DNA from: an uncultured Thiotrichaceae bacterium
GTDB lineage: Bacteria; Pseudomonadota; Gammaproteobacteria; SZUA-229
Length of the DNA: 64,000 bases
Direction of reading: 5' to 3'
Assembly (NCBI GenBank): GCA_964651445.1
Contig: CAZYYW010000001.1
Coordinates: 173 to 64,172 of the forward strand
The stretch's first letter is position 1. Each line of letters opens with the position of its first letter. The translations under genes were made by a program, and so were the position numbers. The notes below the pieces were generated by a model. It saw nothing but the letters and a program-made list of their open reading frames with translations. It searched no databases and was not told the origin of the DNA. Shown here piece after piece: positions 1 to 64,000 of the stretch.

Positions 1-13
1 AACCGGGACTATT

Positions 14-460
14 TTGCCTGTATCCGGTGAGATAGCCCGTTATGATGTATCACGATACCTTGACCTCACCTTATGCAATGAACACAACGCTGGCTTCGAT
101 GCTATTGGCAAGCAACAGCGTCAGGGACAAAAGGTACTGATAAAAAGTAGGATAATTACAGATTCAATAAAATCAGGTCATCGACTTGGACAGATAAATC
201 CAAATGCTAGCTGGGATATTGTCATCCTTGCATTAATGGACAACACTTTTGAGCCTTACGAAATGTATCAGTTAAGCCGTGATCAAGTGATTGACTGTGC
301 TTCAGGAAACAATAAAAAGAACATCACCATTTCCGTGGCAAAATTTAAAGCCATTGGCGACTTGGTTTGGACAAGTAATCAAGATATCATTTATTCAGAT
401 AATAAAGATATAAGTAACGAATATTATAATGAACCGGTAGTCCATTCAGAATATGTTTAA
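14..460 (+). CDS. hypothetical protein; TTG start at 14, and the frame stays open to position 2 so the gene may extend off the left edge
   Basis: Long ORF ending at a convergent hairpin; no recognisable motifs; convergent with fliT. Confidence 0.3.
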   Translation: MPVSGEIARYDVSRYLDLTLCNEHNAGFDAIGKQQRQGQKVLIKSRIITDSIKSGHRLGQINPNASWDIVILALMDNTFEPYEMYQLSRDQVIDCASGNNKKNITISVAKFKAIGDLVWTSNQDIIYSDNKDISNEYYNEPVVHSEYV

Positions 461-476
461 GCCGCCCTAAGGCGGC
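461..476. terminator. GC-rich hairpin (GCCGCC-ctaa-GGCGGC) between two convergent genes; candidate bidirectional terminator
   Basis: Perfect 6-bp GC stem with a 4-nt loop, immediately after the stop at 460 and before the fliT stop at 507. Confidence 0.45.
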
Positions 477-506
477 TCTGATGAATATCTTAAGGAAGGG
501 TTTTAA

Positions 507-827
507 CTAAGCACTGTTCATGGCATACATATTAACCGCATGCCGACCCTTGCTGATGGTTGAAATTTCGCTGCGAGAATTTTCGCGTGCTTTTAGGGTA
601 ATCTTTTCTAGTTGTTTGTTTATATCGATGATTTTCTGTATTTTGTTGTCTATATCAACGACATTATGATGCTGTATCGAACCGGAGAATAATTGCTCAA
701 GCAATTCACTGCGTTTCACTTCTATATCGATGACTTTGTTCCAGTTACCCGCTGCAGCATCTTTTAGCATGCTCTCACTGCACACAATAGCACTCTGTAT
801 TTGTTTATCTTTATTATTCATAGCCAA
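507..827 (-). CDS. fliT: FliT-like flagellar export chaperone (small helical protein)
   Basis: 106-aa helical ORF directly downstream of fliS in the fliD-fliS-fliT position. Confidence 0.45.
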   Translation of the reverse strand: MAMNNKDKQIQSAIVCSESMLKDAAAGNWNKVIDIEVKRSELLEQLFSGSIQHHNVVDIDNKIQKIIDINKQLEKITLKARENSRSEISTISKGRHAVNMYAMNSA

Positions 828-864
828 TGCTCACGTGGTTGTTGTTATCTGGTTAGTAGAAAAA

Positions 865-1296
865 TTATGATGCAACTGAAATATCAACGTCTGTCTGTTT
901 TCTCATATCTTGGGGTATCGATTCCCAGCCAGACTTTATTTCATGCAACAAACCAGAAACCTCATTTAGTATTGAAACATCATTTTTCATGTTTGCTTTT
1001 AATAAACGACCTTCAATATACTCGTAAATATTATCCAGGTTTCTCGCCAGCTCACCGCCAGCTTCGATGTTTAAACTGGATTTCAATCCGCCGATAATGG
1101 CTATCGCTTGTCCGATAACTTCACCTTTTTTAGCCGTTTCCTCACGCGCCATTAATCCTTTAACTATCGCTATTTTACCTAGAGCACCTTCTAGTAACAT
1201 CATCACCAGTCGATGCGGATCGGCATCTGTTACGCCGCTAATTCTGTTTATCTGGTTATAATGTGAGATATTTGTGCCCATTGTTGCAATGCTCAT
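865..1296 (-). CDS. fliS: flagellar export chaperone FliS
   Basis: 143 aa; the LLEGAL...IIGGL helical-bundle pattern typical of FliS; flagellar context. Confidence 0.85.
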   Translation of the reverse strand: MSIATMGTNISHYNQINRISGVTDADPHRLVMMLLEGALGKIAIVKGLMAREETAKKGEVIGQAIAIIGGLKSSLNIEAGGELARNLDNIYEYIEGRLLKANMKNDVSILNEVSGLLHEIKSGWESIPQDMRKQTDVDISVAS

Positions 1297-1439
1297 TCTG
1301 CGCCCTCTATTTTTTAGTTATTTCACTGTCCAATAAAAACCAAACAATTAACCACATGTTTGCTTTGCCTTTTAAATATTCTCATAACGGGTGGCAACTT
1401 AACTAGTCGCTATCTACACATCTGCAATTTAAATGCCAA

Positions 1440-1838
1440 TTACATGTATTCACTAAATAGCTTTATATTGCCACCATCACCCAAGTTTCGAGCAAAGCTT
1501 AAAGCCTCTTCATTTGGGATTTGTCGAATCACTTCATCTGTGGCTAAGTCAATGACTTTAATAACAGTCTTACCGCTATCTTTGTCGACACTAAAATGAA
1601 TTTCACGTTGCACAAGCTGCATAGTTTCATTAATTTTTTTCACTGCTTCGTCAAGTTGCGCTGCATCCACAGCTTCTACCACTGCGGCACTTTGTTCTGG
1701 CTTTGCCGCCTGTGCTGGCAATTCATTACCGAATTGCGGATGATTACGCGCTGAAGCTGTACCATTAACCGGCAATATTCTTTCTGCGGCTCTCTGACTA
1801 ACGTCAATCATCTTGTTATCATCATTGGATATTCTCAT
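1440..1838 (-). CDS. flaG: FlaG family flagellar protein
   Basis: 132 aa; C-terminal KTVIKVIDLATDEVIRQIP FlaG signature; next to fliD and flagellin. Confidence 0.75.
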   Translation of the reverse strand: MRISNDDNKMIDVSQRAAERILPVNGTASARNHPQFGNELPAQAAKPEQSAAVVEAVDAAQLDEAVKKINETMQLVQREIHFSVDKDSGKTVIKVIDLATDEVIRQIPNEEALSFARNLGDGGNIKLFSEYM

Positions 1839-2040
1839 CAGGGTGTCACCTGCTAATTATTTTAAAACATTCGTCCTTACGCTTTATCGACTCAATACCT
1901 GCCTGAAATTTTTTTCAGGATAACGTCTTAGACTTTCATTACTACTAGTAACTATATCGACAGGCTTAAAATTTCCTTTAATCTTGCGCCTATTTGCTCA
2001 ATATTTATCGCCGAAAAAGCGAAATAATCACCGCCATACG

Positions 2041-3408
2041 CTACCTTCGGGAGATTTGAGGTAAATTGGCGAGTTGTTGCGTTAAGAAACTACCTGTCGA
2101 CTGCAACTGCGCCACTAATATATCCATCGCGATGAACTGCGCACTCAGACGCGCTTCTAATGAAGCCATGCGTCTATCTAATACTTCTCGCCTATCGTCT
2201 ATTCCATCTAACCGACTTTGCAGACCATCTCGGCGAGAATCAATAATACCGTCGTCAGCAACATACCCTGTTATCGCGGCAGAAAACCCTTGTGCTATAC
2301 CACCAGAGGAAGAAAAGAAATTCCTTACATCGGATAAATTACTGGCGAGTTTTTCATCAAACACGGTTGCGTCCAGCTTTAAGCTGCCACCATCCCCTAG
2401 TGTGATGCCCAGCTCAGATAAGTTAGAAAATACACCGCCACTGGCACCAGAAGACAGCGCCTGACGCAAGCTATTTTGTATCCCTCTAACCACAGAATCA
2501 CCGTTTAGCGGCCCTGCTATTAAAGTCGATTGATCAAAACCTGATAAACCTTTCATCACACCGATGAGCGTGTTGTAATTCAAGACAAAACTATCGACAT
2601 CTTTTTTAATGGCGTCATTGTCCAGTACCACCGAAAGTGTTTCTGATGAACCTGGTTGCGCACTGTTGAGATTAAAGGTCACACCTGAAATAACATCGGA
2701 AAAATTATTGCTGCCACGTGTCACTGTCTGCGAATCGACTTGTATTACCGCGTCAGATGCCGATATCAGCGTTGTTAAATTGGATGAATCCAGTTGCGTT
2801 AAATCAAACCCAGGCACCGTACCATCATCTGTGGCAAGTACATTAATGGTATTACTTGCGCCCACCTGATCTGAACTTAGAATTAACTGCGTCCCCGAAT
2901 CTACAGTGATTAAAGATGCTCTTACTCCAGGATTATCCGATGCTATATTGATAGCATCGCGTATGCCTTCTAATGTATTGTTGCTACTATCGATGGTGAG
3001 CTGAAAGGTTTCTGCGCCAAGTGATATATCAAGTGTACCGGCACCCATAACCTCGCTACTATCAGTAAAATCCGCCGAACGCAGTTTTTCTGCCTGTGCT
3101 AGTTGTATTACTTCAATGTTATAACTACCTGCAACTGCGGTGTCATCTGTTGTGGCGCTAAACACCTCGTCATTACTGGAACTGGCTTTATAAACCTGGA
3201 ATGCTAATGGATCTTCCAGACGACTTATACTGGTTTGAAAAGCAGACAGTGCGCCTTTAAGTGTGCCGAAGGCCGATAGCTCCGAACCCAAACTGGTTTC
3301 TCGTGTGTTTAATCGTGCATTCACCGGTTCTGCCTCGGCAGCAACTAACTGTGAGACAATGCTATTTATGTCCAGACCTGAACCGATTCCACTTGCAATA
3401 ATTGGCAT
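2041..3408 (-). CDS. fliD: flagellar filament cap protein FliD (HAP2)
   Basis: 455 aa; N-terminal IASGIGSGLDINSIVSQLVAAE...RLNTRETSL is the classic FliD N-terminus; C-terminal heptads. Confidence 0.9.
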   Translation of the reverse strand: MPIIASGIGSGLDINSIVSQLVAAEAEPVNARLNTRETSLGSELSAFGTLKGALSAFQTSISRLEDPLAFQVYKASSSNDEVFSATTDDTAVAGSYNIEVIQLAQAEKLRSADFTDSSEVMGAGTLDISLGAETFQLTIDSSNNTLEGIRDAINIASDNPGVRASLITVDSGTQLILSSDQVGASNTINVLATDDGTVPGFDLTQLDSSNLTTLISASDAVIQVDSQTVTRGSNNFSDVISGVTFNLNSAQPGSSETLSVVLDNDAIKKDVDSFVLNYNTLIGVMKGLSGFDQSTLIAGPLNGDSVVRGIQNSLRQALSSGASGGVFSNLSELGITLGDGGSLKLDATVFDEKLASNLSDVRNFFSSSGGIAQGFSAAITGYVADDGIIDSRRDGLQSRLDGIDDRREVLDRRMASLEARLSAQFIAMDILVAQLQSTGSFLTQQLANLPQISRR

Positions 3409-3540
3409 TTCAAAATCCTCTAAACTTTATGACTGCATTTAAAATTATTTCGTATCACATAATTAGTATGACGCTTAAACAATAAAAACTCTGGCAGTGT
3501 ATCCCTGCCAAAGCTTATTAAAATACTACCGGTAACCGTG

Positions 3541-3566
3541 GTCAGGCAAAAAACCTTGCCTGACCA
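3541..3566 (-). terminator. perfect 10-bp stem-loop (GGTCAGGCAA / TTGCCTGACC) 12 bp downstream of the flagellin stop
   Basis: Inverted repeat read directly; location typical of the strong flagellin terminator/attenuator; no clear U-tract. Confidence 0.5.
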
Positions 3567-3578
3567 TTCATTAACCAA

Positions 3579-4775
3579 CTACCGAAGCAGGCTCAATACG
3601 TTTTGTGGTATTGAATTTGCTTGCGACAACATGGCAACACCGGCCTGTTGCAGAATCTGATTACGTGTCAAACTTGCTGTTTCTGCAGCAAAGTCAGCAT
3701 CACGAATACGACCACGTGCTGCGCTGGTGTTTTCTGAGTTAATGGCCAGATTATTTACCACACTTTCAAAACGTGTTTGAATTGCACCCAGATCAGCACG
3801 TGCAGTGTTAACCGCTGTTAGCGCTGCATCCATCTGTCCAATTGTTGCTACTGCACCTGTCGCTGTTGATATATCCATGCTGGCAAAGCCATTGGTTACC
3901 GAGGTTGCAGTTGTAGCTGCCGCTAGACCTGTGTTAACGGTTGCAGCGTCTTGATCACCACCGGCGCTGGCAACAAATGCAACAACAATAGCATCTGCCT
4001 TTGCAGCATCACCTGCGTAACTAAGAGTCACTAAATCACTATTCGTCCCGCCCACTGATGCAATAACACCGGTTGTGCCAGAAATTGCATTAATGGCTGA
4101 ACTTACACCGACCGCACGCTCTGCTGCACTAGTAGCCACACCGATAGCGCCGACATTTGTGCCGTTAATGGTAAGTGTGTCTGCTTCAATAGCACCCCAG
4201 TTAACATCAGCAGTGCCTGCTGCAACAGTAGCGCCTGTAGCTGAGGTAGCATTATGATTTTCGCCCAAACTAGAAGATTGTGCATTGACAATGCCGCTAA
4301 TAGCAATCGTTTCACCACGATTAGCACCTACCTGAAAGCTCTGATCAACAAAACTACCATCAAGCAACTTAACACCATTGAAATTTGTTTGTGTCGCCAC
4401 ACGATCAACTTCACTTTTAAGCTGTTGCGCTTCTGCATTCAGTGCTGCACGGTCAGATGCACTGTTTGTTGCATTGGCAGACTGTACCGCTAGTTCACGA
4501 ATACGTTGCAAGGCGCTACTGACACTATCAAGCGAGCCTTCCGCCGTTTGTGCTAAAGAAACACCATCATTGGCGTTACGCATGGCGATATTCATGCCAC
4601 GTATTTGTGTGGTCATTCTTTCTGAAATAGCCAGACCTGCCGCATCGTCTTTTGCACTGTTAATGCGCAAACCAGAGGATAAACGTTGTAGTGATGTCGC
4701 AAGATCCATTGATGATGAAGATAAATTACGCTGCGCGTTTAATGAGGCAACGTTAGTATTAATTGTTAAAGCCAT
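3579..4775 (-). CDS. fliC: flagellin
   Basis: 398 aa; conserved N-terminus (MALTINTNVASLNAQRNL...LSSGLRINSAKDDAAG) and C-terminus (QNVLSLLR); Ala/Thr/Ser/Gly-rich variable centre. Confidence 0.95.
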   Translation of the reverse strand: MALTINTNVASLNAQRNLSSSSMDLATSLQRLSSGLRINSAKDDAAGLAISERMTTQIRGMNIAMRNANDGVSLAQTAEGSLDSVSSALQRIRELAVQSANATNSASDRAALNAEAQQLKSEVDRVATQTNFNGVKLLDGSFVDQSFQVGANRGETIAISGIVNAQSSSLGENHNATSATGATVAAGTADVNWGAIEADTLTINGTNVGAIGVATSAAERAVGVSSAINAISGTTGVIASVGGTNSDLVTLSYAGDAAKADAIVVAFVASAGGDQDAATVNTGLAAATTATSVTNGFASMDISTATGAVATIGQMDAALTAVNTARADLGAIQTRFESVVNNLAINSENTSAARGRIRDADFAAETASLTRNQILQQAGVAMLSQANSIPQNVLSLLR

Positions 4776-4838
4776 GTCTGTTCTCCTAGAGCGAGCAGAT
4801 ATACGACCAACGTGGTGTATTTACTGCTTCTGCTATCC

Positions 4839-4865
4839 TTAACGACAGGACTTTAAAAAACTTTA
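4839..4865 (-). promoter_or_regulatory. candidate sigma28 (FliA) promoter for flagellin; minus strand reads TAAAGTTT-N11-GTCGTTAA
   Basis: Minus-strand match to TAAAGTTT-N11-GCCGATAA (8/8 at -35, 6/8 at -10) about 65 nt upstream of the flagellin ATG. Confidence 0.4.
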
Positions 4866-4909
4866 ATGGCTGTTTACATGTTTTCAATATATTTCTCATA
4901 ATGACTGAT

Positions 4910-6433
4910 TTACATATGTTGACAGCCATAAGGCACTGTCATGATGCCGGAGGGCGATAACTCGTTTACAAAAACATGTAGGTGTTTTTTGTAATGTCTA
5001 CTATTTTCAGACGAAACTTTATACTGCCGAGATTCAGGCAGTGAATACCTCGCTATATTGACCTTATTTTTACTCGTGGCAAAAGCCTGCCCTGATACTT
5101 GCCATTGTATGTTGATAAATTCAAATAACTGCTTACTGACATTCGCCGGGCATGCAATTAACTCTTCATAATTCACCTTATGTATTTTTATCGGCAGAAC
5201 ATCTTCCCAATGCGCCATTAAACGTTGATATTGCTGAAAATATAACGCTATATGTTCCTGATTATATGAATAATCATTTTCTGTCGTAAAGTTTCGAAAA
5301 TAACTGGAGAGACAAACATCAAACGGATTTCTAACACAGTGAATAATTTGCGCCTGTGGATATAACAGTGCAATCAAACCCAGATACAGATAATTTTCTG
5401 GCATTGTATTTATTATTTTTTCTGGTTTCTTGCTTTCGCTGCTAGCAGCAATGTTATTGACCTCATTAAGATAAAACCTTGAATAGTTATTGATAATTTC
5501 AATGTTAAAATCGTTTTTATAAAGCCTGTTAAACCGTTCTGAAATCAGCCTGATTTGATTGCCTTCGCCGATGCTATAGACATCCGCCTTTCTGTTGAGC
5601 ATGTTTTCCACCAGGCTGATGCCTGAACATGGCATACCCACAACAAATACTGGTTGCACGCTATTATTTAACGCATTCCTATCAAACTTATTAAATATGG
5701 CAGGCGTATAGGTGGCAATCCGTTGCGTCATCACGCTTACGTGTTTATCACCGTCAAACATTAAACCCTTGCTCATATTCGCCACCAGATAGTTGGCAAA
5801 GGCTTTATCATAACGACCACTGGCATCGTATATATTGCCTAATGAAAAATAAAAGCTACTACGATCTTCCAGTGACAATTCTGTGTTTTCAAGTAATTTT
5901 TCAATATTAATAACATCCTGATCGCTTAGAATACTGGCATCAATTTCAGCCACGCCTTGCAGATTCTTAGGGTCATCAGGATTTAATTCAAAGGCGTATT
6001 TGTAGTGATGCAGGGCAAGGTCAAGATTACCTTGCCTCAAGTTCAAACGTGCTAATTCTGCATGTGCCTCTGCATTATTTTCGTCTATATTCAACATACA
6101 TATATAATGCAATATGGCATCATTAAAGCGTGAAGCACGGGTATGAACCTGAGCAAGATTTTTATTTGTCTCGATGTTATCTGGGTTTAACTCCCATGCC
6201 ATGTTTAAAAACTCAACAGCCAGTTTTAACATGCCGGCTTGCATTGCAATCAAACCCAAACCATTTAGTACCAAAATATTTTTAGGTTCTAACTGTAACG
6301 CTTTCTGGTAAAGGTAATTTGCCTGCTTCAACTTATTTTCTTCAAAATAGTCATTCGCTTCGAAGATCAGCCTTGCCACATGATTATCATGACGTTTTGT
6401 CTTCTGTTGAATTTTTATTTCTATGCTTTTCAT
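4910..6433 (-). CDS. TPR-repeat protein with a C-terminal sulfotransferase-family domain; putative flagellin-glycan modifying enzyme
   Basis: N-terminal TPR repeats; C-terminal VVGMPCSGISLVENML resembles the 5'-PSB motif and HCVRNPFDV the 3'-PB motif of sulfotransferases; sits between flagellin and flgL. Confidence 0.6.
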   Translation of the reverse strand: MKSIEIKIQQKTKRHDNHVARLIFEANDYFEENKLKQANYLYQKALQLEPKNILVLNGLGLIAMQAGMLKLAVEFLNMAWELNPDNIETNKNLAQVHTRASRFNDAILHYICMLNIDENNAEAHAELARLNLRQGNLDLALHHYKYAFELNPDDPKNLQGVAEIDASILSDQDVINIEKLLENTELSLEDRSSFYFSLGNIYDASGRYDKAFANYLVANMSKGLMFDGDKHVSVMTQRIATYTPAIFNKFDRNALNNSVQPVFVVGMPCSGISLVENMLNRKADVYSIGEGNQIRLISERFNRLYKNDFNIEIINNYSRFYLNEVNNIAASSESKKPEKIINTMPENYLYLGLIALLYPQAQIIHCVRNPFDVCLSSYFRNFTTENDYSYNQEHIALYFQQYQRLMAHWEDVLPIKIHKVNYEELIACPANVSKQLFEFINIQWQVSGQAFATSKNKVNIARYSLPESRQYKVSSENSRHYKKHLHVFVNELSPSGIMTVPYGCQHM

Positions 6434-6461
6434 TTTTATATCCCATTTACACGTGCCATAG

Positions 6462-7364
6462 CTACAGATAGTTAAATAATGACAAACCCTGAATTTTTAC
6501 AAAACTTTGTTGCGATGCTTGTAACGACAGTAACTGCTGCTCAAACCTGCTGACGGCTTCTGCATAGTCCAAGTCTTGTAGACCTGAACGATTTTCCTGC
6601 AGTACCAGCGTAAAACTGCTATTCACATTTCTTTGCCCATCAATGGTATTTAAACGGCCACCAATACTTGCGCGAGCATCGTTCACTACGTTGAGCGCGG
6701 AATCTAGGCGACTAAGTGTCACGCCTGATGGTGTATTTGCCTCTAGATCTGTGACAAAATCTTGTATCACTGAAAACATACTGGCATTGCCTCCTGCACC
6801 GTCATCAATTTTCATGAATATGTCGTCACCAGAGTCTCCAACCGATACCTGACTTCTGCTGCCAATTTGTACATTTCGCTGACCCTGGTCACCGTTGTAA
6901 CTAAAATTACCGGAACCGTCATCGGTAAACGGTACGGTATCGGTTTTAAAACCGGCGAATAAATATTCACCACTGGCATCGGTACTGTTTGCTAATTGCA
7001 TCAGAGCATCAATACTGAGCTGCACTTCTGCCACCATCGACAAACGATCACTCGCACTCAAGCTGCCATTATTTGCGTGTACCGAAATTTCACGGATACG
7101 TTGTAAAACATCATTTACTTCGGTTAACACCGCCTCTCCCATAACCAGACGTGTTTCTGCAAAATCGGCATTTCGTTGAAACTGGTTAGTGCTTTCAATC
7201 ACTTTATTTAGATCAAGAATTCGAGTGGCTGCGGTGGGGTCATCACTGGGCGTTAAAACACGCTTGCCGGTGGCAATCTGCTGCTGCGTTTTAGCCAGTT
7301 CAGCCTGAGTATTTAACATGGCATTCACTGCTTGTTGAAATATTTGTGCTGTCGAGATACGCAT
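6462..7364 (-). CDS. flgL: flagellar hook-associated protein 3 FlgL
   Basis: 300 aa; MRISTAQIFQQ... N-terminus and flagellin-like termini; follows flgK. Confidence 0.9.
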   Translation of the reverse strand: MRISTAQIFQQAVNAMLNTQAELAKTQQQIATGKRVLTPSDDPTAATRILDLNKVIESTNQFQRNADFAETRLVMGEAVLTEVNDVLQRIREISVHANNGSLSASDRLSMVAEVQLSIDALMQLANSTDASGEYLFAGFKTDTVPFTDDGSGNFSYNGDQGQRNVQIGSRSQVSVGDSGDDIFMKIDDGAGGNASMFSVIQDFVTDLEANTPSGVTLSRLDSALNVVNDARASIGGRLNTIDGQRNVNSSFTLVLQENRSGLQDLDYAEAVSRFEQQLLSLQASQQSFVKIQGLSLFNYL

Positions 7365-7366
7365 TT

Positions 7367-9337
7367 TTATCTCCTTATCGAATTAAGTAAGGTATCAAAC
7401 AATGAACTCGCCACTGCGATAACTTGTGCCGATGCCTGATAGGCTTGTTGAAAACGAATTAAGTTTGCAGCTTCATCATCCAAATTTACGCCTGAAACAG
7501 AATCACGCGATGCAATGGCATGTTCCAGCACTCGGTTTTGTGACAGACTGCTGAGTTCTGCCTGTTTGGTTGCGGTTCCAACATCGGCGACTAAGGTGCT
7601 GTAACTGTCATTAATACTGGCAGTGCCATTTGACATTGATTTGTTATTTAGCACCGCAGACAGCAACAACATATTGCGGTTATCACCAACACCGCCGGTG
7701 TTATATTCACTGCGAAACTCATCCCCTATGTCGGGCACACCGGTCAAGCGCATACTGTATCCGTGGTCAATCCCAGAAGGTGTCGGAAACACATCAGCAC
7801 CCGTCGCCGGGTTGTAGATAATTCCCGACTCCAGTAAAACTGGACTAGCAGGATTGGCGTTGTTATATATATCGTAACTAGTCGCACTGGTAAAACGCAG
7901 CATTACCGGCGGTGATAACTGACCGGCAGTGCTTTGAAAAACGCTATTATTAATGTCACTCACCACACCTGATGACATTTCGCCACTGCCAGTATTCGCC
8001 GCAGAAGCAATGGTTCTTAATGGTGCAGCAGCGGCAATTTGTCTATCGTTTGCCAATAACATCTGCATGTCGGCAGCACCATTACGTGTGGGTTGTATTA
8101 AATAAGTATCACCGGCGACTGGCGAAGAAGTTATTTCAAAACGTAATCCGTCTGCAATAAAAGGGTCTAGTGCGGTTCCCGCTCCGCTCATCGGTACCAC
8201 TTGATTGGTATCGTTTTGCGATAACTGCCAAGCACCGGAGGTATATCGCATGGTGTAGTCGTTGTTCGTCAGTTCACCAATATTATTGAATGCCACGCTG
8301 ACTTTCCCCGGCGTTCCCGCTAGCGTTAGTGCTTGTGGCTGTGAAATCGTGAACATTTCAGTGCCCAGTGCTCCATCCAAATCCATGCCCTGTGTTTGCT
8401 GCTCATTGATAAAGTGAGCCATGCTGATCGCGGTTAAACCCAAACTGTTACTTGCAGGGTTAAGCATATTGTCTCGAAAGTTTAATGTGCCACCTAAACG
8501 CCCGCCTGAAAGTTGTTCAGTAATCGGAACCAAGGTGCCACCGCTACCCCTTATCGCCACACCAAGCGTACCCGGATCACTGGCAACGATAAAGGCTTCC
8601 AGGGTTGTGGGTCGGTTACCAACAACCAACATTTGGCCACTGCCTGCCATTACATTAATAGCACCATCGTCTTGCTGTACTGTGGTAACTGAAACCAGTT
8701 CTGATAAATTTCGTATCAATAAATCCCGTTGGTCGAGCAAGTCATTGACTGGCTGACCTCCTAACCGGTTTTGGGTGACAACAATGGATTCATTTAATGT
8801 TGCGATGGAAGTGCTTAAGGTGTTAATTTCGCTAACGCTGCTGCGGATATCGCCATTAACCTGATTGCGCACACCATTCATCCAAGATGACAATTCGTTA
8901 AAGTGTGTCGCAAGATATTGTGACTCCGCCAGTAACACTTGACGAGACGCGGATGATGTTGGCGAGTGGGAAACATCTTGCATTGCATTAAAAAAACGTT
9001 GGATGGATGTTGCAACCCCTGTGTCAGGGTCTGCAATAACTTGATCAATCTGTGATGCCAATGTATGAAAAGCCTGAAACTCTGCTGCCGCTGAGGCACT
9101 GTTACGCACATTGGCTTCAATAAAACTACTAAAGGAACGTGTAATACTAGTAGCCTGTACACCCGTACCGATAGATCCAAAACCGCTAAGTTGCGGCACT
9201 CGAGTACTCAGCTCTACACTTTGTCTACTGTAACCTTCGGTGTTCACATTTGCGATATTATGTCCAATGGTAGTGAGCGAACGCTGAAATGCCTGTAAGC
9301 CTGAACTACCAATACCAAGTAAACTGCTGCCTGACAT
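7367..9337 (-). CDS. flgK: flagellar hook-associated protein 1 FlgK
   Basis: 656 aa; N-terminal SLLGIGSSGLQAFQRSLTTIGHNIANVNTEGYSRQ; C-terminal LIRFQQAYQASAQVI. Confidence 0.9.
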   Translation of the reverse strand: MSGSSLLGIGSSGLQAFQRSLTTIGHNIANVNTEGYSRQSVELSTRVPQLSGFGSIGTGVQATSITRSFSSFIEANVRNSASAAAEFQAFHTLASQIDQVIADPDTGVATSIQRFFNAMQDVSHSPTSSASRQVLLAESQYLATHFNELSSWMNGVRNQVNGDIRSSVSEINTLSTSIATLNESIVVTQNRLGGQPVNDLLDQRDLLIRNLSELVSVTTVQQDDGAINVMAGSGQMLVVGNRPTTLEAFIVASDPGTLGVAIRGSGGTLVPITEQLSGGRLGGTLNFRDNMLNPASNSLGLTAISMAHFINEQQTQGMDLDGALGTEMFTISQPQALTLAGTPGKVSVAFNNIGELTNNDYTMRYTSGAWQLSQNDTNQVVPMSGAGTALDPFIADGLRFEITSSPVAGDTYLIQPTRNGAADMQMLLANDRQIAAAAPLRTIASAANTGSGEMSSGVVSDINNSVFQSTAGQLSPPVMLRFTSATSYDIYNNANPASPVLLESGIIYNPATGADVFPTPSGIDHGYSMRLTGVPDIGDEFRSEYNTGGVGDNRNMLLLSAVLNNKSMSNGTASINDSYSTLVADVGTATKQAELSSLSQNRVLEHAIASRDSVSGVNLDDEAANLIRFQQAYQASAQVIAVASSLFDTLLNSIRR

Positions 9338-9342
9338 ATGCC

Positions 9343-9783
9343 CTACTCCTGATTACCAATGAAGGATGTTTGTATTGAGGAAGTCGAGCGGTTTATCTGT
9401 TTTTGTATTAATTCAAAATCACCCGCTAAAGGTTTTTCCTCAGGCTTTTGTTGTTTACCAACCATGTCACGTTCCAGCATGTCAGCGATTCCCAGACCAC
9501 CGCCACCACCACTATTAACCAGCTCCAATGCTATTTGTTTATCAAACATTCCTTGGTAAAAACGAGTTTGATCGGATTCTGTAGAGTCACCGCTTATTGT
9601 TGCTTCACGCATTGATTTAAGCATCATCTGTAAAAACAATGCTTCAAACTGTTGCGCGACTTCTTTCGTTGCCGCTTGCGACTGTACGCCATCGTTTTGA
9701 CCCGAGACTTTGGCGCGCAACTTCTGCAAACCACTAAAGTCGGTATAAACACCTGCATCGGCAATGTTATGCATACTATTCAT
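9343..9783 (-). CDS. flgJ: FlgJ rod-binding (rod-cap) protein, single-domain; no C-terminal glucosaminidase domain; likely start MNSMHN at 9783 (ORF track offers 9816)
   Basis: FQMMLKSMR rod-binding motif; N-terminus aligns with E. coli FlgJ from the 9783 start; only about 147 aa. Confidence 0.8.
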   Translation of the reverse strand: MNSMHNIADAGVYTDFSGLQKLRAKVSGQNDGVQSQAATKEVAQQFEALFLQMMLKSMREATISGDSTESDQTRFYQGMFDKQIALELVNSGGGGGLGIADMLERDMVGKQQKPEEKPLAGDFELIQKQINRSTSSIQTSFIGNQE

Positions 9784-9784
9784 T

Positions 9785-10933
9785 TTAGATAACCACCAAC
9801 TCTGCGTGCAGTGCACCCGCCATTTTTAATGCTTCTAATATGGCAACAAGATCACCGGGGGCGGCACCTACCTGATTGACCGCACGTACGATGTCATTCA
9901 AATCAACACCGGGGTCAAATAAGAACATGCGGTTATCATCGGTACTAACATTAAGCTGAGAATCTTGCGTCACTTCTGTATTGCCCACTCGGGCAAAAGC
10001 ATTCGGCTGACTGACAGCTTCACTCTCTTTAATGGTTACCACCAAATTGCCATGTGAAACAGCGGCAGCGGAAACACGTACCGCACTACTAATAACCACA
10101 GTACCGGTTCTTGAATTAATAATGACACGTGCGGCGGCTTCACCTGGTGAAACTTCTATATTTTCAACCATGGATAAAAACGCAATTTTATCCTTTTGCC
10201 TAGTTGGCGCTCTGACTTCAATAGAAATTGGGTCAATGGCTCTCGCCGTACCCTGACCAAAGATTTCATTGATCGCATTCGACATTCTGTTGGCAGTGGT
10301 AAAGTCTGCTGAAAAAAGATTCAACACTATTTGATTTTTACCGCCCAATGTATTCTTAATGGTACGCTCAACAATTGCGCCTTTAGGAATACGCCCGACA
10401 CTGGGTATGTTAATGGTAATTTTTGAACCGTCTGAACCTTCAACACCAAGCCCACCCACAATTAAATTACCCTGTGCAATGGCATAAACCTGACCATCAG
10501 CGCCTTTTAATGGTGACATTAATAAGGTGCCGCCTCGTAAACTCTTGGAGTTTCCAATTGACGATGCAGTAACGTCAATTCTTTGACCTTTTTTGATGAA
10601 AGGCGGCAAGGTAGCATGCAACATTACCGCTGCAACATTTTTTGGCTGCGGATTCACACCCGGTGGAATAACCACACCTAATTGCGATAACATATTTTTC
10701 AAGCTTTGCGCGGTGAAAGAAACCTGACCAACGGAATCGCCACTACCATCAAGACCTACAATCAAACCATAACCAATTAGCTGATTATCACGCATGCCCT
10801 GCACTGTTGAAAGATCTTTAATGCGCTCTGCACTAACCGTTGTTACCGGAACTAATAAGACAAAAATTAACGTTAGGGCTATAAATAGTATATTTCTATC
10901 AAATACCGATTTTGTTGTATGATAATTTTTCAT
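9785..10933 (-). CDS. flgI: flagellar P-ring protein FlgI (likely start MKNYH at 10933, TAATG-coupled to the flgH stop)
   Basis: Signal peptide plus the [12 protein letters not shown] motif. Confidence 0.9.
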
Positions 10934-11607
10934 TAGAATGGCATCCACGGACTATTAAAGAATTTTGCCAACCAACCCTGTTCATTGGAATTGGCAAGTG
11001 AGCCTTTGCCGCTATATTGTATTTCAGCATTAGCGATACGCTCTGATAAAATTGTATTATCGGGTGAAATATCACTTGGCCGTACGATGCCTCGCAAACG
11101 GATAAATTCTTCTCCCTGATTTATCTTGATCCATTTTTCCCCCTGTACAAGCAAGTTACCATTTGTTAACACTTCGACAACGGTGACTGTTACGCTGCCG
11201 GTGAGTGAATTGCTTTGCCCACTATCGGCTTCACCTTTAAAATCATAAATGGATGAAAGTTTTGTATCCAGTAAATTACGGTCATTGTATGTCACTGGCG
11301 TGCCTAAAAAATTCAACGCTGTAATTTCATTTTCTGTTGTTTTTTTGGTTGCTGTATCGGCATTTTTACTCGCGTCAGTTCTCTCCTGCAGATACACGGT
11401 TAACATGTCGCCGACACGTCGAGGCTTTATATCTTCCATTAACAACCATGCAGAGCTAACCTGATAAATGGAGTCTGAGTGTTGCAACGGGCCCATCTGT
11501 ACCACTGGTTTTGCTGGAGCATACTCGATGTCACCACGCTTAGGTGAGGCACAGGCAGTTAGCATTAATGCGACTATTAGCAGTGATAAAGATCGAGTAA
11601 TATTCAT
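10933..11607 (-). CDS. flgH: flagellar L-ring lipoprotein FlgH (likely start MNITRS at 11607)
   Basis: Lipobox LTACAS; FlgH family; between flgG and flgI. Confidence 0.9.
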
Positions 11608-11622
11608 GGTGTCATCTCTCAC

Positions 11623-12408
11623 TTACATATTATTGGTTGCATACTGCAACATCTGATCGGCTGTTGAAATGGCTTTTGAATTCATTTCATATGCACGTTG
11701 CGTTTCTATCATATTAACTAGTTCTTCAACGGTATTAACATTTGAACTTTCTAACGAAGACTGGATGAGTGTCCCCAAACCCGTTAATCCTGGTGATCCG
11801 GTTTGAGGTGAACCACTGGCTGCAGACTCAAGAAAAAGATTATTACCGACTGCCTGCAAACCACTAGGATTTATAAAATCTGCCAACTGAATGGTGCCTA
11901 TTTGAGAGGGTGCAGAAGACCCCTGCGTAACAACCGAGACCACACCGTCTGAACTAATGGATATACTTAATGCTTCGTCTGGTATCGTAATATTAGGTTC
12001 TAAGCGATAACCGGTAGAGGTCACCAATTCACCAGACGGGCCTTTTTGCAAAGAACCGTCACGGGTATAAGCCGTTGCGCCATCGGGCATTAATATTTGC
12101 AAAAAACCTCTGCCTTGAATCGCAACATCTAACTGGTTGCCTGTTTGCACAATATTGCCCTGGGTAAATAATTTTTCTGTGGCAACTGTGCGCACACCGG
12201 TACCGATGTTCAAACCCGATGGGTTAATGGTATCTTCTGAAGATTGCGCTCCTACCTGTACAACATTTTGATAAATCAAATCGGCAAATACCGCGCGATC
12301 ACGTTTAAACCCTGTGGTACTAGCATTAGCAAGGTTATTGGAAATTGTTGCCATCCGGGTTTGTTGTGCTTCAAGTCCGGTTTTAGCAATCCATAAAGCT
12401 GAACTCAT
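11623..12408 (-). CDS. flgG: flagellar distal rod protein FlgG
   Basis: 261 aa; [19 protein letters not shown]...; C-terminal [18 protein letters not shown]. Confidence 0.95.
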
Positions 12409-12448
12409 AATATTTCTCCACTCGATAAAACAGTAAATAATACTGCTA

Positions 12449-13192
12449 TTAACTCATTTTCATTATTGCTGCTGAGGCAGCATCATTCTCTTTAGCAGTT
12501 TTCATGATTTTTACATGTGATTCATACTGCCGCGCCATTTCAATCATAGTGACCAGTGCATGTACCGTACTGACATTGCTTGCCTCAAGTGAGCCAGAAA
12601 CAATGCGGACACTGCCATCCACCTCAGCGGCACGACCCGCTTGCAATTGCATTAAACCGTTACCGCCTTTTTGCATATGATCATTTGGCGGATTAATAAA
12701 TTTAATGCGATCTATAATCGCCATGGTATTAGCGGGTTGCCCCAACGGCTGAATCGAAATAGTACCGTCGCTGCCAATGTCAAGTTTGGCATATGCTGGA
12801 ATAGTAATCGGGCCACCATTTCCCATAATGACATGGCCTGCACCGTTGCTTAAACGACCAAGGTTATCAATCCTTAAATCACCGGCTCGGCTATAAGCTT
12901 CACCACTACCATCCGCTGCTTGCACGGCAATCCAACCTTTGCCATTAATCGCAATATCCATGTCGCGACCAGTGCTAATAACTTCTCCTGCTGAAAAATC
13001 AACACCCGAATCTCTTGCCGTGGCATACACTCGACTGGCATGACCTGGGCCGTATAACTGCTGGCTTAAACTCGCATGAAAGTCAGCCTTAAAGCCAATA
13101 GTGTTCGCATTTGCCAGATTGTTTGAATTTATCGCCTGCGCCGTCATCATTTCTCTGGCACCATTCATGGCTAAAAAAATCATACGATCCAT
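12449..13192 (-). CDS. flgF: flagellar proximal rod protein FlgF
   Basis: 247 aa with rod-protein N- and C-terminal motifs. Confidence 0.9.
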
Positions 13193-13250
13193 AATTATGT
13201 CCTGTTAATCATGCTCTATTAACGATGCGCTTTAACTATTTTTCTATAGT

Positions 13251-14471
13251 CTAACGAAGGTTAATAATTGTTTGAGTAATGGTATCCATCGCTGAAATAG
13301 TTTGTGCATTCGCCTGGAAATTTCGTTGCGCCACAATCATGCTGACCAACTGTTCCGTTAAATCCACATTGGAATCTTCCAACGCATTGGATTGCACTAA
13401 ACCAAGTCCGGCTGTGCCGGGTTCACTGCCGACGGGTGATCCAGATTCAAAAGTTTCCACCCATGAACTGTCACCAATGGGCCTTAAACCTTGTGCATTG
13501 GCAAAATTAGCCAACAACACCTGAGCTTCCACCTGTGTGCGTCCGTTGCTGTAACGTGTAAAAACCATACCCGAATCATTGACATCAATACCCAGCAACT
13601 GACCTGCGGTATAACCATCCTGGCTCAAACTGTTAACCGCAAAGCTACTGCCATATTGCGTGCTTTCGGACAAATCCATCACAATCGTCTGACCAGCGGT
13701 GGCGCCACCACCGGGATTCCAGGTAATATTGATTGCCGATGGTGCGTTAAAGGAGCCATCCGTATTAAAAGTAACGGGCGAAGTATCTTGTAAAACACCG
13801 CCAATCAAGGTTCTAACATTCCACTCATTAGGGTTAGTCGCTGGATCCAGCTTGCTGAAATAAAGAGACATTGTATGGTCATTTCCCAAGCTATCGTAAA
13901 CCGTCGTGGTGGTTGATGAGTTGTATCCTGCTGTATCAGGTACTCCGGACACCAATGCCCAACTAGAATCTGTTTCTACCCCACGTGCATCAAGATTTGC
14001 ACCCACCCCAACCGCAGTTGTTGGGCTAGCTTCTAAGTATGTATTGTTCAACTGCAAGGGAGCAACGGCACCTGTAATAGCACCACTACTATCAGCTTGC
14101 CTTGCCATTAAAGAAAAACCTTCATTGTTCACGACATTACCAGTGGCATCGAGTTTGAAACTTCCGGCGCGGCTATAGACCGCTGAACCGTTATTTTCTA
14201 AATGGAAAAATCCTTCACCACTAATAGCCAGGTCAAGTGGGTTTTCCGTAAACGATATAGTGCCTTGCGCAAACTGTTGCGCTGCTAACTGCATACGCAC
14301 ACCCTGACCAATAGATGTTTTTGATGCAGAGTTACTGGATGCATAAATATCTGAAAACTCTGCTCGCGACGATTTAAAACCTGTGGTTGCTGAGTTAGCA
14401 ATATTATTGCCAATGATTCCAAGGTCAGCGGATGCTGCTTGAATTCCACTTAATGCTGTATTGAATGACAT
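13251..14471 (-). CDS. flgE: flagellar hook protein FlgE
   Basis: 406 aa; MSFNTALSGIQAASADLGIIGNNIAN; C-terminal LTEQLVSMIVAQRNFQANA. Confidence 0.9.
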   Translation of the reverse strand: MSFNTALSGIQAASADLGIIGNNIANSATTGFKSSRAEFSDIYASSNSASKTSIGQGVRMQLAAQQFAQGTISFTENPLDLAISGEGFFHLENNGSAVYSRAGSFKLDATGNVVNNEGFSLMARQADSSGAITGAVAPLQLNNTYLEASPTTAVGVGANLDARGVETDSSWALVSGVPDTAGYNSSTTTTVYDSLGNDHTMSLYFSKLDPATNPNEWNVRTLIGGVLQDTSPVTFNTDGSFNAPSAINITWNPGGGATAGQTIVMDLSESTQYGSSFAVNSLSQDGYTAGQLLGIDVNDSGMVFTRYSNGRTQVEAQVLLANFANAQGLRPIGDSSWVETFESGSPVGSEPGTAGLGLVQSNALEDSNVDLTEQLVSMIVAQRNFQANAQTISAMDTITQTIINLR

Positions 14472-14493
14472 ATTATTCTCCGGTTATTTTGGC

Positions 14494-15186
14494 TTATTTA
14501 ATTTGTGTTACATCACTGAGTGTTACCGACTGGCCACTCGCAAGATTTAATAAAGTGCCCGATGGCGAACCATCAGCACCGCTGTTCAAAGAGATACTTT
14601 CTATTCGTTCTTCTAGTGAAATGTTAATCGCTTGCTGACTACCATTGGTTAAGGCGCTAGCCGTAACCAGATAGTGTCCAGCCGGTGCAACGCTGCCATC
14701 ATCGGCAAAGCCATCCCACTTAAATGACAACTTACCCGCATCATGACCGCCTAACGGCAAGGTTTTTATTTGTTCACCAAAACGATTGAATATGTTCAAC
14801 GTCACGTCACTTGCCTGTTGCTGCAGGTTTAACTGACCCGAAATATTACCGCCAACTGTTAACACACCCTGTCCACCATCAACCAATACTGATTTGCCTA
14901 CCAGAGCAGCGGCCTGTAGCGACTGATCAGACGATAGTTTTGTTGCCAGATCATCGAAGGAGTTTTGTAATTCATTTAGCCCATTTACCATAGAAGACTG
15001 TGTCAGTTGGTTCATAAATTGACTGGGATCCATCGGTTTGGTTGGGTCCTGATTTTTTACTTGTGCGACCAGCAGTTCAATAAAATCAGACTGATTTAAT
15101 TCATTCTTTGGTTCTTTGACTGCTGCCTGATTTACAAACGCTGGATTGACTGATGTAAATCTATTTTCAAATGCAATTTCTGCCAT
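14494..15186 (-). CDS. flgD: flagellar hook capping/scaffold protein FlgD
   Basis: 230 aa; N-terminal Q-rich region; FlgD fold; in flgC-flgD-flgE order. Confidence 0.85.
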   Translation of the reverse strand: MAEIAFENRFTSVNPAFVNQAAVKEPKNELNQSDFIELLVAQVKNQDPTKPMDPSQFMNQLTQSSMVNGLNELQNSFDDLATKLSSDQSLQAAALVGKSVLVDGGQGVLTVGGNISGQLNLQQQASDVTLNIFNRFGEQIKTLPLGGHDAGKLSFKWDGFADDGSVAPAGHYLVTASALTNGSQQAINISLEERIESISLNSGADGSPSGTLLNLASGQSVTLSDVTQIK

Positions 15187-15209
15187 TGTTCGCTCCCGAT
15201 AATTTTTTA

Positions 15210-15632
15210 CTATCGACCCATGGTCAATGTTTTAAGTAATAATTGTTTTGAGGTATTAAAAACTTCCACACTGTTTTGATATGAGCGTGACGCCGACATC
15301 ATATTTGCCATTTCTTCAATAGAATTGACGTTCGATTTAAAAACAAAACCTTCTGCATTTGCCATTGGGTGATCCGGTTTAAATTCTTGTTTTGCAGGTG
15401 CTGTGCTTTCAACAATAGCGGCTACCCGCACCGGGACAAAAGAACTACTGGTACTATTTCCATCCAGTGACTGCATTACCGCAGAAAAAACAGGGTGGCG
15501 CGCTCGATAAACATCAGAGGCCTTGTTGCTAACGGATTCTGCATTAGCCAGATTACTGGCTACGGTATTAAGTCGCACTGATTGTGCACTCATGGAAGAA
15601 CCGGCAATGTCGAATATATTATAAAGAGCCAT
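15210..15632 (-). CDS. flgC: flagellar rod protein FlgC
   Basis: 140 aa; FDIAGSSMSAQSVRLNTVASNLANA. Confidence 0.9.
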   Translation of the reverse strand: MALYNIFDIAGSSMSAQSVRLNTVASNLANAESVSNKASDVYRARHPVFSAVMQSLDGNSTSSSFVPVRVAAIVESTAPAKQEFKPDHPMANAEGFVFKSNVNSIEEMANMMSASRSYQNSVEVFNTSKQLLLKTLTMGR

Positions 15633-15641
15633 GTATTTCTC

Positions 15642-16043
15642 CTAGCTAGTCCCGCTTCTTAAAACAGTCATCATGCCTTTGAACTTGTTACTAAGAAACT
15701 GCAAGCTTGCTTGATAACGGAAGGCGTTTTCTGCGAAGGCACTTTTTTCACGATGAATGTCAACCGTATTACCATCCAGTGAAGGCTGATCCGGTGTGCG
15801 ATATAAAAGTTCTGCAGACGTTTCAGCAGAGGGTATTTGTATATGTTGTGGATGGGTACGGCGCAATGCCGTACTATTTTGAAAACCAACATTTCCCAAT
15901 ATTGATTTAAAATCTATGTCTCTCGCCTTATATCCAGGTGTGTCTGCATTCGCAATATTTGACGCGAGTATCTCTGCACGCTGTGCGCGTATGGCAAGTG
16001 CTTGTGGATGAATTCCTAAAGCGGAATCAAATGAAATCGGCAT
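15642..16043 (-). CDS. flgB: flagellar rod protein FlgB
   Basis: 133 aa; LASNIANADTPGYKARD. Confidence 0.9.
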   Translation of the reverse strand: MPISFDSALGIHPQALAIRAQRAEILASNIANADTPGYKARDIDFKSILGNVGFQNSTALRRTHPQHIQIPSAETSAELLYRTPDQPSLDGNTVDIHREKSAFAENAFRYQASLQFLSNKFKGMMTVLRSGTS

Positions 16044-16092
16044 GTTTTACTCCAACTTTAGCTTTTCTTGTTAAATACATGCTTAAACAAAA

Positions 16093-16109
16093 TGCAAACC
16101 GTATGCCAA
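16093..16109 (-). promoter_or_regulatory. sigma54 (RpoN) promoter for the flgBCDEFGHIJKL operon; minus strand reads TTGGCATacggtTTGCA
   Basis: Minus-strand TGGCAT-N5-TTGCA with canonical GG-N10-GC spacing, about 50 nt upstream of the flgB start. Confidence 0.55.
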
Positions 16110-16442
16110 CTATGCACGATTCGAATATTTTTTATTAAAACCCATGAAAAGTCGTAAGCGGCGGGGCTAACGGATGATTGTGTTGAACCGAAGAAAGGGT
16201 GACTGTAAAGAATAAAAGGAGAAAATAGAAAAAAGTCTGCACGTTGCCGGCAGTTTTTTTCCTCCCAGTGGCAATTGATGTCGTATGAATATCTTTATTG
16301 GTTGAGACATTTTCTTAAAACAAGCACAAAGGAAAATGAAAATACAAAAACCTTCAAGCAAGGTTTTTGTATTCTCAATTGAGGGATGCTACGGACTGGT
16401 TAAACTGGATAGACTAAACTACTCTGGTCAAACAAGCACAGA

Positions 16443-16946
16443 TCAGGCTTGTATCAACGAACGTTTATTTGCTGATCTTACGGATTGGCCGGTATTGTCA
16501 TACAGTTCAGAAGCGGCCGATGCCGCCGGAGAAATTCCTTGTAAAATGTCCAGCGCATGACGTGACTGTTTCGAAATGATTTCGACAATGCTGCCATTAA
16601 CACGATTTCTATCACGGCATTTTTCTGCAACATCTATAAGACTGCTCCATAATTCGGACAGCTGTTTGTTGTCACTGAAGACTTTCTTGTTTTCTTGTGG
16701 CGCTAACGTTTTTTCACCTGCCATGTTCATATTGCAGGATTCAAGCAAGCTCTCTCGCTGCCTGGAGATCACTTCGAGTTGCAGCATCCGTTCCTGTTTT
16801 TCACCAACCACGGCTTCTAATATTTCAACATCGTTTTCAGAAAGCACCTTATACTCATGTTCCAATGACTGCAAAAGCAACCGGGCACATTCCAATTCCT
16901 GCTCGAATACCTGCTTAATTGCATGCTGCTGATTTTTTAAGGGCAT
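16443..16946 (-). CDS. flgN: FlgN-like flagellar export chaperone
   Basis: 167-aa helical protein in the flgA-flgM-flgN position; pattern similar to FlgN. Confidence 0.65.
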   Translation of the reverse strand: MPLKNQQHAIKQVFEQELECARLLLQSLEHEYKVLSENDVEILEAVVGEKQERMLQLEVISRQRESLLESCNMNMAGEKTLAPQENKKVFSDNKQLSELWSSLIDVAEKCRDRNRVNGSIVEIISKQSRHALDILQGISPAASAASELYDNTGQSVRSANKRSLIQA

Positions 16947-17019
16947 GGGTATTTACTCAATGGCTAGCCACGATAGTTAACCACCGCCAACTTGGCTTTA
17001 TGGTCATCACAAATTAACG

Positions 17020-17331
17020 TCAGGATTTTAGAATACTTTCAAATTGCATTAGTTTGTCCGCAACTCTTTCTGCATCAAGCTTGTAGCTACCATCACTGAT
17101 TGCCTGTTTTACCTGTTCCACACGCTGCGTATCAACCACTGGCGCATTGACGACTGAATTATTAAGCTTGCCCAGTTGTACGGCGTTATCTGACAAACTT
17201 ATGGTATCAGCCGTGGAAGACCGACCGGTCTCAAGTTTTGCCGGCGTGCTTTCCACCGCCTGTTTCAGTTGGCTCTCATCTTTCAACCCATGTAACGCGG
17301 GCGGCGATATGCCATTAATATCTATCGACAT
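17020..17331 (-). CDS. flgM: anti-sigma-28 factor FlgM
   Basis: 103 aa; conserved C-terminal sigma28-binding helix ...[25 protein letters not shown]. Confidence 0.8.
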
Positions 17332-17425
17332 AATTTAACTCCTATTATTCTTTTTTTACTATCACACACATTAACGACCATTAATAATAAAACTTTAATA
17401 TTTAATATAAATAGACAAATATTGA

Positions 17426-18139
17426 TTAAATGTCAACTTTAACCTCACCGCTGCCGGTGACAATTCCTTCTAGTTTTTTCTTGGATTTAGTATTAATAAC
17501 GCTTATCCGTTCACCAATGGCACCACTGGCAAGTGCTTTTCCCATCATACGCACCTGCATGTTTCCTGACTGTGCCAGTATTGTGATTGATTGTCCACGC
17601 GAAATAACCTGTGGCTTTTTTAACATGCCCGGTGTCAATACAGTACCGGATGACATCCGTCTTTTTAATTTCATGCCAACACCTTGATTTAACGCTTCAA
17701 AATGCCCATGTGACAAACTAGCGAGATCATATCTTGCCAACTTAATGTCATTTTCCGAAATTATTGTACCTTTTTGTATCTGTCGCGCTGCCACCAAGAC
17801 TTGCTTATAAATACTGATACTGACCGGCACATTTAACGACCACGGTTTTGAGTCAGAACATTTGACACCGACTGTGGTTTTGCCAATGTCTCGGCCACCC
17901 CTGGGCAAAAATGCAGTCAATCTTTTTTCGCATTGTCTCAGCTTTAATCTTGAATCCAGCGAGCCCATTTTAATCTCAGGACGTTTTCCATGCTTGGATG
18001 TCGCATGCTTTGTAATAAATTCTTTTGCCGCCTGATAAATACTGTTATGACTCTGATGTGTCGCCGCATTTAAAACTGGCGTATGCAACATCAGGCATAG
18101 ACACAGAACGAATAACTGTCTGTTAAATATATTATTCAT
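17426..18139 (-). CDS. flgA: flagellar P-ring assembly chaperone FlgA
   Basis: 237 aa; signal peptide; SAF/FlgA C-terminal domain (GQSITILAQSGNMQV...GERISVIN). Confidence 0.8.
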   Translation of the reverse strand: MNNIFNRQLFVLCLCLMLHTPVLNAATHQSHNSIYQAAKEFITKHATSKHGKRPEIKMGSLDSRLKLRQCEKRLTAFLPRGGRDIGKTTVGVKCSDSKPWSLNVPVSISIYKQVLVAARQIQKGTIISENDIKLARYDLASLSHGHFEALNQGVGMKLKRRMSSGTVLTPGMLKKPQVISRGQSITILAQSGNMQVRMMGKALASGAIGERISVINTKSKKKLEGIVTGSGEVKVDI

Positions 18140-18157
18140 GACTCAATATGTGGCTCA

Positions 18158-19297
18158 CTAACCATGTTGTAGTGGATTTTTTCTAATCCATGCATCATTC
18201 AAGCCGTATTTATCTGCTACATCCAGCACAAAAGCATCGGCTTGCTGTCTATTTGTAAAACCATGCACGGTAAGACGATACACGGCTTGACCGTTAACCA
18301 TTGCCTGTTTTATTTTAGGTGATAAGTTTTCATCTGTTATTTGTGTGGCTAACATTTCTGCTTTATTTTTACGCTTGAATGAAGCGATAGCAACGCTGTA
18401 GCGGTTGTCTACAAGCAGTGACTGTGTTGTTGCCGCCGCCTGCTGACTAGCCGCCAACAAGTCCTTCTGAACATCTGCAATATTGCCAAGCGGCGGGTTC
18501 GTTTCTTTCAGTTTTATTTTTACAGATTGCAGTTGGGTTTTTAAGGACGCTATTTCATCCACCAATGTGGCGGCCGATGTGCTAACCAATTTGTCGGCAT
18601 GAGTCTCTGCTGCAAGCGCCGTTATTATTTCCGCAGAGGATTCTTTCGTTGCTAAAGACTGATTAGCCGTTTTTACCAACTGCAAATCAATTTGCATCGG
18701 TAGTAGTTTTTCAGTTATATCTATCTGGTTAGTCGATATTTCGGCATTTTCAGGTACGACTTTATTTTGCCATTTATCTTCATAAACAATCAATGATTTT
18801 TCCAACGCATTCGTGCGCACATTAAAGTGGAAGAAACTAATCACCAGCAAGCTAATGACAGTCAGTAACAACAGTAATTGAAACCAACTACCGATGCCTG
18901 TCTTTAACAGCGTTGTTTTTGATTGTGAAAAAAAATCCGGTTTTTTTTCTCGCTTCAGACTGGCTGTTGATAACGATACAATATCTTCTTGCTGTTTTTT
19001 GTCGGTGTTTGTATTAGCCGGTGATTGCTTTACCTTCTGTTTCACCATGAAATCACGCACACTCATTGGTTTACCAGCCTCAGCGGCATCCGCTGGTCCG
19101 TCATCCTGAATCCCCTGCAGTATACTGCTTAGATTCGGGTTTTCCGATGAGATATAATTTTCAGTTGCTGTTATCACTGTTTTATCCCCTACCTGCGTTT
19201 TATTTTTACGACTTTCTCTACGCAATATCGCTGTAAAATCAGAAATAGTCGGATCTGATTCATCTTGCGCTGGGTACATGTTGCTCATGGCAACCAT
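18158..19297 (-). CDS. single-pass membrane protein with a C-terminal SPOR (peptidoglycan-binding) domain
   Basis: One TM helix (SWFQLLLLLTVISLLVISFF); C-terminal AVYRLTVHGFTNRQQADAFV SPOR-like fold; 1-nt overlap with the upstream GGDEF gene. Confidence 0.5.
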   Translation of the reverse strand: MVAMSNMYPAQDESDPTISDFTAILRRESRKNKTQVGDKTVITATENYISSENPNLSSILQGIQDDGPADAAEAGKPMSVRDFMVKQKVKQSPANTNTDKKQQEDIVSLSTASLKREKKPDFFSQSKTTLLKTGIGSWFQLLLLLTVISLLVISFFHFNVRTNALEKSLIVYEDKWQNKVVPENAEISTNQIDITEKLLPMQIDLQLVKTANQSLATKESSAEIITALAAETHADKLVSTSAATLVDEIASLKTQLQSVKIKLKETNPPLGNIADVQKDLLAASQQAAATTQSLLVDNRYSVAIASFKRKNKAEMLATQITDENLSPKIKQAMVNGQAVYRLTVHGFTNRQQADAFVLDVADKYGLNDAWIRKNPLQHG

Positions 19298-20229
19298 TAC
19301 ACGTTACCTGATTCCCTGCTGCCATCAGGCAAATCACCGTAAATACGATTCTTCCCAAGTATTTTTGCATGATATAACGCGGTATTAACTCGATCGAATA
19401 ATTTTGTCGCGGTATCATCATAAGCAACGGTAACAACGCCGGCACTCAAAGTGAAGGCAATATCATTGCCTTGATATTGACAGCTATCAGACAAAACATA
19501 GTCTTTTATTCTTCTCGCCGCTTCTACCGATTCAGGCTTACTGGTATGTGGCAAGAAGACAAGAAACTCGTCGCCGCCATTACGATAAACAACATCACTG
19601 TAACGTGCTTTCTTTTCAATTCGTCGCGCCACTTCCACCAAAACTGCGTCACCCGCTGACTTACCGTGTTGCTTATTAATGCCTTTCAAGTCATCCAGAT
19701 CAAACATTAATAAAGAGAATGGTTTTTTATAGCGTTGCGCTCTTTTTATTTCCAGCTCAACGATGTCATGGTAATAACTGCCATTTCGTAAACCTGTAAG
19801 CTCATCACGTTGCGCAAAGCGAATGACCTGTTGAAAGCGTAAAGCGTTACGCAAAGGTAAAGCCAGACCCGCAATCATCACTTCGATGGTTTCCAGTTCT
19901 GCTTTTACAAACTCAGCATCACGGGTAATGGTTAAACTGCCCAGTGAACGCTGAGCATAAGTGAGCACATAATTGCACCGATGATCACCCGCTGTGCCAT
20001 TTATCAAGGAGGTTTTTGTTAACTCATCCTTATACTCAATACTGTCAAAGGGTATCTGTGCTTGCAGATCGCTGATAAAGGTGTCAAATAGTTGGTAGAA
20101 ATCCAATGCTTCATGCAAGCGATTAATGAAACTTGTTAGCCATGCGCTGCGGACGGTGTCCATGCACATATTGCTTTCATTAGCGATTTTTCTGTTATTT
20201 GCATGCAACTGTATAATACGTTCAGCCAT
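19297..20229 (-). CDS. GGDEF-domain diguanylate cyclase with an N-terminal sensory domain of unknown type
   Basis: GGDEF motif (NGGDEF), I-site RYSD five residues upstream, DELTGL linker. Confidence 0.85.
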   Translation of the reverse strand: MAERIIQLHANNRKIANESNMCMDTVRSAWLTSFINRLHEALDFYQLFDTFISDLQAQIPFDSIEYKDELTKTSLINGTAGDHRCNYVLTYAQRSLGSLTITRDAEFVKAELETIEVMIAGLALPLRNALRFQQVIRFAQRDELTGLRNGSYYHDIVELEIKRAQRYKKPFSLLMFDLDDLKGINKQHGKSAGDAVLVEVARRIEKKARYSDVVYRNGGDEFLVFLPHTSKPESVEAARRIKDYVLSDSCQYQGNDIAFTLSAGVVTVAYDDTATKLFDRVNTALYHAKILGKNRIYGDLPDGSRESGNV

Positions 20230-20266
20230 CTGTGTTTCCTCGAAGCATTAATCTTACGTTACAACA

Positions 20267-20283
20267 AAGCAACAACTGTGCCA
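20267..20283 (-). promoter_or_regulatory. sigma54 promoter driving the GGDEF-SPOR-flgA-flgM-flgN operon; minus strand reads TGGCACagttgTTGCT
   Basis: Minus-strand TGGCAC-N5-TTGCT with GG-N10-GC spacing, about 45 nt upstream of the GGDEF ATG. Confidence 0.55.
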
Positions 20284-20446
20284 GAACACCTCGTACAGTA
20301 ATAACAGTGGCTTAGCATAAAAAAATTTTATTAACGACAATTTTTTGACGCTAGACGGCAGGCTGTATTCTGCACAATGAAGCAATAGGCGGCAAAGTTT
20401 TGCCGCTATGTTAGAAACCCTTAGGATTGAGGGTGGATTAAATACA

Positions 20447-21850
20447 CTAAGAAAGGAGCCCTATAGAGGGTTTTGCATGTGCCATCCCTGGTTTATACGG
20501 CAAACTAAAAGTAAAAATCGCTCCCGCTTCACCGCTAACATTGCCGGCCGTTATCATGCCGCCGTGGTAGTGGATGATTTCCCGGCAAATTGCCAAACCT
20601 AGGCCGGTTCCACCAACGCCATTTACGGTTTTACTGGATTGTTCAAACTCATTAAAGATGCTTTCCAGTTCAGCTTCCGGTATACCGATGCCCTGATCGC
20701 GGATGATTAGCGATATCGCCGACACAGCACCCTTCATGGCATACTCCGTTTGCACATCAATTTCAGTTCTTTCAAAATTCACCTTGATGCTGGCGCCTGG
20801 CGGTGAAAACTTTATCGCATTCGACAACAAATTCTTGATGACCTGGTTTATCTTAATATTGTCAAACATTGCGAGGGTTTCTACTGTTGCCGGTACAACC
20901 TCTATTTCTAACGCTTTGCCGCTAAACAGTGGGCTTAATTCATCAATCGCTTTTGCCAATGTTGTTTGCAAGTCATTTTCTGTAACGATAAACTGCATAC
21001 GACCCGCTTCTAATTTAGAGAGATCAAGCAGGTCATCTAATAAGCCGAGTAAACGTTGTCCACTATCATTAATACGCATAAAATAATTACTGATTTTTGT
21101 ATTGATGTTAACGTCTACTTTTTCTGCGCCCAAACTGGAAAAGCCCAGTATTGCATGCATTGGTGTACGCAATTCATGCGACATTTTGGCTAAAAAATCT
21201 GATTTGGCACGGTTTGCTAATTCCGCCTTTTCACGCTGTAACAACAATTCATGTTCACGCTCATGGGAACGCACTTGCATCTTCAGCATTTCCGTCCAGT
21301 TTTGACAGTACGTTTTTGTGTTTTTCAATAAAAATAAAACCAGCAGAAATAACATGACCTCTAAAAAAACCAGATGATAACCCTGAATATACGTCTGTAG
21401 TTGCAAAGAAATCATCAGTGGCGTTATTACAATCAATATAAAAATCACCGAAAACTGCATCTGATACGATAAAGTCGTAGTAGCACCCGTCACTAATGTC
21501 GCGATGACCATGACTAATAACAACACGCTCTGACCATCAACCACCGGTATCAGAATAAGGCTTAAAGCGCCCCAGCAAGTCGCCGAAAAGAGGGTCCCAA
21601 ATAGTATAAACAGCCTCGCCCTTTTAAAATTTACCCTGCTCTCTCTTTTTGCTTTTTTATATGACAGTGCGGCAAGCAGGCGCAATAGGTCTACGCCAAG
21701 AATAGTGACAAACCAAAAATGGAATGCCATTGATTCGACTTTTGTGCTGAACATTAAATATAAAGCAATAACCGCACTAGCCATGATGGCAATCGAATAA
21801 AATCGGTTACTGTTAATAAGGTCAATTTGTGCTTCTTCAACTTCTGTCAT
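20447..21850 (-). CDS. membrane sensor histidine kinase (6-TM N-terminal sensor, HisKA, HATPase_c)
   Basis: H-box MSHELRTPMHAILGF; ATP-lid GTGLGLAI; about 200-aa polytopic N-terminal domain. Confidence 0.85.
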   Translation of the reverse strand: MTEVEEAQIDLINSNRFYSIAIMASAVIALYLMFSTKVESMAFHFWFVTILGVDLLRLLAALSYKKAKRESRVNFKRARLFILFGTLFSATCWGALSLILIPVVDGQSVLLLVMVIATLVTGATTTLSYQMQFSVIFILIVITPLMISLQLQTYIQGYHLVFLEVMLFLLVLFLLKNTKTYCQNWTEMLKMQVRSHEREHELLLQREKAELANRAKSDFLAKMSHELRTPMHAILGFSSLGAEKVDVNINTKISNYFMRINDSGQRLLGLLDDLLDLSKLEAGRMQFIVTENDLQTTLAKAIDELSPLFSGKALEIEVVPATVETLAMFDNIKINQVIKNLLSNAIKFSPPGASIKVNFERTEIDVQTEYAMKGAVSAISLIIRDQGIGIPEAELESIFNEFEQSSKTVNGVGGTGLGLAICREIIHYHGGMITAGNVSGEAGAIFTFSLPYKPGMAHAKPSIGLLS

Positions 21851-22178
21851 GGATATTATTTTTTTATTATTGTCATTACTTTACATTTTTTTACATAAAG
21901 CTTATTGCCAGTCTCTGGCGAATACTTATTATGTTAGGCAATCTTGGATTGATTCTGAATAAGCAGATTGCACGTCAGTTCCACGAATTAATCCGAGGTT
22001 CCTTAAAACACACTACAAAAACTTAACATATATTGAGAATAATATATTAAAGTTTAATGGCTTATATCCCGATATTGTTAACGATACTATAAATAACAAT
22101 ACTCTGGCTGTCATTATTAAATGATTCAAATGGACGTAACTATGAACACTAACTCAGTTTCAGAAATATTCATAAGCA

Positions 22179-25100
22179 GTGCAGGCTAACCATATGTCTG
22201 ATAAAAAACAAGCCGAGATGTCTGATAAAAAACAAGCCGAGCTAAAACGGCAGATTGCTCAACTAAAAAAAACCAATCGCACATTAAACGAGCGCATTGC
22301 TCGTACCATAAACAATGCCAATGAACCCGACAATCTACCCACAACTCTCTCTCAGACAGACGACAGTATAGGCAAAAAAACACACATAGTAACAACAAGT
22401 CGTCCCGAAATAAAAAAAGCTGCGGCTGTAAACAGTAATTTTCTGGCAACCATAAGCCACGAAATACGAACACCCATGAATGGCATTATGGGCATGCTGG
22501 AACTATTGCTTAAAACACCGGTGAATGAACGTCAACGCCATCTAGCCAGTACCGCACATAATTCTGCTGAATCCTTGTTGATGGTTATAAATGACATCCT
22601 CGATTTTTCCAGGATTGATTCTGGCAAATTACAGTTGTGCAAAGACAGCTTCAACCTGCTCCACTTGTTTAACGATGTTGTTGACCTGATTAGCGACAGT
22701 GCGCAGAAAAAAAATATCCGGTTAATTGTTCAACTCCCTGAAACAATAGAACATGATGTTATTGGCGACTCTGTTCGGCTACGTCAGGTAATGCTAAACA
22801 TACTGAACAATGCCATCAAGTTTACCGAACAGGGCGAGGTTGAACTATGCGCCACAATCGATACGCTAGACCGGTGTATGAAGGTCAACGTCGTGGTGCG
22901 CGATACGGGCATAGGCATAGAAACCGCCCGTCAACCCATTATTTTTGAACCATTCGAACAAGAAGGCAGCGCTCGTTCAACCAGAAATTTTGGTGGTACC
23001 GGTCTTGGCCTGGCGATTTCCCGCGATCTCATTGCACTTATGGGGGGTGAAATTACGCTGCAAAGTACGCTTGGTGAAGGCAGCGCCTTTCACTTTTCTA
23101 TCGAGCTAGGCATTGCAAGCCATACCACGAATGAAAAGGAAGTCAATAATGCTCGTATTTTACTGGCAGAAGACAACCATCTTAACCAGGAGGTCATGCG
23201 TGAGCAGTTAGATGTTTTAGGTTTCAACATTGAAGTCGTTGAAAACGGTCTACAGGCTCTTGATGCGATCAAACAAAATACCTATTCGCTGGTTTTTATG
23301 GACACTCATATGCCGTGCATGGACGGTTTTGCAGCCACCGAGGCCATTCGAACTTTTGAGCAGGAACAACGCCGCCCGCCTGTGCCTATTATCGCTCTAA
23401 CCACTGACACTTCTGCAAACATAGAAGCGCATTGTCAAAGAGTCGGCATGAATGCATCGATGGCAAAACCGTTTTCCATTGACGACATCGAAAATGTTTT
23501 AAGTGCATGGTTATGTAGCACAACGCAAACAAAACCTGCGATAAAAGATAAGGGAGAGCCTTCCATTGTAGACAGCGCAGAAGTGTTAAATATGGCGACC
23601 ATTGAACAGCTACGAAAACTGGGTAATAACAGTGGCAAGGATACTCTGGGCAATGTTATTAAACGCTTTCAGGAATCTTCTCTAGCTCAGCTACAAAGCA
23701 TGCAGCTTGCCGTAAAAAATAAAGATTACAGTGATTTTTCAGCCATCGCGCATGCTTTGAAATCTTCCAGCGCAACCCTTGGTGCCAGTCTGGTTTACAA
23801 CACCAGCGCCGAATTAGAACAACTCGCCAATGCCAATAAAACTGACGCCATCGCACAACACGTCATTCGACTGGAAAGACAATTACAGCTTTCTTTACAG
23901 ACCTTATATGATTTAAAAACAGCGCCCTACCCTGTCGGTACACCCACCGTTGGCAGCGGTCAGTATCTACTGCTGGTCGATGATGATATGGCTACACTGG
24001 AAATCATTCAAACGGCAATGCAACAATTCGGCTACAGAATAGACAGTGCCAGCAGCGGCCAGCAGGCACTGCAACTGATGCTCAATAATACGTATGATCT
24101 GGTCATTACCGATTTGCAAATGCCTGGCATGGACGGCTACGCACTATGCAGTGCTATTCGTGTGAACTACAGCCCAGAAACGCTGCCTATTTTGATTCTC
24201 ACCAGCACCGCTGATGATGTACAGGTACAACATGCTTACGAAACCGGCATTAGCAACTTTATTGTTAAACCGGTTAACTTGCTCAATCTTGCTTATACCG
24301 TGCTCTTTACTCTGCAAAATACGCGCAATGCTAAGGCGCTGTGGCATAACCAGCAATTACTGGAAGCGGCTGAGCATACCGCCCAAGTCAGCCACTGGTC
24401 ATGGGAAATAAACAAACAACAAATACAGTTCTCTCGCCATTTGCAACGCTACTTCAGTCAGCCTCTTGACGGCGTAACAAGTCTCGATGAATTAATTGCC
24501 GCCATTGGCAATAAAAGCATGCACAGCGCAGTAAAATCCTGCCTCAGCAATGGTCGTGAATCCAGTTGGGAGCAAGAAATTCATCAAACAGAAGCGACGC
24601 CTGCTCGCTATCTTCTACACCGCATTCGCATGGTTAACAGCAAGGATGAAAAACCCATGCTAATAGGCACGGTTCAGGAAATATCTTCCATTCGCCGCGC
24701 TGAACAACGCATTATGGAATTGGCCTATTATGATTCCCTTACTAAACTAAGCAGCCGTTCTAATTTTAACAATCAGCTAAAAAACTTAATTATCAGCTCA
24801 CGTCGGCGCTCTGAAAAATTTGCCTTGTTATACCTTGATTTGGATGAATTTAAAAACATCAACGACAGCTTTGGCCATGATGTAGGAGACCAACTGCTGA
24901 TAGAAGTTGCCAATCGTTTGCGCGAGCTACTTCGTGAATCCGACTTTGCCAGCCGTTTGGGTGGTGATGAGTTCTGCCTGTTAATAAACGATATTGAAGA
25001 CAATCTTTTTGCCGCCAACATTGCTCAACGGTGCCTAGAGTTACTGGCACTACCCTTCACTCTAGCCGGTACAACACTCACGCCTCATGCCAGCATCGGC

Positions 25101-26030
25101 ATCGCCATTTATCCTCATGATGGCAACAATAGCGGCACTTTGATCAAAGCCGCCGATACCGCCATGTACGAAGCCAAGAAAGCTGGCAAGCGACAATATG
25201 CATTTTACGAACCGGCGATGACAGATGCAGCGCAACACCGTTTAACCATTGAAAGCGATTTACGCAGCGCCCTCAAAGAACAACAGTTTGAACTATATTA
25301 CCAACCAAAAATTTCTCTTAGAAACGGAAAAATTCAAAGTGTCGAAGCCCTGATCCGTTGGAATCACCCTCACGGAAAACAACTAACACCGGATAAATTT
25401 ATTGCCGATGCAGAGCGCATAGGCCTAATCAAAGAACTCGGCGAGTGGGTGGTGCTGCAAGCCTGTAAGCAAATTAAAAAATGGCAGAATCAAGGTGTCA
25501 GCAAGCTGGCTGTTGCCGTCAATATTTCGCCTCAACATTTTGCTGAGACCAACTTTGCGCAAAATATTGCCAATATCGTGAACGCCAACGGCGTTTCATC
25601 TTCACTGATTGAAATAGAAATTACTGAAAGTACATCGCGTGACCAACAGGTATTTTTAAACACCTGCCGTCAATTACGTGAATTAGGTTTCACAACGGCG
25701 ATCGATGATTTTGGCACCGGCTACTCATCACTGTCAGTACTCAAAGGCGCATCTGTAGACGTATTAAAGATTGACCGTGAATTTATTCGCCACTTACCGA
25801 ATGATACACAATCATCAGTACTCGTTGGCACCATGCTAGGCATGAGCAAGGCACTGGGTTTGCAAGTAGTCGCCGAAGGCGTTGAAACCGAAGCCCAGCT
25901 AAAGGTACTTATCGCTATGGGCTGTCACATGGCACAGGGCTATTATTTCAGCAAACCGGTACCCGCTGCAGATATTCCAGCATTGACCAAATGCTGTTTT
26001 CGTCGACCCAATGCCGAACAGGTTGCATAA
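22179..26030 (+). CDS. multidomain signalling protein: HisKA-HATPase, REC, Hpt, REC, PAS, GGDEF, EAL. GTG start at 22179; ATG starts at 22194 and 22218
   Basis: H-box SHEIRTPMNG; two receiver domains (DTHMPCMDG, TDLQMPGMDG); Hpt HALKSSSATLGA; GGDEF with I-site RESD; EAL motifs EALIRW and DDFGTGYSSL. Confidence 0.9.
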   Translation: MQANHMSDKKQAEMSDKKQAELKRQIAQLKKTNRTLNERIARTINNANEPDNLPTTLSQTDDSIGKKTHIVTTSRPEIKKAAAVNSNFLATISHEIRTPMNGIMGMLELLLKTPVNERQRHLASTAHNSAESLLMVINDILDFSRIDSGKLQLCKDSFNLLHLFNDVVDLISDSAQKKNIRLIVQLPETIEHDVIGDSVRLRQVMLNILNNAIKFTEQGEVELCATIDTLDRCMKVNVVVRDTGIGIETARQPIIFEPFEQEGSARSTRNFGGTGLGLAISRDLIALMGGEITLQSTLGEGSAFHFSIELGIASHTTNEKEVNNARILLAEDNHLNQEVMREQLDVLGFNIEVVENGLQALDAIKQNTYSLVFMDTHMPCMDGFAATEAIRTFEQEQRRPPVPIIALTTDTSANIEAHCQRVGMNASMAKPFSIDDIENVLSAWLCSTTQTKPAIKDKGEPSIVDSAEVLNMATIEQLRKLGNNSGKDTLGNVIKRFQESSLAQLQSMQLAVKNKDYSDFSAIAHALKSSSATLGASLVYNTSAELEQLANANKTDAIAQHVIRLERQLQLSLQTLYDLKTAPYPVGTPTVGSGQYLLLVDDDMATLEIIQTAMQQFGYRIDSASSGQQALQLMLNNTYDLVITDLQMPGMDGYALCSAIRVNYSPETLPILILTSTADDVQVQHAYETGISNFIVKPVNLLNLAYTVLFTLQNTRNAKALWHNQQLLEAAEHTAQVSHWSWEINKQQIQFSRHLQRYFSQPLDGVTSLDELIAAIGNKSMHSAVKSCLSNGRESSWEQEIHQTEATPARYLLHRIRMVNSKDEKPMLIGTVQEISSIRRAEQRIMELAYYDSLTKLSSRSNFNNQLKNLIISSRRRSEKFALLYLDLDEFKNINDSFGHDVGDQLLIEVANRLRELLRESDFASRLGGDEFCLLINDIEDNLFAANIAQRCLELLALPFTLAGTTLTPHASIGIAIYPHDGNNSGTLIKAADTAMYEAKKAGKRQYAFYEPAMTDAAQHRLTIESDLRSALKEQQFELYYQPKISLRNGKIQSVEALIRWNHPHGKQLTPDKFIADAERIGLIKELGEWVVLQACKQIKKWQNQGVSKLAVAVNISPQHFAETNFAQNIANIVNANGVSSSLIEIEITESTSRDQQVFLNTCRQLRELGFTTAIDDFGTGYSSLSVLKGASVDVLKIDREFIRHLPNDTQSSVLVGTMLGMSKALGLQVVAEGVETEAQLKVLIAMGCHMAQGYYFSKPVPAADIPALTKCCFRRPNAEQVA
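22194..22241 (+). repeat. perfect 24-bp tandem duplication (ATGTCTGATAAAAAACAAGCCGAG x2) that includes the start codon
   Basis: Read directly; encodes MSDKKQAE-MSDKKQAE. Confidence 0.9.
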
Positions 26031-26033
26031 CCC

Positions 26034-26852
26034 ATGACGGTACACCATATTATCAAGCAGGAAATAGCACGTCAGCCTGACCTTCCGGTTTTACCCCCCG
26101 GCATATCTTCATTATTAAAAATGCTAAACGACGATGATATTGGCTACAGCGAGCTTGCCGACAAACTTGAAAATTTTCCATCCATTGCAATAAAAATAGT
26201 CTCAACGGCCAATTCTGCCTGGGCATCACCGGGTACGCCTATTACCACATTACGCAGTTGCTGCGCGCGCATTGGTGTCCCCGTGGTTCGCAGCATCGCC
26301 ATTGCAATCGCGGTGGCGCAAATATTTGACCCCAGTCGCTGCCCGGCATTTGATGCCAAAAAATATTGGTTAAGCGCCCTGTTAACTGCTGAAGCTGCAC
26401 AGCTATGTGCAAAAGACAATAATGACGTCTGTTCCGACACCGCCCGATTAGCCGGGCTGCTGCATAACATTGGTTTGTTATGGCTGGCCACACAAAAACC
26501 CAAAGCAACAAGCAAAGCCATCAACTTTAAAAAAAGCAATGAAGCACTTTCGCTCGCTCACTGTATGGCACAGTATGTAGAAGTGGATTATTTTACTGCC
26601 GGTGGTTATCTAGCCTCCTTTCTCGAACTGCCAGAACAATTGTCCGAGCTTATCGCCTGCCCCGCTTTAAATATAGTGCAGGATGACATCGCTATGCAGA
26701 ATCATCACCGTGCCTTACAGCTCGCCAGCAGCGCACTAACGGCTAACAATACTGCTGAGCATGACGAAATAATAGAGGATCCCTGCTTTGATCCTCTAAT
26801 GCATAAATTACCCGGTATCGAAACCATGGCGCGCAGCCTATTTTTTTCTTAA
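26034..26852 (+). CDS. HDOD-domain protein; start is 4 nt after the upstream stop, so translationally coupled to the HK-GGDEF-EAL gene
   Basis: HDOD signature LPVLPPGISSLLKMLNDDD...; HD-like HNIGLL. Confidence 0.8.
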   Translation: MTVHHIIKQEIARQPDLPVLPPGISSLLKMLNDDDIGYSELADKLENFPSIAIKIVSTANSAWASPGTPITTLRSCCARIGVPVVRSIAIAIAVAQIFDPSRCPAFDAKKYWLSALLTAEAAQLCAKDNNDVCSDTARLAGLLHNIGLLWLATQKPKATSKAINFKKSNEALSLAHCMAQYVEVDYFTAGGYLASFLELPEQLSELIACPALNIVQDDIAMQNHHRALQLASSALTANNTAEHDEIIEDPCFDPLMHKLPGIETMARSLFFS

Positions 26853-26888
26853 CAGCAACTCAGCTCTGCATAAGCCCATTGCTTATAT

Positions 26889-26913
26889 GAGACCTTTTCA
26901 CGATACAGGTCTC
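26889..26913. terminator. hairpin (GAGACCT-N11-AGGTCTC) between two convergent genes
   Basis: 7-bp inverted repeat read directly. Confidence 0.35.
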
Positions 26914-27722
26914 TATATATCCGGAAGTGCCATCTTATCCAAAACACCCTGCAGAATATCCAGATTGCGATGATAATTGATAATCAGCACACCTTGATCT
27001 TCATTGATATCAACATGTGCGCCAAAGTGTTCGGTTAACCGGGTTTCAAGTGCCAACACATCAGCTGATTTTTTAACGGATGCAGACGGTTGTAACACCG
27101 GCTTATGTGCACGCATAGTTCTTGCCACAGCTTCCGTTTGTTGAACCGTTAGATGCTCATCTTTGATTTGTTGTAATAAAAGTTGTTGTTGTTCCAATGG
27201 CAATCCAGCCATAATTTTTGCATGGCCAAAACCAATCATCGAACATTGTTTAATGTTGTCTAATAAGTGCTTTTCTATATTTAAAATTCGCATCAAATTA
27301 CACACTTCAGAACGGCTTTTCCCAATCAACGCGCCAGCCATTGTGAGGCTAATATTTTGTCTTTTAATACGCTGTTTTAATGCCAGCGCGCGGTCAATAA
27401 AATGCTCCTCAGTATTTATTAGATGTCCGTAATAGCCGTCAATTTCAGCAGAACTTAAATAATCCATATGTTTGACTGACACGGTTTGTTGTTGCAGCAT
27501 CTGAGCTAGTAGCCAGATTTTTGGTGAGCCAAGAATTTCAAAACGTGCCGGAGAATGCGCTAAAGCACGGACATGAACGTCCTCATGCAAACCGTATAAA
27601 CGCGCCCGCTCAAGTTCCTCCACGCTGATTTCTGCTTGCGTTAAACGCTGGGTCCACAATCCCGTTTGAAGTAAGTCGACATCAATTGGCATAACCGTGA
27701 GTATAGCGCAGATTGTTTTCAT
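26913..27722 (-). CDS. ParB-like protein with a degenerate N-terminal CTP/arginine motif (GSPKIWL instead of GERRWRA); canonical ParB HTH and C-terminal dimerisation region
   Basis: HTH GKSRSEVCNLMRILNIEKHLLDNIKQ...GHAKIMAGL matches the ParB HTH; C-terminus VLALETRLTEHFGAHVDINEDQGVLIINY is ParB-like. Confidence 0.6.
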   Translation of the reverse strand: MKTICAILTVMPIDVDLLQTGLWTQRLTQAEISVEELERARLYGLHEDVHVRALAHSPARFEILGSPKIWLLAQMLQQQTVSVKHMDYLSSAEIDGYYGHLINTEEHFIDRALALKQRIKRQNISLTMAGALIGKSRSEVCNLMRILNIEKHLLDNIKQCSMIGFGHAKIMAGLPLEQQQLLLQQIKDEHLTVQQTEAVARTMRAHKPVLQPSASVKKSADVLALETRLTEHFGAHVDINEDQGVLIINYHRNLDILQGVLDKMALPDI

Positions 27723-27890
27723 ATGAAAACAAATGGTATGAAAACTCTATCAAACGGCTGTTGTCACGTCTCATATAAAGCGTGCGAGGCTTCTTCACTG
27801 CCCTGTGTTTCTTCTATTAGAAACAACTGACCGGCGAAAAATACTCAACGAATCCCGCATAAACTTATATATATCAATTAGATACAAAAC

Positions 27891-27907
27891 AATTCAACCG
27901 TTGAATT
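27891..27907. repeat. 17-bp palindrome AATTCAAC-c-GTTGAATT just downstream of parB; candidate partition or operator site
   Basis: Perfect 8-bp arms read directly. Confidence 0.3.
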
Positions 27908-27911
27908 ATTT

Positions 27912-28871
27912 CTATTTAGCAAGAAAACGAGTTAACGCCTTAATTACTGCAGTTTTGTCCGCCACTGCTGCCTTGCTCACCTTAATAGAAATTGCTCCGC
28001 TAGCCGATTGCTTTATCAACACCCCTTTAACATCACCCGCAACCGTGTACGTTTTTTCTACAGGCCGGCTCGAACCACTTTGCACGGCACTCTTACCGAC
28101 AAAAACCAATGTTTTCATTACACTCAATGTGCTGTCTGTCTGCCCTTTAAACTCACGCGCCTTTTCCAAAATCAATTTTTTTGACTTCGCTGATTTGTTC
28201 ATCAAGGAACGCAACATGATCGCCTGTTTAACACTGATCTCAAATTTGTTTGGCAATACAGACGCAATCTCCGGCGCCATGTCTGCTATCGCCATCCAGT
28301 TGGACAATGTGCCCTCACCAATGTCATTTTCAAGACAATAATTTTTCTGGTTTCCAGCATAAATTTCAGAGATAACTTTTTTTGCATTCATCGCTTTTTC
28401 ATACGCCGTTGTATCGTCACGTTCCTGATTTTCACTGCGCATGATTTTATAGGCTTGTTTGTCATCGACGTCTATTAGCGCAATATGAATTTTCTTTGCG
28501 GGAAGATGAGAACAAGCCCAGAAACGTCGAGTGCCAATAATAATCTGATAGGCTTTTTTACCCGCGGGGTCACGCCGTGCAATGACAGCCTGTAATTGCG
28601 TATTTTTTTGTATATCATCAACAAGTGATTTACAATTTTCCATACTGAGACCGTCATAAATACGGTCATTATATTTCCACAAACAGCAATCATCGGTCGA
28701 AACCGTTAGTTCTCGCAGCCCTGCCTCTGCCGCTTCATCCAGTACTGGATTCGGGTTCTGTGAGAGAAACGCCCTACCACGGCTGTGCAAACCTGTTTTA
28801 TGACGCGGTTTGACATCGATGTTTTCCAGGTCAGCGCCTTCTGCAATATCGTTTATTCTTGTTCTAGCCAT
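27912..28871 (-). CDS. parB: ParB/Spo0J family partition protein (plasmid type)
   Basis: N-terminal ParB box IIGTRRFWAC (GxRR motif); follows parA. Confidence 0.8.
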   Translation of the reverse strand: MARTRINDIAEGADLENIDVKPRHKTGLHSRGRAFLSQNPNPVLDEAAEAGLRELTVSTDDCCLWKYNDRIYDGLSMENCKSLVDDIQKNTQLQAVIARRDPAGKKAYQIIIGTRRFWACSHLPAKKIHIALIDVDDKQAYKIMRSENQERDDTTAYEKAMNAKKVISEIYAGNQKNYCLENDIGEGTLSNWMAIADMAPEIASVLPNKFEISVKQAIMLRSLMNKSAKSKKLILEKAREFKGQTDSTLSVMKTLVFVGKSAVQSGSSRPVEKTYTVAGDVKGVLIKQSASGAISIKVSKAAVADKTAVIKALTRFLAK

Positions 28872-28890
28872 TGCTTTATCTCCGGTTTAT

Positions 28891-30072
28891 TTATGCTGTT
28901 TTTATTTTGTTTCTTATGCTCGGCCAGTTTTTCAGCAATTCATGCAACACTTCTTCGCACATCGCATCTACTGAAGCCATGGCGGATCTGAAGCTTTTAT
29001 AACTGGTTGTCTGACCATGAACTTCGAACAGCGTTTTAAATTCACTGGCAGCATTATCGATAGCGGTTGATTCATAGATAATACTCTCCAGCATGTATTC
29101 GTTACCAAAAATGCGACGGGCAAGTGCTAAAATATCATCTTCTGCGCGCGCATATTTCTCGTTGGTGTTGCGTTGTTTTTTCTTGGAAGTCACCAATTTA
29201 ACGAAATCATATTCAATTTGCGTATCATAATGGCCTTGAATTTCATCCAAAGTTTCATGCAACATATTAAAAAACTGTAACGAAGAGGTGAAATCCAACA
29301 TTCTTGGTGGCATCGGCACTAACAAGCTGGTGGCTGCAACCAGAGCATTAATACTGAGCATGCCCAGTGCCGGTGGTGGGTCAATAATAATGACTTCAAA
29401 ATCTTTTTTAATGCTTTCAATGCCTTCTGGCAAATACGAGTAAATCGGTCGTTGCGCATGGTTTGCTGCCACCATGTATTCCGCATTGTAAAGTTGCAAA
29501 TTAGCTGGAATTAAACTCAGATTTTCGATCATGGTGTCGCGTATAGCATAATGCATAGTCCGTTGCTCACCTTCAAAAAAGGGCAGCAAAGTATCATTGG
29601 CATCAATATCCATATCCGGGGTATAGCCAAATAAGGTCGTCGCTGAAGCCTGACTATCAAGATCAATTAGCAGTACACGAAAACCTCGAATCGCCAACCA
29701 CTGCGAAAGATGAACCGCAATGCTGGTTTTACCCACGCCACCCTTAAAATTTTGCACCGCAAGCACTGCAGGGTCTTCACCCGCTTCTAGCCTCGGCATG
29801 GTATTAAAATGACGACGCGCCCGGTTGATTTCTGATAATGAAAAACCACGCGCGTTGGAGGCGTCGCTACGGGTTGCTTCAATGGCACCCTGCTTCTCAG
29901 CATCTCGAATAGTGGTAGGATGTCGTCCAATAAGCCCCGACGCCTCACCTATTTTAAAAGATTTATTAAAACGTTTTTGACCATCCGGACTAAAAATATG
30001 CGTTTTAATATGTTTAATAATTTTGTCAGAACGCTGAACCAAATCAGCTAGCTCGTTTATGGAAACAGTCAT
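28891..30072 (-). CDS. parA: type Ia ParA/SopA-like partition ATPase with an N-terminal HTH extension
   Basis: Deviant Walker A NFKGGVGKTS; about 100-aa N-terminal extension with an HTH, as in P1 ParA / F SopA; 393 aa. Confidence 0.9.
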   Translation of the reverse strand: MTVSINELADLVQRSDKIIKHIKTHIFSPDGQKRFNKSFKIGEASGLIGRHPTTIRDAEKQGAIEATRSDASNARGFSLSEINRARRHFNTMPRLEAGEDPAVLAVQNFKGGVGKTSIAVHLSQWLAIRGFRVLLIDLDSQASATTLFGYTPDMDIDANDTLLPFFEGEQRTMHYAIRDTMIENLSLIPANLQLYNAEYMVAANHAQRPIYSYLPEGIESIKKDFEVIIIDPPPALGMLSINALVAATSLLVPMPPRMLDFTSSLQFFNMLHETLDEIQGHYDTQIEYDFVKLVTSKKKQRNTNEKYARAEDDILALARRIFGNEYMLESIIYESTAIDNAASEFKTLFEVHGQTTSYKSFRSAMASVDAMCEEVLHELLKNWPSIRNKIKTA

Positions 30073-30123
30073 GACCCCTCACTTTTACGATTTGAAAATG
30101 GTATTTTGTATCGTTATACCTGT

Positions 30124-30139
30124 AGATAACAAGTTATCT
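30124..30139. promoter_or_regulatory. perfect palindrome AGATAAC-AA-GTTATCT in the divergent parA/rep intergenic region; candidate ParA or Rep autoregulatory operator
   Basis: Read directly; type Ia ParA proteins autoregulate via their N-terminal HTH. Confidence 0.4.
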
Positions 30140-30266
30140 TTTGATTTTTATTATACATACTACTAAGATAATTCAAATACATTATTCGTTTTTCTTGACA
30201 ATATATGGCATTATTCGGTATAAATAGCGGATATAGAGCTGTTTTTCAGGATTAAAATAATAATAA

Positions 30267-31379
30267 TTGCATAATTTGATTGCGACACACAAAAATCAAA
30301 ACGTGCCGGAGGGTAGGATAGTGCCAAATAAAGCCATGCAACGTGTACTCAAACGAGGCAAAGAAGCAGAACAACGCATTCAGCAGAGCAGGGCGCAAGT
30401 TGCCGAATTGCAACCAGAGACCATACAACTAAAGCCTGAAACCAAGAAAGAAAGCCGCGCTCGTAATGGTATGACCAGCGAAAAAATAGTTGCGCTGGCA
30501 GAAAACGAAATCTACAAAAACGAACAGATTGGCTTATTCGACGCAATACCTGTTTCCGAGCGAAAAGTTTTTCCAACCTTACTCACACGCATTCCTATCT
30601 TCATGCCCATCACTAAGGCCAAACAAAAAAAATTATTGGATGAAGATAATGCACTGCCATTTGAAACACCATTCGGCAAGGGAAAACGTTATGGTGCTAA
30701 TTTAACCGTGTTTGATGAAGACGTACTTTACGCTTTGTCACGTTTATCCCATAAAAAACTAATCGGGCCGCACAATAACATGCCCATTAAAGTATCTAAG
30801 ATTTACAAAGCCAATAAGAAAGGCAGCGTAAATGTCGATACCGTTGTTTGCACTGTCACCAATATTCTGGATGCCCTCAGCATGTCTAAAGGCGGAAAAA
30901 TGCGTAAAGACGTTATCGATTCACTGGAACGTTTAACCTCAACCACCTTGATTTTGTCACTCAAAAAAGAAGACCGTTACCTGGGTAAATGTGAAATAGG
31001 AAAACCCATTAAACTCGTCGATATTGAATGGCAGTTGTATTCCACCGATGGCATTATTTATGCACAATTCTCACCGATAGTTACGTACTGGTTGGAAAGT
31101 GAATACACCTATATAGATTGGGAAAGCCGTCGTAAACTTAAAAATCGTCTGGCCAAAGCATTACATCGTTATCTAAGTTCTCAACCCAAAGATTTCTTTA
31201 AATTAAACAAACTTGACGACATTTCAGCCTCTATTGGTTACCACGCACGAAAATGTGACATGAAAAGTGCTTACAGCAAAGCCATTGATGAATTAATAAA
31301 AGTTGGATTTTTAATCGACGCCGAAATACTGGGAACGGGCAGGGCGGATCCTTTTAGATTGTACGCCACTAGAAAGTAA
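30267..31379 (+). CDS. putative iteron-binding plasmid replication initiator (Rep). The true start may be GTG near 30321 or ATG at 30336, which follow the RBS GGAGGG
   Basis: Position: divergent from parAB, immediately upstream of the iteron arrays and DnaA box. No unambiguous family motif recognised. Confidence 0.55.
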   Translation: MHNLIATHKNQNVPEGRIVPNKAMQRVLKRGKEAEQRIQQSRAQVAELQPETIQLKPETKKESRARNGMTSEKIVALAENEIYKNEQIGLFDAIPVSERKVFPTLLTRIPIFMPITKAKQKKLLDEDNALPFETPFGKGKRYGANLTVFDEDVLYALSRLSHKKLIGPHNNMPIKVSKIYKANKKGSVNVDTVVCTVTNILDALSMSKGGKMRKDVIDSLERLTSTTLILSLKKEDRYLGKCEIGKPIKLVDIEWQLYSTDGIIYAQFSPIVTYWLESEYTYIDWESRRKLKNRLAKALHRYLSSQPKDFFKLNKLDDISASIGYHARKCDMKSAYSKAIDELIKVGFLIDAEILGTGRADPFRLYATRK

Positions 31380-31395
31380 AGTCTGAAAAAAGCAA

Positions 31396-31521
31396 CGTAC
31401 TAAAATAGGTTTAAGGCTTCAGCAAAGCGGTATTATTACTCAAAAGCTGTGTACTAAAAACGGTTTTAGCGTTTTACAATACCGATATAAAACATAAAAA
31501 AACGTACTAATAACGGTTTTA
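31396..31521. repeat. iteron cluster A: three 19-bp direct repeats, consensus CGTACTAAnnnCGGTTTTA
   Basis: Copies begin at 31396, 31449 and 31503. Confidence 0.8.
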
Positions 31522-31622
31522 GTACTTAACAAAGAAATGAAATAACATCGTCTATAACAACATTTCTTTATTAAATCGTTGATTTTTTTAGCTATTTTCA
31601 ACATTGCTATAGTAAATAAAAT

Positions 31623-31631
31623 TTATCCACA
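31623..31631 (+). promoter_or_regulatory. consensus DnaA box TTATCCACA inside an AT-rich stretch between the two iteron clusters
   Basis: Exact 9/9 match to the DnaA box consensus, flanked by an AT-rich tract (31561-31620). Confidence 0.5.
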
Positions 31632-31638
31632 ATCGTGC

Positions 31639-31744
31639 GTACTAAATACGGTTGAACAGTGTACTAATGTCGGTTTTATAGCGTACTAACGATGGTTTTA
31701 TTGCGTACTAAAAAGGGTTTAACAACGTACTAAACACGGTTTAA
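31639..31744. repeat. iteron cluster B: five 19-bp direct repeats at 21-22 bp (two helical turn) phasing; candidate oriV
   Basis: Copies begin at 31639, 31661, 31683, 31704 and 31726, all of the form (C/T)GTACTAAnnnnGGTTnnA. Confidence 0.85.
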
Positions 31745-31907
31745 CAACAATAAGTAACAACTTAAGCTATTGATTTTATTGGTTTTATTGAACAGCTTTA
31801 AACCTTTAGTCTTGTATAGTCTTTATTAAGTCTTTCTTTAGTCAAACACAGTCAGTGTTTTATAAAAGACTTATACATAAAAAACAAACCAAGGGTGAAA
31901 GCACTTT

Positions 31908-32798
31908 TTATAAATAGTAATAAAGTTTTAATGACTCAGATAAAGGATGTGTTTTATCAATTTTGCCATCACGTGGTAAACGTATAATTTCATCCTGTTG
32001 CATTTTAAGTAAAGTTTGTTCTCCATTATGAATAACAGAACCAATACGGGATGATTGTTCAATATTATAAGGGTACAAAATAGGTAAGTAGGCGGATACT
32101 TGATCTGGACGATTTTGGCGGCGCTGTCGATCGACATAACTAATATTTGCTCGAGTATGGCAGGCTCGCTGCCGATATCGCGCAACAAAACTATTAATCG
32201 GTAATTGTTGTAATTTTTCAATGGCCGTATCGTTATTTCTTTTGGCTGCAAAAGCCAAAGCCTGCTTACGTGATAAGCGTTCAACTATATGACTACCTTT
32301 TGAAACAGTAAAACCTACCTTCAAGGGCATTTCTGCCAAGACAATAATTTTACGGGTAGACTGTTTGATGTGAAGTTGACTCAAACCAGCAGCACCCAGT
32401 GCTTCACGTATGATCGGTGAACGTTTAATTTCAGTAAAAGCACTGGCAACTAATTCATTACGGTCATTTTGTTTGAGATCTTTAATGGCTGTTTTTAAAG
32501 CAAACTTACAATGATTAACCTGTGTGACACATAATAGAGTATCGCGACTAGCCGCCATTAAACCAAAACGGGTAAATGATTCTTTTGGGTTGATACCTTT
32601 AACCAGCGTCAGTGCCTGGTAGATAGAAATAATGGCGTCACTGGCACAAAGGGATTTTTCTTCATGGTATTGAATCCATGCGGGAAGGCCATTTTTTGCG
32701 TCTAGGCGTATGTGGCTTCCCAGTGTTTCTAAAACAGTAACCAATGCTTTATAAGCATCAATTATGGCTATGCGTTTTGCTGAAAGTAGAGTATTCAT
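31908..32798 (-). CDS. hypothetical protein adjacent to oriV (replicon-associated; function unknown)
   Basis: 296-aa ORF, basic C-terminal half; no family recognised. Confidence 0.4.
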   Translation of the reverse strand: MNTLLSAKRIAIIDAYKALVTVLETLGSHIRLDAKNGLPAWIQYHEEKSLCASDAIISIYQALTLVKGINPKESFTRFGLMAASRDTLLCVTQVNHCKFALKTAIKDLKQNDRNELVASAFTEIKRSPIIREALGAAGLSQLHIKQSTRKIIVLAEMPLKVGFTVSKGSHIVERLSRKQALAFAAKRNNDTAIEKLQQLPINSFVARYRQRACHTRANISYVDRQRRQNRPDQVSAYLPILYPYNIEQSSRIGSVIHNGEQTLLKMQQDEIIRLPRDGKIDKTHPLSESLKLYYYL

Positions 32799-32822
32799 TA
32801 TTGCACCGAATATTTTATAGCG

Positions 32823-32941
32823 TATATTTATACATTCATAATATAGCGGAATAGTGAGTAAGTAAAGTCTTGTTATATCTTTAGTTTTTATGTTTTCAGA
32901 TTTATTAATTAAGTGAGTATGTTTATGAATGTATAAATATA
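32823..32941. repeat. perfect 18-bp inverted repeat pair (TATATTTATACATTCATA ... TATGAATGTATAAATATA) flanking 83 bp in a divergent promoter region
   Basis: Arms at 32823-32840 and 32924-32941 are exact reverse complements. Confidence 0.6.
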
Positions 32942-33055
32942 CATATTGTTACAATAGGGCATATCTCTTGCATGTTAGTATTAAGCTACACAACAAGAAC
33001 TTAAACTAGTTTGACTATTTGATAGTGAGAACAACACTAATCTGCGTAACCTTAT

Positions 33056-33547
33056 ATGTACCATATGATTAAAACTTTACTCGCTGGCTTGTTATTTATT
33101 GGATGTTCATCCTCGGTACTGGCAACAGAGAAAGAGGTTTGGCAGTGCAAGGATTTACATACTACAAATAACGAAATTATTGTTACCGCAACTGCGTTTA
33201 AAACCTCTAATCACGGTCTTATCTCGGTAGCAGGTACGGAACAAACGGCACACTATGAAGTCGCTGGTTTCAACCGGCAGTGGAAATTTGGTAGTAAATC
33301 TACGGATAATTCATTTAAGTATTTATTCAGAATAAACCCTAACGGTGTCGCACATTATTTTGATATCTCTGATACAAAGGAAGGGGAGAGTATTGAATCT
33401 GAGATGGTTTTAATTTGCAACCAAACAGGATCTGCCTGGTCAACTAATGTACGCAGTAAACCACGTGATTCACACCGAGATTCTGTGAACTCTATTAACG
33501 CTGTGCCCTGCTTACCAGGATTACTGGTAATAAACTATAGTGAATAA
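33056..33547 (+). CDS. hypothetical secreted protein (signal peptide)
   Basis: N-terminal hydrophobic signal LLAGLLFIGCSSSVLA. Confidence 0.4.
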   Translation: MYHMIKTLLAGLLFIGCSSSVLATEKEVWQCKDLHTTNNEIIVTATAFKTSNHGLISVAGTEQTAHYEVAGFNRQWKFGSKSTDNSFKYLFRINPNGVAHYFDISDTKEGESIESEMVLICNQTGSAWSTNVRSKPRDSHRDSVNSINAVPCLPGLLVINYSE

Positions 33548-33813
33548 TTAAAGGGCAACTTAAATATTTTTCTCTAGTTTTGAACCTACATGTTATAGTT
33601 TTTCCCTGCCATACAAATACTCTTTGTAGTGGAAGTCGTTACTAATTTAAAATAATTATGACACTAATTCGTACTTCTATAAATACGGACGATGATGTGA
33701 CTTACACAAATAATGACCGCTCTGTATTGCTGCATCACTCTACATTGCAGGTGTTGGCACAATCGTTATAGCGTTATATAATCGCGTTATGTAATTAGCA
33801 TAAAATCATATAA

Positions 33814-34107
33814 ATGAGAAATCAACCGCACAAGAAGATACGCATTGCATGGCTAATAAGCTTGTTCCTGCTTATTAGCCAATTTGGTGTAATCCTTCAC
33901 GCTACAGAACACCCGTTCCATGCTGATGATGCTTCGTGCCAACAATTTCTGTTTTGCGAAAAATCAGGCAACGCTCTTATTTCTCATGATTTACAGTCAT
34001 TTCCTCAGGCTAATCATGTATTGGTTATCAGCCAGACAGTTACCGCCTGCTTTTCCTCACCACAAACGGCATATTACGCCCGCGCCCCACCTTTTCGTAC
34101 TCACTAA
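33814..34107 (+). CDS. small secreted His/Cys-containing protein upstream of the metal-uptake genes
   Basis: Signal peptide; HATEHPFHADDASCQQFLFCE. Confidence 0.35.
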   Translation: MRNQPHKKIRIAWLISLFLLISQFGVILHATEHPFHADDASCQQFLFCEKSGNALISHDLQSFPQANHVLVISQTVTACFSSPQTAYYARAPPFRTH

Positions 34108-34169
34108 CATTAATCACTAAAAATTAGTTTTTATTAATTTATCGACAGCAACCATCTGGTGACTGTGGT

Positions 34170-35537
34170 GTGTCTTATCGTTTACGGAAAATTCTCATGC
34201 ATAAAACATTACTTATGACTGTAATATCAGTAGCATTATTTAATTCAAATCAGGCTTATGCCAACACTGAAGCAGCGGTATCCGAACAGAATTTCGATGC
34301 CCTTAAAAAGGCGTATGAAAAGCGCTTGGCAAATTTAGAAGAGCGACTATTAAAAACCGAACAAAATCAGCTTGTAGGCAGCGCTGTAACCGCACCAAAT
34401 AACTTTAACCCATCCATTAGTTTGATTCTTGATGGCCGTTTTTCCAGTTTTGACCAAGACCCATCACATTATGAATTACCCGGTTTTTCTTTAGGTGGTG
34501 AAGCAGGTTTAGACGAAAAGGGTTTTGCTGTTGGCCACACTGAACTCATAATGAGTGCCAATATAGATGATAAATTCTATGGCAAAATGACACTCGCGCT
34601 GGCAGAACATGATGGCGCAACCGAAGTAGAGCTGGAAGAAGCATTCATTCAAACATTGGGGTTGGGTAGTGGCTTGACATTAAAAGCAGGGCGCTTCTTT
34701 TCGGCAATCGGCTATTTAAATCAGCAGCATGCGCATTTCTGGGATTTTGCAGATGCGCCTTTGATATATCGAGGCCTGTTTGGAAATCAACTGATCGATG
34801 ACGGCCTGCAAGTGACCTGGATTGCCCCCACAGATATTTATCTACAGCTGGGCGCAGAAGCGTTGAGTGGAAACCGCTTCCCTGCAGGTGGTAGTCAGGA
34901 TGATATTGGTGCCTGGACAACATTTGTCGATATCGGTGGTGATATTGGCATTGAGCATAGCTGGCAATTAGGTTTTAGTCATTGGCAGGCAAATAGTATC
35001 AAAGATCGGCAAAGTGGTGGTCATGCACATGGCGGTGGAGCCACCACGGAGACACCTTCATTTAGTGGTGATAGCAAAGTCAATGCGCTTGATCTGGTGT
35101 ATAAATGGGCGCCTGATGGCAACACTGTAAATCAGGGATTCAAATTTCAATTTGAATATTTTGATCGCAAGGAAAACGGTGTGGTCGATATGCTTAACAG
35201 CGGTCCACCTGTAGAAACGAGTACTTATGATGGCCATCAAAAAGGTTGGTATGCACAGGCGATTTACAAATTTAGACCCCAATGGCAGGTAGGTTTACGC
35301 TACGACCAGTTGGACAGCAATAATAGCGGTTCTGATGCGGGTGTATTAGCCGAAGCGGGACTGGACAATGAGGGTCACACACCAAAACGCAGCAGTGTTA
35401 TGGTGGAGTGGTTGCCCAGTGAGTTCAGTCGGATACGTCTGCAATATAATCAGGATAAGTCCAGTGAACATACCGACAATCAACTATTTCTGCAATACAC
35501 CATGAGCCTTGGCAGTCACGGCGCGCACCAGTTCTAG
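34170..35537 (+). CDS. outer-membrane beta-barrel protein with an N-terminal periplasmic coiled coil (DcaP-like architecture)
   Basis: Signal peptide; coiled-coil LKKAYEKRLANLEERLLKTEQNQ; alternating beta strands; C-terminal aromatic residue (...AHQF). Confidence 0.6.
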   Translation: MSYRLRKILMHKTLLMTVISVALFNSNQAYANTEAAVSEQNFDALKKAYEKRLANLEERLLKTEQNQLVGSAVTAPNNFNPSISLILDGRFSSFDQDPSHYELPGFSLGGEAGLDEKGFAVGHTELIMSANIDDKFYGKMTLALAEHDGATEVELEEAFIQTLGLGSGLTLKAGRFFSAIGYLNQQHAHFWDFADAPLIYRGLFGNQLIDDGLQVTWIAPTDIYLQLGAEALSGNRFPAGGSQDDIGAWTTFVDIGGDIGIEHSWQLGFSHWQANSIKDRQSGGHAHGGGATTETPSFSGDSKVNALDLVYKWAPDGNTVNQGFKFQFEYFDRKENGVVDMLNSGPPVETSTYDGHQKGWYAQAIYKFRPQWQVGLRYDQLDSNNSGSDAGVLAEAGLDNEGHTPKRSSVMVEWLPSEFSRIRLQYNQDKSSEHTDNQLFLQYTMSLGSHGAHQF

Positions 35538-35549
35538 GAGGCGGTATTT

Positions 35550-36449
35550 ATGATTTATCAAGCTATAAAACTACTGTTCGCAATCTTGCTTGTATTGGTT
35601 TTTTCAAACACAGCTTTTGCCAAAATTAATGTCTTTGCTTGTGTACCAGAGTGGGCGGCACTAACACAGGAACTGGGTGGCGATGCGGTGAAGGTATTCA
35701 GTGCGACCACCGCTCGGCAAGACCCTCATCGCATTCAGGCGCGTCCGAGTTTGATTGCTAGAGTACGCAATGCAGATTTACTGGTATGCACCGGTGCAGA
35801 GCTGGAAGTAGGCTGGTTACCCTTGTTGTTGCGTAAGTCAGGAAATGGCAATATTTTGCACGGGCAGGTAGGGTATTTTATGGCTGCCGAGCAGGTTTCC
35901 TTACTGGAAAAACCGCAGGTCCTTGACCGCAGTCTGGGGCATATCCATGCCGCCGGAAATCCGCACATTCACCTAGACCCTCATCGCATCTTGCTAATAG
36001 CCGCTGCGCTAAGCAAGCGGCTGACACAACTGGATGCAAAAAACAGCGTGCTGTATCAAAAGAATCTGCACGATTTCACGCAGCGTTGGCAGCAATCCAT
36101 CACTCAATGGGAGCAGCGTGCTCAAAGCTTGCGTGGTAAACGGATTGTGGTTAGTCATAATAGTTGGGTGTATCTGGAACAATGGTTGGGTTTGCAAAGG
36201 GTTGCCACCTTGGAGCCTAAACCGGGGGTTCCACCGAGCAGTGCACACCTAGGCCGGGTGCTCAACACGTTAAAGAAAGAACCCGCGGTTATGATTTTAT
36301 ATGCCAGTTCTCAGAGTAATAAATCTGCCCACTGGTTGTCAAAAAAGACTGGGATTACAGCCGTCAGTCTGGCTTTTAGTCCTTCTGAAAATGAAACTTT
36401 AACGCAGTGGTTTGAACAAATTGTCAATCAACTACTAGAGTCTAAATAA
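35550..36449 (+). CDS. ZnuA/TroA-family periplasmic metal-binding protein
   Basis: Signal peptide; His-rich metal motifs LGHIHAAGNPHIHLDPH; cluster 9 fold-like. Confidence 0.7.
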   Translation: MIYQAIKLLFAILLVLVFSNTAFAKINVFACVPEWAALTQELGGDAVKVFSATTARQDPHRIQARPSLIARVRNADLLVCTGAELEVGWLPLLLRKSGNGNILHGQVGYFMAAEQVSLLEKPQVLDRSLGHIHAAGNPHIHLDPHRILLIAAALSKRLTQLDAKNSVLYQKNLHDFTQRWQQSITQWEQRAQSLRGKRIVVSHNSWVYLEQWLGLQRVATLEPKPGVPPSSAHLGRVLNTLKKEPAVMILYASSQSNKSAHWLSKKTGITAVSLAFSPSENETLTQWFEQIVNQLLESK

Positions 36450-37210
36450 TGAGTTTTGAGGGGCTGGAATTTTCTATCCTCGGACCGGCGTTTATTGCGG
36501 GTCTACTGGTACTGGCAAGCCATGTTCCATTGGGGCAGGAAGTGCTTAGGCGTGGCATTATTTTTATTGATCTGGCAATTGCCCAAGTTGCGGGGCTGGG
36601 AATTATCGCCGCCTATCGCTTCGGCTGGCAAACACATGGCTGGGAAGTGCAATTGGTGGCGGTAAGCAGTGCTTTACTCGCAGCGCTGGTATTGAGCTGG
36701 TTGGAGAAACACTACCAACAATTTCAAGAAGCACTTATCGGGGTCACCTTTATTTTGGCTGCAAGCGCCAGTGTATTATTGTTGGCGGATAACCCGCACG
36801 GTGGTGAATCGCTAAAAGACTTACTGGTGGGACAAATTCTGTGGATTACCTGGGATCAGCTGCTACCAACAGCCCTGGTAACAGGCTTCATTCTTCTTAT
36901 TTACCTCAACTTTCGACAACGCTTAAAACATCTTGGATTTTACCTGTTGTTTGCATTGGCAGTGACCAGCTCCGTGCAGTTGGTTGGCATTTATCTGGTT
37001 TTTGCCAGCCTGATTATTCCTGCGCTAGGCAGTGCAGGGCACAAAAAAGCATTGCTGGCGGGTTATATCATAGGGGGTTCTGGTTATGGATTGGGTTTGA
37101 TCGCGTCGTCGCTTCTGGATCTACCCAGTGGCGTTGTTATTGTCTGGAGCATTGCCATCGTTGCCTTACTTTTTAAACTCCTTACAAAAAGTCAAAGTAC
37201 CCAAACCTGA
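36449..37210 (+). CDS. ZnuB-like ABC-3 family metal permease
   Basis: About 8 TM segments; resembles the ZnuB N-terminus (PLGQEVLRRGIIFIDLAIAQVAGLG); start overlaps the znuA-like stop. Confidence 0.7.
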   Translation: MSFEGLEFSILGPAFIAGLLVLASHVPLGQEVLRRGIIFIDLAIAQVAGLGIIAAYRFGWQTHGWEVQLVAVSSALLAALVLSWLEKHYQQFQEALIGVTFILAASASVLLLADNPHGGESLKDLLVGQILWITWDQLLPTALVTGFILLIYLNFRQRLKHLGFYLLFALAVTSSVQLVGIYLVFASLIIPALGSAGHKKALLAGYIIGGSGYGLGLIASSLLDLPSGVVIVWSIAIVALLFKLLTKSQSTQT

Positions 37211-37433
37211 CAGGGAACGTCATATTATTTAACACAAAATAAACATAAAAACATGCACATGTGAAAAACAATCAATATTGACAACGGCTTAGTGTTGTAC
37301 GGTAGTAACGCTATACTTACTGTGTAAGATGGACATTTCCTTCGTTTTAATCAAATCCTGTGATGCCCGTTAAATTAGCCATCTATAGAGTTAGGTGTCA
37401 ATTATATGCCCTCATCATTAACGCGTGAACTGT

Positions 37434-38471
37434 TTACTCTGCATCATTATTAATTAGCGGAAAGTGCAAACTTCCAGCCGCTTTTCGCATTTCTTTTATT
37501 TCTCGACGATCATAATTGGCGGTTGTTTTAGGGTCACTATGGCCCGCTAAAGCCTGCGCCATTCTAAGATCACCGGTTTCTTCTAAAATGGTAGAGATAA
37601 ATGTCTTCCTGAAATCATGTGGTGAAATCTCAGCTATACCTGCCTCAGATTGGCGTTTTTTAACGACATTGTAGATTGCCTGATCGGATAGTCGACCGGC
37701 TTGAATTTTTCCATTTTTAAGAACGCGGTAGAAGAGGGCACCATCATGATCACCGCGAAGTTCTAACCACTGTTTAACCGCTATCACTGTGCCATCATCT
37801 AAAAACAACATGCGCTCTTTATTGCCTTTACCGATCACGCTGGCTTCCTTTAATTCAAGATCAATGTCCTCTACATTTAGATCTGCCACTTCAGAACGAC
37901 GCAAACCACCGATGTACATCAAGCCAAAAATAGCCAGGTCTCTATAGGCAGCTGGTGACCGTTTTTCTGGGCTGTCATCCTTTTTGTTTTTAACTTTTAA
38001 GAAATCGTTTAAGCACGCATCGACCAATGCCTTAATCTCTCCTTGACTCATCATCCGTCCTGTTGGCAAGCGAACACCTGCAACCATTTTCACCAACATA
38101 AGACGTTGGTAATCATCCGCTGACATTAATTTCATCGCCATCGCAGCCCTCACGGTGCCACGAACGGCTGAAATAATAGCGTTAATAGTGGTATGAGCGT
38201 ATTTTTGTTGCTGTAACACGCCAATAAGCGTTTGCAGGTGTTCATACTGAATCGAAGCCCAGGGTGTATGTTGATAACCTTCATAATCAAACAAGATGGC
38301 TATTTTATTCATATGACTTTTTACCATACGCTTGGTCGCTTCAGATTTTCCTGACAGATAAGTATCGACCGGGTTGGCGTATATAGAAACTTCACCGTGT
38401 AAAGTCGGTAATGCAGGAATCTCTTTTGAGCTGCTTTTTATTGAGGTGAATCTAGAATCACGACGCGCCAT
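37434..38471 (-). CDS. tyrosine site-specific recombinase / integrase
   Basis: C-terminal catalytic region HDFRKTF...LAGHSDPKTTANYD (R, H-x-x-R, Y). Confidence 0.85.
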   Translation of the reverse strand: MARRDSRFTSIKSSSKEIPALPTLHGEVSIYANPVDTYLSGKSEATKRMVKSHMNKIAILFDYEGYQHTPWASIQYEHLQTLIGVLQQQKYAHTTINAIISAVRGTVRAAMAMKLMSADDYQRLMLVKMVAGVRLPTGRMMSQGEIKALVDACLNDFLKVKNKKDDSPEKRSPAAYRDLAIFGLMYIGGLRRSEVADLNVEDIDLELKEASVIGKGNKERMLFLDDGTVIAVKQWLELRGDHDGALFYRVLKNGKIQAGRLSDQAIYNVVKKRQSEAGIAEISPHDFRKTFISTILEETGDLRMAQALAGHSDPKTTANYDRREIKEMRKAAGSLHFPLINNDAE

Positions 38472-38497
38472 TTAATCACTCTTTGTTATTATTCAGG

Positions 38498-39598
38498 TTA
38501 GTCGATGAGCAACGAATAACGGGTGCTGCGACCACCACCTGGTTCTTTTTGTAATACACCGCGCTGCATTAGATCGAGGATATCGCGATAAGCGGTATCT
38601 TGAGAACACTTTGTCATCTTTGCCCATTTTGAGGTACTTAGCTTGCCTTCAAAATCATCCAGTAATCGATTTAAAACTTTTATCTGTCGCTGGTTAAAAG
38701 GTACTTTAGCAAAGCGCTCCCAGAAACGAGCCTTTGCCAGAACATCGCTTAAGGTGTCTTGTGTACCCTCGATTGCGCGTAATAGGCAATTTAAAAACCA
38801 CTGTTGCCAGCGACTGACATCAAGCTCACCTTTTTGTGTCCATTCCAACACATTGTAATAATCTTTTTGTTGAAGACGGATTTGTGCTGACATACTATAA
38901 AAACGTTGGCCTGTTTTTTCTGAGCGAGCGAGAGCCATATCTGCTATCGCGCGAGCAATACGACCATTGCCATCGTCAAACGGGTGAATAGTAACAAACC
39001 ATAGATGAGCCAGACCCGCTATGAGCAGTGGGTCGATGTCTCCAGGATGCTCAAACCAGTGCAGAAATTCTTCTATCTCATTAGAGACACTTTTGGCTGC
39101 TGGCGCTTCGTAATGCACTTTTTCATGCCCAATTGCACCTGAAACCACCTGCATTGGACCTGTAGTGTCATCTCGCCATTGCCCTACACGGATTTTATTC
39201 ATGCCACTTCTGCCCGTTGGAAATAGTGCAGCATGCCAGCCGAATAACCGCTCTTCAGTCAGTGCATCACAATATCTCCCTGTTGCATCAAGCATCATCT
39301 CAACCACACCCTCAACATTCCGCTCAGCAGAGACAAGTCCCTCTATATTCATACCGAGTCTGCGCGCGATTGATGAGCGTACTTGCTCTGGTTGAAGGTT
39401 TTCGCCTTCAATTTCACTTGTCTTAACAACATCTTCCGTCAGGATGCGGAGATGCGCTTCGTTCGATAATTCAAATCCGAGTGCCTCCATTCTGCCCAGC
39501 AGCCGACCTTGTTCACGTGACACTTGTGTCAATAGTTTTGTTATACGGCTGTCATCCCAGGTAAAAGTCGGCCAATCAGATTTCTGCCATAAATACAT
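38498..39598 (-). CDS. Fic/DOC family protein (adenylyltransferase-type FIC motif) with a C-terminal winged-helix
   Basis: FIC motif HPFDDGNGRIARA. Confidence 0.85.
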   Translation of the reverse strand: MYLWQKSDWPTFTWDDSRITKLLTQVSREQGRLLGRMEALGFELSNEAHLRILTEDVVKTSEIEGENLQPEQVRSSIARRLGMNIEGLVSAERNVEGVVEMMLDATGRYCDALTEERLFGWHAALFPTGRSGMNKIRVGQWRDDTTGPMQVVSGAIGHEKVHYEAPAAKSVSNEIEEFLHWFEHPGDIDPLLIAGLAHLWFVTIHPFDDGNGRIARAIADMALARSEKTGQRFYSMSAQIRLQQKDYYNVLEWTQKGELDVSRWQQWFLNCLLRAIEGTQDTLSDVLAKARFWERFAKVPFNQRQIKVLNRLLDDFEGKLSTSKWAKMTKCSQDTAYRDILDLMQRGVLQKEPGGGRSTRYSLLID

Positions 39599-39879
39599 TA
39601 TAATCTCCGCATGTTACGCGGATATAATGACTGATAATCACCGCATACGCAAGAGTATTCTCATTATTACTTGCGGAGAATAACTGCCGTAATCTCCGCA
39701 TAAGCCGTACAACATATATTAACATTACTTTTGATAATGTATATTATCATAAGTAATAATACAAGAACAATATCTTCGTCAGCAGGTTAATGAAGGCACG
39801 TAAGAAAAATATCTAACTTTTACAGAAGATACTAGCGTATTCATAGAACACTCTACAATATAGAGTAATACAAGCAAAC

Positions 39880-41586
39880 TTACGCGCTGATTTCGCCTTG
39901 AAACACAGTACAACGATTTCGCCCAGAATGTTTGCTCTGATAAAGTGCCTGATCCGCTCTTTTGAGAACAATTTGCTTGGTATCATCGGCCGTGAACTCA
40001 GCAAGGCCGACAGAAGCGGTCACGGTTATTTGCTCACCCTGATATTTGAAATTACAGCTTAGTAATGTTTCTCTAAGTTTGTTATTAAATGCTAATGCTT
40101 TATCGATAGGAGTATCCGGCATTAATAGGACAAATTCTTCACCGCCAATTCTGGCGAACATATCTGTATTGCGTATTCTTTCCTGGATGACATTGGCGAA
40201 AAGTTTTAAAACCCGGTCGCCCACATCATGCCCATAGGTATCATTAACATTTTTAAAGTGATCTATGTCCCACATCGCGAGTGTTAGTGGTGATTGTAAG
40301 CGTTTGTAGCGACTGGCTTCGACGGCAATTCTTTCCTCATAAGCCAGCCGGTTGTATACGCCTGTTAAAGAGTCGCGTAATAATTGGCTTTTACTTATTT
40401 CAAGCTCAGTTTTTAATCTTTCTGATTCATTTTGAGTGGAGCTAAGTTCTGCAATAATTTGCGTATACCCTTGCATGGATAGTTTTTCTTTTTCCTGTGC
40501 TGCATCTTTATTATCTTCAACCTGTTTCCTAATATCCTTTAAGTGTACAGATATGTCTTTTTTAAGATCAACGATATTACTTGAAGAAGATACTTTATCC
40601 TGTATATAACCAACACTGGCATTCACTGTTTCTTCTAAATTAGTAGAGCGATTGACTGATTCTTCCTGGTTTAAGAGTGTCAATTCCATGTAGTTTTTAA
40701 TCTCAGATAACTGCTTACTAATTTTAAGAATAAACTCTTGCAAGTCCATATTTTCCAATTGAACTGAATTAACGAAATTATTGACAAGGTCAAGTAATTC
40801 AGAAAATAGATTTTTACGATATTCATTACTATCTACAGGATTAACAAGTATTTTTAAAAGTGCTATCTGTTGCGATTTCATTTTTGTAGGCAGTGCAAGT
40901 TGATTAACCATATCAGTAAGATGTGAATAGAAAGATACATTGTGCGATTGTTTATTTTCGATATTAAGGTTGTTATCGCCAGCTTTAATTGTCGTTATGT
41001 ATTTTGACAATTCAATGACAATATCCTGCATAACCTGTGTTGCGCTTTGGCTATTCCGATTATATTGAAATCCCGTGCTAGTAGTAACGTCATTAATAAA
41101 ACCATTAATAGTTTTATTAATGACGTCTTCATCAGCATGAGTGCTTTTAGTTAATGAATTATTTATGATGGTAATTATTTCCGCACCGGTCTGCTTTTCA
41201 TCGCGATCGTTGTTTACCAGTGTATCGATTATGACCTTGCAATCGTCAGAACAATCGACTTCCTTCATGCCTTGCTTAAGTGCAGAACAGATGACGGAAT
41301 TTTCTGATAAACCTTTCTGAAAGTCAGAATGATTGGTTAAAACAAATAGTTTGTCTAATTGCGAATCCAAGATTTCTAAATTAATATTTTTCTGCGTCGA
41401 TGAGGTAATGCTTTTTAGTAATAAATTGACCTCGTTATCATGATTGTTAAAGCCTGCAGCAAGCCTGATAACCGATTTTTTCAATAATTTTCTGGTGGTA
41501 TTTAATTGCGCTTGTGAAGTACTCAACAACTTGACGGATTTCTCGTAAATATTCTTGATTTCATTTTCTGGTGAATAAAGACTCAT
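39880..41586 (-). CDS. GGDEF diguanylate cyclase with a long N-terminal coiled-coil/helical domain (HsbD-like position)
   Basis: RIGGEEF active site; I-site RNTD; about 380-aa helical N-terminal region without TM segments. Confidence 0.85.
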   Translation of the reverse strand: MSLYSPENEIKNIYEKSVKLLSTSQAQLNTTRKLLKKSVIRLAAGFNNHDNEVNLLLKSITSSTQKNINLEILDSQLDKLFVLTNHSDFQKGLSENSVICSALKQGMKEVDCSDDCKVIIDTLVNNDRDEKQTGAEIITIINNSLTKSTHADEDVINKTINGFINDVTTSTGFQYNRNSQSATQVMQDIVIELSKYITTIKAGDNNLNIENKQSHNVSFYSHLTDMVNQLALPTKMKSQQIALLKILVNPVDSNEYRKNLFSELLDLVNNFVNSVQLENMDLQEFILKISKQLSEIKNYMELTLLNQEESVNRSTNLEETVNASVGYIQDKVSSSSNIVDLKKDISVHLKDIRKQVEDNKDAAQEKEKLSMQGYTQIIAELSSTQNESERLKTELEISKSQLLRDSLTGVYNRLAYEERIAVEASRYKRLQSPLTLAMWDIDHFKNVNDTYGHDVGDRVLKLFANVIQERIRNTDMFARIGGEEFVLLMPDTPIDKALAFNNKLRETLLSCNFKYQGEQITVTASVGLAEFTADDTKQIVLKRADQALYQSKHSGRNRCTVFQGEISA

Positions 41587-41588
41587 AG

Positions 41589-42497
41589 TTACCTACCATT
41601 AGGGATGGTTACACACACTTTGTTTCCGCTGCCAATATATTTTACTTCTTTAAAACTGATCAAATTTGCCAGCGCAATACCTCTACCATGACTATCGAAT
41701 GCTCTACTTGGGCTAATTTCCATATACTGGTGCCAATCAAAGCCTTCTCCTTGATCTATTATCAAAATATTAATTTTTTTGTCACTACGACTAAATTCAA
41801 TAGTCACGTGCTTGTCTCTATTTATCGGCAAGTTTATTCTACGCTTAATCTCATTGTCCCATTCACCAGCGGCATTTAATTTTGATTTCTCAGCATATCC
41901 AATCGCTAGATTTCCATGTTCAACTGCATTAACAATTAATTCAGTTAATCCAAGAATAACATTGTCTGATTCAGGGCAAGCATTTGCTAGCAAAGCGGCA
42001 AGATTTCGACCTTCACTTAATGTCTTAAAGCAAAATATTCCGTGATCCATCATTTGTAATGTTTGAGCAGATTGTTTTAGACTTTCCTGCATATCCATGT
42101 ACTGCTGGTAGTCACGGATAGCTGTCGTTGTAATAGCAATTAGTGTTTGTTGGTCGTACGGCTTGGATATGTAGTAATGCGCACCGGCTGTTAGCCCTTC
42201 TAGCATCGGTTCTTTTCCTGCTTTCGCGGTTTGCATAATAACCGGAATCTTATTTGTTTTATCATCTGATTTTATTGCTAATAGTACGTCCATTCCATTT
42301 ACGCCTGGCATCATCCAGTCCAATAGAACAGTACAAAACTTATTAGGCGATTCCTGCAAAAGCAATAAGGCTTTCTCACCCGAGCCTACACAAACAGTTT
42401 CTATATCAATTTCACTAAGATATTCTTGAATGATTTCGAGATTAAATTCTTCGTCATCAACAACTAAAACAACCGGTTTTATATCATCAATAATCAT
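41589..42497 (-). CDS. receiver domain fused to a GHKL anti-sigma-factor-type serine kinase (RsbW/SpoIIAB-like)
   Basis: Canonical REC (VLVVDDEEFN, LLDWMMPGVNG, TAKAG, SKP); N-box ELIVNAVEHGN; G1 IIDQGEGFD; G2 GRGIALA. Confidence 0.75.
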   Translation of the reverse strand: MIIDDIKPVVLVVDDEEFNLEIIQEYLSEIDIETVCVGSGEKALLLLQESPNKFCTVLLDWMMPGVNGMDVLLAIKSDDKTNKIPVIMQTAKAGKEPMLEGLTAGAHYYISKPYDQQTLIAITTTAIRDYQQYMDMQESLKQSAQTLQMMDHGIFCFKTLSEGRNLAALLANACPESDNVILGLTELIVNAVEHGNLAIGYAEKSKLNAAGEWDNEIKRRINLPINRDKHVTIEFSRSDKKINILIIDQGEGFDWHQYMEISPSRAFDSHGRGIALANLISFKEVKYIGSGNKVCVTIPNGR

Positions 42498-44162
42498 CTA
42501 TATGCCTATCTGTTTGTGACTACAAACAATAGCCTCCAGACAATTCCCTGTGTTGTTTTCGAGAGTTAGTTCGTTAAGCTTGTAAGACAAGGAATATTCC
42601 TTGTCTTTTTTGTCATTGCTTTTCTCATCTAGTAGGCAATATGCCAAATCATTAAGATTTATTTCTTTGCCGCTATCCTCCATTTGAATGAGCAGAGAAG
42701 GAAAACCATTATGGCTAACCTTCTTTATTCCAATCTTTACGTAATGCATACTATTAGAGGTGTATTTTTCATGATTTTTTGTCCACGAACGTTCTACAAT
42801 AACGTTTTCATACAGCGCAGACATGATGTTAGCTAATGTCTTAGTTGTTAAATGCAAGCCTGAAATTTTTTGTATTTCATCAATAACGATAGGAACTGGA
42901 TTTAGTTCATGCAAGCTGCGCCCTCCTAGTTCCATGTACCAACACCAGTTACTGTTATACGATATTTTTTTATATTGATGGTTGTCAACTTCTTTACTGA
43001 GCATCAAACTATTTGTACAAGGTATACAAGCAAGCGTGACATCGTCAACTGGTTTTATATCACCACAAAAATCATTAAAACAAGCAACGATTTCCGTAAA
43101 AACAGACTTATCTTCAACAGTCTCATTCAAACAACTTTCTAATCTATTTTCACCAAACATATCATTATTTTTATTAAGGGCTTCAGTCAACCCATCTGTA
43201 AACAAAATTAATTGGTCACCAGGCGTAATATTGAATGATTCCATTCTATAGTTGTTTGACAATGTATCGATAATGCCAAGTGGTAAGTGTGAGGATTTTA
43301 TTTTATGTTTAATATTTCCATTACCAATACCTCTTAAGTAAATATCAGGCATGCCACCATTCCATATAGTCACTTGCTTAACATCACTTGAAATTCTTAA
43401 TACGCTGCATGCCAGAAACATACTGGTAGGTAAAAGAGACAGGAGTTTGCTGTTTATGCTCTCAAGAATGCAGGCCAGATCAAAGCCTTTTTCGGTCATT
43501 GCGCTAAATACATCGGCTACGGGTAACGCACCAATTGCTGCTGATAATCCATGGCCAGTAAAATCGGCTAGTAAGATATTCAGGCTACCGTCAGGATGGC
43601 GGGCTATTAAAAATAGATCACCACTAAAAATTTCTTTCGAGCTACTTAAAAAATGTATTTCATCGAAGTGGATGCATCTTTGACTTATCGCGTCTGATAA
43701 TATTCTCTTTGCGAGAATCTGCTCGTTTATTGAATTATTGTAGAGAACTGTTAATTCACCGATTTTGTCTAGCGATGATATTCTTGCGTTTATGGCAGCA
43801 GAAGTAACGGGTTTAAATAAAATATCATCTGAACCAGCGGTGGCACAAATGGCTAAGCGCTTACTGTCATCTGCTGAAGCAATGATAATGATAGGAATAT
43901 ATGATTCACCAATTTTGATTCGCAAGGAGCGGACAAGATCTTCACATTTAGCGTCATCAAAATCTACATCAATCAGTATATATGATATCTCCCACTCCTG
44001 TAGATAGCGAAAAACATGCTCTGCAGTACTTGCCCGCAAAGAGATGATACCTGAATGCTCTAGTGTGGTTTTAATACAAGCATTTATTTGTTGTGAACAG
44101 CTAACCACAAGCGCATATCTACATTCTTTTGTATCTTGATCATAGATAGGTAGAACATTCAA
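42498..44162 (-). CDS. HsbR-like protein: atypical receiver, PP2C (SpoIIE/RsbU) phosphatase, C-terminal GHKL kinase-like domain
   Basis: PP2C motifs GDLFLIARHPDG...LADFTGHGLSAA and FTDGLTEA; C-terminal N-box-like ALYENVIVERS and G1-like IQMEDSGKEI; N-terminal REC lacks the acidic pair (VVSCSQQ). Confidence 0.75.
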   Translation of the reverse strand: MNVLPIYDQDTKECRYALVVSCSQQINACIKTTLEHSGIISLRASTAEHVFRYLQEWEISYILIDVDFDDAKCEDLVRSLRIKIGESYIPIIIIASADDSKRLAICATAGSDDILFKPVTSAAINARISSLDKIGELTVLYNNSINEQILAKRILSDAISQRCIHFDEIHFLSSSKEIFSGDLFLIARHPDGSLNILLADFTGHGLSAAIGALPVADVFSAMTEKGFDLACILESINSKLLSLLPTSMFLACSVLRISSDVKQVTIWNGGMPDIYLRGIGNGNIKHKIKSSHLPLGIIDTLSNNYRMESFNITPGDQLILFTDGLTEALNKNNDMFGENRLESCLNETVEDKSVFTEIVACFNDFCGDIKPVDDVTLACIPCTNSLMLSKEVDNHQYKKISYNSNWCWYMELGGRSLHELNPVPIVIDEIQKISGLHLTTKTLANIMSALYENVIVERSWTKNHEKYTSNSMHYVKIGIKKVSHNGFPSLLIQMEDSGKEINLNDLAYCLLDEKSNDKKDKEYSLSYKLNELTLENNTGNCLEAIVCSHKQIGI

Positions 44163-44518
44163 TGCCCAACCCCGACTTTATCCCTCGTTTCAGTATTGAT
44201 TCCACAAGTATAATTGATGGTAAATAACTGCTCAAAATTAGCTACTTTCAAAATGGTATCAACTTGTTTGCTGGGGCGTTCTATAAATACTGCGCCACCA
44301 TGACACTTTGCATGCTCACGCAGCAACAGCAACATGCCCAATGCAGAACTGTCCATATAATTAGTATCGCTTAAATCAACGTAGTAGGACATGCTGTCTT
44401 GGCCTGTAATTCGACGATAGCTATCCCTGAATGCTTGGGACACTTTATAATCAAATCGTCCACTTATATTGATGTGTACTTTTTTTCCGTCGCTAGACAC
44501 TTCTTGACTTACAGACAT
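44159..44518 (-). CDS. STAS-domain anti-sigma-factor antagonist (HsbA/RsbV-like)
   Basis: 119 aa; STAS fold with conserved phospho-serine region DSSALGMLLLL; 4-nt overlap with the downstream gene. Confidence 0.8.
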   Translation of the reverse strand: MSVSQEVSSDGKKVHINISGRFDYKVSQAFRDSYRRITGQDSMSYYVDLSDTNYMDSSALGMLLLLREHAKCHGGAVFIERPSKQVDTILKVANFEQLFTINYTCGINTETRDKVGVGH

Positions 44519-44751
44519 AATACAGGCTCCCAGTTTCTTTTAGAAATAACACTACTACTGAAACTATCGACCATCTGTGGATAATGTTTAGTGGTTTTTA
44601 TAAAATCCAGGTTTTTAAATCATACTGCCGGACAATGTTGCTTTCGCAATATCAACAAAGCAGCTTCATTGCGACATCCGTTAGACGACAGTGAGATAGA
44701 TAAAGCCGTGCCATACTCGGCGTATCGAACTAACTCAAAGTAAGTAGGTAG

Positions 44752-46662
44752 TCAGGAGACCAATTTCAAAGCATCCGGCTGTTGATCAATTTTATTCATT
44801 TTCATTAATAAATCAAAAAAAGCTTCAGATGGAACAGGCTTACTAAAGAAATACCCCTGTATATATTCACATTGCTCTTTTATTAGAAAATCAAGCTGGC
44901 CTTTACTCTCAACGCCTTCAGACACAACCGACATTCCAAGGCTTTTTGCCAGTGCTAAAATGGCTTTAACAAGTCTCTCATCCTGTTTTGATACCAGTAC
45001 ATTATTAATGTAGCTGCGGTCGATTTTTATTGAATCAAAGTTATAACGTTGCAAATAAGAAAGTGATGCATAACCCGTACCAAAATCATCTATTAATAAT
45101 TTAATACCCATTATTTCAAGTAAGGCCATTGTCTCAAGACTGCTTTTTGTTTCTTTCATTAAAACGCCTTCTGTCAGTTCAAGCTGTATCGCATCAGAGT
45201 TTAGATCATTTGCCTTTAACGCCCGCTTCAGGGTCTTCACCAATGACGATTCCGCCTGAAACTGGCGCGCTGAAACATTGACGGTAATACATAGGTCATG
45301 CCAACCATAATCATGCCACTGCTTTATTTGCTCACAGGCTGTCTCAATTACCCATTCACCAATGGGGACAATTAAACCCGTTTCTTCTGCAATCGGTATA
45401 AAGTAATCGGGCGTTATCATGCCAAGATTTTCGCAGTTCCACCTTAATAGTGCCTCTGCTTTTACGATAACACCCGTTTTTGAGTCTATGATTGGTTGGT
45501 AATTCACAGTAAATTCATTCTTTTTCAGCGCATGTCGTAACTGTGTTTCAACATCCATGCGCATTTTTGCTTTCACTGTCATTTCTGGTGAGTAAAAACA
45601 GTAGGTATTTTTACCATCGTGCTTTGAGCGATACATGGCAATATCAGCGTGCCGCATTAGCTTGTTAATATCATCACCATCTTTTGGGTAAATAGCAAAA
45701 CCTATACTGGGTGAGATATTCAATTCCTGACCTTCAATAACGATAGGTTTTGAAAATATATCCAGTATACGCTCGCCAATTTGTCTAATGACATTTTCAC
45801 GCAACTGTCCATTGTCTGGTTTCTTATCATCCTCCAGTATCAGTAAAAACTCATCACCGCCTAAACGTGCAACGGTATCACTTTCACGCGCACATTCAGT
45901 TAATCTGCGTGCAGCTTCCCGAAGTAATTCATCTCCCACTGCATGACCAAAGGTATCATTGACATATTTAAAATTATCCAAATCCAAAAAAGCCAAACAG
46001 GGCTGTAAATTATTTCTTTTCGCCTTTGATAATGTCTGGTTTAATCGATCTGTTGCCAAACTTCGATTAGGAAGTTCGGTCAATTCATCGTAGTTCGCCT
46101 GTTTCTGTAATTGACCTTCAGCGAGCAATCTAATTTCGATTTCTTCCTTTAGCTTTCTATTGGTTACGTTTAACTCAGCAGTGCGCTGTTTAATTTGTTT
46201 TTCAAGACTATTTTGAGCCAAGCGAAGATACTCCGCCGCTTGTTTTTGCATTAGTTGATTACTTAACCGCGCCCATAGAACGTCAAAATCAACCGGTCGG
46301 GTAATGTAATCATTGGCACCAAAATCTAGCGCTTGAACAATTTCTGTTGAGGAACCACGAGATGTAATCAGTACAATCGGTAACTGCAATTTTGAGTATG
46401 TTTTACGAAGTGTTTTTAAAACAGCAATACCATCGAGACCTGGCATAGCGACATCCAGCAATACCAAATCTGGAGGACTATTGTAAACAATATCAATCGC
46501 CTCTTCACCATCTCTAGCTTCAGTCACCTGTATATTTCCCAGCTCAAGTATTTCTCTTATGGCCGAGCGGACGTCATTGCTGTCGTCAACAATGAGTACA
46601 TTTAATATTTTCCCCGATGAGATAACTTCCTGTATTTCAGGAACATAATCTATATCACTCAT
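44752..46662 (-). CDS. response regulator with REC-GGDEF-EAL domains (c-di-GMP phosphodiesterase/cyclase)
   Basis: REC (LVLLDVAMPGLDG); GGDEF with I-site RESD; EAL motifs EALLRW and DDFGTGYASL. Confidence 0.9.
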   Translation of the reverse strand: MSDIDYVPEIQEVISSGKILNVLIVDDSNDVRSAIREILELGNIQVTEARDGEEAIDIVYNSPPDLVLLDVAMPGLDGIAVLKTLRKTYSKLQLPIVLITSRGSSTEIVQALDFGANDYITRPVDFDVLWARLSNQLMQKQAAEYLRLAQNSLEKQIKQRTAELNVTNRKLKEEIEIRLLAEGQLQKQANYDELTELPNRSLATDRLNQTLSKAKRNNLQPCLAFLDLDNFKYVNDTFGHAVGDELLREAARRLTECARESDTVARLGGDEFLLILEDDKKPDNGQLRENVIRQIGERILDIFSKPIVIEGQELNISPSIGFAIYPKDGDDINKLMRHADIAMYRSKHDGKNTYCFYSPEMTVKAKMRMDVETQLRHALKKNEFTVNYQPIIDSKTGVIVKAEALLRWNCENLGMITPDYFIPIAEETGLIVPIGEWVIETACEQIKQWHDYGWHDLCITVNVSARQFQAESSLVKTLKRALKANDLNSDAIQLELTEGVLMKETKSSLETMALLEIMGIKLLIDDFGTGYASLSYLQRYNFDSIKIDRSYINNVLVSKQDERLVKAILALAKSLGMSVVSEGVESKGQLDFLIKEQCEYIQGYFFSKPVPSEAFFDLLMKMNKIDQQPDALKLVS

Positions 46663-47118
46663 TAGCCTATCCTCTTGAGGGTCAATCTTGCAAGTTGATC
46701 AATAATCATTAATGACACGTCTTTGACACTGGTCATCCCCTCGTTTTCTGCGTAGGTGAAATCTACGAATACCATTACTATAGTTTGATACATCACTGTG
46801 GTAAGCCAGTTAAAATGCTTTTAATGCCATTTTCGACAGTGCTTTTTCAGTGATTAACACCCTATTTTAAATCGCCATGTCGTATCTATCGGCTGATATA
46901 ACAATAACTTTACCCGTACTGCTGTGGTGACAAATTACCGACTATAAAAATAAAAAATGCAAACTTCATGCCAATTTTTAAATTTAAAAAAGAAAAATAA
47001 ATGTGACACTCAATAAGGCCTAGTTGAGAGCTAAAGAACAACCTTGTAGACAAAATTTATAGAAATGTATGACTTCAGATAAATGCTTGAATAGGCATTT
47101 CAAGGCTGTGCCAGCATT

Positions 47119-49335
47119 TTAGTTCGTTTTACTGATACTGTTAATTAGTGTGTTTAATGTGTCTTCTACCGTTGAGTAATACTGTATTACCTGCGCCACT
47201 TCAGCAGCATTCATTTCATTGTGTTCACAACCACGTTCAACGCTACGGCACATATCTGCCAACTTAAACGCCCCCATATTTTCACTTGATGACTTTAAGG
47301 TGTGTGATAGCTTTCGAATCTGCTCAATATCGGATCGGCTTAACGCATCACCCAGGTCGTTCATTAAGTTTGATGTTTGCTCGATATAAATACTAATCAT
47401 GTTATAGAGCAAGTTTGAATGGTTTTTTTTCTGTCTTTGGTAATAACCAGAAATAACATCATAATCCAGCACCGACCAGTCGCATGTAATATCGTCCAGT
47501 GTTACTTCAGGCTGAACAATACTGACATTACGCTGCGGCACTAAATCCGGTGATTGCCTTGTAGCCAGCCATTTTATCAAAATCCTATTCAAATCAAGTA
47601 TGCTAAATGGCTTACTGAGAAAATCATTCATGCCACTCGCGATACATTTTTCGCGCGCACCGGAAATCGCATGTGCGGTAAGTGCGATGATCGGTACAGC
47701 GACATGCTTGGTTTCTTGCTCGTGCAAGCGAATTTGTTGTGTGGCTGTAAAACCATCCATTTGAGGCATCTCGCAATCCATAAAAATTAATATATGTTTT
47801 TCAATATTAAAAATCTCAACGGCCTGTAGTCCGTTATGAGCAATTTCCACATCCAGACCCATGGAGTTGAGCATATCAACAGCTACTTCACAATTGACTA
47901 GATTGTCCTCTACTAGCAAAATTTTCTTTCCATCTGTAATTTTGAATTGTATTGCTTCTACGTCTACGATCTCATCACTCGGTACAATAAGGTCTTGATT
48001 TTTGGCTGCGGGTATCGATATCCAAAAACAGCAACCCTCACCTTTGCGACATTCTGCCCCTATATTTCCATTCATTAGCTCGATAAGCTGCTTGCACAAA
48101 CTTAAACCGATGCCGACACCATCAATACCAAGCTCCGCAGCACTTAATCTTGAGAAAGGTTTGAAAAGCTCATCGATAGCATCACTGTTAACTCCATACC
48201 CAGTATCAATTATAGATAAACGAATGCGGTCATTTTCAACTGATTCAACTGCTATAGTAACTCGACCGCCTTTCTTGTTATATTTGACAGCATTATCCAA
48301 AAGATTAACGATAATTTGTTTTAGTCGCGTTCTATCTGCCAGCACATAAACTTCGTTATGTACAGTATCTCCCGAGAAAGTAATATTACGAGCAACCGCC
48401 AGTTCTTCGACCATGCTTATAGAATCATGAATAATTTCGTATAAGCTAGTCACCTCTAGCACTATATCCATCTCACCGGTCTCTATTCGCGATAAATCCA
48501 ACACATCATTTACAATTAACAACAAATGTTTTCCAGCATCACCTACTTTTACAGCCCGTGAACGTTGTTTGTCTGTAAGCGGCGTATGCTTATCCAAAAG
48601 TTGTAACTCTGTCAGCCCAGAAATAACATTTAATGGTGTTCGTAGCTCGTGACTCATGCGTGACAGAAACTGTGATTTAGTCATATTGGCTGCATTAGCT
48701 TTTTCTCGTTGCAGCAACAACTCATTTTCACGGTCGATGGCAACTTCCTGCAATCGCAATGTGTCATAGGTGTAATTGTAAAAAACGGTTGCCGATCGCA
48801 GTATATAGATTAGGTAAATAGTAAAGGCTATCGAAATAGCAAACGCATTTGGAAAATAGGAGAAATTGACGGCGGCTATTAGCGGTGCCAACACAAGAAT
48901 AGTAAAACTATAAGTCGGTAATTTACGATAACCCATAGTTGTGTGTGCCACGCCAGTAGTACCAAGACAGGCAATAATAAATAATAATTGGCCTTCAAAA
49001 TCCAATATGGGAAACAGCCAGAGTCCCATGCTAGCCCATAACAGACCGGTTAAAACAATACCAGCGTAGTAGATATATTCAAATTTTTTATAATCAATCG
49101 AATGGTTTTTCTTATGAGAAAAAAACAACTTACCAAAATAAAGACGAATAAGCAGCACTAGCGAAAATATATATACCCAGCCTTCAAGCGACGACCAACT
49201 CAGGGAGTAAGATAAGAAACCAAACGTTAGAAACACAACAAGGGCGGTAGCAACAACTGCAAATGCCTGATTACTGTACAGCAGATCAATCTGTTTTCTG
49301 AAAACTCGTAGCGCAACCGTAGTATCAGGTTCCAT
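47119..49335 (-). CDS. hybrid sensor histidine kinase: 6-TM sensor, HisKA, HATPase, REC, Hpt (RpfC-like architecture)
   Basis: H-box MSHELRTPLNVISG; REC (IFMDCEMPQMDG); C-terminal Hpt (KLSHTLKSSSENMGA). Confidence 0.9.
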   Translation of the reverse strand: MEPDTTVALRVFRKQIDLLYSNQAFAVVATALVVFLTFGFLSYSLSWSSLEGWVYIFSLVLLIRLYFGKLFFSHKKNHSIDYKKFEYIYYAGIVLTGLLWASMGLWLFPILDFEGQLLFIIACLGTTGVAHTTMGYRKLPTYSFTILVLAPLIAAVNFSYFPNAFAISIAFTIYLIYILRSATVFYNYTYDTLRLQEVAIDRENELLLQREKANAANMTKSQFLSRMSHELRTPLNVISGLTELQLLDKHTPLTDKQRSRAVKVGDAGKHLLLIVNDVLDLSRIETGEMDIVLEVTSLYEIIHDSISMVEELAVARNITFSGDTVHNEVYVLADRTRLKQIIVNLLDNAVKYNKKGGRVTIAVESVENDRIRLSIIDTGYGVNSDAIDELFKPFSRLSAAELGIDGVGIGLSLCKQLIELMNGNIGAECRKGEGCCFWISIPAAKNQDLIVPSDEIVDVEAIQFKITDGKKILLVEDNLVNCEVAVDMLNSMGLDVEIAHNGLQAVEIFNIEKHILIFMDCEMPQMDGFTATQQIRLHEQETKHVAVPIIALTAHAISGAREKCIASGMNDFLSKPFSILDLNRILIKWLATRQSPDLVPQRNVSIVQPEVTLDDITCDWSVLDYDVISGYYQRQKKNHSNLLYNMISIYIEQTSNLMNDLGDALSRSDIEQIRKLSHTLKSSSENMGAFKLADMCRSVERGCEHNEMNAAEVAQVIQYYSTVEDTLNTLINSISKTN

Positions 49336-49522
49336 TTTTTATCCCACACCCATATTATATTTCTGAAAATGAAACGAGCAATGTATTATATACTCAAGTA
49401 AATCATACTATAGCTGTCATCGCCACATGATTATGTTTCTTTAGTCGAAAATGCTCATTCGTAAAATAATGACAATGCTAGCCATAATGCATTGCCCATT
49501 CTAAACCTCACAGGCTTTTATT

Positions 49523-51967
49523 ATGCAAAACATCAACAATCGACCACATAAGAACAATATATTAATCGTCGATGACGATGCCACTATCCGCCTACTGATG
49601 AATGACGCATTAACAGATGACGCTTACAATATCACTGAGTCTGTCAATGGTTTTGATGCGTTAGCCTATATCGATAAAAATCACGTCGATCTTGTTCTTC
49701 TCGATGTCAATATGCCCGGTATGAATGGTTTTGAGGTGTGCACTCGTATCCGCCAATTACCCAATGGCGCTGACATTTCAATCGTAATGGTTACTGCACT
49801 TGAAGATGCCAGTTCCATTGCAAAATCTTATGATCTTGGTGCAACAGATTTTATTAGCAAGCCCATCAACTGGGATACCTTTCCTTATCGTATTCAATAC
49901 TTAATCAAAGCCAGAAACGCTATTGTAGAAGTAAAAAATCATAAGTCACACTTGGAATACATGGAGTTCATTTCCAGAATTATCACTCAAAATACAACCA
50001 AAGACAGCATTATGCAAGAGACCATGTTAGCAATGCTTGATATATTTTCAGCTGATCGCGCCGTGTTACTGCAGCCGAATAAAAATAAGACGGGGTCATA
50101 TACTGTCGATTTTGCAACCACTCGAAACTCCGTCAGTGGCAGCATGTTAACCACACTGGTAGCAGAACCTCTGGAAGATAACATCTTATATCGAGCTGAC
50201 CGTTCTGAATATCCGATATTTTCCAAATATAATATCGATAATCCTGCTCCAGATCAAAACAAAGCACTAAAGCAACAAATGATAACCAGCTTGAATTTAA
50301 AACAGGCGCAAAACTGGTACCTGATCATCCAGCAATACACAACCCAAGAAGACTGGACACCTCCGGAACATGAAACATTCTATAAGATTGGCTTGCGCAT
50401 AACCAACATGCTATCCCAACACTTATTGACTGAGGAACTTCGTCAAAGTGAAGAGCTACTTAAACAGTCACAAAAACTAGGTCACCTTGGAAACTGGCAT
50501 TGGAACCCGGTAACAAATAAACTGACATGGTCTGACGAAGTTTATAGAATATATAAATTAAAACGTGATAACCATGAGCCTGACTTTCAACAGTACTTCA
50601 AAATTAGCTTTGAAGAAGACACGACTCGTTTGGACCTAGTTAAGGAAATTCAAAACAAAACAAGCCATTCTTATCAAATAACCCATCGCATTCGAACAGC
50701 TGATAATGACATAAAATGGCTACACGAGCAGTGTCTAGGGGTTTACGAAAAATCAGGAGAACTAGTTGAAATTAGCGGCATTGTGCAAGATATAACCGAG
50801 TCTCACAATAAAAAAGAGCAGGAAGTACACGACAATAAAATGGATGCTATTGGACAATTGACCAGTGGCTTAGCCCATGATTTTGGTAATTTCATGACGG
50901 TTGCGCGAGGCAATCTCGAATTGCTGGAAGATATAATGCTCAATGAATACAAAGCTAAAAGCGATGATATGGAATTACTTGAGGATGCCTATTCAGCAGT
51001 AAATGACAGCGTGGAACTGATTAAACAACTGCTCGCCTTTTCACGTAAAAAGTCTATTTCTCCCGTTTACGTCAATGTTAAAGCGACCGTTGAAAAGTTT
51101 ACTAAATTATTTCAAAACACACTTGGCGACAGCATCAAGCTTTCAAGCAACATCGATAAAGATCTGTTTGATATTCTTGTTGATCCAACGCAATTTGAAA
51201 GTACACTGTTAAACATCATCATCAATGCACGCAACGCAATGCCTACTGGTGGCGAAGTTTCTATCAATGCTGAGATCCGAAAAACCGCACAATCACGTGA
51301 ACTTATCCGTAACGAAGATCACGATCTTGGTGACGAATGCATCTGTATATACATCAAGGATAATGGCAGTGGTATGAGTGAAGACGTTTTAAAACGCGCT
51401 ATAGAACCATTTTATACGACACAAACAAACCAGGGCACAGGTCTTGGGCTAAGCATGGTATATGGCTTTATAAAACAGTCTAAAGGCGAATTGATAATAC
51501 ATAGCCTACCGGATAAGGGTGCCACTATTTATATGCAATTCCCCATTTACCACGGCAAGGCTATTACAAACAAAGAAGAAATTGCAATCAACAAACTGCA
51601 ACATGCTAAAGCGATTATTCTTATCGTGGAGGATCGCCCTACCGTGAGGCAATTTGCCGTACGCTGTCTAAAGTACCCGGGCATTACCCTTTTAGAAGCA
51701 GACAATGCGCAGGCTGCACAGAAACTATTAAAATCCAAGAAGGTTGATTTGTTATTTACAGATATTTTAATGCCTGGAGAAATGGATGGACATGAGCTCG
51801 CCAACTGGGCAAATCAGAAATACCCGCAATTAAATATACTCTTAACCACCGCCATGGAAAATAAAACCAGTAACAAGATAGTTAGAAATCATCATTTTCA
51901 ACTACTGCCAAAACCTTATAGCAAAAGTGAACTGACAAATAGCATCTCTGGTTTTCTCGTCTCTTAA
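49523..51967 (+). CDS. hybrid histidine kinase: REC, GAF-like region, PAS, HisKA, HATPase, REC
   Basis: N-terminal REC (LVLLDVNMPGMNG); PAS (WHWNPVTNKLTWSDEVYRIY); H-box LTSGLAHDFGNFMTV; C-terminal REC (LLFTDILMPGEMDG). Confidence 0.85.
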   Translation: MQNINNRPHKNNILIVDDDATIRLLMNDALTDDAYNITESVNGFDALAYIDKNHVDLVLLDVNMPGMNGFEVCTRIRQLPNGADISIVMVTALEDASSIAKSYDLGATDFISKPINWDTFPYRIQYLIKARNAIVEVKNHKSHLEYMEFISRIITQNTTKDSIMQETMLAMLDIFSADRAVLLQPNKNKTGSYTVDFATTRNSVSGSMLTTLVAEPLEDNILYRADRSEYPIFSKYNIDNPAPDQNKALKQQMITSLNLKQAQNWYLIIQQYTTQEDWTPPEHETFYKIGLRITNMLSQHLLTEELRQSEELLKQSQKLGHLGNWHWNPVTNKLTWSDEVYRIYKLKRDNHEPDFQQYFKISFEEDTTRLDLVKEIQNKTSHSYQITHRIRTADNDIKWLHEQCLGVYEKSGELVEISGIVQDITESHNKKEQEVHDNKMDAIGQLTSGLAHDFGNFMTVARGNLELLEDIMLNEYKAKSDDMELLEDAYSAVNDSVELIKQLLAFSRKKSISPVYVNVKATVEKFTKLFQNTLGDSIKLSSNIDKDLFDILVDPTQFESTLLNIIINARNAMPTGGEVSINAEIRKTAQSRELIRNEDHDLGDECICIYIKDNGSGMSEDVLKRAIEPFYTTQTNQGTGLGLSMVYGFIKQSKGELIIHSLPDKGATIYMQFPIYHGKAITNKEEIAINKLQHAKAIILIVEDRPTVRQFAVRCLKYPGITLLEADNAQAAQKLLKSKKVDLLFTDILMPGEMDGHELANWANQKYPQLNILLTTAMENKTSNKIVRNHHFQLLPKPYSKSELTNSISGFLVS

Positions 51968-52211
51968 AAATGACCATTAGTAATGATCTCTTTTACAGCA
52001 GACTCACAACCACTTTATGTATATTACTTAAGTTGACAATTACATTACTTTACACAATAGACTTAATATAAAAGCCAAATTTTTGTCAGTTACACTATTA
52101 TAAACAATGTGAAATTGACACTAAATAGTAGGTAGCTGTAATGATGTTATTCAAAGTAGTAATTAATACCCTTCTGGATTCCCCTGTATCTCTACGAGTG
52201 GAGGTGAAATC

Positions 52212-53327
52212 ATGAACAACGCTGTACTACAAGACAACAGTATGCTGAATAATAAGCGACCTAAAGAATTGTTCCGAAGCTTGATCGGAAAAAGCCCGAC
52301 AATGCAGCGGGTACATAAAGACATACGGCAGGTGGCTAATAGCTCTGCCAATGTTTTAATTCTTGGCGAGTCAGGAACCGGAAAAGAAGTTGTCGCACGC
52401 AATATCCATTACTTTTCTGACCGTTGCAAAAATGCATTTGTGCCGGTTAACTGTGGCGCAATTCCTCACGAGTTATTGGAATCAGAGTTATTTGGTCACG
52501 AAAAAGGGGCTTTTACTGGTGCAATCACATCTCGTCCGGGGCGCTTTTCAATGGCGGAAGGTGGCACTCTATTTCTTGATGAAATAGGCGAGATGACTAT
52601 GGCAATGCAAGTGAAGCTGTTAAGAGTACTAGAAGAACGTGTGTTTGAACGTGTTGGCGGTACAAAAACTATTCATTCTAATGTCAGGATAATCGCTGCC
52701 ACTAATCGTAACCTTGAAGAAATGGTTAAACAGGGAAGCTTTCGTGAAGACCTCTATTTCAGATTAGATGTTTTCCCCATTCACTTACCGGTATTACGCG
52801 AGCGTATCGAAGACTTGCCATTGTTAATTAAAGAATTGGTTACTCGTCTTGAAACAACCAGTAATAACAGCGTTCGGTTCACTCAAAATGCGGTTGTAGG
52901 CATGTCCAAATATGATTGGCCTGGCAACGTGCGCGAACTAGCAAACCAGATCGAAAGAATGTCAATACAACACCCCAATGGCCTGGTTCATGAAAGTGAT
53001 TTACCCAACAGAATAAGAGCCAGTGCATCATCGACAAATAAAGGTTTACAGCCAGAGCAAATAGATGACTGCAACAGCCAACCACAATACAATCGACCTG
53101 TAGTTGTAGATGACGGACACTTTAATTTTCCAGTTGAAGGTTTTGATCTTAAGTCATACATTTCAAGCATCGAAGTGAAAATCATTCAAGATGCTCTTGA
53201 TGAGACGGGTGGTGTAGTCGCACATGCCGCAAAAACACTTGGCTTGCAGCGTACCACGCTTGCCGAAAAAATGCGAAAACATCATATCGACAAAAAGCCG
53301 GAAGCTTCTAGTCATAGTGTTTGTTAG
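52212..53327 (+). CDS. sigma54-dependent transcriptional activator of FleQ/FlrA type that lacks the N-terminal receiver-like domain (AAA+ plus Fis-type HTH only)
   Basis: Walker A GESGTGKE followed by VVARNIHY (FleQ-type post-Walker-A R-N); GAFTGA sigma54-contact motif; LFRS motif at the N-terminus; C-terminal HTH. Confidence 0.85.
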
Positions 53328-53398
53328 TTATAAAAGTCAGTGCCCCTGTTTTATTTGAATACTTCAGCTAGCTGCTGTTGCTTTCACATTAACCATAA

Positions 53399-54352
53399 CT
53401 ACAGCGTGGCATCATCTACACCGACGCTATCTTGCTGAACAGTTACAGCCACTTCGCCTTGTTCTCCATCAATTTGTTTTTCCTCTGGATCATCAACGAT
53501 AATTTTGTTTGAATAATCCATCATAATTTCAACGCGGCGATTTTTAGCACGGCCGCTAAACGTTTCATTTGAAGCGATTGGCTGCGTATCGGCAAACGCG
53601 GATATTTCAAGTGTTTTATACCTTAACACCTCATCCTTCACTAGCTCATGTATGACACTGGCTGCTCGCGAAGATGATAATTCCCAGTTGGATCGAAAAC
53701 GATAAGTATTAATGGGAACATTATCCGTGTGACCGGCAACGATAACGACACCATCAAATTCACTAAAAACCTCACTAATTTTTGACACAACGACCTTGAA
53801 CGGCTCAATGACGTCAGCACTGCCTGAAGGAAACGAACCTTTCTCTCTGACTAAAAGGATAATTCTTTTTTCAGTAATTTTCATCTCGATCAAACCATGA
53901 CTAATTTCTTCCTCCAATGAAGCTTTCAATAGTTTACTGTCCCTGCGAATTCGTTCGATTATTTTTTTATCCTGCTCACTTAGTGTTGGTTTTGTCTCTT
54001 TACTCTCCTGCCCTTTTTCTGATGGGTCTGTAAACACAGGATGCCGCTTAGTTTCATCCGTTGTCATTTGTCGCACTTCATTAATCGGTGTTGGTTGTGG
54101 CCGCCCTGGACTAAACTCACGAGCAATAATATTAATGCCACGAGGTGATTCTTGTGCTTTGATTTCTCGCTGAACACCAAAGGCGTCTTTTAATGAACCA
54201 GCTAGTTCTTTATATATCGCAATATCCATTGAAGAAAAGGAAAACAGTAAGACAAAAAAAGCCAGTAACAATGACATCAAATCTGCAAATGTCATTACCC
54301 ATGCAGGTATACCGTCGGGACATTTATGCTCTTCTTCCAAAGCTTCACTCAT
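53399..54352 (-). CDS. motB: flagellar motor stator protein MotB/PomB family (OmpA-like C-terminus)
   Basis: N-terminal TM with conserved Asp (FADLMSLLLAFFVLL); OmpA-like peptidoglycan-binding C-terminal domain. Confidence 0.85.
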   Translation of the reverse strand: MSEALEEEHKCPDGIPAWVMTFADLMSLLLAFFVLLFSFSSMDIAIYKELAGSLKDAFGVQREIKAQESPRGINIIAREFSPGRPQPTPINEVRQMTTDETKRHPVFTDPSEKGQESKETKPTLSEQDKKIIERIRRDSKLLKASLEEEISHGLIEMKITEKRIILLVREKGSFPSGSADVIEPFKVVVSKISEVFSEFDGVVIVAGHTDNVPINTYRFRSNWELSSSRAASVIHELVKDEVLRYKTLEISAFADTQPIASNETFSGRAKNRRVEIMMDYSNKIIVDDPEEKQIDGEQGEVAVTVQQDSVGVDDATL

Positions 54353-54363
54353 AACACAAACCT

Positions 54364-55146
54364 TTAGGCGGCCGCTTTCTTGGCTTTAGCTTTTCCATTT
54401 TTTTCTGGCGGTAAATAAACACTCAGCAAACCTTCTATCATACGAGGATTCAAACCTTCCTGAATCGCGCTAATACTCTCCAAAATCATTGATTTGCTGG
54501 TACGTTCTTGTTTACTTCGCAATGCCAGTTTATCGGCAATAGGCAACGCAAAAACGGTCGCAATGACTGCACCATATAGAGTAGTCAGTAATGCAATCGC
54601 CATTGCAGGGCCAATAGATTTAGGATCGCTCATATTGGACATCATTTGCACCAGACCGATCAAGGTACCTATCATGCCCATTGCCGGCGCCACATCACCC
54701 ATTGCCTTAAAGATGTTCAAGCCAGCTTCATTACGTTCAATAGACATGGTGATTTCTTTAGAAAGGATTTTATTGACCAACTCAGGTGGGTTGCCATCAA
54801 CCACCATCGTTATGCCCTTGGCAAGAAACTCATTTTTGACTTCAACATTTTCCAGGCCGAGCAAGCCTTCCTTCCGGGCAACATTTGCTAGTTCCAAGCT
54901 CTGCTCAATAATTTCACTCGGAAGCTGAGCCTTATGAACAAAGGCTTTAAGAGCCACGCCAAAAGCACCGAGCATATCAGGCAGTGAAAACTTCATGGTA
55001 ACAATTGCAAACGTGCCGGCTATAACAATCAAGATACTCGGCCCATTGACAAACATGCCCATTTCACCGCCCATCATAATGGCTGCAATAATACAGCCTA
55101 TGGCAGTCAAAATACCGATAAGTGTTGCTAAATCCATACCTTTCAC
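54364..55146 (-). CDS. motA: flagellar motor stator protein MotA/PomA family
   Basis: 260 aa, 4 TM, MotA/TolQ/ExbB channel family; upstream of motB. Confidence 0.85.
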   Translation of the reverse strand: MKGMDLATLIGILTAIGCIIAAIMMGGEMGMFVNGPSILIVIAGTFAIVTMKFSLPDMLGAFGVALKAFVHKAQLPSEIIEQSLELANVARKEGLLGLENVEVKNEFLAKGITMVVDGNPPELVNKILSKEITMSIERNEAGLNIFKAMGDVAPAMGMIGTLIGLVQMMSNMSDPKSIGPAMAIALLTTLYGAVIATVFALPIADKLALRSKQERTSKSMILESISAIQEGLNPRMIEGLLSVYLPPEKNGKAKAKKAAA

Positions 55147-55445
55147 CTTGCTTATTGCACAATTTCGAATTTAAAATACACGCATGTTTTGCTTGCGCTG
55201 TCACATCCGGTTTCTTCTACTCTATTTAATCGGTCGCCACCGCAGAAGCTTTAGTAGAAATTTGATATGAATCCGCTTGAAACAAAGGATTTTAGTAATC
55301 GGTATCTCTACGGATGACAAGTCATTTGTAAACTTTTGTAAACATACAATAAACAAAGACTTATTTACTATACAGTCGATAAAATATTTGATATAAAGAA
55401 GCCGCTATATCTGCATTACAGCAAGTTAATTGCGCCATTTTTGAT

Positions 55446-56177
55446 TTGACTTTATTAAAGGAAATTATGAATAGTACTAAAATTTTGTTTATTGATGACG
55501 ACCAACGAATATGTCGCCTGGTTAAAAGATACCTGCAAAACAATCATATCGAGATGATTGCTGCCCACAATGCCAGAGATGCACTCAATCTCCTGCACGA
55601 CGACAGTATCACCTTAATACTGCTCGATATTATGCTACCGGATATGGACGGTCTTACGCTTGCACAAAAAATCCGTTTATCATCTGAAATACCCATAATT
55701 TTCCTCACCGCCAAAGCCGAGATCGAAAACAAAGTCATCGGGCTAGAAATTGGAGCCGACGATTACATTACCAAACCGTTTGAAGAAAAAGAACTGATTG
55801 CCCGAATACAAGCAGTGTTGCGCCGCACCCAAAATACAACAACTCATGACAACGACAAAACCAAGGCAAATTTTGCCGGTTGGTGCCTCAATTTACTTAG
55901 TCATACACTGCATTCGCCCGATGGCACAGTTGTAGACATCACCAGCACTGAGTATCGTCTGCTGACCAAGCTGGTCAACCGCTCAAATCGAATCATCAAA
56001 CGCGAAGAAATTTTACACATACTTTCTAACCGTGAATGGTCACCGCTGGATCGATCCGCAGATATGGCGATATCCAAATTACGCAAAAAAATCGAAAAAA
56101 ATCCACGCAGACCGGAAATCATCAAAACCATTCGCAACCACGGCTACCAGCTCACCGCTGCTGTGAACTTCAACTAG
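55446..56177 (+). CDS. OmpR/PhoB-family response regulator (REC plus winged-helix); orphan, divergent from motA
   Basis: REC (ILLDIMLPDMDG); C-terminal winged helix (IIKTIRNHGYQL). Confidence 0.85.
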   Translation: MTLLKEIMNSTKILFIDDDQRICRLVKRYLQNNHIEMIAAHNARDALNLLHDDSITLILLDIMLPDMDGLTLAQKIRLSSEIPIIFLTAKAEIENKVIGLEIGADDYITKPFEEKELIARIQAVLRRTQNTTTHDNDKTKANFAGWCLNLLSHTLHSPDGTVVDITSTEYRLLTKLVNRSNRIIKREEILHILSNREWSPLDRSADMAISKLRKKIEKNPRRPEIIKTIRNHGYQLTAAVNFN

Positions 56178-56246
56178 CAAGTCATTTTTTAACGGGGCTT
56201 TGCTTCTTGTTATCACGCCCAACTCAATACTTGCCCTATGCCTCTC

Positions 56247-57059
56247 TTATGTGTGACATATTTCTAGATGATTAGCACTGCGTTTCGCTGAAAAACGATG
56301 TGTTAACTGCTTTTCTCGCCAAATAAAACCAGATGCTTTTGGCACTGTATAACGCACCTCAAAGACATCAATATCATCGCAGCTATTTGCGCTGTAATTC
56401 ATCTGTAGCCTTGCCTGTTTCATAATGTGGATGTACTCATTGTCCGTTTCGATGGTATAAGACTGCAATACAGCGTTTTTATAATTATTACTCTGGGTAA
56501 ACATCCACAAATATTCAATAATCATTTTAACCTTATCGGCCGTTAATTCTGTCATGGTTATTCTGCCACGGTAATGCCCATCTTCATCATTGCGATCGAC
56601 ACCTGTTCGATCCAATACACTGGCTTTAAAAACGCGATGCATATTTATAAATTCAGGTAATGAGGGGTCGAATCGTGAGAACTGGAAATACAACAATGTC
56701 TCTTTATTAGCAGACAATTGCTGATACGAAACCTGGTGCTCTGCCGCTTTTTCAGACCAAGACATGGCTTCAATAAAATCATCACTGGCAAGATCATATG
56801 CTGTCATACCTGCTCTGGCAGAGACGGGTAACAGGCTAGTGTTTTTTACATGGCTAATCGAATAGAAAATATCTTGGTAATTGTTTTCTTTATAAAAATC
56901 ATCAGGAACTCGTTTATCAAAATACAACGCTCTGGCAGTGGCAAGATCTCCAGTCAAAGGCGCACTATTTTTATTGGTCACCGCAGTATCTTCTGAGCTG
57001 CTACAACCCGATAACAACTGTACGGCTATGACAAGCAATATTAGCCCGCTATATTGCAT
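56247..57059 (-). CDS. hypothetical lipoprotein (likely start MQYSG at 57059)
   Basis: Lipobox LLSGCSSS after a hydrophobic h-region. Confidence 0.5.
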   Translation of the reverse strand: MQYSGLILLVIAVQLLSGCSSSEDTAVTNKNSAPLTGDLATARALYFDKRVPDDFYKENNYQDIFYSISHVKNTSLLPVSARAGMTAYDLASDDFIEAMSWSEKAAEHQVSYQQLSANKETLLYFQFSRFDPSLPEFINMHRVFKASVLDRTGVDRNDEDGHYRGRITMTELTADKVKMIIEYLWMFTQSNNYKNAVLQSYTIETDNEYIHIMKQARLQMNYSANSCDDIDVFEVRYTVPKASGFIWREKQLTHRFSAKRSANHLEICHT

Positions 57060-57290
57060 GAACTGGAAGCGACCATTGGCCTCATCGTTACACATCAACA
57101 GGGGTTTACACATCGAGAGGGCTTTAATTATCATGCCGTATTTTTAATCTATTGAGTTTCATCACCCAATATATCGACGCGACACTATTTATCTTTAACC
57201 GCAGCACGACCATTCGTCGGAATGATAAATGGTCGTGCTGCGTTAATTAATTAACGCCAAGAGTATTTCTATTAGAGCTGCCTACAGCAA

Positions 57291-58130
57291 TTAGACAAGA
57301 AGGGATTGTCGCGCTTTTTCATACAATTGTTGATTTTCTTTAATTTGCAAAAGATTAACATCTGAATCCATGCCTAATCTAGAAAATGCGGGGACTAGGC
57401 ACCAATCATCAGGCGAATGCTCCTCAGCAACATAACCACCTTGTAATAATGCGACCTGTACTAAGTTAACCAGATTTGTGCCATCTTTCTGTTCATAGTC
57501 AAAGTTATGGCTTTCCTCGACCACTTCAATTAAATCATTGGAAAAGTTCCAACTGCGTAACATCAAAGCACCTATGCGACCTTGCAATGCATGGACAACG
57601 GATTTTAATTCTTTGGCGTCATTAAATAGCGCTTTATCATTGCCGGCAATAGCCAGCAAAGGCAAGGCACCAATGTTATGGATAAGACCAGCCAACAAGG
57701 CTTGTTCTCTGCGGATGCCACACATTGATGCCGTCATCATTTGGCAAATGGCTGCCACATTGACCGAAACACTCCATGTTTTCCTGAACTGTTTATCCAT
57801 AACCGGGGATGTTGGCTTAAAGATTTGTTTCATCGCAAGATTGGTAATTAAGTCCCTTACCATTTTCCCGCCGAGCCGAGTAACGGCTCTTTGCAAATCC
57901 TCAATAGGCACTTCACCGCGGTATAATGGGCTATTAACCACCTTCAGTAACCTTACCGATAAAGCTGCATCTTGGCTCAGGATATCAGCAATCTGTTCAG
58001 TTGTTGTCTCTTCGTGATCAACAGCTTCTCTTATTTTCAACGCGACTTCTGGCAGTGACGGTAGTATTATCCGATCTTCATTAATGGCTAGCTCTAGCTT
58101 ATTATAAAAGTCTTCATGTTCGACGCTCAT
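57291..58130 (-). CDS. HDOD-domain protein (paralog 1)
   Basis: LPSLPEVALKIREAV...LLKVVNSPLY; HNIGALPLL. Confidence 0.8.
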   Translation of the reverse strand: MSVEHEDFYNKLELAINEDRIILPSLPEVALKIREAVDHEETTTEQIADILSQDAALSVRLLKVVNSPLYRGEVPIEDLQRAVTRLGGKMVRDLITNLAMKQIFKPTSPVMDKQFRKTWSVSVNVAAICQMMTASMCGIRREQALLAGLIHNIGALPLLAIAGNDKALFNDAKELKSVVHALQGRIGALMLRSWNFSNDLIEVVEESHNFDYEQKDGTNLVNLVQVALLQGGYVAEEHSPDDWCLVPAFSRLGMDSDVNLLQIKENQQLYEKARQSLLV

Positions 58131-58258
58131 TTTAACTACTTATCCATCACATATTTTATGTTAAATAATACTGCTATTGATTGTATCGGCAGGTAAAAGC
58201 TATTATTTATTATAGCTTTATTATTTCAGGGTGAAGAAATTGGACGTTTCTTCTTTTA

Positions 58259-59101
58259 TCAAATCATCAACGATTGCCTGGCATCATTGAGCAGTTCCTC
58301 ATTTTCTTCTATATGAATAACATCTACTTCTGCATTCATGCCCAATTTTTCAAATGCTGGAATTGTAGACCAATCCTCCGGACACAGATCATTGGAGATA
58401 AAGCCACCCTGTAGCAAGGTAAACTGAACCAGATCAACCATATTCGCGCTGCCTTCATGCTCATATTTAAAGTTATGGCATTGGCTTACAACTTCAATCA
58501 ACTCGTCTGAAAAGTGCCAGTTTTCTAATATAATAGCGCCAACACGACCTTGTAATTCCTGAATAAGCTGATCCATCGCTTGCTGATCATGAAACAAATA
58601 ATCATCTTCCTCAGCCATCAATAGTATGGGTAATAAACCAATGTTATGCAGTAAACCTGCCAGTAAGGCCTGTTCTTTTTTAACGCCGACTTCCATCGTT
58701 GCCGCCATCATTTGACAGATGGCCGCTATGTCGACAGACGTTTTCCATGCCGATCTGAACTGTTTTTCCATCATCACGGATGTCGGTTGATACATTTGTT
58801 TCATGGAAAGATTGGTTACCAAGTCGCGCACCAAACTGCTGCCCATACGGGTAACAGCCATGTGTAAATCCTCAATCGGCATTCGGGTTCTATACAGAGG
58901 GCTGTTCACTATCTTCAATAAACGTGCAGACAGTGCACCATCCTGACTAAGAATGTCAGCAATTTGCCCACTTGTGGTGTCTTCTCTTTCAGCGACATCG
59001 CGTATTTTTAACGCCACATCAGGTAAAGAGGGTAATTCAATTCTATCTTCTTCGACGGCTTCTTGTAGCTTACTAAAAAACTGCTCAACGTCTGTACTCA
59101 T
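58259..59101 (-). CDS. HDOD-domain protein (paralog 2; likely start MSTDVEQFF at 59101, 9 nt after an AGGA RBS)
   Basis: LPSLPDVALKIRDVA...LLKIVNSPLY; HNIGLLPIL; collinear with paralog 1. Confidence 0.8.
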   Translation of the reverse strand: MSTDVEQFFSKLQEAVEEDRIELPSLPDVALKIRDVAEREDTTSGQIADILSQDGALSARLLKIVNSPLYRTRMPIEDLHMAVTRMGSSLVRDLVTNLSMKQMYQPTSVMMEKQFRSAWKTSVDIAAICQMMAATMEVGVKKEQALLAGLLHNIGLLPILLMAEEDDYLFHDQQAMDQLIQELQGRVGAIILENWHFSDELIEVVSQCHNFKYEHEGSANMVDLVQFTLLQGGFISNDLCPEDWSTIPAFEKLGMNAEVDVIHIEENEELLNDARQSLMI

Positions 59102-59217
59102 AACGGTTCTATCCTGTTTTGTTTTCTCATAAACTTGCCAAGCTATTGAAAGATACAAGTCGTTAATTAATCGACAGCATTTATATTTTCTTTAACAATA
59201 TTATTTTCTCGGTTTAA

Positions 59218-59973
59218 TCACGCAGTGATCTCTTGTTCAGTCCACTCGGTCATTCGTGCGCGAAGACGTAATAGAGCCTGGCCGTGTATCTGACAAACCC
59301 TCCCTTCGGTAATCCCCAGAATCTCACCTATTTCACGCAAGTTGAACTCCTCGTCGTAATACAGTGCCATTACCATTTTCTCTCGTTCAGGCAAATGCTC
59401 TATTTTATTAACCAGTCCTTGTTTAAAATCTGCTTCCTGTAATTCCTTTAGAGGGTTATTAAAGTCACAGCTTTTATATTCATCCGCACAGCCTCCAGCA
59501 GAGGCTATATCTTCGTAGCTTAATAATTGGCAGCCGGCGGCATCCTTTACCATACGATAATATTCTTCGATGCCAAGTTGCATATGTTCGGCAATTTCAC
59601 TGTCTGTAGCATGGCGGCCATGTTCACTTTCAATTTGTCGAATGGCTTCTGATAGCTCTCTTGATTTTTTATAAACAGAGCGTGGCGTCCAATCGCAACG
59701 CCGTACTTCATCAATCATTGAACCTTGAATTCGAATCCGAGCATAGGTTTCAAAACTTGCACCTTTACTCATATCATAGCCTTTTAAGGCTTCAAATAAC
59801 CCAATCATGCCAGTTTGCACGATGTCTTCCAATTGTATGCTAGAAGGTAATCGCGTAATCATATGGTAGGCAATACGTTTAACAAATGGTGCATATTCCG
59901 TCATCAATTCATCATAATTCGGTGCATCACCTGAGATAGAACCAACTTCAGCGTAACTGGACATCGATGCCAT
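59218..59973 (-). CDS. fliA: flagellar sigma factor FliA (sigma28)
   Basis: Sigma70 regions 2-4; stop overlaps the flhG start. Confidence 0.9.
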   Translation of the reverse strand: MASMSSYAEVGSISGDAPNYDELMTEYAPFVKRIAYHMITRLPSSIQLEDIVQTGMIGLFEALKGYDMSKGASFETYARIRIQGSMIDEVRRCDWTPRSVYKKSRELSEAIRQIESEHGRHATDSEIAEHMQLGIEEYYRMVKDAAGCQLLSYEDIASAGGCADEYKSCDFNNPLKELQEADFKQGLVNKIEHLPEREKMVMALYYDEEFNLREIGEILGITEGRVCQIHGQALLRLRARMTEWTEQEITA

Positions 59974-60884
59974 TAGCTGACCTCCTGAGACACCATTGAA
60001 AATTGAGATTTGTCAGCTTGAATCATACGTTCCATAAAAAATTTCATTTGTCCATCAGATCGTGTGCGTTCAGGCCAGCTATCAATTTGCCGAGTAATTC
60101 GTTTAAACGCCAATGCTGAGGGCGAGTGAGGAAAGGCATCAACCACCGCTCTTTGGTGTTGAATGGCTTTACGCAACTTTCCATCAAACGGTACTGCGCC
60201 AACAAATTCCAACACCACATCTAAAAAACGGTCGGTCGCTTTTGACAACTTATTGAATAGTTCACGGCCTTCACGCGCATCATGTGTCATGTTCGCCAAA
60301 ATATGAAATTTACCAACGTTCAGTTTTCGACTCATGACTTTTATGAAAGCGTAAGCATCTGTAATAGAAGCAGGTTCATCATGCACCACAACAATGATTT
60401 CCTGCGATGCGCCACAAATATTGATAACAGTGTCAGCAATGCCAGCACCGGTATCGATAATCATGACGTCAACGGCAAAACTTAAATCACTAAAAGCATT
60501 AATTAACCCCATCTGTTGTGCAGGGTCTAAATTAGCCATATCACTTATTCCGGTTGATGCTGGAATAACTTTTATATTTGATGGTCCGTTAACAATGATT
60601 TCTTCCAGAGTACGTTCGCCACGCATTACGTGAGACAAGTCGTATTCTGTATTTAAACCGAGCAAAACATCAACGTTCGCTAATCCCATATCAGCATCCA
60701 TTAACAAAACTTCTTTGCCTTGTTTCGCCATCGACAGCGCAAGATTAACCGATACATTGGTTTTACCTACACCCCCTTTACCGCTACTTATAGCGATTAT
60801 TTTTACCGGGCGAGGTGCAACAACACGGCGTAAACTTTCTGCCTGATCCAGATTGCGTCGCATTGACACTTTAGATGTTTCCAT
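59973..60884 (-). CDS. flhG: MinD-like ATPase FlhG/FleN (flagellar number regulator)
   Basis: Deviant Walker A SGKGGVGKTN; between flhF and fliA. Confidence 0.9.
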   Translation of the reverse strand: METSKVSMRRNLDQAESLRRVVAPRPVKIIAISSGKGGVGKTNVSVNLALSMAKQGKEVLLMDADMGLANVDVLLGLNTEYDLSHVMRGERTLEEIIVNGPSNIKVIPASTGISDMANLDPAQQMGLINAFSDLSFAVDVMIIDTGAGIADTVINICGASQEIIVVVHDEPASITDAYAFIKVMSRKLNVGKFHILANMTHDAREGRELFNKLSKATDRFLDVVLEFVGAVPFDGKLRKAIQHQRAVVDAFPHSPSALAFKRITRQIDSWPERTRSDGQMKFFMERMIQADKSQFSMVSQEVS

Positions 60885-62154
60885 TATTATTTACCCCACC
60901 AAAGCTATAGGCCAACTCTTCGTCTGACACTGAATTTTTTAAACATCGCATTAACTTTACAGCCTCTTTTACCAGCAACTTACCGCGTGCACGATGCAAA
61001 TCATCCGGTACTTTCTGACCGTCACAAACAAAGGCTACCGGAAGATCATGCTGAATAAGAACTGAAATTATTTCACCGAGGCTGGCTGTTTCATCTATTT
61101 TTGTAATGACACAACCCTCAAGGTTTTCTTTGCCAAAGCTGTTAACCACATCATCCAGTAAATTCATTTGCCCTGTTGCTGATAATACCAGGTAATTTTT
61201 TATATCCATATCTGGGTAATGTTTAGTGGTTATCAAATCATTTAAGTTAAGACCTTTCTGACTGAGTCCAGCGGTATCTATCAGTGTTAGGTTATGCTCT
61301 CCAGATTTTTTTTGAACTTCGTTTAACAAGTTTTCAAGTTCTTCTGCATCGCTTGCAACGTGAACAGGTATACCCAGAATACGACCATAACTACGCAGTT
61401 GTTCATGCGCACCAATACGGTAGTTATCAGTGGTGATTAATGTCACACCGCGACGACCGTGTTTTAATGCAAACCGGGCAGCAAGTTTAGCGATGGTTGT
61501 CGTTTTACCAACACCTGTCGGACCTATCAGGGAAACTATGCCACCATTGGATATAATATCCTGATCACTAATCGGCACCAAATAAGAAAGATAGTTTAAA
61601 GATTCCAACCAACTATTTTTACTCAAACCCTTTTTTTCAAGCTTACTGGCAATGCCTCGGCTTAACCCGGGACTAATACCCAACGTTATCAACTGTTTTA
61701 ATAAGTTGGCATACAAGGGTTGCACACGGCTTGTTTCGCTCCAGGAAAATTGCATCAGCGGTGCTTCCATGATGTTTCTTAAACTGGCCAATTCATCTTG
61801 AATTTTATCCAGCGTTGTTGTACTAGAATTTGTTGACGACTCGAAGTTTGTATTCTCTACTAGACTATCGAATGAAGATTTTTGATTTGTTGATGTGTCC
61901 ACTTTCATATTGTCAGGGCTGGCAACCGCGTTACTCTGCTGTACACTATTTCGATACGGATCTATTTCGCTAAGGGTATCGGGATTGCCAAGAGATGTCT
62001 GTACCATTGCATCTTCATAATCCATCGCAGCAATAATTTCTACACCACCATTAACTTGCCGGTTAGATAAAATTACCGCATCTGAGCCCTGCTCCTCGCG
62101 CAGTGCACGCATTGCCTGACGTGAATCCGGTGCAAAATAACGTTTCATTTTCAT
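60871..62154 (-). CDS. flhF: SRP-type GTPase FlhF (flagellar placement); likely start MKMKRYF at 62154
   Basis: G-domain GPTGVGKTTT, DTAG, TKID. Confidence 0.85.
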   Translation of the reverse strand: MKMKRYFAPDSRQAMRALREEQGSDAVILSNRQVNGGVEIIAAMDYEDAMVQTSLGNPDTLSEIDPYRNSVQQSNAVASPDNMKVDTSTNQKSSFDSLVENTNFESSTNSSTTTLDKIQDELASLRNIMEAPLMQFSWSETSRVQPLYANLLKQLITLGISPGLSRGIASKLEKKGLSKNSWLESLNYLSYLVPISDQDIISNGGIVSLIGPTGVGKTTTIAKLAARFALKHGRRGVTLITTDNYRIGAHEQLRSYGRILGIPVHVASDAEELENLLNEVQKKSGEHNLTLIDTAGLSQKGLNLNDLITTKHYPDMDIKNYLVLSATGQMNLLDDVVNSFGKENLEGCVITKIDETASLGEIISVLIQHDLPVAFVCDGQKVPDDLHRARGKLLVKEAVKLMRCLKNSVSDEELAYSFGGVNNNGNI

Positions 62155-62270
62155 ACCGCGCTCCATTGAACAATTGCAGTTATGTAGCCCACTGCCCAAA
62201 AGGCACACACCAAAAACAGCAAACTATTTTTTTTGATATTGTTATACATGTCATTCATTATTATCTCCTG

Positions 62271-64000
62271 TTACGCAGCTTTTACTTTTTGACCACCGAC
62301 TGCTGCGACAACTTTAATGTTTTTACTGTCAGGAACCTCGTTATAAGCTAATACATGCAGATTTGGTGCCAAGCTTCTTAATAACCTTGCCAATGATGTC
62401 CGAATCACTGGAGAAACTAATAAAACGGCTGCGTTATTTTCAACTTCTTGCTGTTTGATACAGAGATTCAGCTCCTGAATCATCTGTTCTGCTAACCCTG
62501 GCTCCAGCCCTAAACCCGCATTTGACGCGCTTTGTACGGACTGCTGCAATATTTGTTCCAATTCGGGGCTTAAAGTGATGACGGCCATTTCTTCCGCCAT
62601 ACCATTTATATTTTGATAAATCTGACGTGACATCGCGGTGCGTACTGCGGTGGTTAAAACGTCAGAGTTTTGGCTTTCGCTCGCATGTTCCGCCAAAGTT
62701 TCGGCGATGGTACGCATATCACGAATCGGCACACCTTCAGCAAGCAAGTTCTGTAGCACCTTCACGACTATGCCCAGCGGTAACACTTTAGGTACCAAAT
62801 CTTCCACCAGTTTAGGCGACTGTTTCGCCAACATTTCCAACAGATGCTGTACTTCTTCATGACCAATCAACTCATGTGCATGCTGGCCTAATAGGTGGCT
62901 TAAATGCGTTGCCACCACTGTGCTGCTATCCACCACGGTATAACCCAACGTTTGCGCTTCATCACGCATGTTCGGCTCTATCCAGACCGCTTCCAGGCCA
63001 AAGGTGGGGTCTTTGGTTTTTATGCCTTTAACATTGCCAAAAACCTGACCAGGATTAATCGCCAGTTCTTTTTCTGGATAAGCCTCACCCTCACCAACCG
63101 GCACACCCATTAATATAATGCGATATGCATTGGGTGAAAGATCAAGGTTGTCCCTTATGTGCACCGCTTGTATAAGAAAACCAAGGTCCTGCGAAAGCTT
63201 TCGACGTACACCTTTAATGCGTGACATCATTTGCCCGCCCTGATTTTTATCAACCATTGGAATCAAGCGATAGCCAACCTCTAGGCCAACAACATCCACT
63301 ATAGGCACATCATCCCAGCTTAAATCTTTAAGCTGTGGCTCGATCTCCTCGCCTTCCAGATCGACAACCTCTTGCTGCTCACTGAGCTGTTGCTGTTGAT
63401 ATAAATAGTATGCAACCGCACCAAAAACGGCACTAAGTGATAAAAATACTAAATTAGGCATGCCTGGAATCAGGCCGAGACTACCAACGATGCCAGCAGT
63501 AATTGCGATTGGTCGAGGTTTGTTCAACAACTGACCGATTACTTGCTCACCCACATCTTGCGAAGATGAGTCACGGGTCACTGCAATGGCTGCTGCCGTA
63601 GACAAGATTAAAGAAGGAATCTGTGCCACCAGACCATCACCAATGGTCAACAGTGTGTAGTTATGCGCGGCTTCTGAAAAGGCCATATCATGCTGTATGA
63701 CTCCGATACCCAAGCCAAAAATAATATTAATAAATAAAATCAATATTGCCGCAATCGCGTCGCCCCGAATAAACTTACTGGCACCGTCCATAGCGCCATA
63801 AAAATCCGCTTCACCGGTAATTTCTTGCCGCCTTGCCTTTGCCTCATCCTGTGTAATAAGACCGGAATTTAAATCTGCATCGACTGCCATTTGTTTTCCT
63901 GGCATCGCATCTAATGTAAAACGCGCATTGACTTCTGAAATACGCCCAGCACCCTTGGTCACCACCACAAAGTTGATAATGGTTAGCACCGCAAAGACCA
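62271..64000 (-). CDS. flhA: flagellar export apparatus protein FlhA (C-terminal part; N-terminus lies beyond the window edge)
   Basis: TM region plus FlhA cytoplasmic domain; ORF runs off the right edge. Confidence 0.9.
   Translation of the reverse strand, partial: VFAVLTIINFVVVTKGAGRISEVNARFTLDAMPGKQMAVDADLNSGLITQDEAKARRQEITGEADFYGAMDGASKFIRGDAIAAILILFINIIFGLGIGVIQHDMAFSEAAHNYTLLTIGDGLVAQIPSLILSTAAAIAVTRDSSSQDVGEQVIGQLLNKPRPIAITAGIVGSLGLIPGMPNLVFLSLSAVFGAVAYYLYQQQQLSEQQEVVDLEGEEIEPQLKDLSWDDVPIVDVVGLEVGYRLIPMVDKNQGGQMMSRIKGVRRKLSQDLGFLIQAVHIRDNLDLSPNAYRIILMGVPVGEGEAYPEKELAINPGQVFGNVKGIKTKDPTFGLEAVWIEPNMRDEAQTLGYTVVDSSTVVATHLSHLLGQHAHELIGHEEVQHLLEMLAKQSPKLVEDLVPKVLPLGIVVKVLQNLLAEGVPIRDMRTIAETLAEHASESQNSDVLTTAVRTAMSRQIYQNINGMAEEMAVITLSPELEQILQQSVQSASNAGLGLEPGLAEQMIQELNLCIKQQEVENNAAVLLVSPVIRTSLARLLRSLAPNLHVLAYNEVPDSKNIKVVAAVGGQKVKAA

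Follow-up and report, generated by a model that had tools for sequence, protein, structure and literature searches.

FleQ is the textbook transcription factor by which c-di-GMP is tied to the decision to be motile or to form biofilm, and current structural models hold its pseudo-receiver domain to be essential for oligomerisation and for holding FleN. The flagellar activator FleT has no domain for binding DNA and works in hetero-oligomers with FleQ. In Pseudomonas aeruginosa, the ∼135-residue N-terminal FleQ/REC-like domain of FleQ (PDB 5EXX, 8P53, 8PB9, 7EJW) dimerises (PMC10723142) and, according to a report that cites Su et al. 2015, FleQ needs it both to be active and to form a stable complex with FleN in cells (PMC10723142); FleN also binds the isolated AAA+ domain (PMC8528422). 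FlrA and FlaK of Vibrio (PDB 26JL) belong to the same family. PspF of Escherichia coli and HrpR/HrpS of Pseudomonas syringae consist of an AAA+ domain and a helix-turn-helix (HTH) without a cis regulatory domain, so that their control comes from a trans-acting partner (PspA and HrpV, respectively), and FleT of Cereibacter (Rhodobacter) sphaeroides is a truncated sigma-54 activator in the flagellar hierarchy (PMC7277832).

The window considered here, the whole 64,000-nt stretch of DNA that was analysed, contains a short fleQ (52212..53327, plus strand) encoding a 371-aa sigma-54 activator with an ATG start. The protein has in common with P. aeruginosa FleQ all cis c-di-GMP contacts, the ATPase core, the GAFTGA loop and most FleN-contact residues, and the two loci share the linkage of flhF, fleN and fliA, but the N-terminal domain is missing and the gene adjoins motAB at the distal end of the cluster, whereas fleQ of P. 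aeruginosa lies upstream of fleS-fleR. Like FlrA/FlaK, it is found in the context of a polar flagellum with a PomA-type stator, FlhF/FlhG and FliA; Photobacterium FlrA (L008, 485 aa, ∼54% identity) has the same LFRS/RN/ExxxR triad but retains the FleQ-N domain. The layout resembles that of PspF and HrpR/HrpS, although these are of a different lineage, and by analogy with them control in trans, by FleN and c-di-GMP, is likely for the short FleQ. In contrast to FleT, it has a complete FleQ-like HTH. We propose that this protein is probably a “minimal FleQ” that lost its pseudo-receiver domain in an ancestor and on whose AAA+ domain c-di-GMP and FlhG act.

Domain anatomy of the short FleQ

A ribosome-binding site (GGAGGTG, 52200-52206) precedes the gene. 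The protein opens with a disordered tail (residues 1-19; 19-23 residues in length), followed by the AAA+ domain (24-191), its lid (196-277), a low-confidence linker (288-314) and a Fis-type HTH (319-357; 53166..53282, plus strand). Pfam assigns these as Sigma54_activat (PF00158, E 1.8e-74), AAA_lid_14 and HTH_8 (PF02954, E 2.6e-12), respectively, so that the AAA+ domain and HTH of a bEBP are both present. The initial annotation placed the start about 30 residues before the AAA+ domain; the lead is indeed short, but slightly shorter than this since Pfam begins the domain at residue 24. The ATPase core, with Walker A, Walker B and the arginine fingers, is whole (K58, E59, D123, E124, R138, R178 and R241 in the protein's own numbering), the GAFTGA loop that contacts sigma-54 occupies residues 99-104 (52506..52523, plus strand), and the recognition region of the HTH resembles RTTLVEKMRK of FleQ. 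No other protein encoded in the 64-kb window carries GAFTGA. Judged by these residues and those described below, the short FleQ appears to keep the parts for ATP hydrolysis, sigma-54 contact, DNA binding, c-di-GMP sensing and FleN docking.

Pfam finds neither a REC (PF00072) nor a FleQ (PF06490) domain in the protein. The preceding gene ends at 51967, leaving an intergenic gap of exactly 244 bp (51968..52211, plus strand) with nine in-frame stops and no coding potential for FleQ-N, and no sigma-54 or sigma-28 consensus was seen in it by eye (regex scans covered other intergenic regions). Both the absence of the receiver-like domain and a gap too short to hold it, as first proposed from the sequence, are thus borne out. 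A home-made hidden Markov model (HMM) built from FleQ N-terminal domains gave only weak generic REC matches (best E 1e-3) in all six-frame open reading frames (ORFs) of the window, and the idea of a split gene with a separate FleQ-N is rejected. Because PF06490 is absent, we file the protein as a variant derived from the FleQ/FlrA family and not as a canonical member; both domains are also absent from P0038, P0104 and P0231, whereas PF06490 is present in P0130 and P0133. There is next to no chance that the missing N-terminal domain is an artefact of a misassigned start codon, of a frameshift in a pseudogene or of a broken assembly, as the upstream stops and the strong ribosome-binding site contradict this, and the same short form occurs in more than 120 independent assemblies (NCBI, JGI, ENA, Logan), including contigs of 0.1-1.5 Mb.

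Placement within the FleQ family

Among PDB sequences, P. aeruginosa FleQ matches best, with 417 bits (E 4e-124) compared with 270 bits for the next family, in an alignment spanning residues 15 to 363 and running through the DNA-binding domain, with 63% identity in the AAA+ domain and ∼53% in the HTH. When an AF2 model was compared with solved structures, the top 11 matches were without exception FleQ AAA+ structures (60-64% identity), with TM values of 0.84-0.88 for the entries comprising only the AAA+ domain. A neighbor-joining (NJ) tree nests the short proteins inside the FleQ radiation as a monophyletic clade (100/100 bootstraps), whose sister is P0130 (98/100), a full-length FleQ of 501 aa carrying PF06490. 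A full-length sister indicates that the N-terminal domain was lost. The description of the protein as a FleQ/FlrA type lacking REC and retaining c-di-GMP signatures is fully supported as a reading of sequence anatomy.

A generic, constitutive PspF/HrpS-like activator that is unrelated to flagella or c-di-GMP, and whose motif matches are coincidental, would have the same architecture, since PspF likewise comprises an AAA+ domain and an HTH with no N-terminal domain, and NCBIfam places no family above its cut-off for the short FleQ (TIGR02974 pspF reaches 295 bits, short of the 443 required). This interpretation is nevertheless very improbable and already contradicted by scores and phylogeny: PspF reaches 199 bits in the PDB sequence search versus 417 for FleQ, and the clustering with PspF/HrpS-type activators that would have spoken against the first annotation did not occur. 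Conserved flagellar synteny is also at odds with it, as is the restriction of the motifs. The RN pair is found in 0 of 58 non-FleQ activators, and no non-FleQ activator has LFRS or the full LFRS/RN/ExxxR triad in the alignment-column read-out. Generic activators had been described as having RA at the post-Walker-A position, which holds as a tendency in that RA is the commonest pair (21 of the 58), with QA, NA, HA and KA coming next. The pair in PspF is not known to be RN.

Predicted contacts for c-di-GMP and FlhG

Three motifs are defined for c-di-GMP binding by FleQ, namely LFRS, the R-N pair after Walker A and ExxxR (PMC9303241, PMC10723142, PMC10333796), and the roles of the contact residues have been described (PMC10723142, PMC9303241). 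In the short FleQ, LFRS (L20 F21 R22 S23; 52269..52280, plus strand) sits within ELFRSLIG and is the counterpart of LFR144S in P. aeruginosa FleQ. Residues 52-58 form Walker A (GESGTGK), which is followed by EVVA and then R63-N64 (52365..52403, plus strand; R-N at 52398), the equivalent of R185/N186. These two motifs had been noted at the outset and are both present; a third, E208-L-V-T-R212 (52833..52847, plus strand), corresponding to E330xxxR334, had escaped that annotation. Together with R16 (nt 52257-52259), which matches R138, this makes R138, L142, F143, R144, S145, R185, N186, E330 and R334 (FleQ numbering) identical to FleQ. The only contact that differs is the trans contact R151, replaced by a proline (P29).

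All 122 clade sequences have R63 and R212, 117 have E208 and 116 have N64, while the LFRS motif is exact in 82 of the 122 and its arginine present in 101. The clade member P0038 reads LLKS. One subclade, still found beside motAB, has lysine at the R144-equivalent position, so c-di-GMP sensing is not universally kept in the clade. For the short FleQ of the window, the conserved residues make binding of c-di-GMP plausible. Scanning the window for Rfam families and tRNAs gave no matches, and hence no c-di-GMP riboswitch.

The FlhG encoded in the window (flhG/fleN, 59973-60884, minus strand, 6.6 kb from the short fleQ) matches P. aeruginosa FleN with an E value of 1.4e-94 and is its ortholog, with the C-terminal tail G-x-M-K-F-F-M-E-R-M kept. 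Seven of the ten published FleN-contact residues of FleQ (PMC8528422) are identical in the short FleQ and two more are conservative, and on this basis we predict that the protein is sensitive to FlhG/FleN. Given that the REC-like domain is reported as required in P. aeruginosa, a FleQ without it could act in another way or depend on a partner.

Distribution of the short form

At least 120 homologous protein clusters (66-100% identity) are all 311-402 aa in length, the motif being preceded by a tail of 4-51 residues, and recurrence at this length shows that the gene is not a chance ORF. The short form spans a clade of uncultured marine Gammaproteobacteria, one metagenome-assembled genome of which is labelled Thiotrichaceae. 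Sequences with clade members include the 1.55-Mb contig ERZ25073254:ctg89706 and the assemblies GCA_002746365.1 and GCA_053999835.1. A search of representatives at 50% identity listed no short representative, the clade apparently being represented by the longer P0130, and is therefore no measure of clade size. Among the matches listed, a peptide-pattern scan of genome contigs returned relatives of ≤58% identity and no clade member.

Other short FleQ-like activators exist, including P0192, P0210, P0232, P0254, P0257, P0272 and P0274 (329-378 aa) as well as L015 and L016, with further representatives reaching ∼420 aa. Like the clade described here, those named lack the N-terminal domain and have a FleQ-like C-terminal HTH (RRTTLVEK), but their branches arise basal to the full-length FleQ types or between them, outside the clade, and they do not have the c-di-GMP triad (RQ, RR, RA, RS and others at the pair; no LFRS). 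P0231, with LFRA, RN and ELNAR, is an isolated exception.

In the literature searched, no natural clade of REC-less FleQ proteins is described, although many subscription papers lie outside that search and absence is not proof. Members of the clade are currently labelled “FlrA” or given the generic name “sigma-54-dependent Fis family regulator”. The REC-less FleQ subfamily, including the subclade lacking the key arginine, deserves to be separated in sequence-based prediction of c-di-GMP receptors. A natural lineage that has shed the pseudo-receiver yet kept its DNA-binding domain, c-di-GMP pocket and FleN surface is also a ready minimal system for asking what that domain is for, and lets control of the AAA+ ring by c-di-GMP and FleN be studied in its absence.

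Genomic neighborhood and proposed function

The short fleQ converges with the stator genes motB (53399-54352, minus strand) and pomA/motA (54364-55146, minus strand), the latter with a sigma-28-like site upstream, and fliA-flhG-flhF-flhA lie 6-10 kb off. An OmpR-type response regulator gene (55446..56177, plus strand) adjoins the stator genes here and in relatives. The flagellar cluster continues with fliA (59218-59973), flhG, flhF (60871-62208) and flhA (62271 to past the window end at 64000), all on the minus strand. Gene order is shared with L081/82, L084-L086, L088 and L089, the last being a 1.55-Mb contig with fliI...flhA on which the short gene closes the main polar flagellar cluster.

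Immediately upstream is a gene for an 814-aa hybrid histidine kinase of REC-PAS_3-HisKA-HATPase_c-REC architecture (49523..51967, plus strand), and a kinase of this architecture, 814-822 aa long, lies directly 5′ of the short gene on the same strand in six of nine distinct loci, over a GC range of 38% to 56%. This arrangement is what would be expected if a REC of the kinase docked on the AAA+ domain in trans, or if a phosphorelay replaced the lost cis domain. We regard such a receiver in trans as improbable. Synteny alone is no proof of interaction, the kinase is missing from that position in L081/82, L083 and L087, its REC domains are not specially FleQ-N-like (E 0.034 with the home-made HMM), and FleQ-N is not a phosphorylation-dependent switch (PMC10723142).

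Under the minimal FleQ model, loss of the N-terminal pseudo-receiver (FleQ) domain in an ancestor would have left the disordered tail leading straight into the LFRS linker. The HTH is expected to bind FleQ-type sites, the protein would form an ATP-hydrolysing oligomer without phosphorylation input, and the GAFTGA loop would open the sigma-54 promoters of a polar-flagellum regulon. Activity may then be turned down at the AAA+ domain by c-di-GMP, via R16, LFR22S, R63/N64 and E208xxxR212, and by the MinD-like antiactivator FlhG/FleN, docking by its C-terminal tail. Domain layout, family membership, the kept motifs, the recurrence of the short form, synteny and the sigma-54 promoters are observed, and c-di-GMP binding, FleN sensitivity, the promoters activated, the hierarchical rank and the feedback considered below are inferred.

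More tentatively, and with the odds somewhat against it, the short FleQ could be the sole FleQ-type master regulator of the polar flagellum in a widespread clade, controlled by c-di-GMP and FlhG alone, with feedback through a GGDEF protein and perhaps with the kinase as a replacement in trans. If so, the pseudo-receiver held to be required in Pseudomonas would be dispensable in nature. Another possibility, which we think rather unlikely, is that the short FleQ is an accessory paralog in a genome with a canonical full-length FleQ elsewhere, for example 5′ of fleS-fleR-fliE, and is either specialised for stator, c-di-GMP enzyme, or surface and biofilm genes, or serves as a subunit of mixed oligomers in the manner of FleT with FleQ in C. 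sphaeroides or HrpS with HrpR. Hetero-oligomeric flagellar activators are known (PMC7277832), and two relatives (L083 and L087) have the gene in non-flagellar neighborhoods. A close relative (L091) has fleS(partial)-fleR-fliE...flhA, with a fleR-type second sigma-54 activator just 5′ of fliE, on a contig that ends exactly where canonical fleQ, 5′ of fleS, would be expected. However, the short clade has one full-length FleQ as its sister, no FleQ relatives nearer than the short proteins were found for the lineage, the gene in L089 belongs to the main polar flagellar cluster, at its end, and the DNA-binding domain is complete and FleQ-like, unlike FleT.

It is plausible that the short FleQ is the c-di-GMP-responsive class I regulator of this flagellar set, as initially suggested, but the rank is uncertain given fleS/fleR in L091, the unseen fleQ position 5′ of fleS and a flgB promoter that is likely to be FleR-dependent. 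With the second sigma-54 activator of the fleS/fleR type in L091, the hierarchy comprises more than one activator, and in view also of the non-flagellar L083 and L087, other flagellar activators may stand beside or above the short FleQ.

Sigma-54 promoters in the window

Four sigma-54 elements, all intergenic and in the right orientation, were found within the window, preceding flgB, the GGDEF-flgA operon, fliS and a REC-GGDEF-EAL gene; the last (46959-46973) fits the proposal of an accessory paralog with a c-di-GMP enzyme among its targets. The promoters expected at 16.1 and 20.3 kb from the initial annotation are among the four. The element at 16094..16108 (minus strand; TGGCATACGGTTTGC) has its 5′ end 65 nt upstream of flgB and the flgBCDEFGHIJKL block; by the Pseudomonas hierarchy, this promoter, put forward as a target in the initial annotation, is presumably dependent on FleR and not on FleQ. 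The element at 20269..20283 (minus strand; TGGCACAGTTGTTGC) is a perfect -24/-12 match with its 5′ end 54 nt upstream of the first gene of a GGDEF-SPOR-flgA-flgM-flgN operon. This gene (19297..20229, minus strand) encodes a 310-aa GGDEF protein with the RNGGDEF motif intact and, driven by sigma-54 at the head of flgA-flgM-flgN, could close a negative feedback via c-di-GMP.

A weak FleQ-box-like palindrome (GTCAAAAAATTGTC; 20336..20349, minus strand) lies 52 nt upstream of the perfect sigma-54 element and has two mismatches to GTCANTAAATTGAC, which we take to be the FleQ-box consensus. Sites with ≤2 mismatches number only four in 64 kb, but as the test was post hoc, the site near 20.3 kb is weak evidence; at ≤3 mismatches, 38 matches were found versus 29 expected, which is not significant overall. 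The window as a whole contains four GGDEF or GGDEF-EAL genes and three HDOD genes.

Gene Structure and Family Placement

The short fleQ ORF (52212-53327, + strand) is complete and encodes 371 aa from an ATG start, with GGAGGTG ahead of it at 52200-52206. A Pfam scan of the product places a sigma-54 interaction domain at residues 24-191 (E 1.8e-74), an AAA+ lid at 196-277 and a Fis-type HTH at 319-357, with neither a receiver domain nor a FleQ domain. The initial annotation had described a regulator without its N-terminal receiver-like domain, behind a 244-bp gap unable to hold it, and this description is borne out: the preceding gene ends at 51967, making the gap length exact, and the gap contains nine stop codons in the frame of short fleQ. 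We trained an HMM on the N-terminal domains of eleven full-length FleQs; across every six-frame ORF of the window its only matches were marginal ones, to receiver domains of the ordinary kind (the OmpR-type regulator scoring best, E 1e-3), and therefore the domain is not separately encoded nearby. An AlphaFold2 model computed with 48 clade sequences as input has a confident AAA+ core and a folded HTH, with low confidence for the linker (288-314) and pLDDT <50 for residues 1-19.

When aligned as the initial annotation had proposed, the best PDB sequence match is Pseudomonas aeruginosa FleQ (E 4e-124, 417 bits), with query residues 15-363 aligned to chain residues 139-486, from the REC-to-AAA+ linker to the DNA-binding domain inclusive. 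The next families are NifA (270 bits), ZraR (258), NtrC1 (240), FlrC (222) and PspF (199), and a fold search with the model puts FleQ AAA+ structures in all of the first eleven places (60-64% identity; TM 0.84-0.88 for the AAA+-domain-only entries). Clustering with PspF/HrpS-type activators did not occur: in a neighbour-joining tree (301 AAA+ and HTH columns, 100 bootstraps) the short clade, comprising the REC-less homologues of the query, is monophyletic in 100/100 bootstraps, and its sister in 98/100 is a full-length FleQ (P0130; 501 aa, 61% identity, PF06490 present). The simplest reading of this topology is one loss of the N-terminal domain in the ancestor of the short clade. Further, unrelated short FleQ-like activators branch basal to, or among, full-length FleQ-type activators and are without the c-di-GMP triad (LFRS, RN and ExxxR).

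The short form is widely conserved, the best 120 homologous clusters from NCBI, JGI, ENA and Logan assemblies all being 311-402 aa long at 66-100% identity, none with PF06490. Ahead of the LFRS motif they have variable N-terminal tails, 4-51 residues long (median 18.5). FleQ relatives at 50-58% identity in named genomes (among them Pseudomonas, Photobacterium, Rheinheimera, Stenotrophomonas and Cellvibrionaceae) are 480-510 aa long, with an additional 105-165 N-terminal residues. Database labels for the short proteins read FlrA or generic sigma-54 regulator.

Ligand, ATPase, and FleN Contacts

PDB chain numbering of FleQ is native + 2; after correction, query residue n corresponds to native residue n+122. 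In FleQ, published contacts to c-di-GMP come from the LFR144S motif, the R185/N186 pair that follows Walker A and E330xxxR334 (PMC9303241, PMC10333796); a further two are R138, acting in cis, and R151, acting in trans (PMC10723142). The equivalents in the query are R16, L20-F21-R22-S23, R63-N64 and E208-x-x-x-R212, upholding the earlier assignment of the LFRS motif and the R-N pair, and the sole differing contact is R151, replaced by Pro29. Generic activators had been said to carry RA after Walker A, which holds as a tendency: among 58 non-FleQ activators fetched from genomes, RA occurs in 21 and QA, NA, HA or KA in most others. The RN pair occurs in 0/58, and in the alignment column read-out no non-FleQ activator has LFRS or the full triad. 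The query retains the catalytic residues K58, E59, D123, E124, R138, R178 and R241 as well as an intact GAFTGA loop. For the FleN-AAA+ crystal structure, ten FleQ residues are given as touching FleN (PMC8528422), of which the query has seven unchanged and two conservatively replaced.

R63 and R212 never vary across 122 clade sequences, N64 is found in 116 and E208 in 117; at the first motif, 82 read exactly LFRS and 14 read LFRC. Lys replaces the R144-equivalent Arg in 17 of the 122 (LLKS, LFKS and similar). The LLKS/LFKS subclade (P0038, P0043, P0047, P0089 and others; loci L086 10001-11116 and L088 10001-11098) keeps R63, R212 and the motAB neighbourhood; its sensing of c-di-GMP may have changed or disappeared.

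Genomic Setting

Large parts of a polar-type flagellar system fall within the window, with fliT, fliS, flaG, fliD, flagellin and flgL through flgB at 0.5-16 kb, flgN, flgM and flgA at 16.4-18.1 kb, and motB, pomA, fliA, flhG, flhF and flhA at 53.4-64 kb. Short FleQ is the only GAFTGA protein within these 64 kb. The neighbourhood is rich in c-di-GMP genes: two encode GGDEF proteins (19297-20229 and 39880-41586), one a REC-GGDEF-EAL protein (44752-46662), one a hybrid kinase-GGDEF-EAL protein (22179-26030) and three HDOD proteins. The local order, HisKA-HATPase-REC-Hpt kinase (-), REC-PAS-kinase-REC (+), short fleQ (+), [PilZ] motB motA (-) and OmpR-type regulator, recurs in relatives L084, L085, L086, L088 and L089, with GC contents from 38% to 56%. 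On the 1.55-Mb contig (L089) short fleQ closes the cluster fliI ... flhA-flhF-flhG-fliA ... motAB. This conserved order and the long contig indicate that, for most of the clade, short fleQ is chromosomal and stably linked to the flagellar cluster. Within the KLFRSLVG subclade, two members (P0058 and P0040, L083 10001-11098 and L087 10001-11107) lie away from flagellar genes, one among nosR, cytochrome cd1 and hemerythrin genes and the other in a dnaE ... surE-pcm-nlpD-rpoS region. A PilZ-domain gene separates short fleQ from motB in L084 (11273-11863), L085 (11199-11816) and L089 (20010-20609); the window has none there, the gap being 71 bp.

The main rival explanation is that genomes of the short clade also have a full-length FleQ, and a contig of a close relative (L091; FliI 85% identical to that of L089, gene order identical) lends it weight, with a partial fleS-like gene and a 448-aa REC-sigma54-HTH fleR (FleR/FlrC-type) at 1-2180, directly upstream of fliE-fliF-...-flhA, and its end lying where a canonical fleQ would be expected.

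Promoters

Allowing at most one mismatch, four intergenic sigma-54 -24/-12 elements in the window are oriented with the downstream gene. Two match the promoters first placed at 16.1 and 20.3 kb: TGGCATACGGTTTGC ahead of flgB (16094-16108) and TGGCACAGTTGTTGC (20269-20283), the only perfect element in the window, whose 5' end lies 54 nt before the GGDEF gene (19297-20229) heading a GGDEF-SPOR-flgA-flgM-flgN operon. The others precede fliS (1424-1438) and the REC-GGDEF-EAL gene (46959-46973). In the Pseudomonas hierarchy the flgB promoter, initially suggested as a target, would be FleR-dependent, not FleQ-dependent. A sequence 52 nt upstream of the perfect element resembles the FleQ box; such matches have no overall enrichment in the window. 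The RNGGDEF motif of the operon's first protein is intact, and the diguanylate cyclase is apparently active.

Regex scans of intergenic DNA found sigma-28 (FliA)-like sites, with the pattern TAAAG-N14-16-G(C/T)CGAT(A/T), ahead of flagellin, flaG, pomA and the HDOD genes at 57291-58130 and 58259-59158, both downstream of short fleQ, and also ahead of an unannotated 295-aa ORF, the REC-GGDEF-EAL gene, a STAS gene and others (44519-47118, 55147-55445, 57135-57290, 58131-58258 and 59159-59217 among the regions). This distribution suggests that late flagellar control reaches c-di-GMP and partner-switching genes. Read by eye, the 244-bp region upstream of short fleQ contained neither a sigma-54 nor a sigma-28 site, which is compatible with, and not proof of, an early place in the hierarchy.

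Proposed Mode of Control

Short FleQ appears to retain what FleQ needs for DNA binding, ATP hydrolysis, sigma-54 contact, c-di-GMP binding and FleN contact, with the pseudo-receiver alone lost, and for this reason we propose a minimal FleQ. Such a protein would be constitutively competent, with c-di-GMP and FlhG/FleN acting in trans to restrain it. The FleN C-terminal tail inserts into FleQ (PMC8528422), and the FlhG of the window matches FleN (E 1.4e-94) with this tail kept. The sigma-54-dependent diguanylate cyclase heading the flagellar operon could make c-di-GMP a feedback signal. The control logic would resemble that of PspF with PspA, although the lineage is that of FleQ. According to PMC10723142, FleQ of P. 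aeruginosa needs its REC-like domain both to be active and to form stable complexes with FleN in cells, and therefore a REC-less FleQ may oligomerise differently or use another partner, for which synteny makes the adjacent hybrid kinase a candidate.

The REC-less FleQ lineage is a natural experiment on the purpose of the FleQ pseudo-receiver, and the literature on REC-less FleQ or the role of the N-terminal domain, as far as we covered it, holds no description of one. Domain loss is common in enhancer-binding proteins (PspF, HrpR/S and FleT; FlgR without a DNA-binding domain), and therefore a REC-less FleQ is not categorically new.

Other Features of the Window

A plasmid-type partition module (26913-31379) lies between the two flagellar blocks and comprises a second ParB/Noc-like gene (26913-27722), ParB (27912-28871), a RepA/SopA-type ParA (28891-30072; ~41% identity to ParA of >5000 plasmids) and a 370-aa ORF without Pfam or NCBIfam match (30267-31379, +). 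A tyrosine integrase and a Fic/DUF4172 gene (37434-39598) are also found between the blocks. This combination suggests a chromid, plasmid or integrated element; the flagellar cluster of relatives is on contigs up to 1.55 Mb. A partner-switching set (41589-44518, -) consists of a REC-SpoIIE phosphatase, a STAS protein and a REC-HATPase_c_2 protein (anti-sigma-like kinase), and similar sets occur near short fleQ in L081 and L084.

FlgJ (9343-9816, -; 157 aa) aligns with the FlgJ model only over its rod-binding N-terminal part and has no muramidase domain. A 507-aa TPR and sulfotransferase protein, whose gene (4910-6433, -) lies between those for flagellin and FlgL, is a candidate modifier of flagellin or the filament. 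Three more ORFs have no Pfam or NCBIfam match, of 455 aa (34170-35537, +), 296 aa (31908-32798, -) and 295 aa (56247-57134, -), the last with a 280-282-aa counterpart conserved beside the OmpR-type regulator in L081 and L086.
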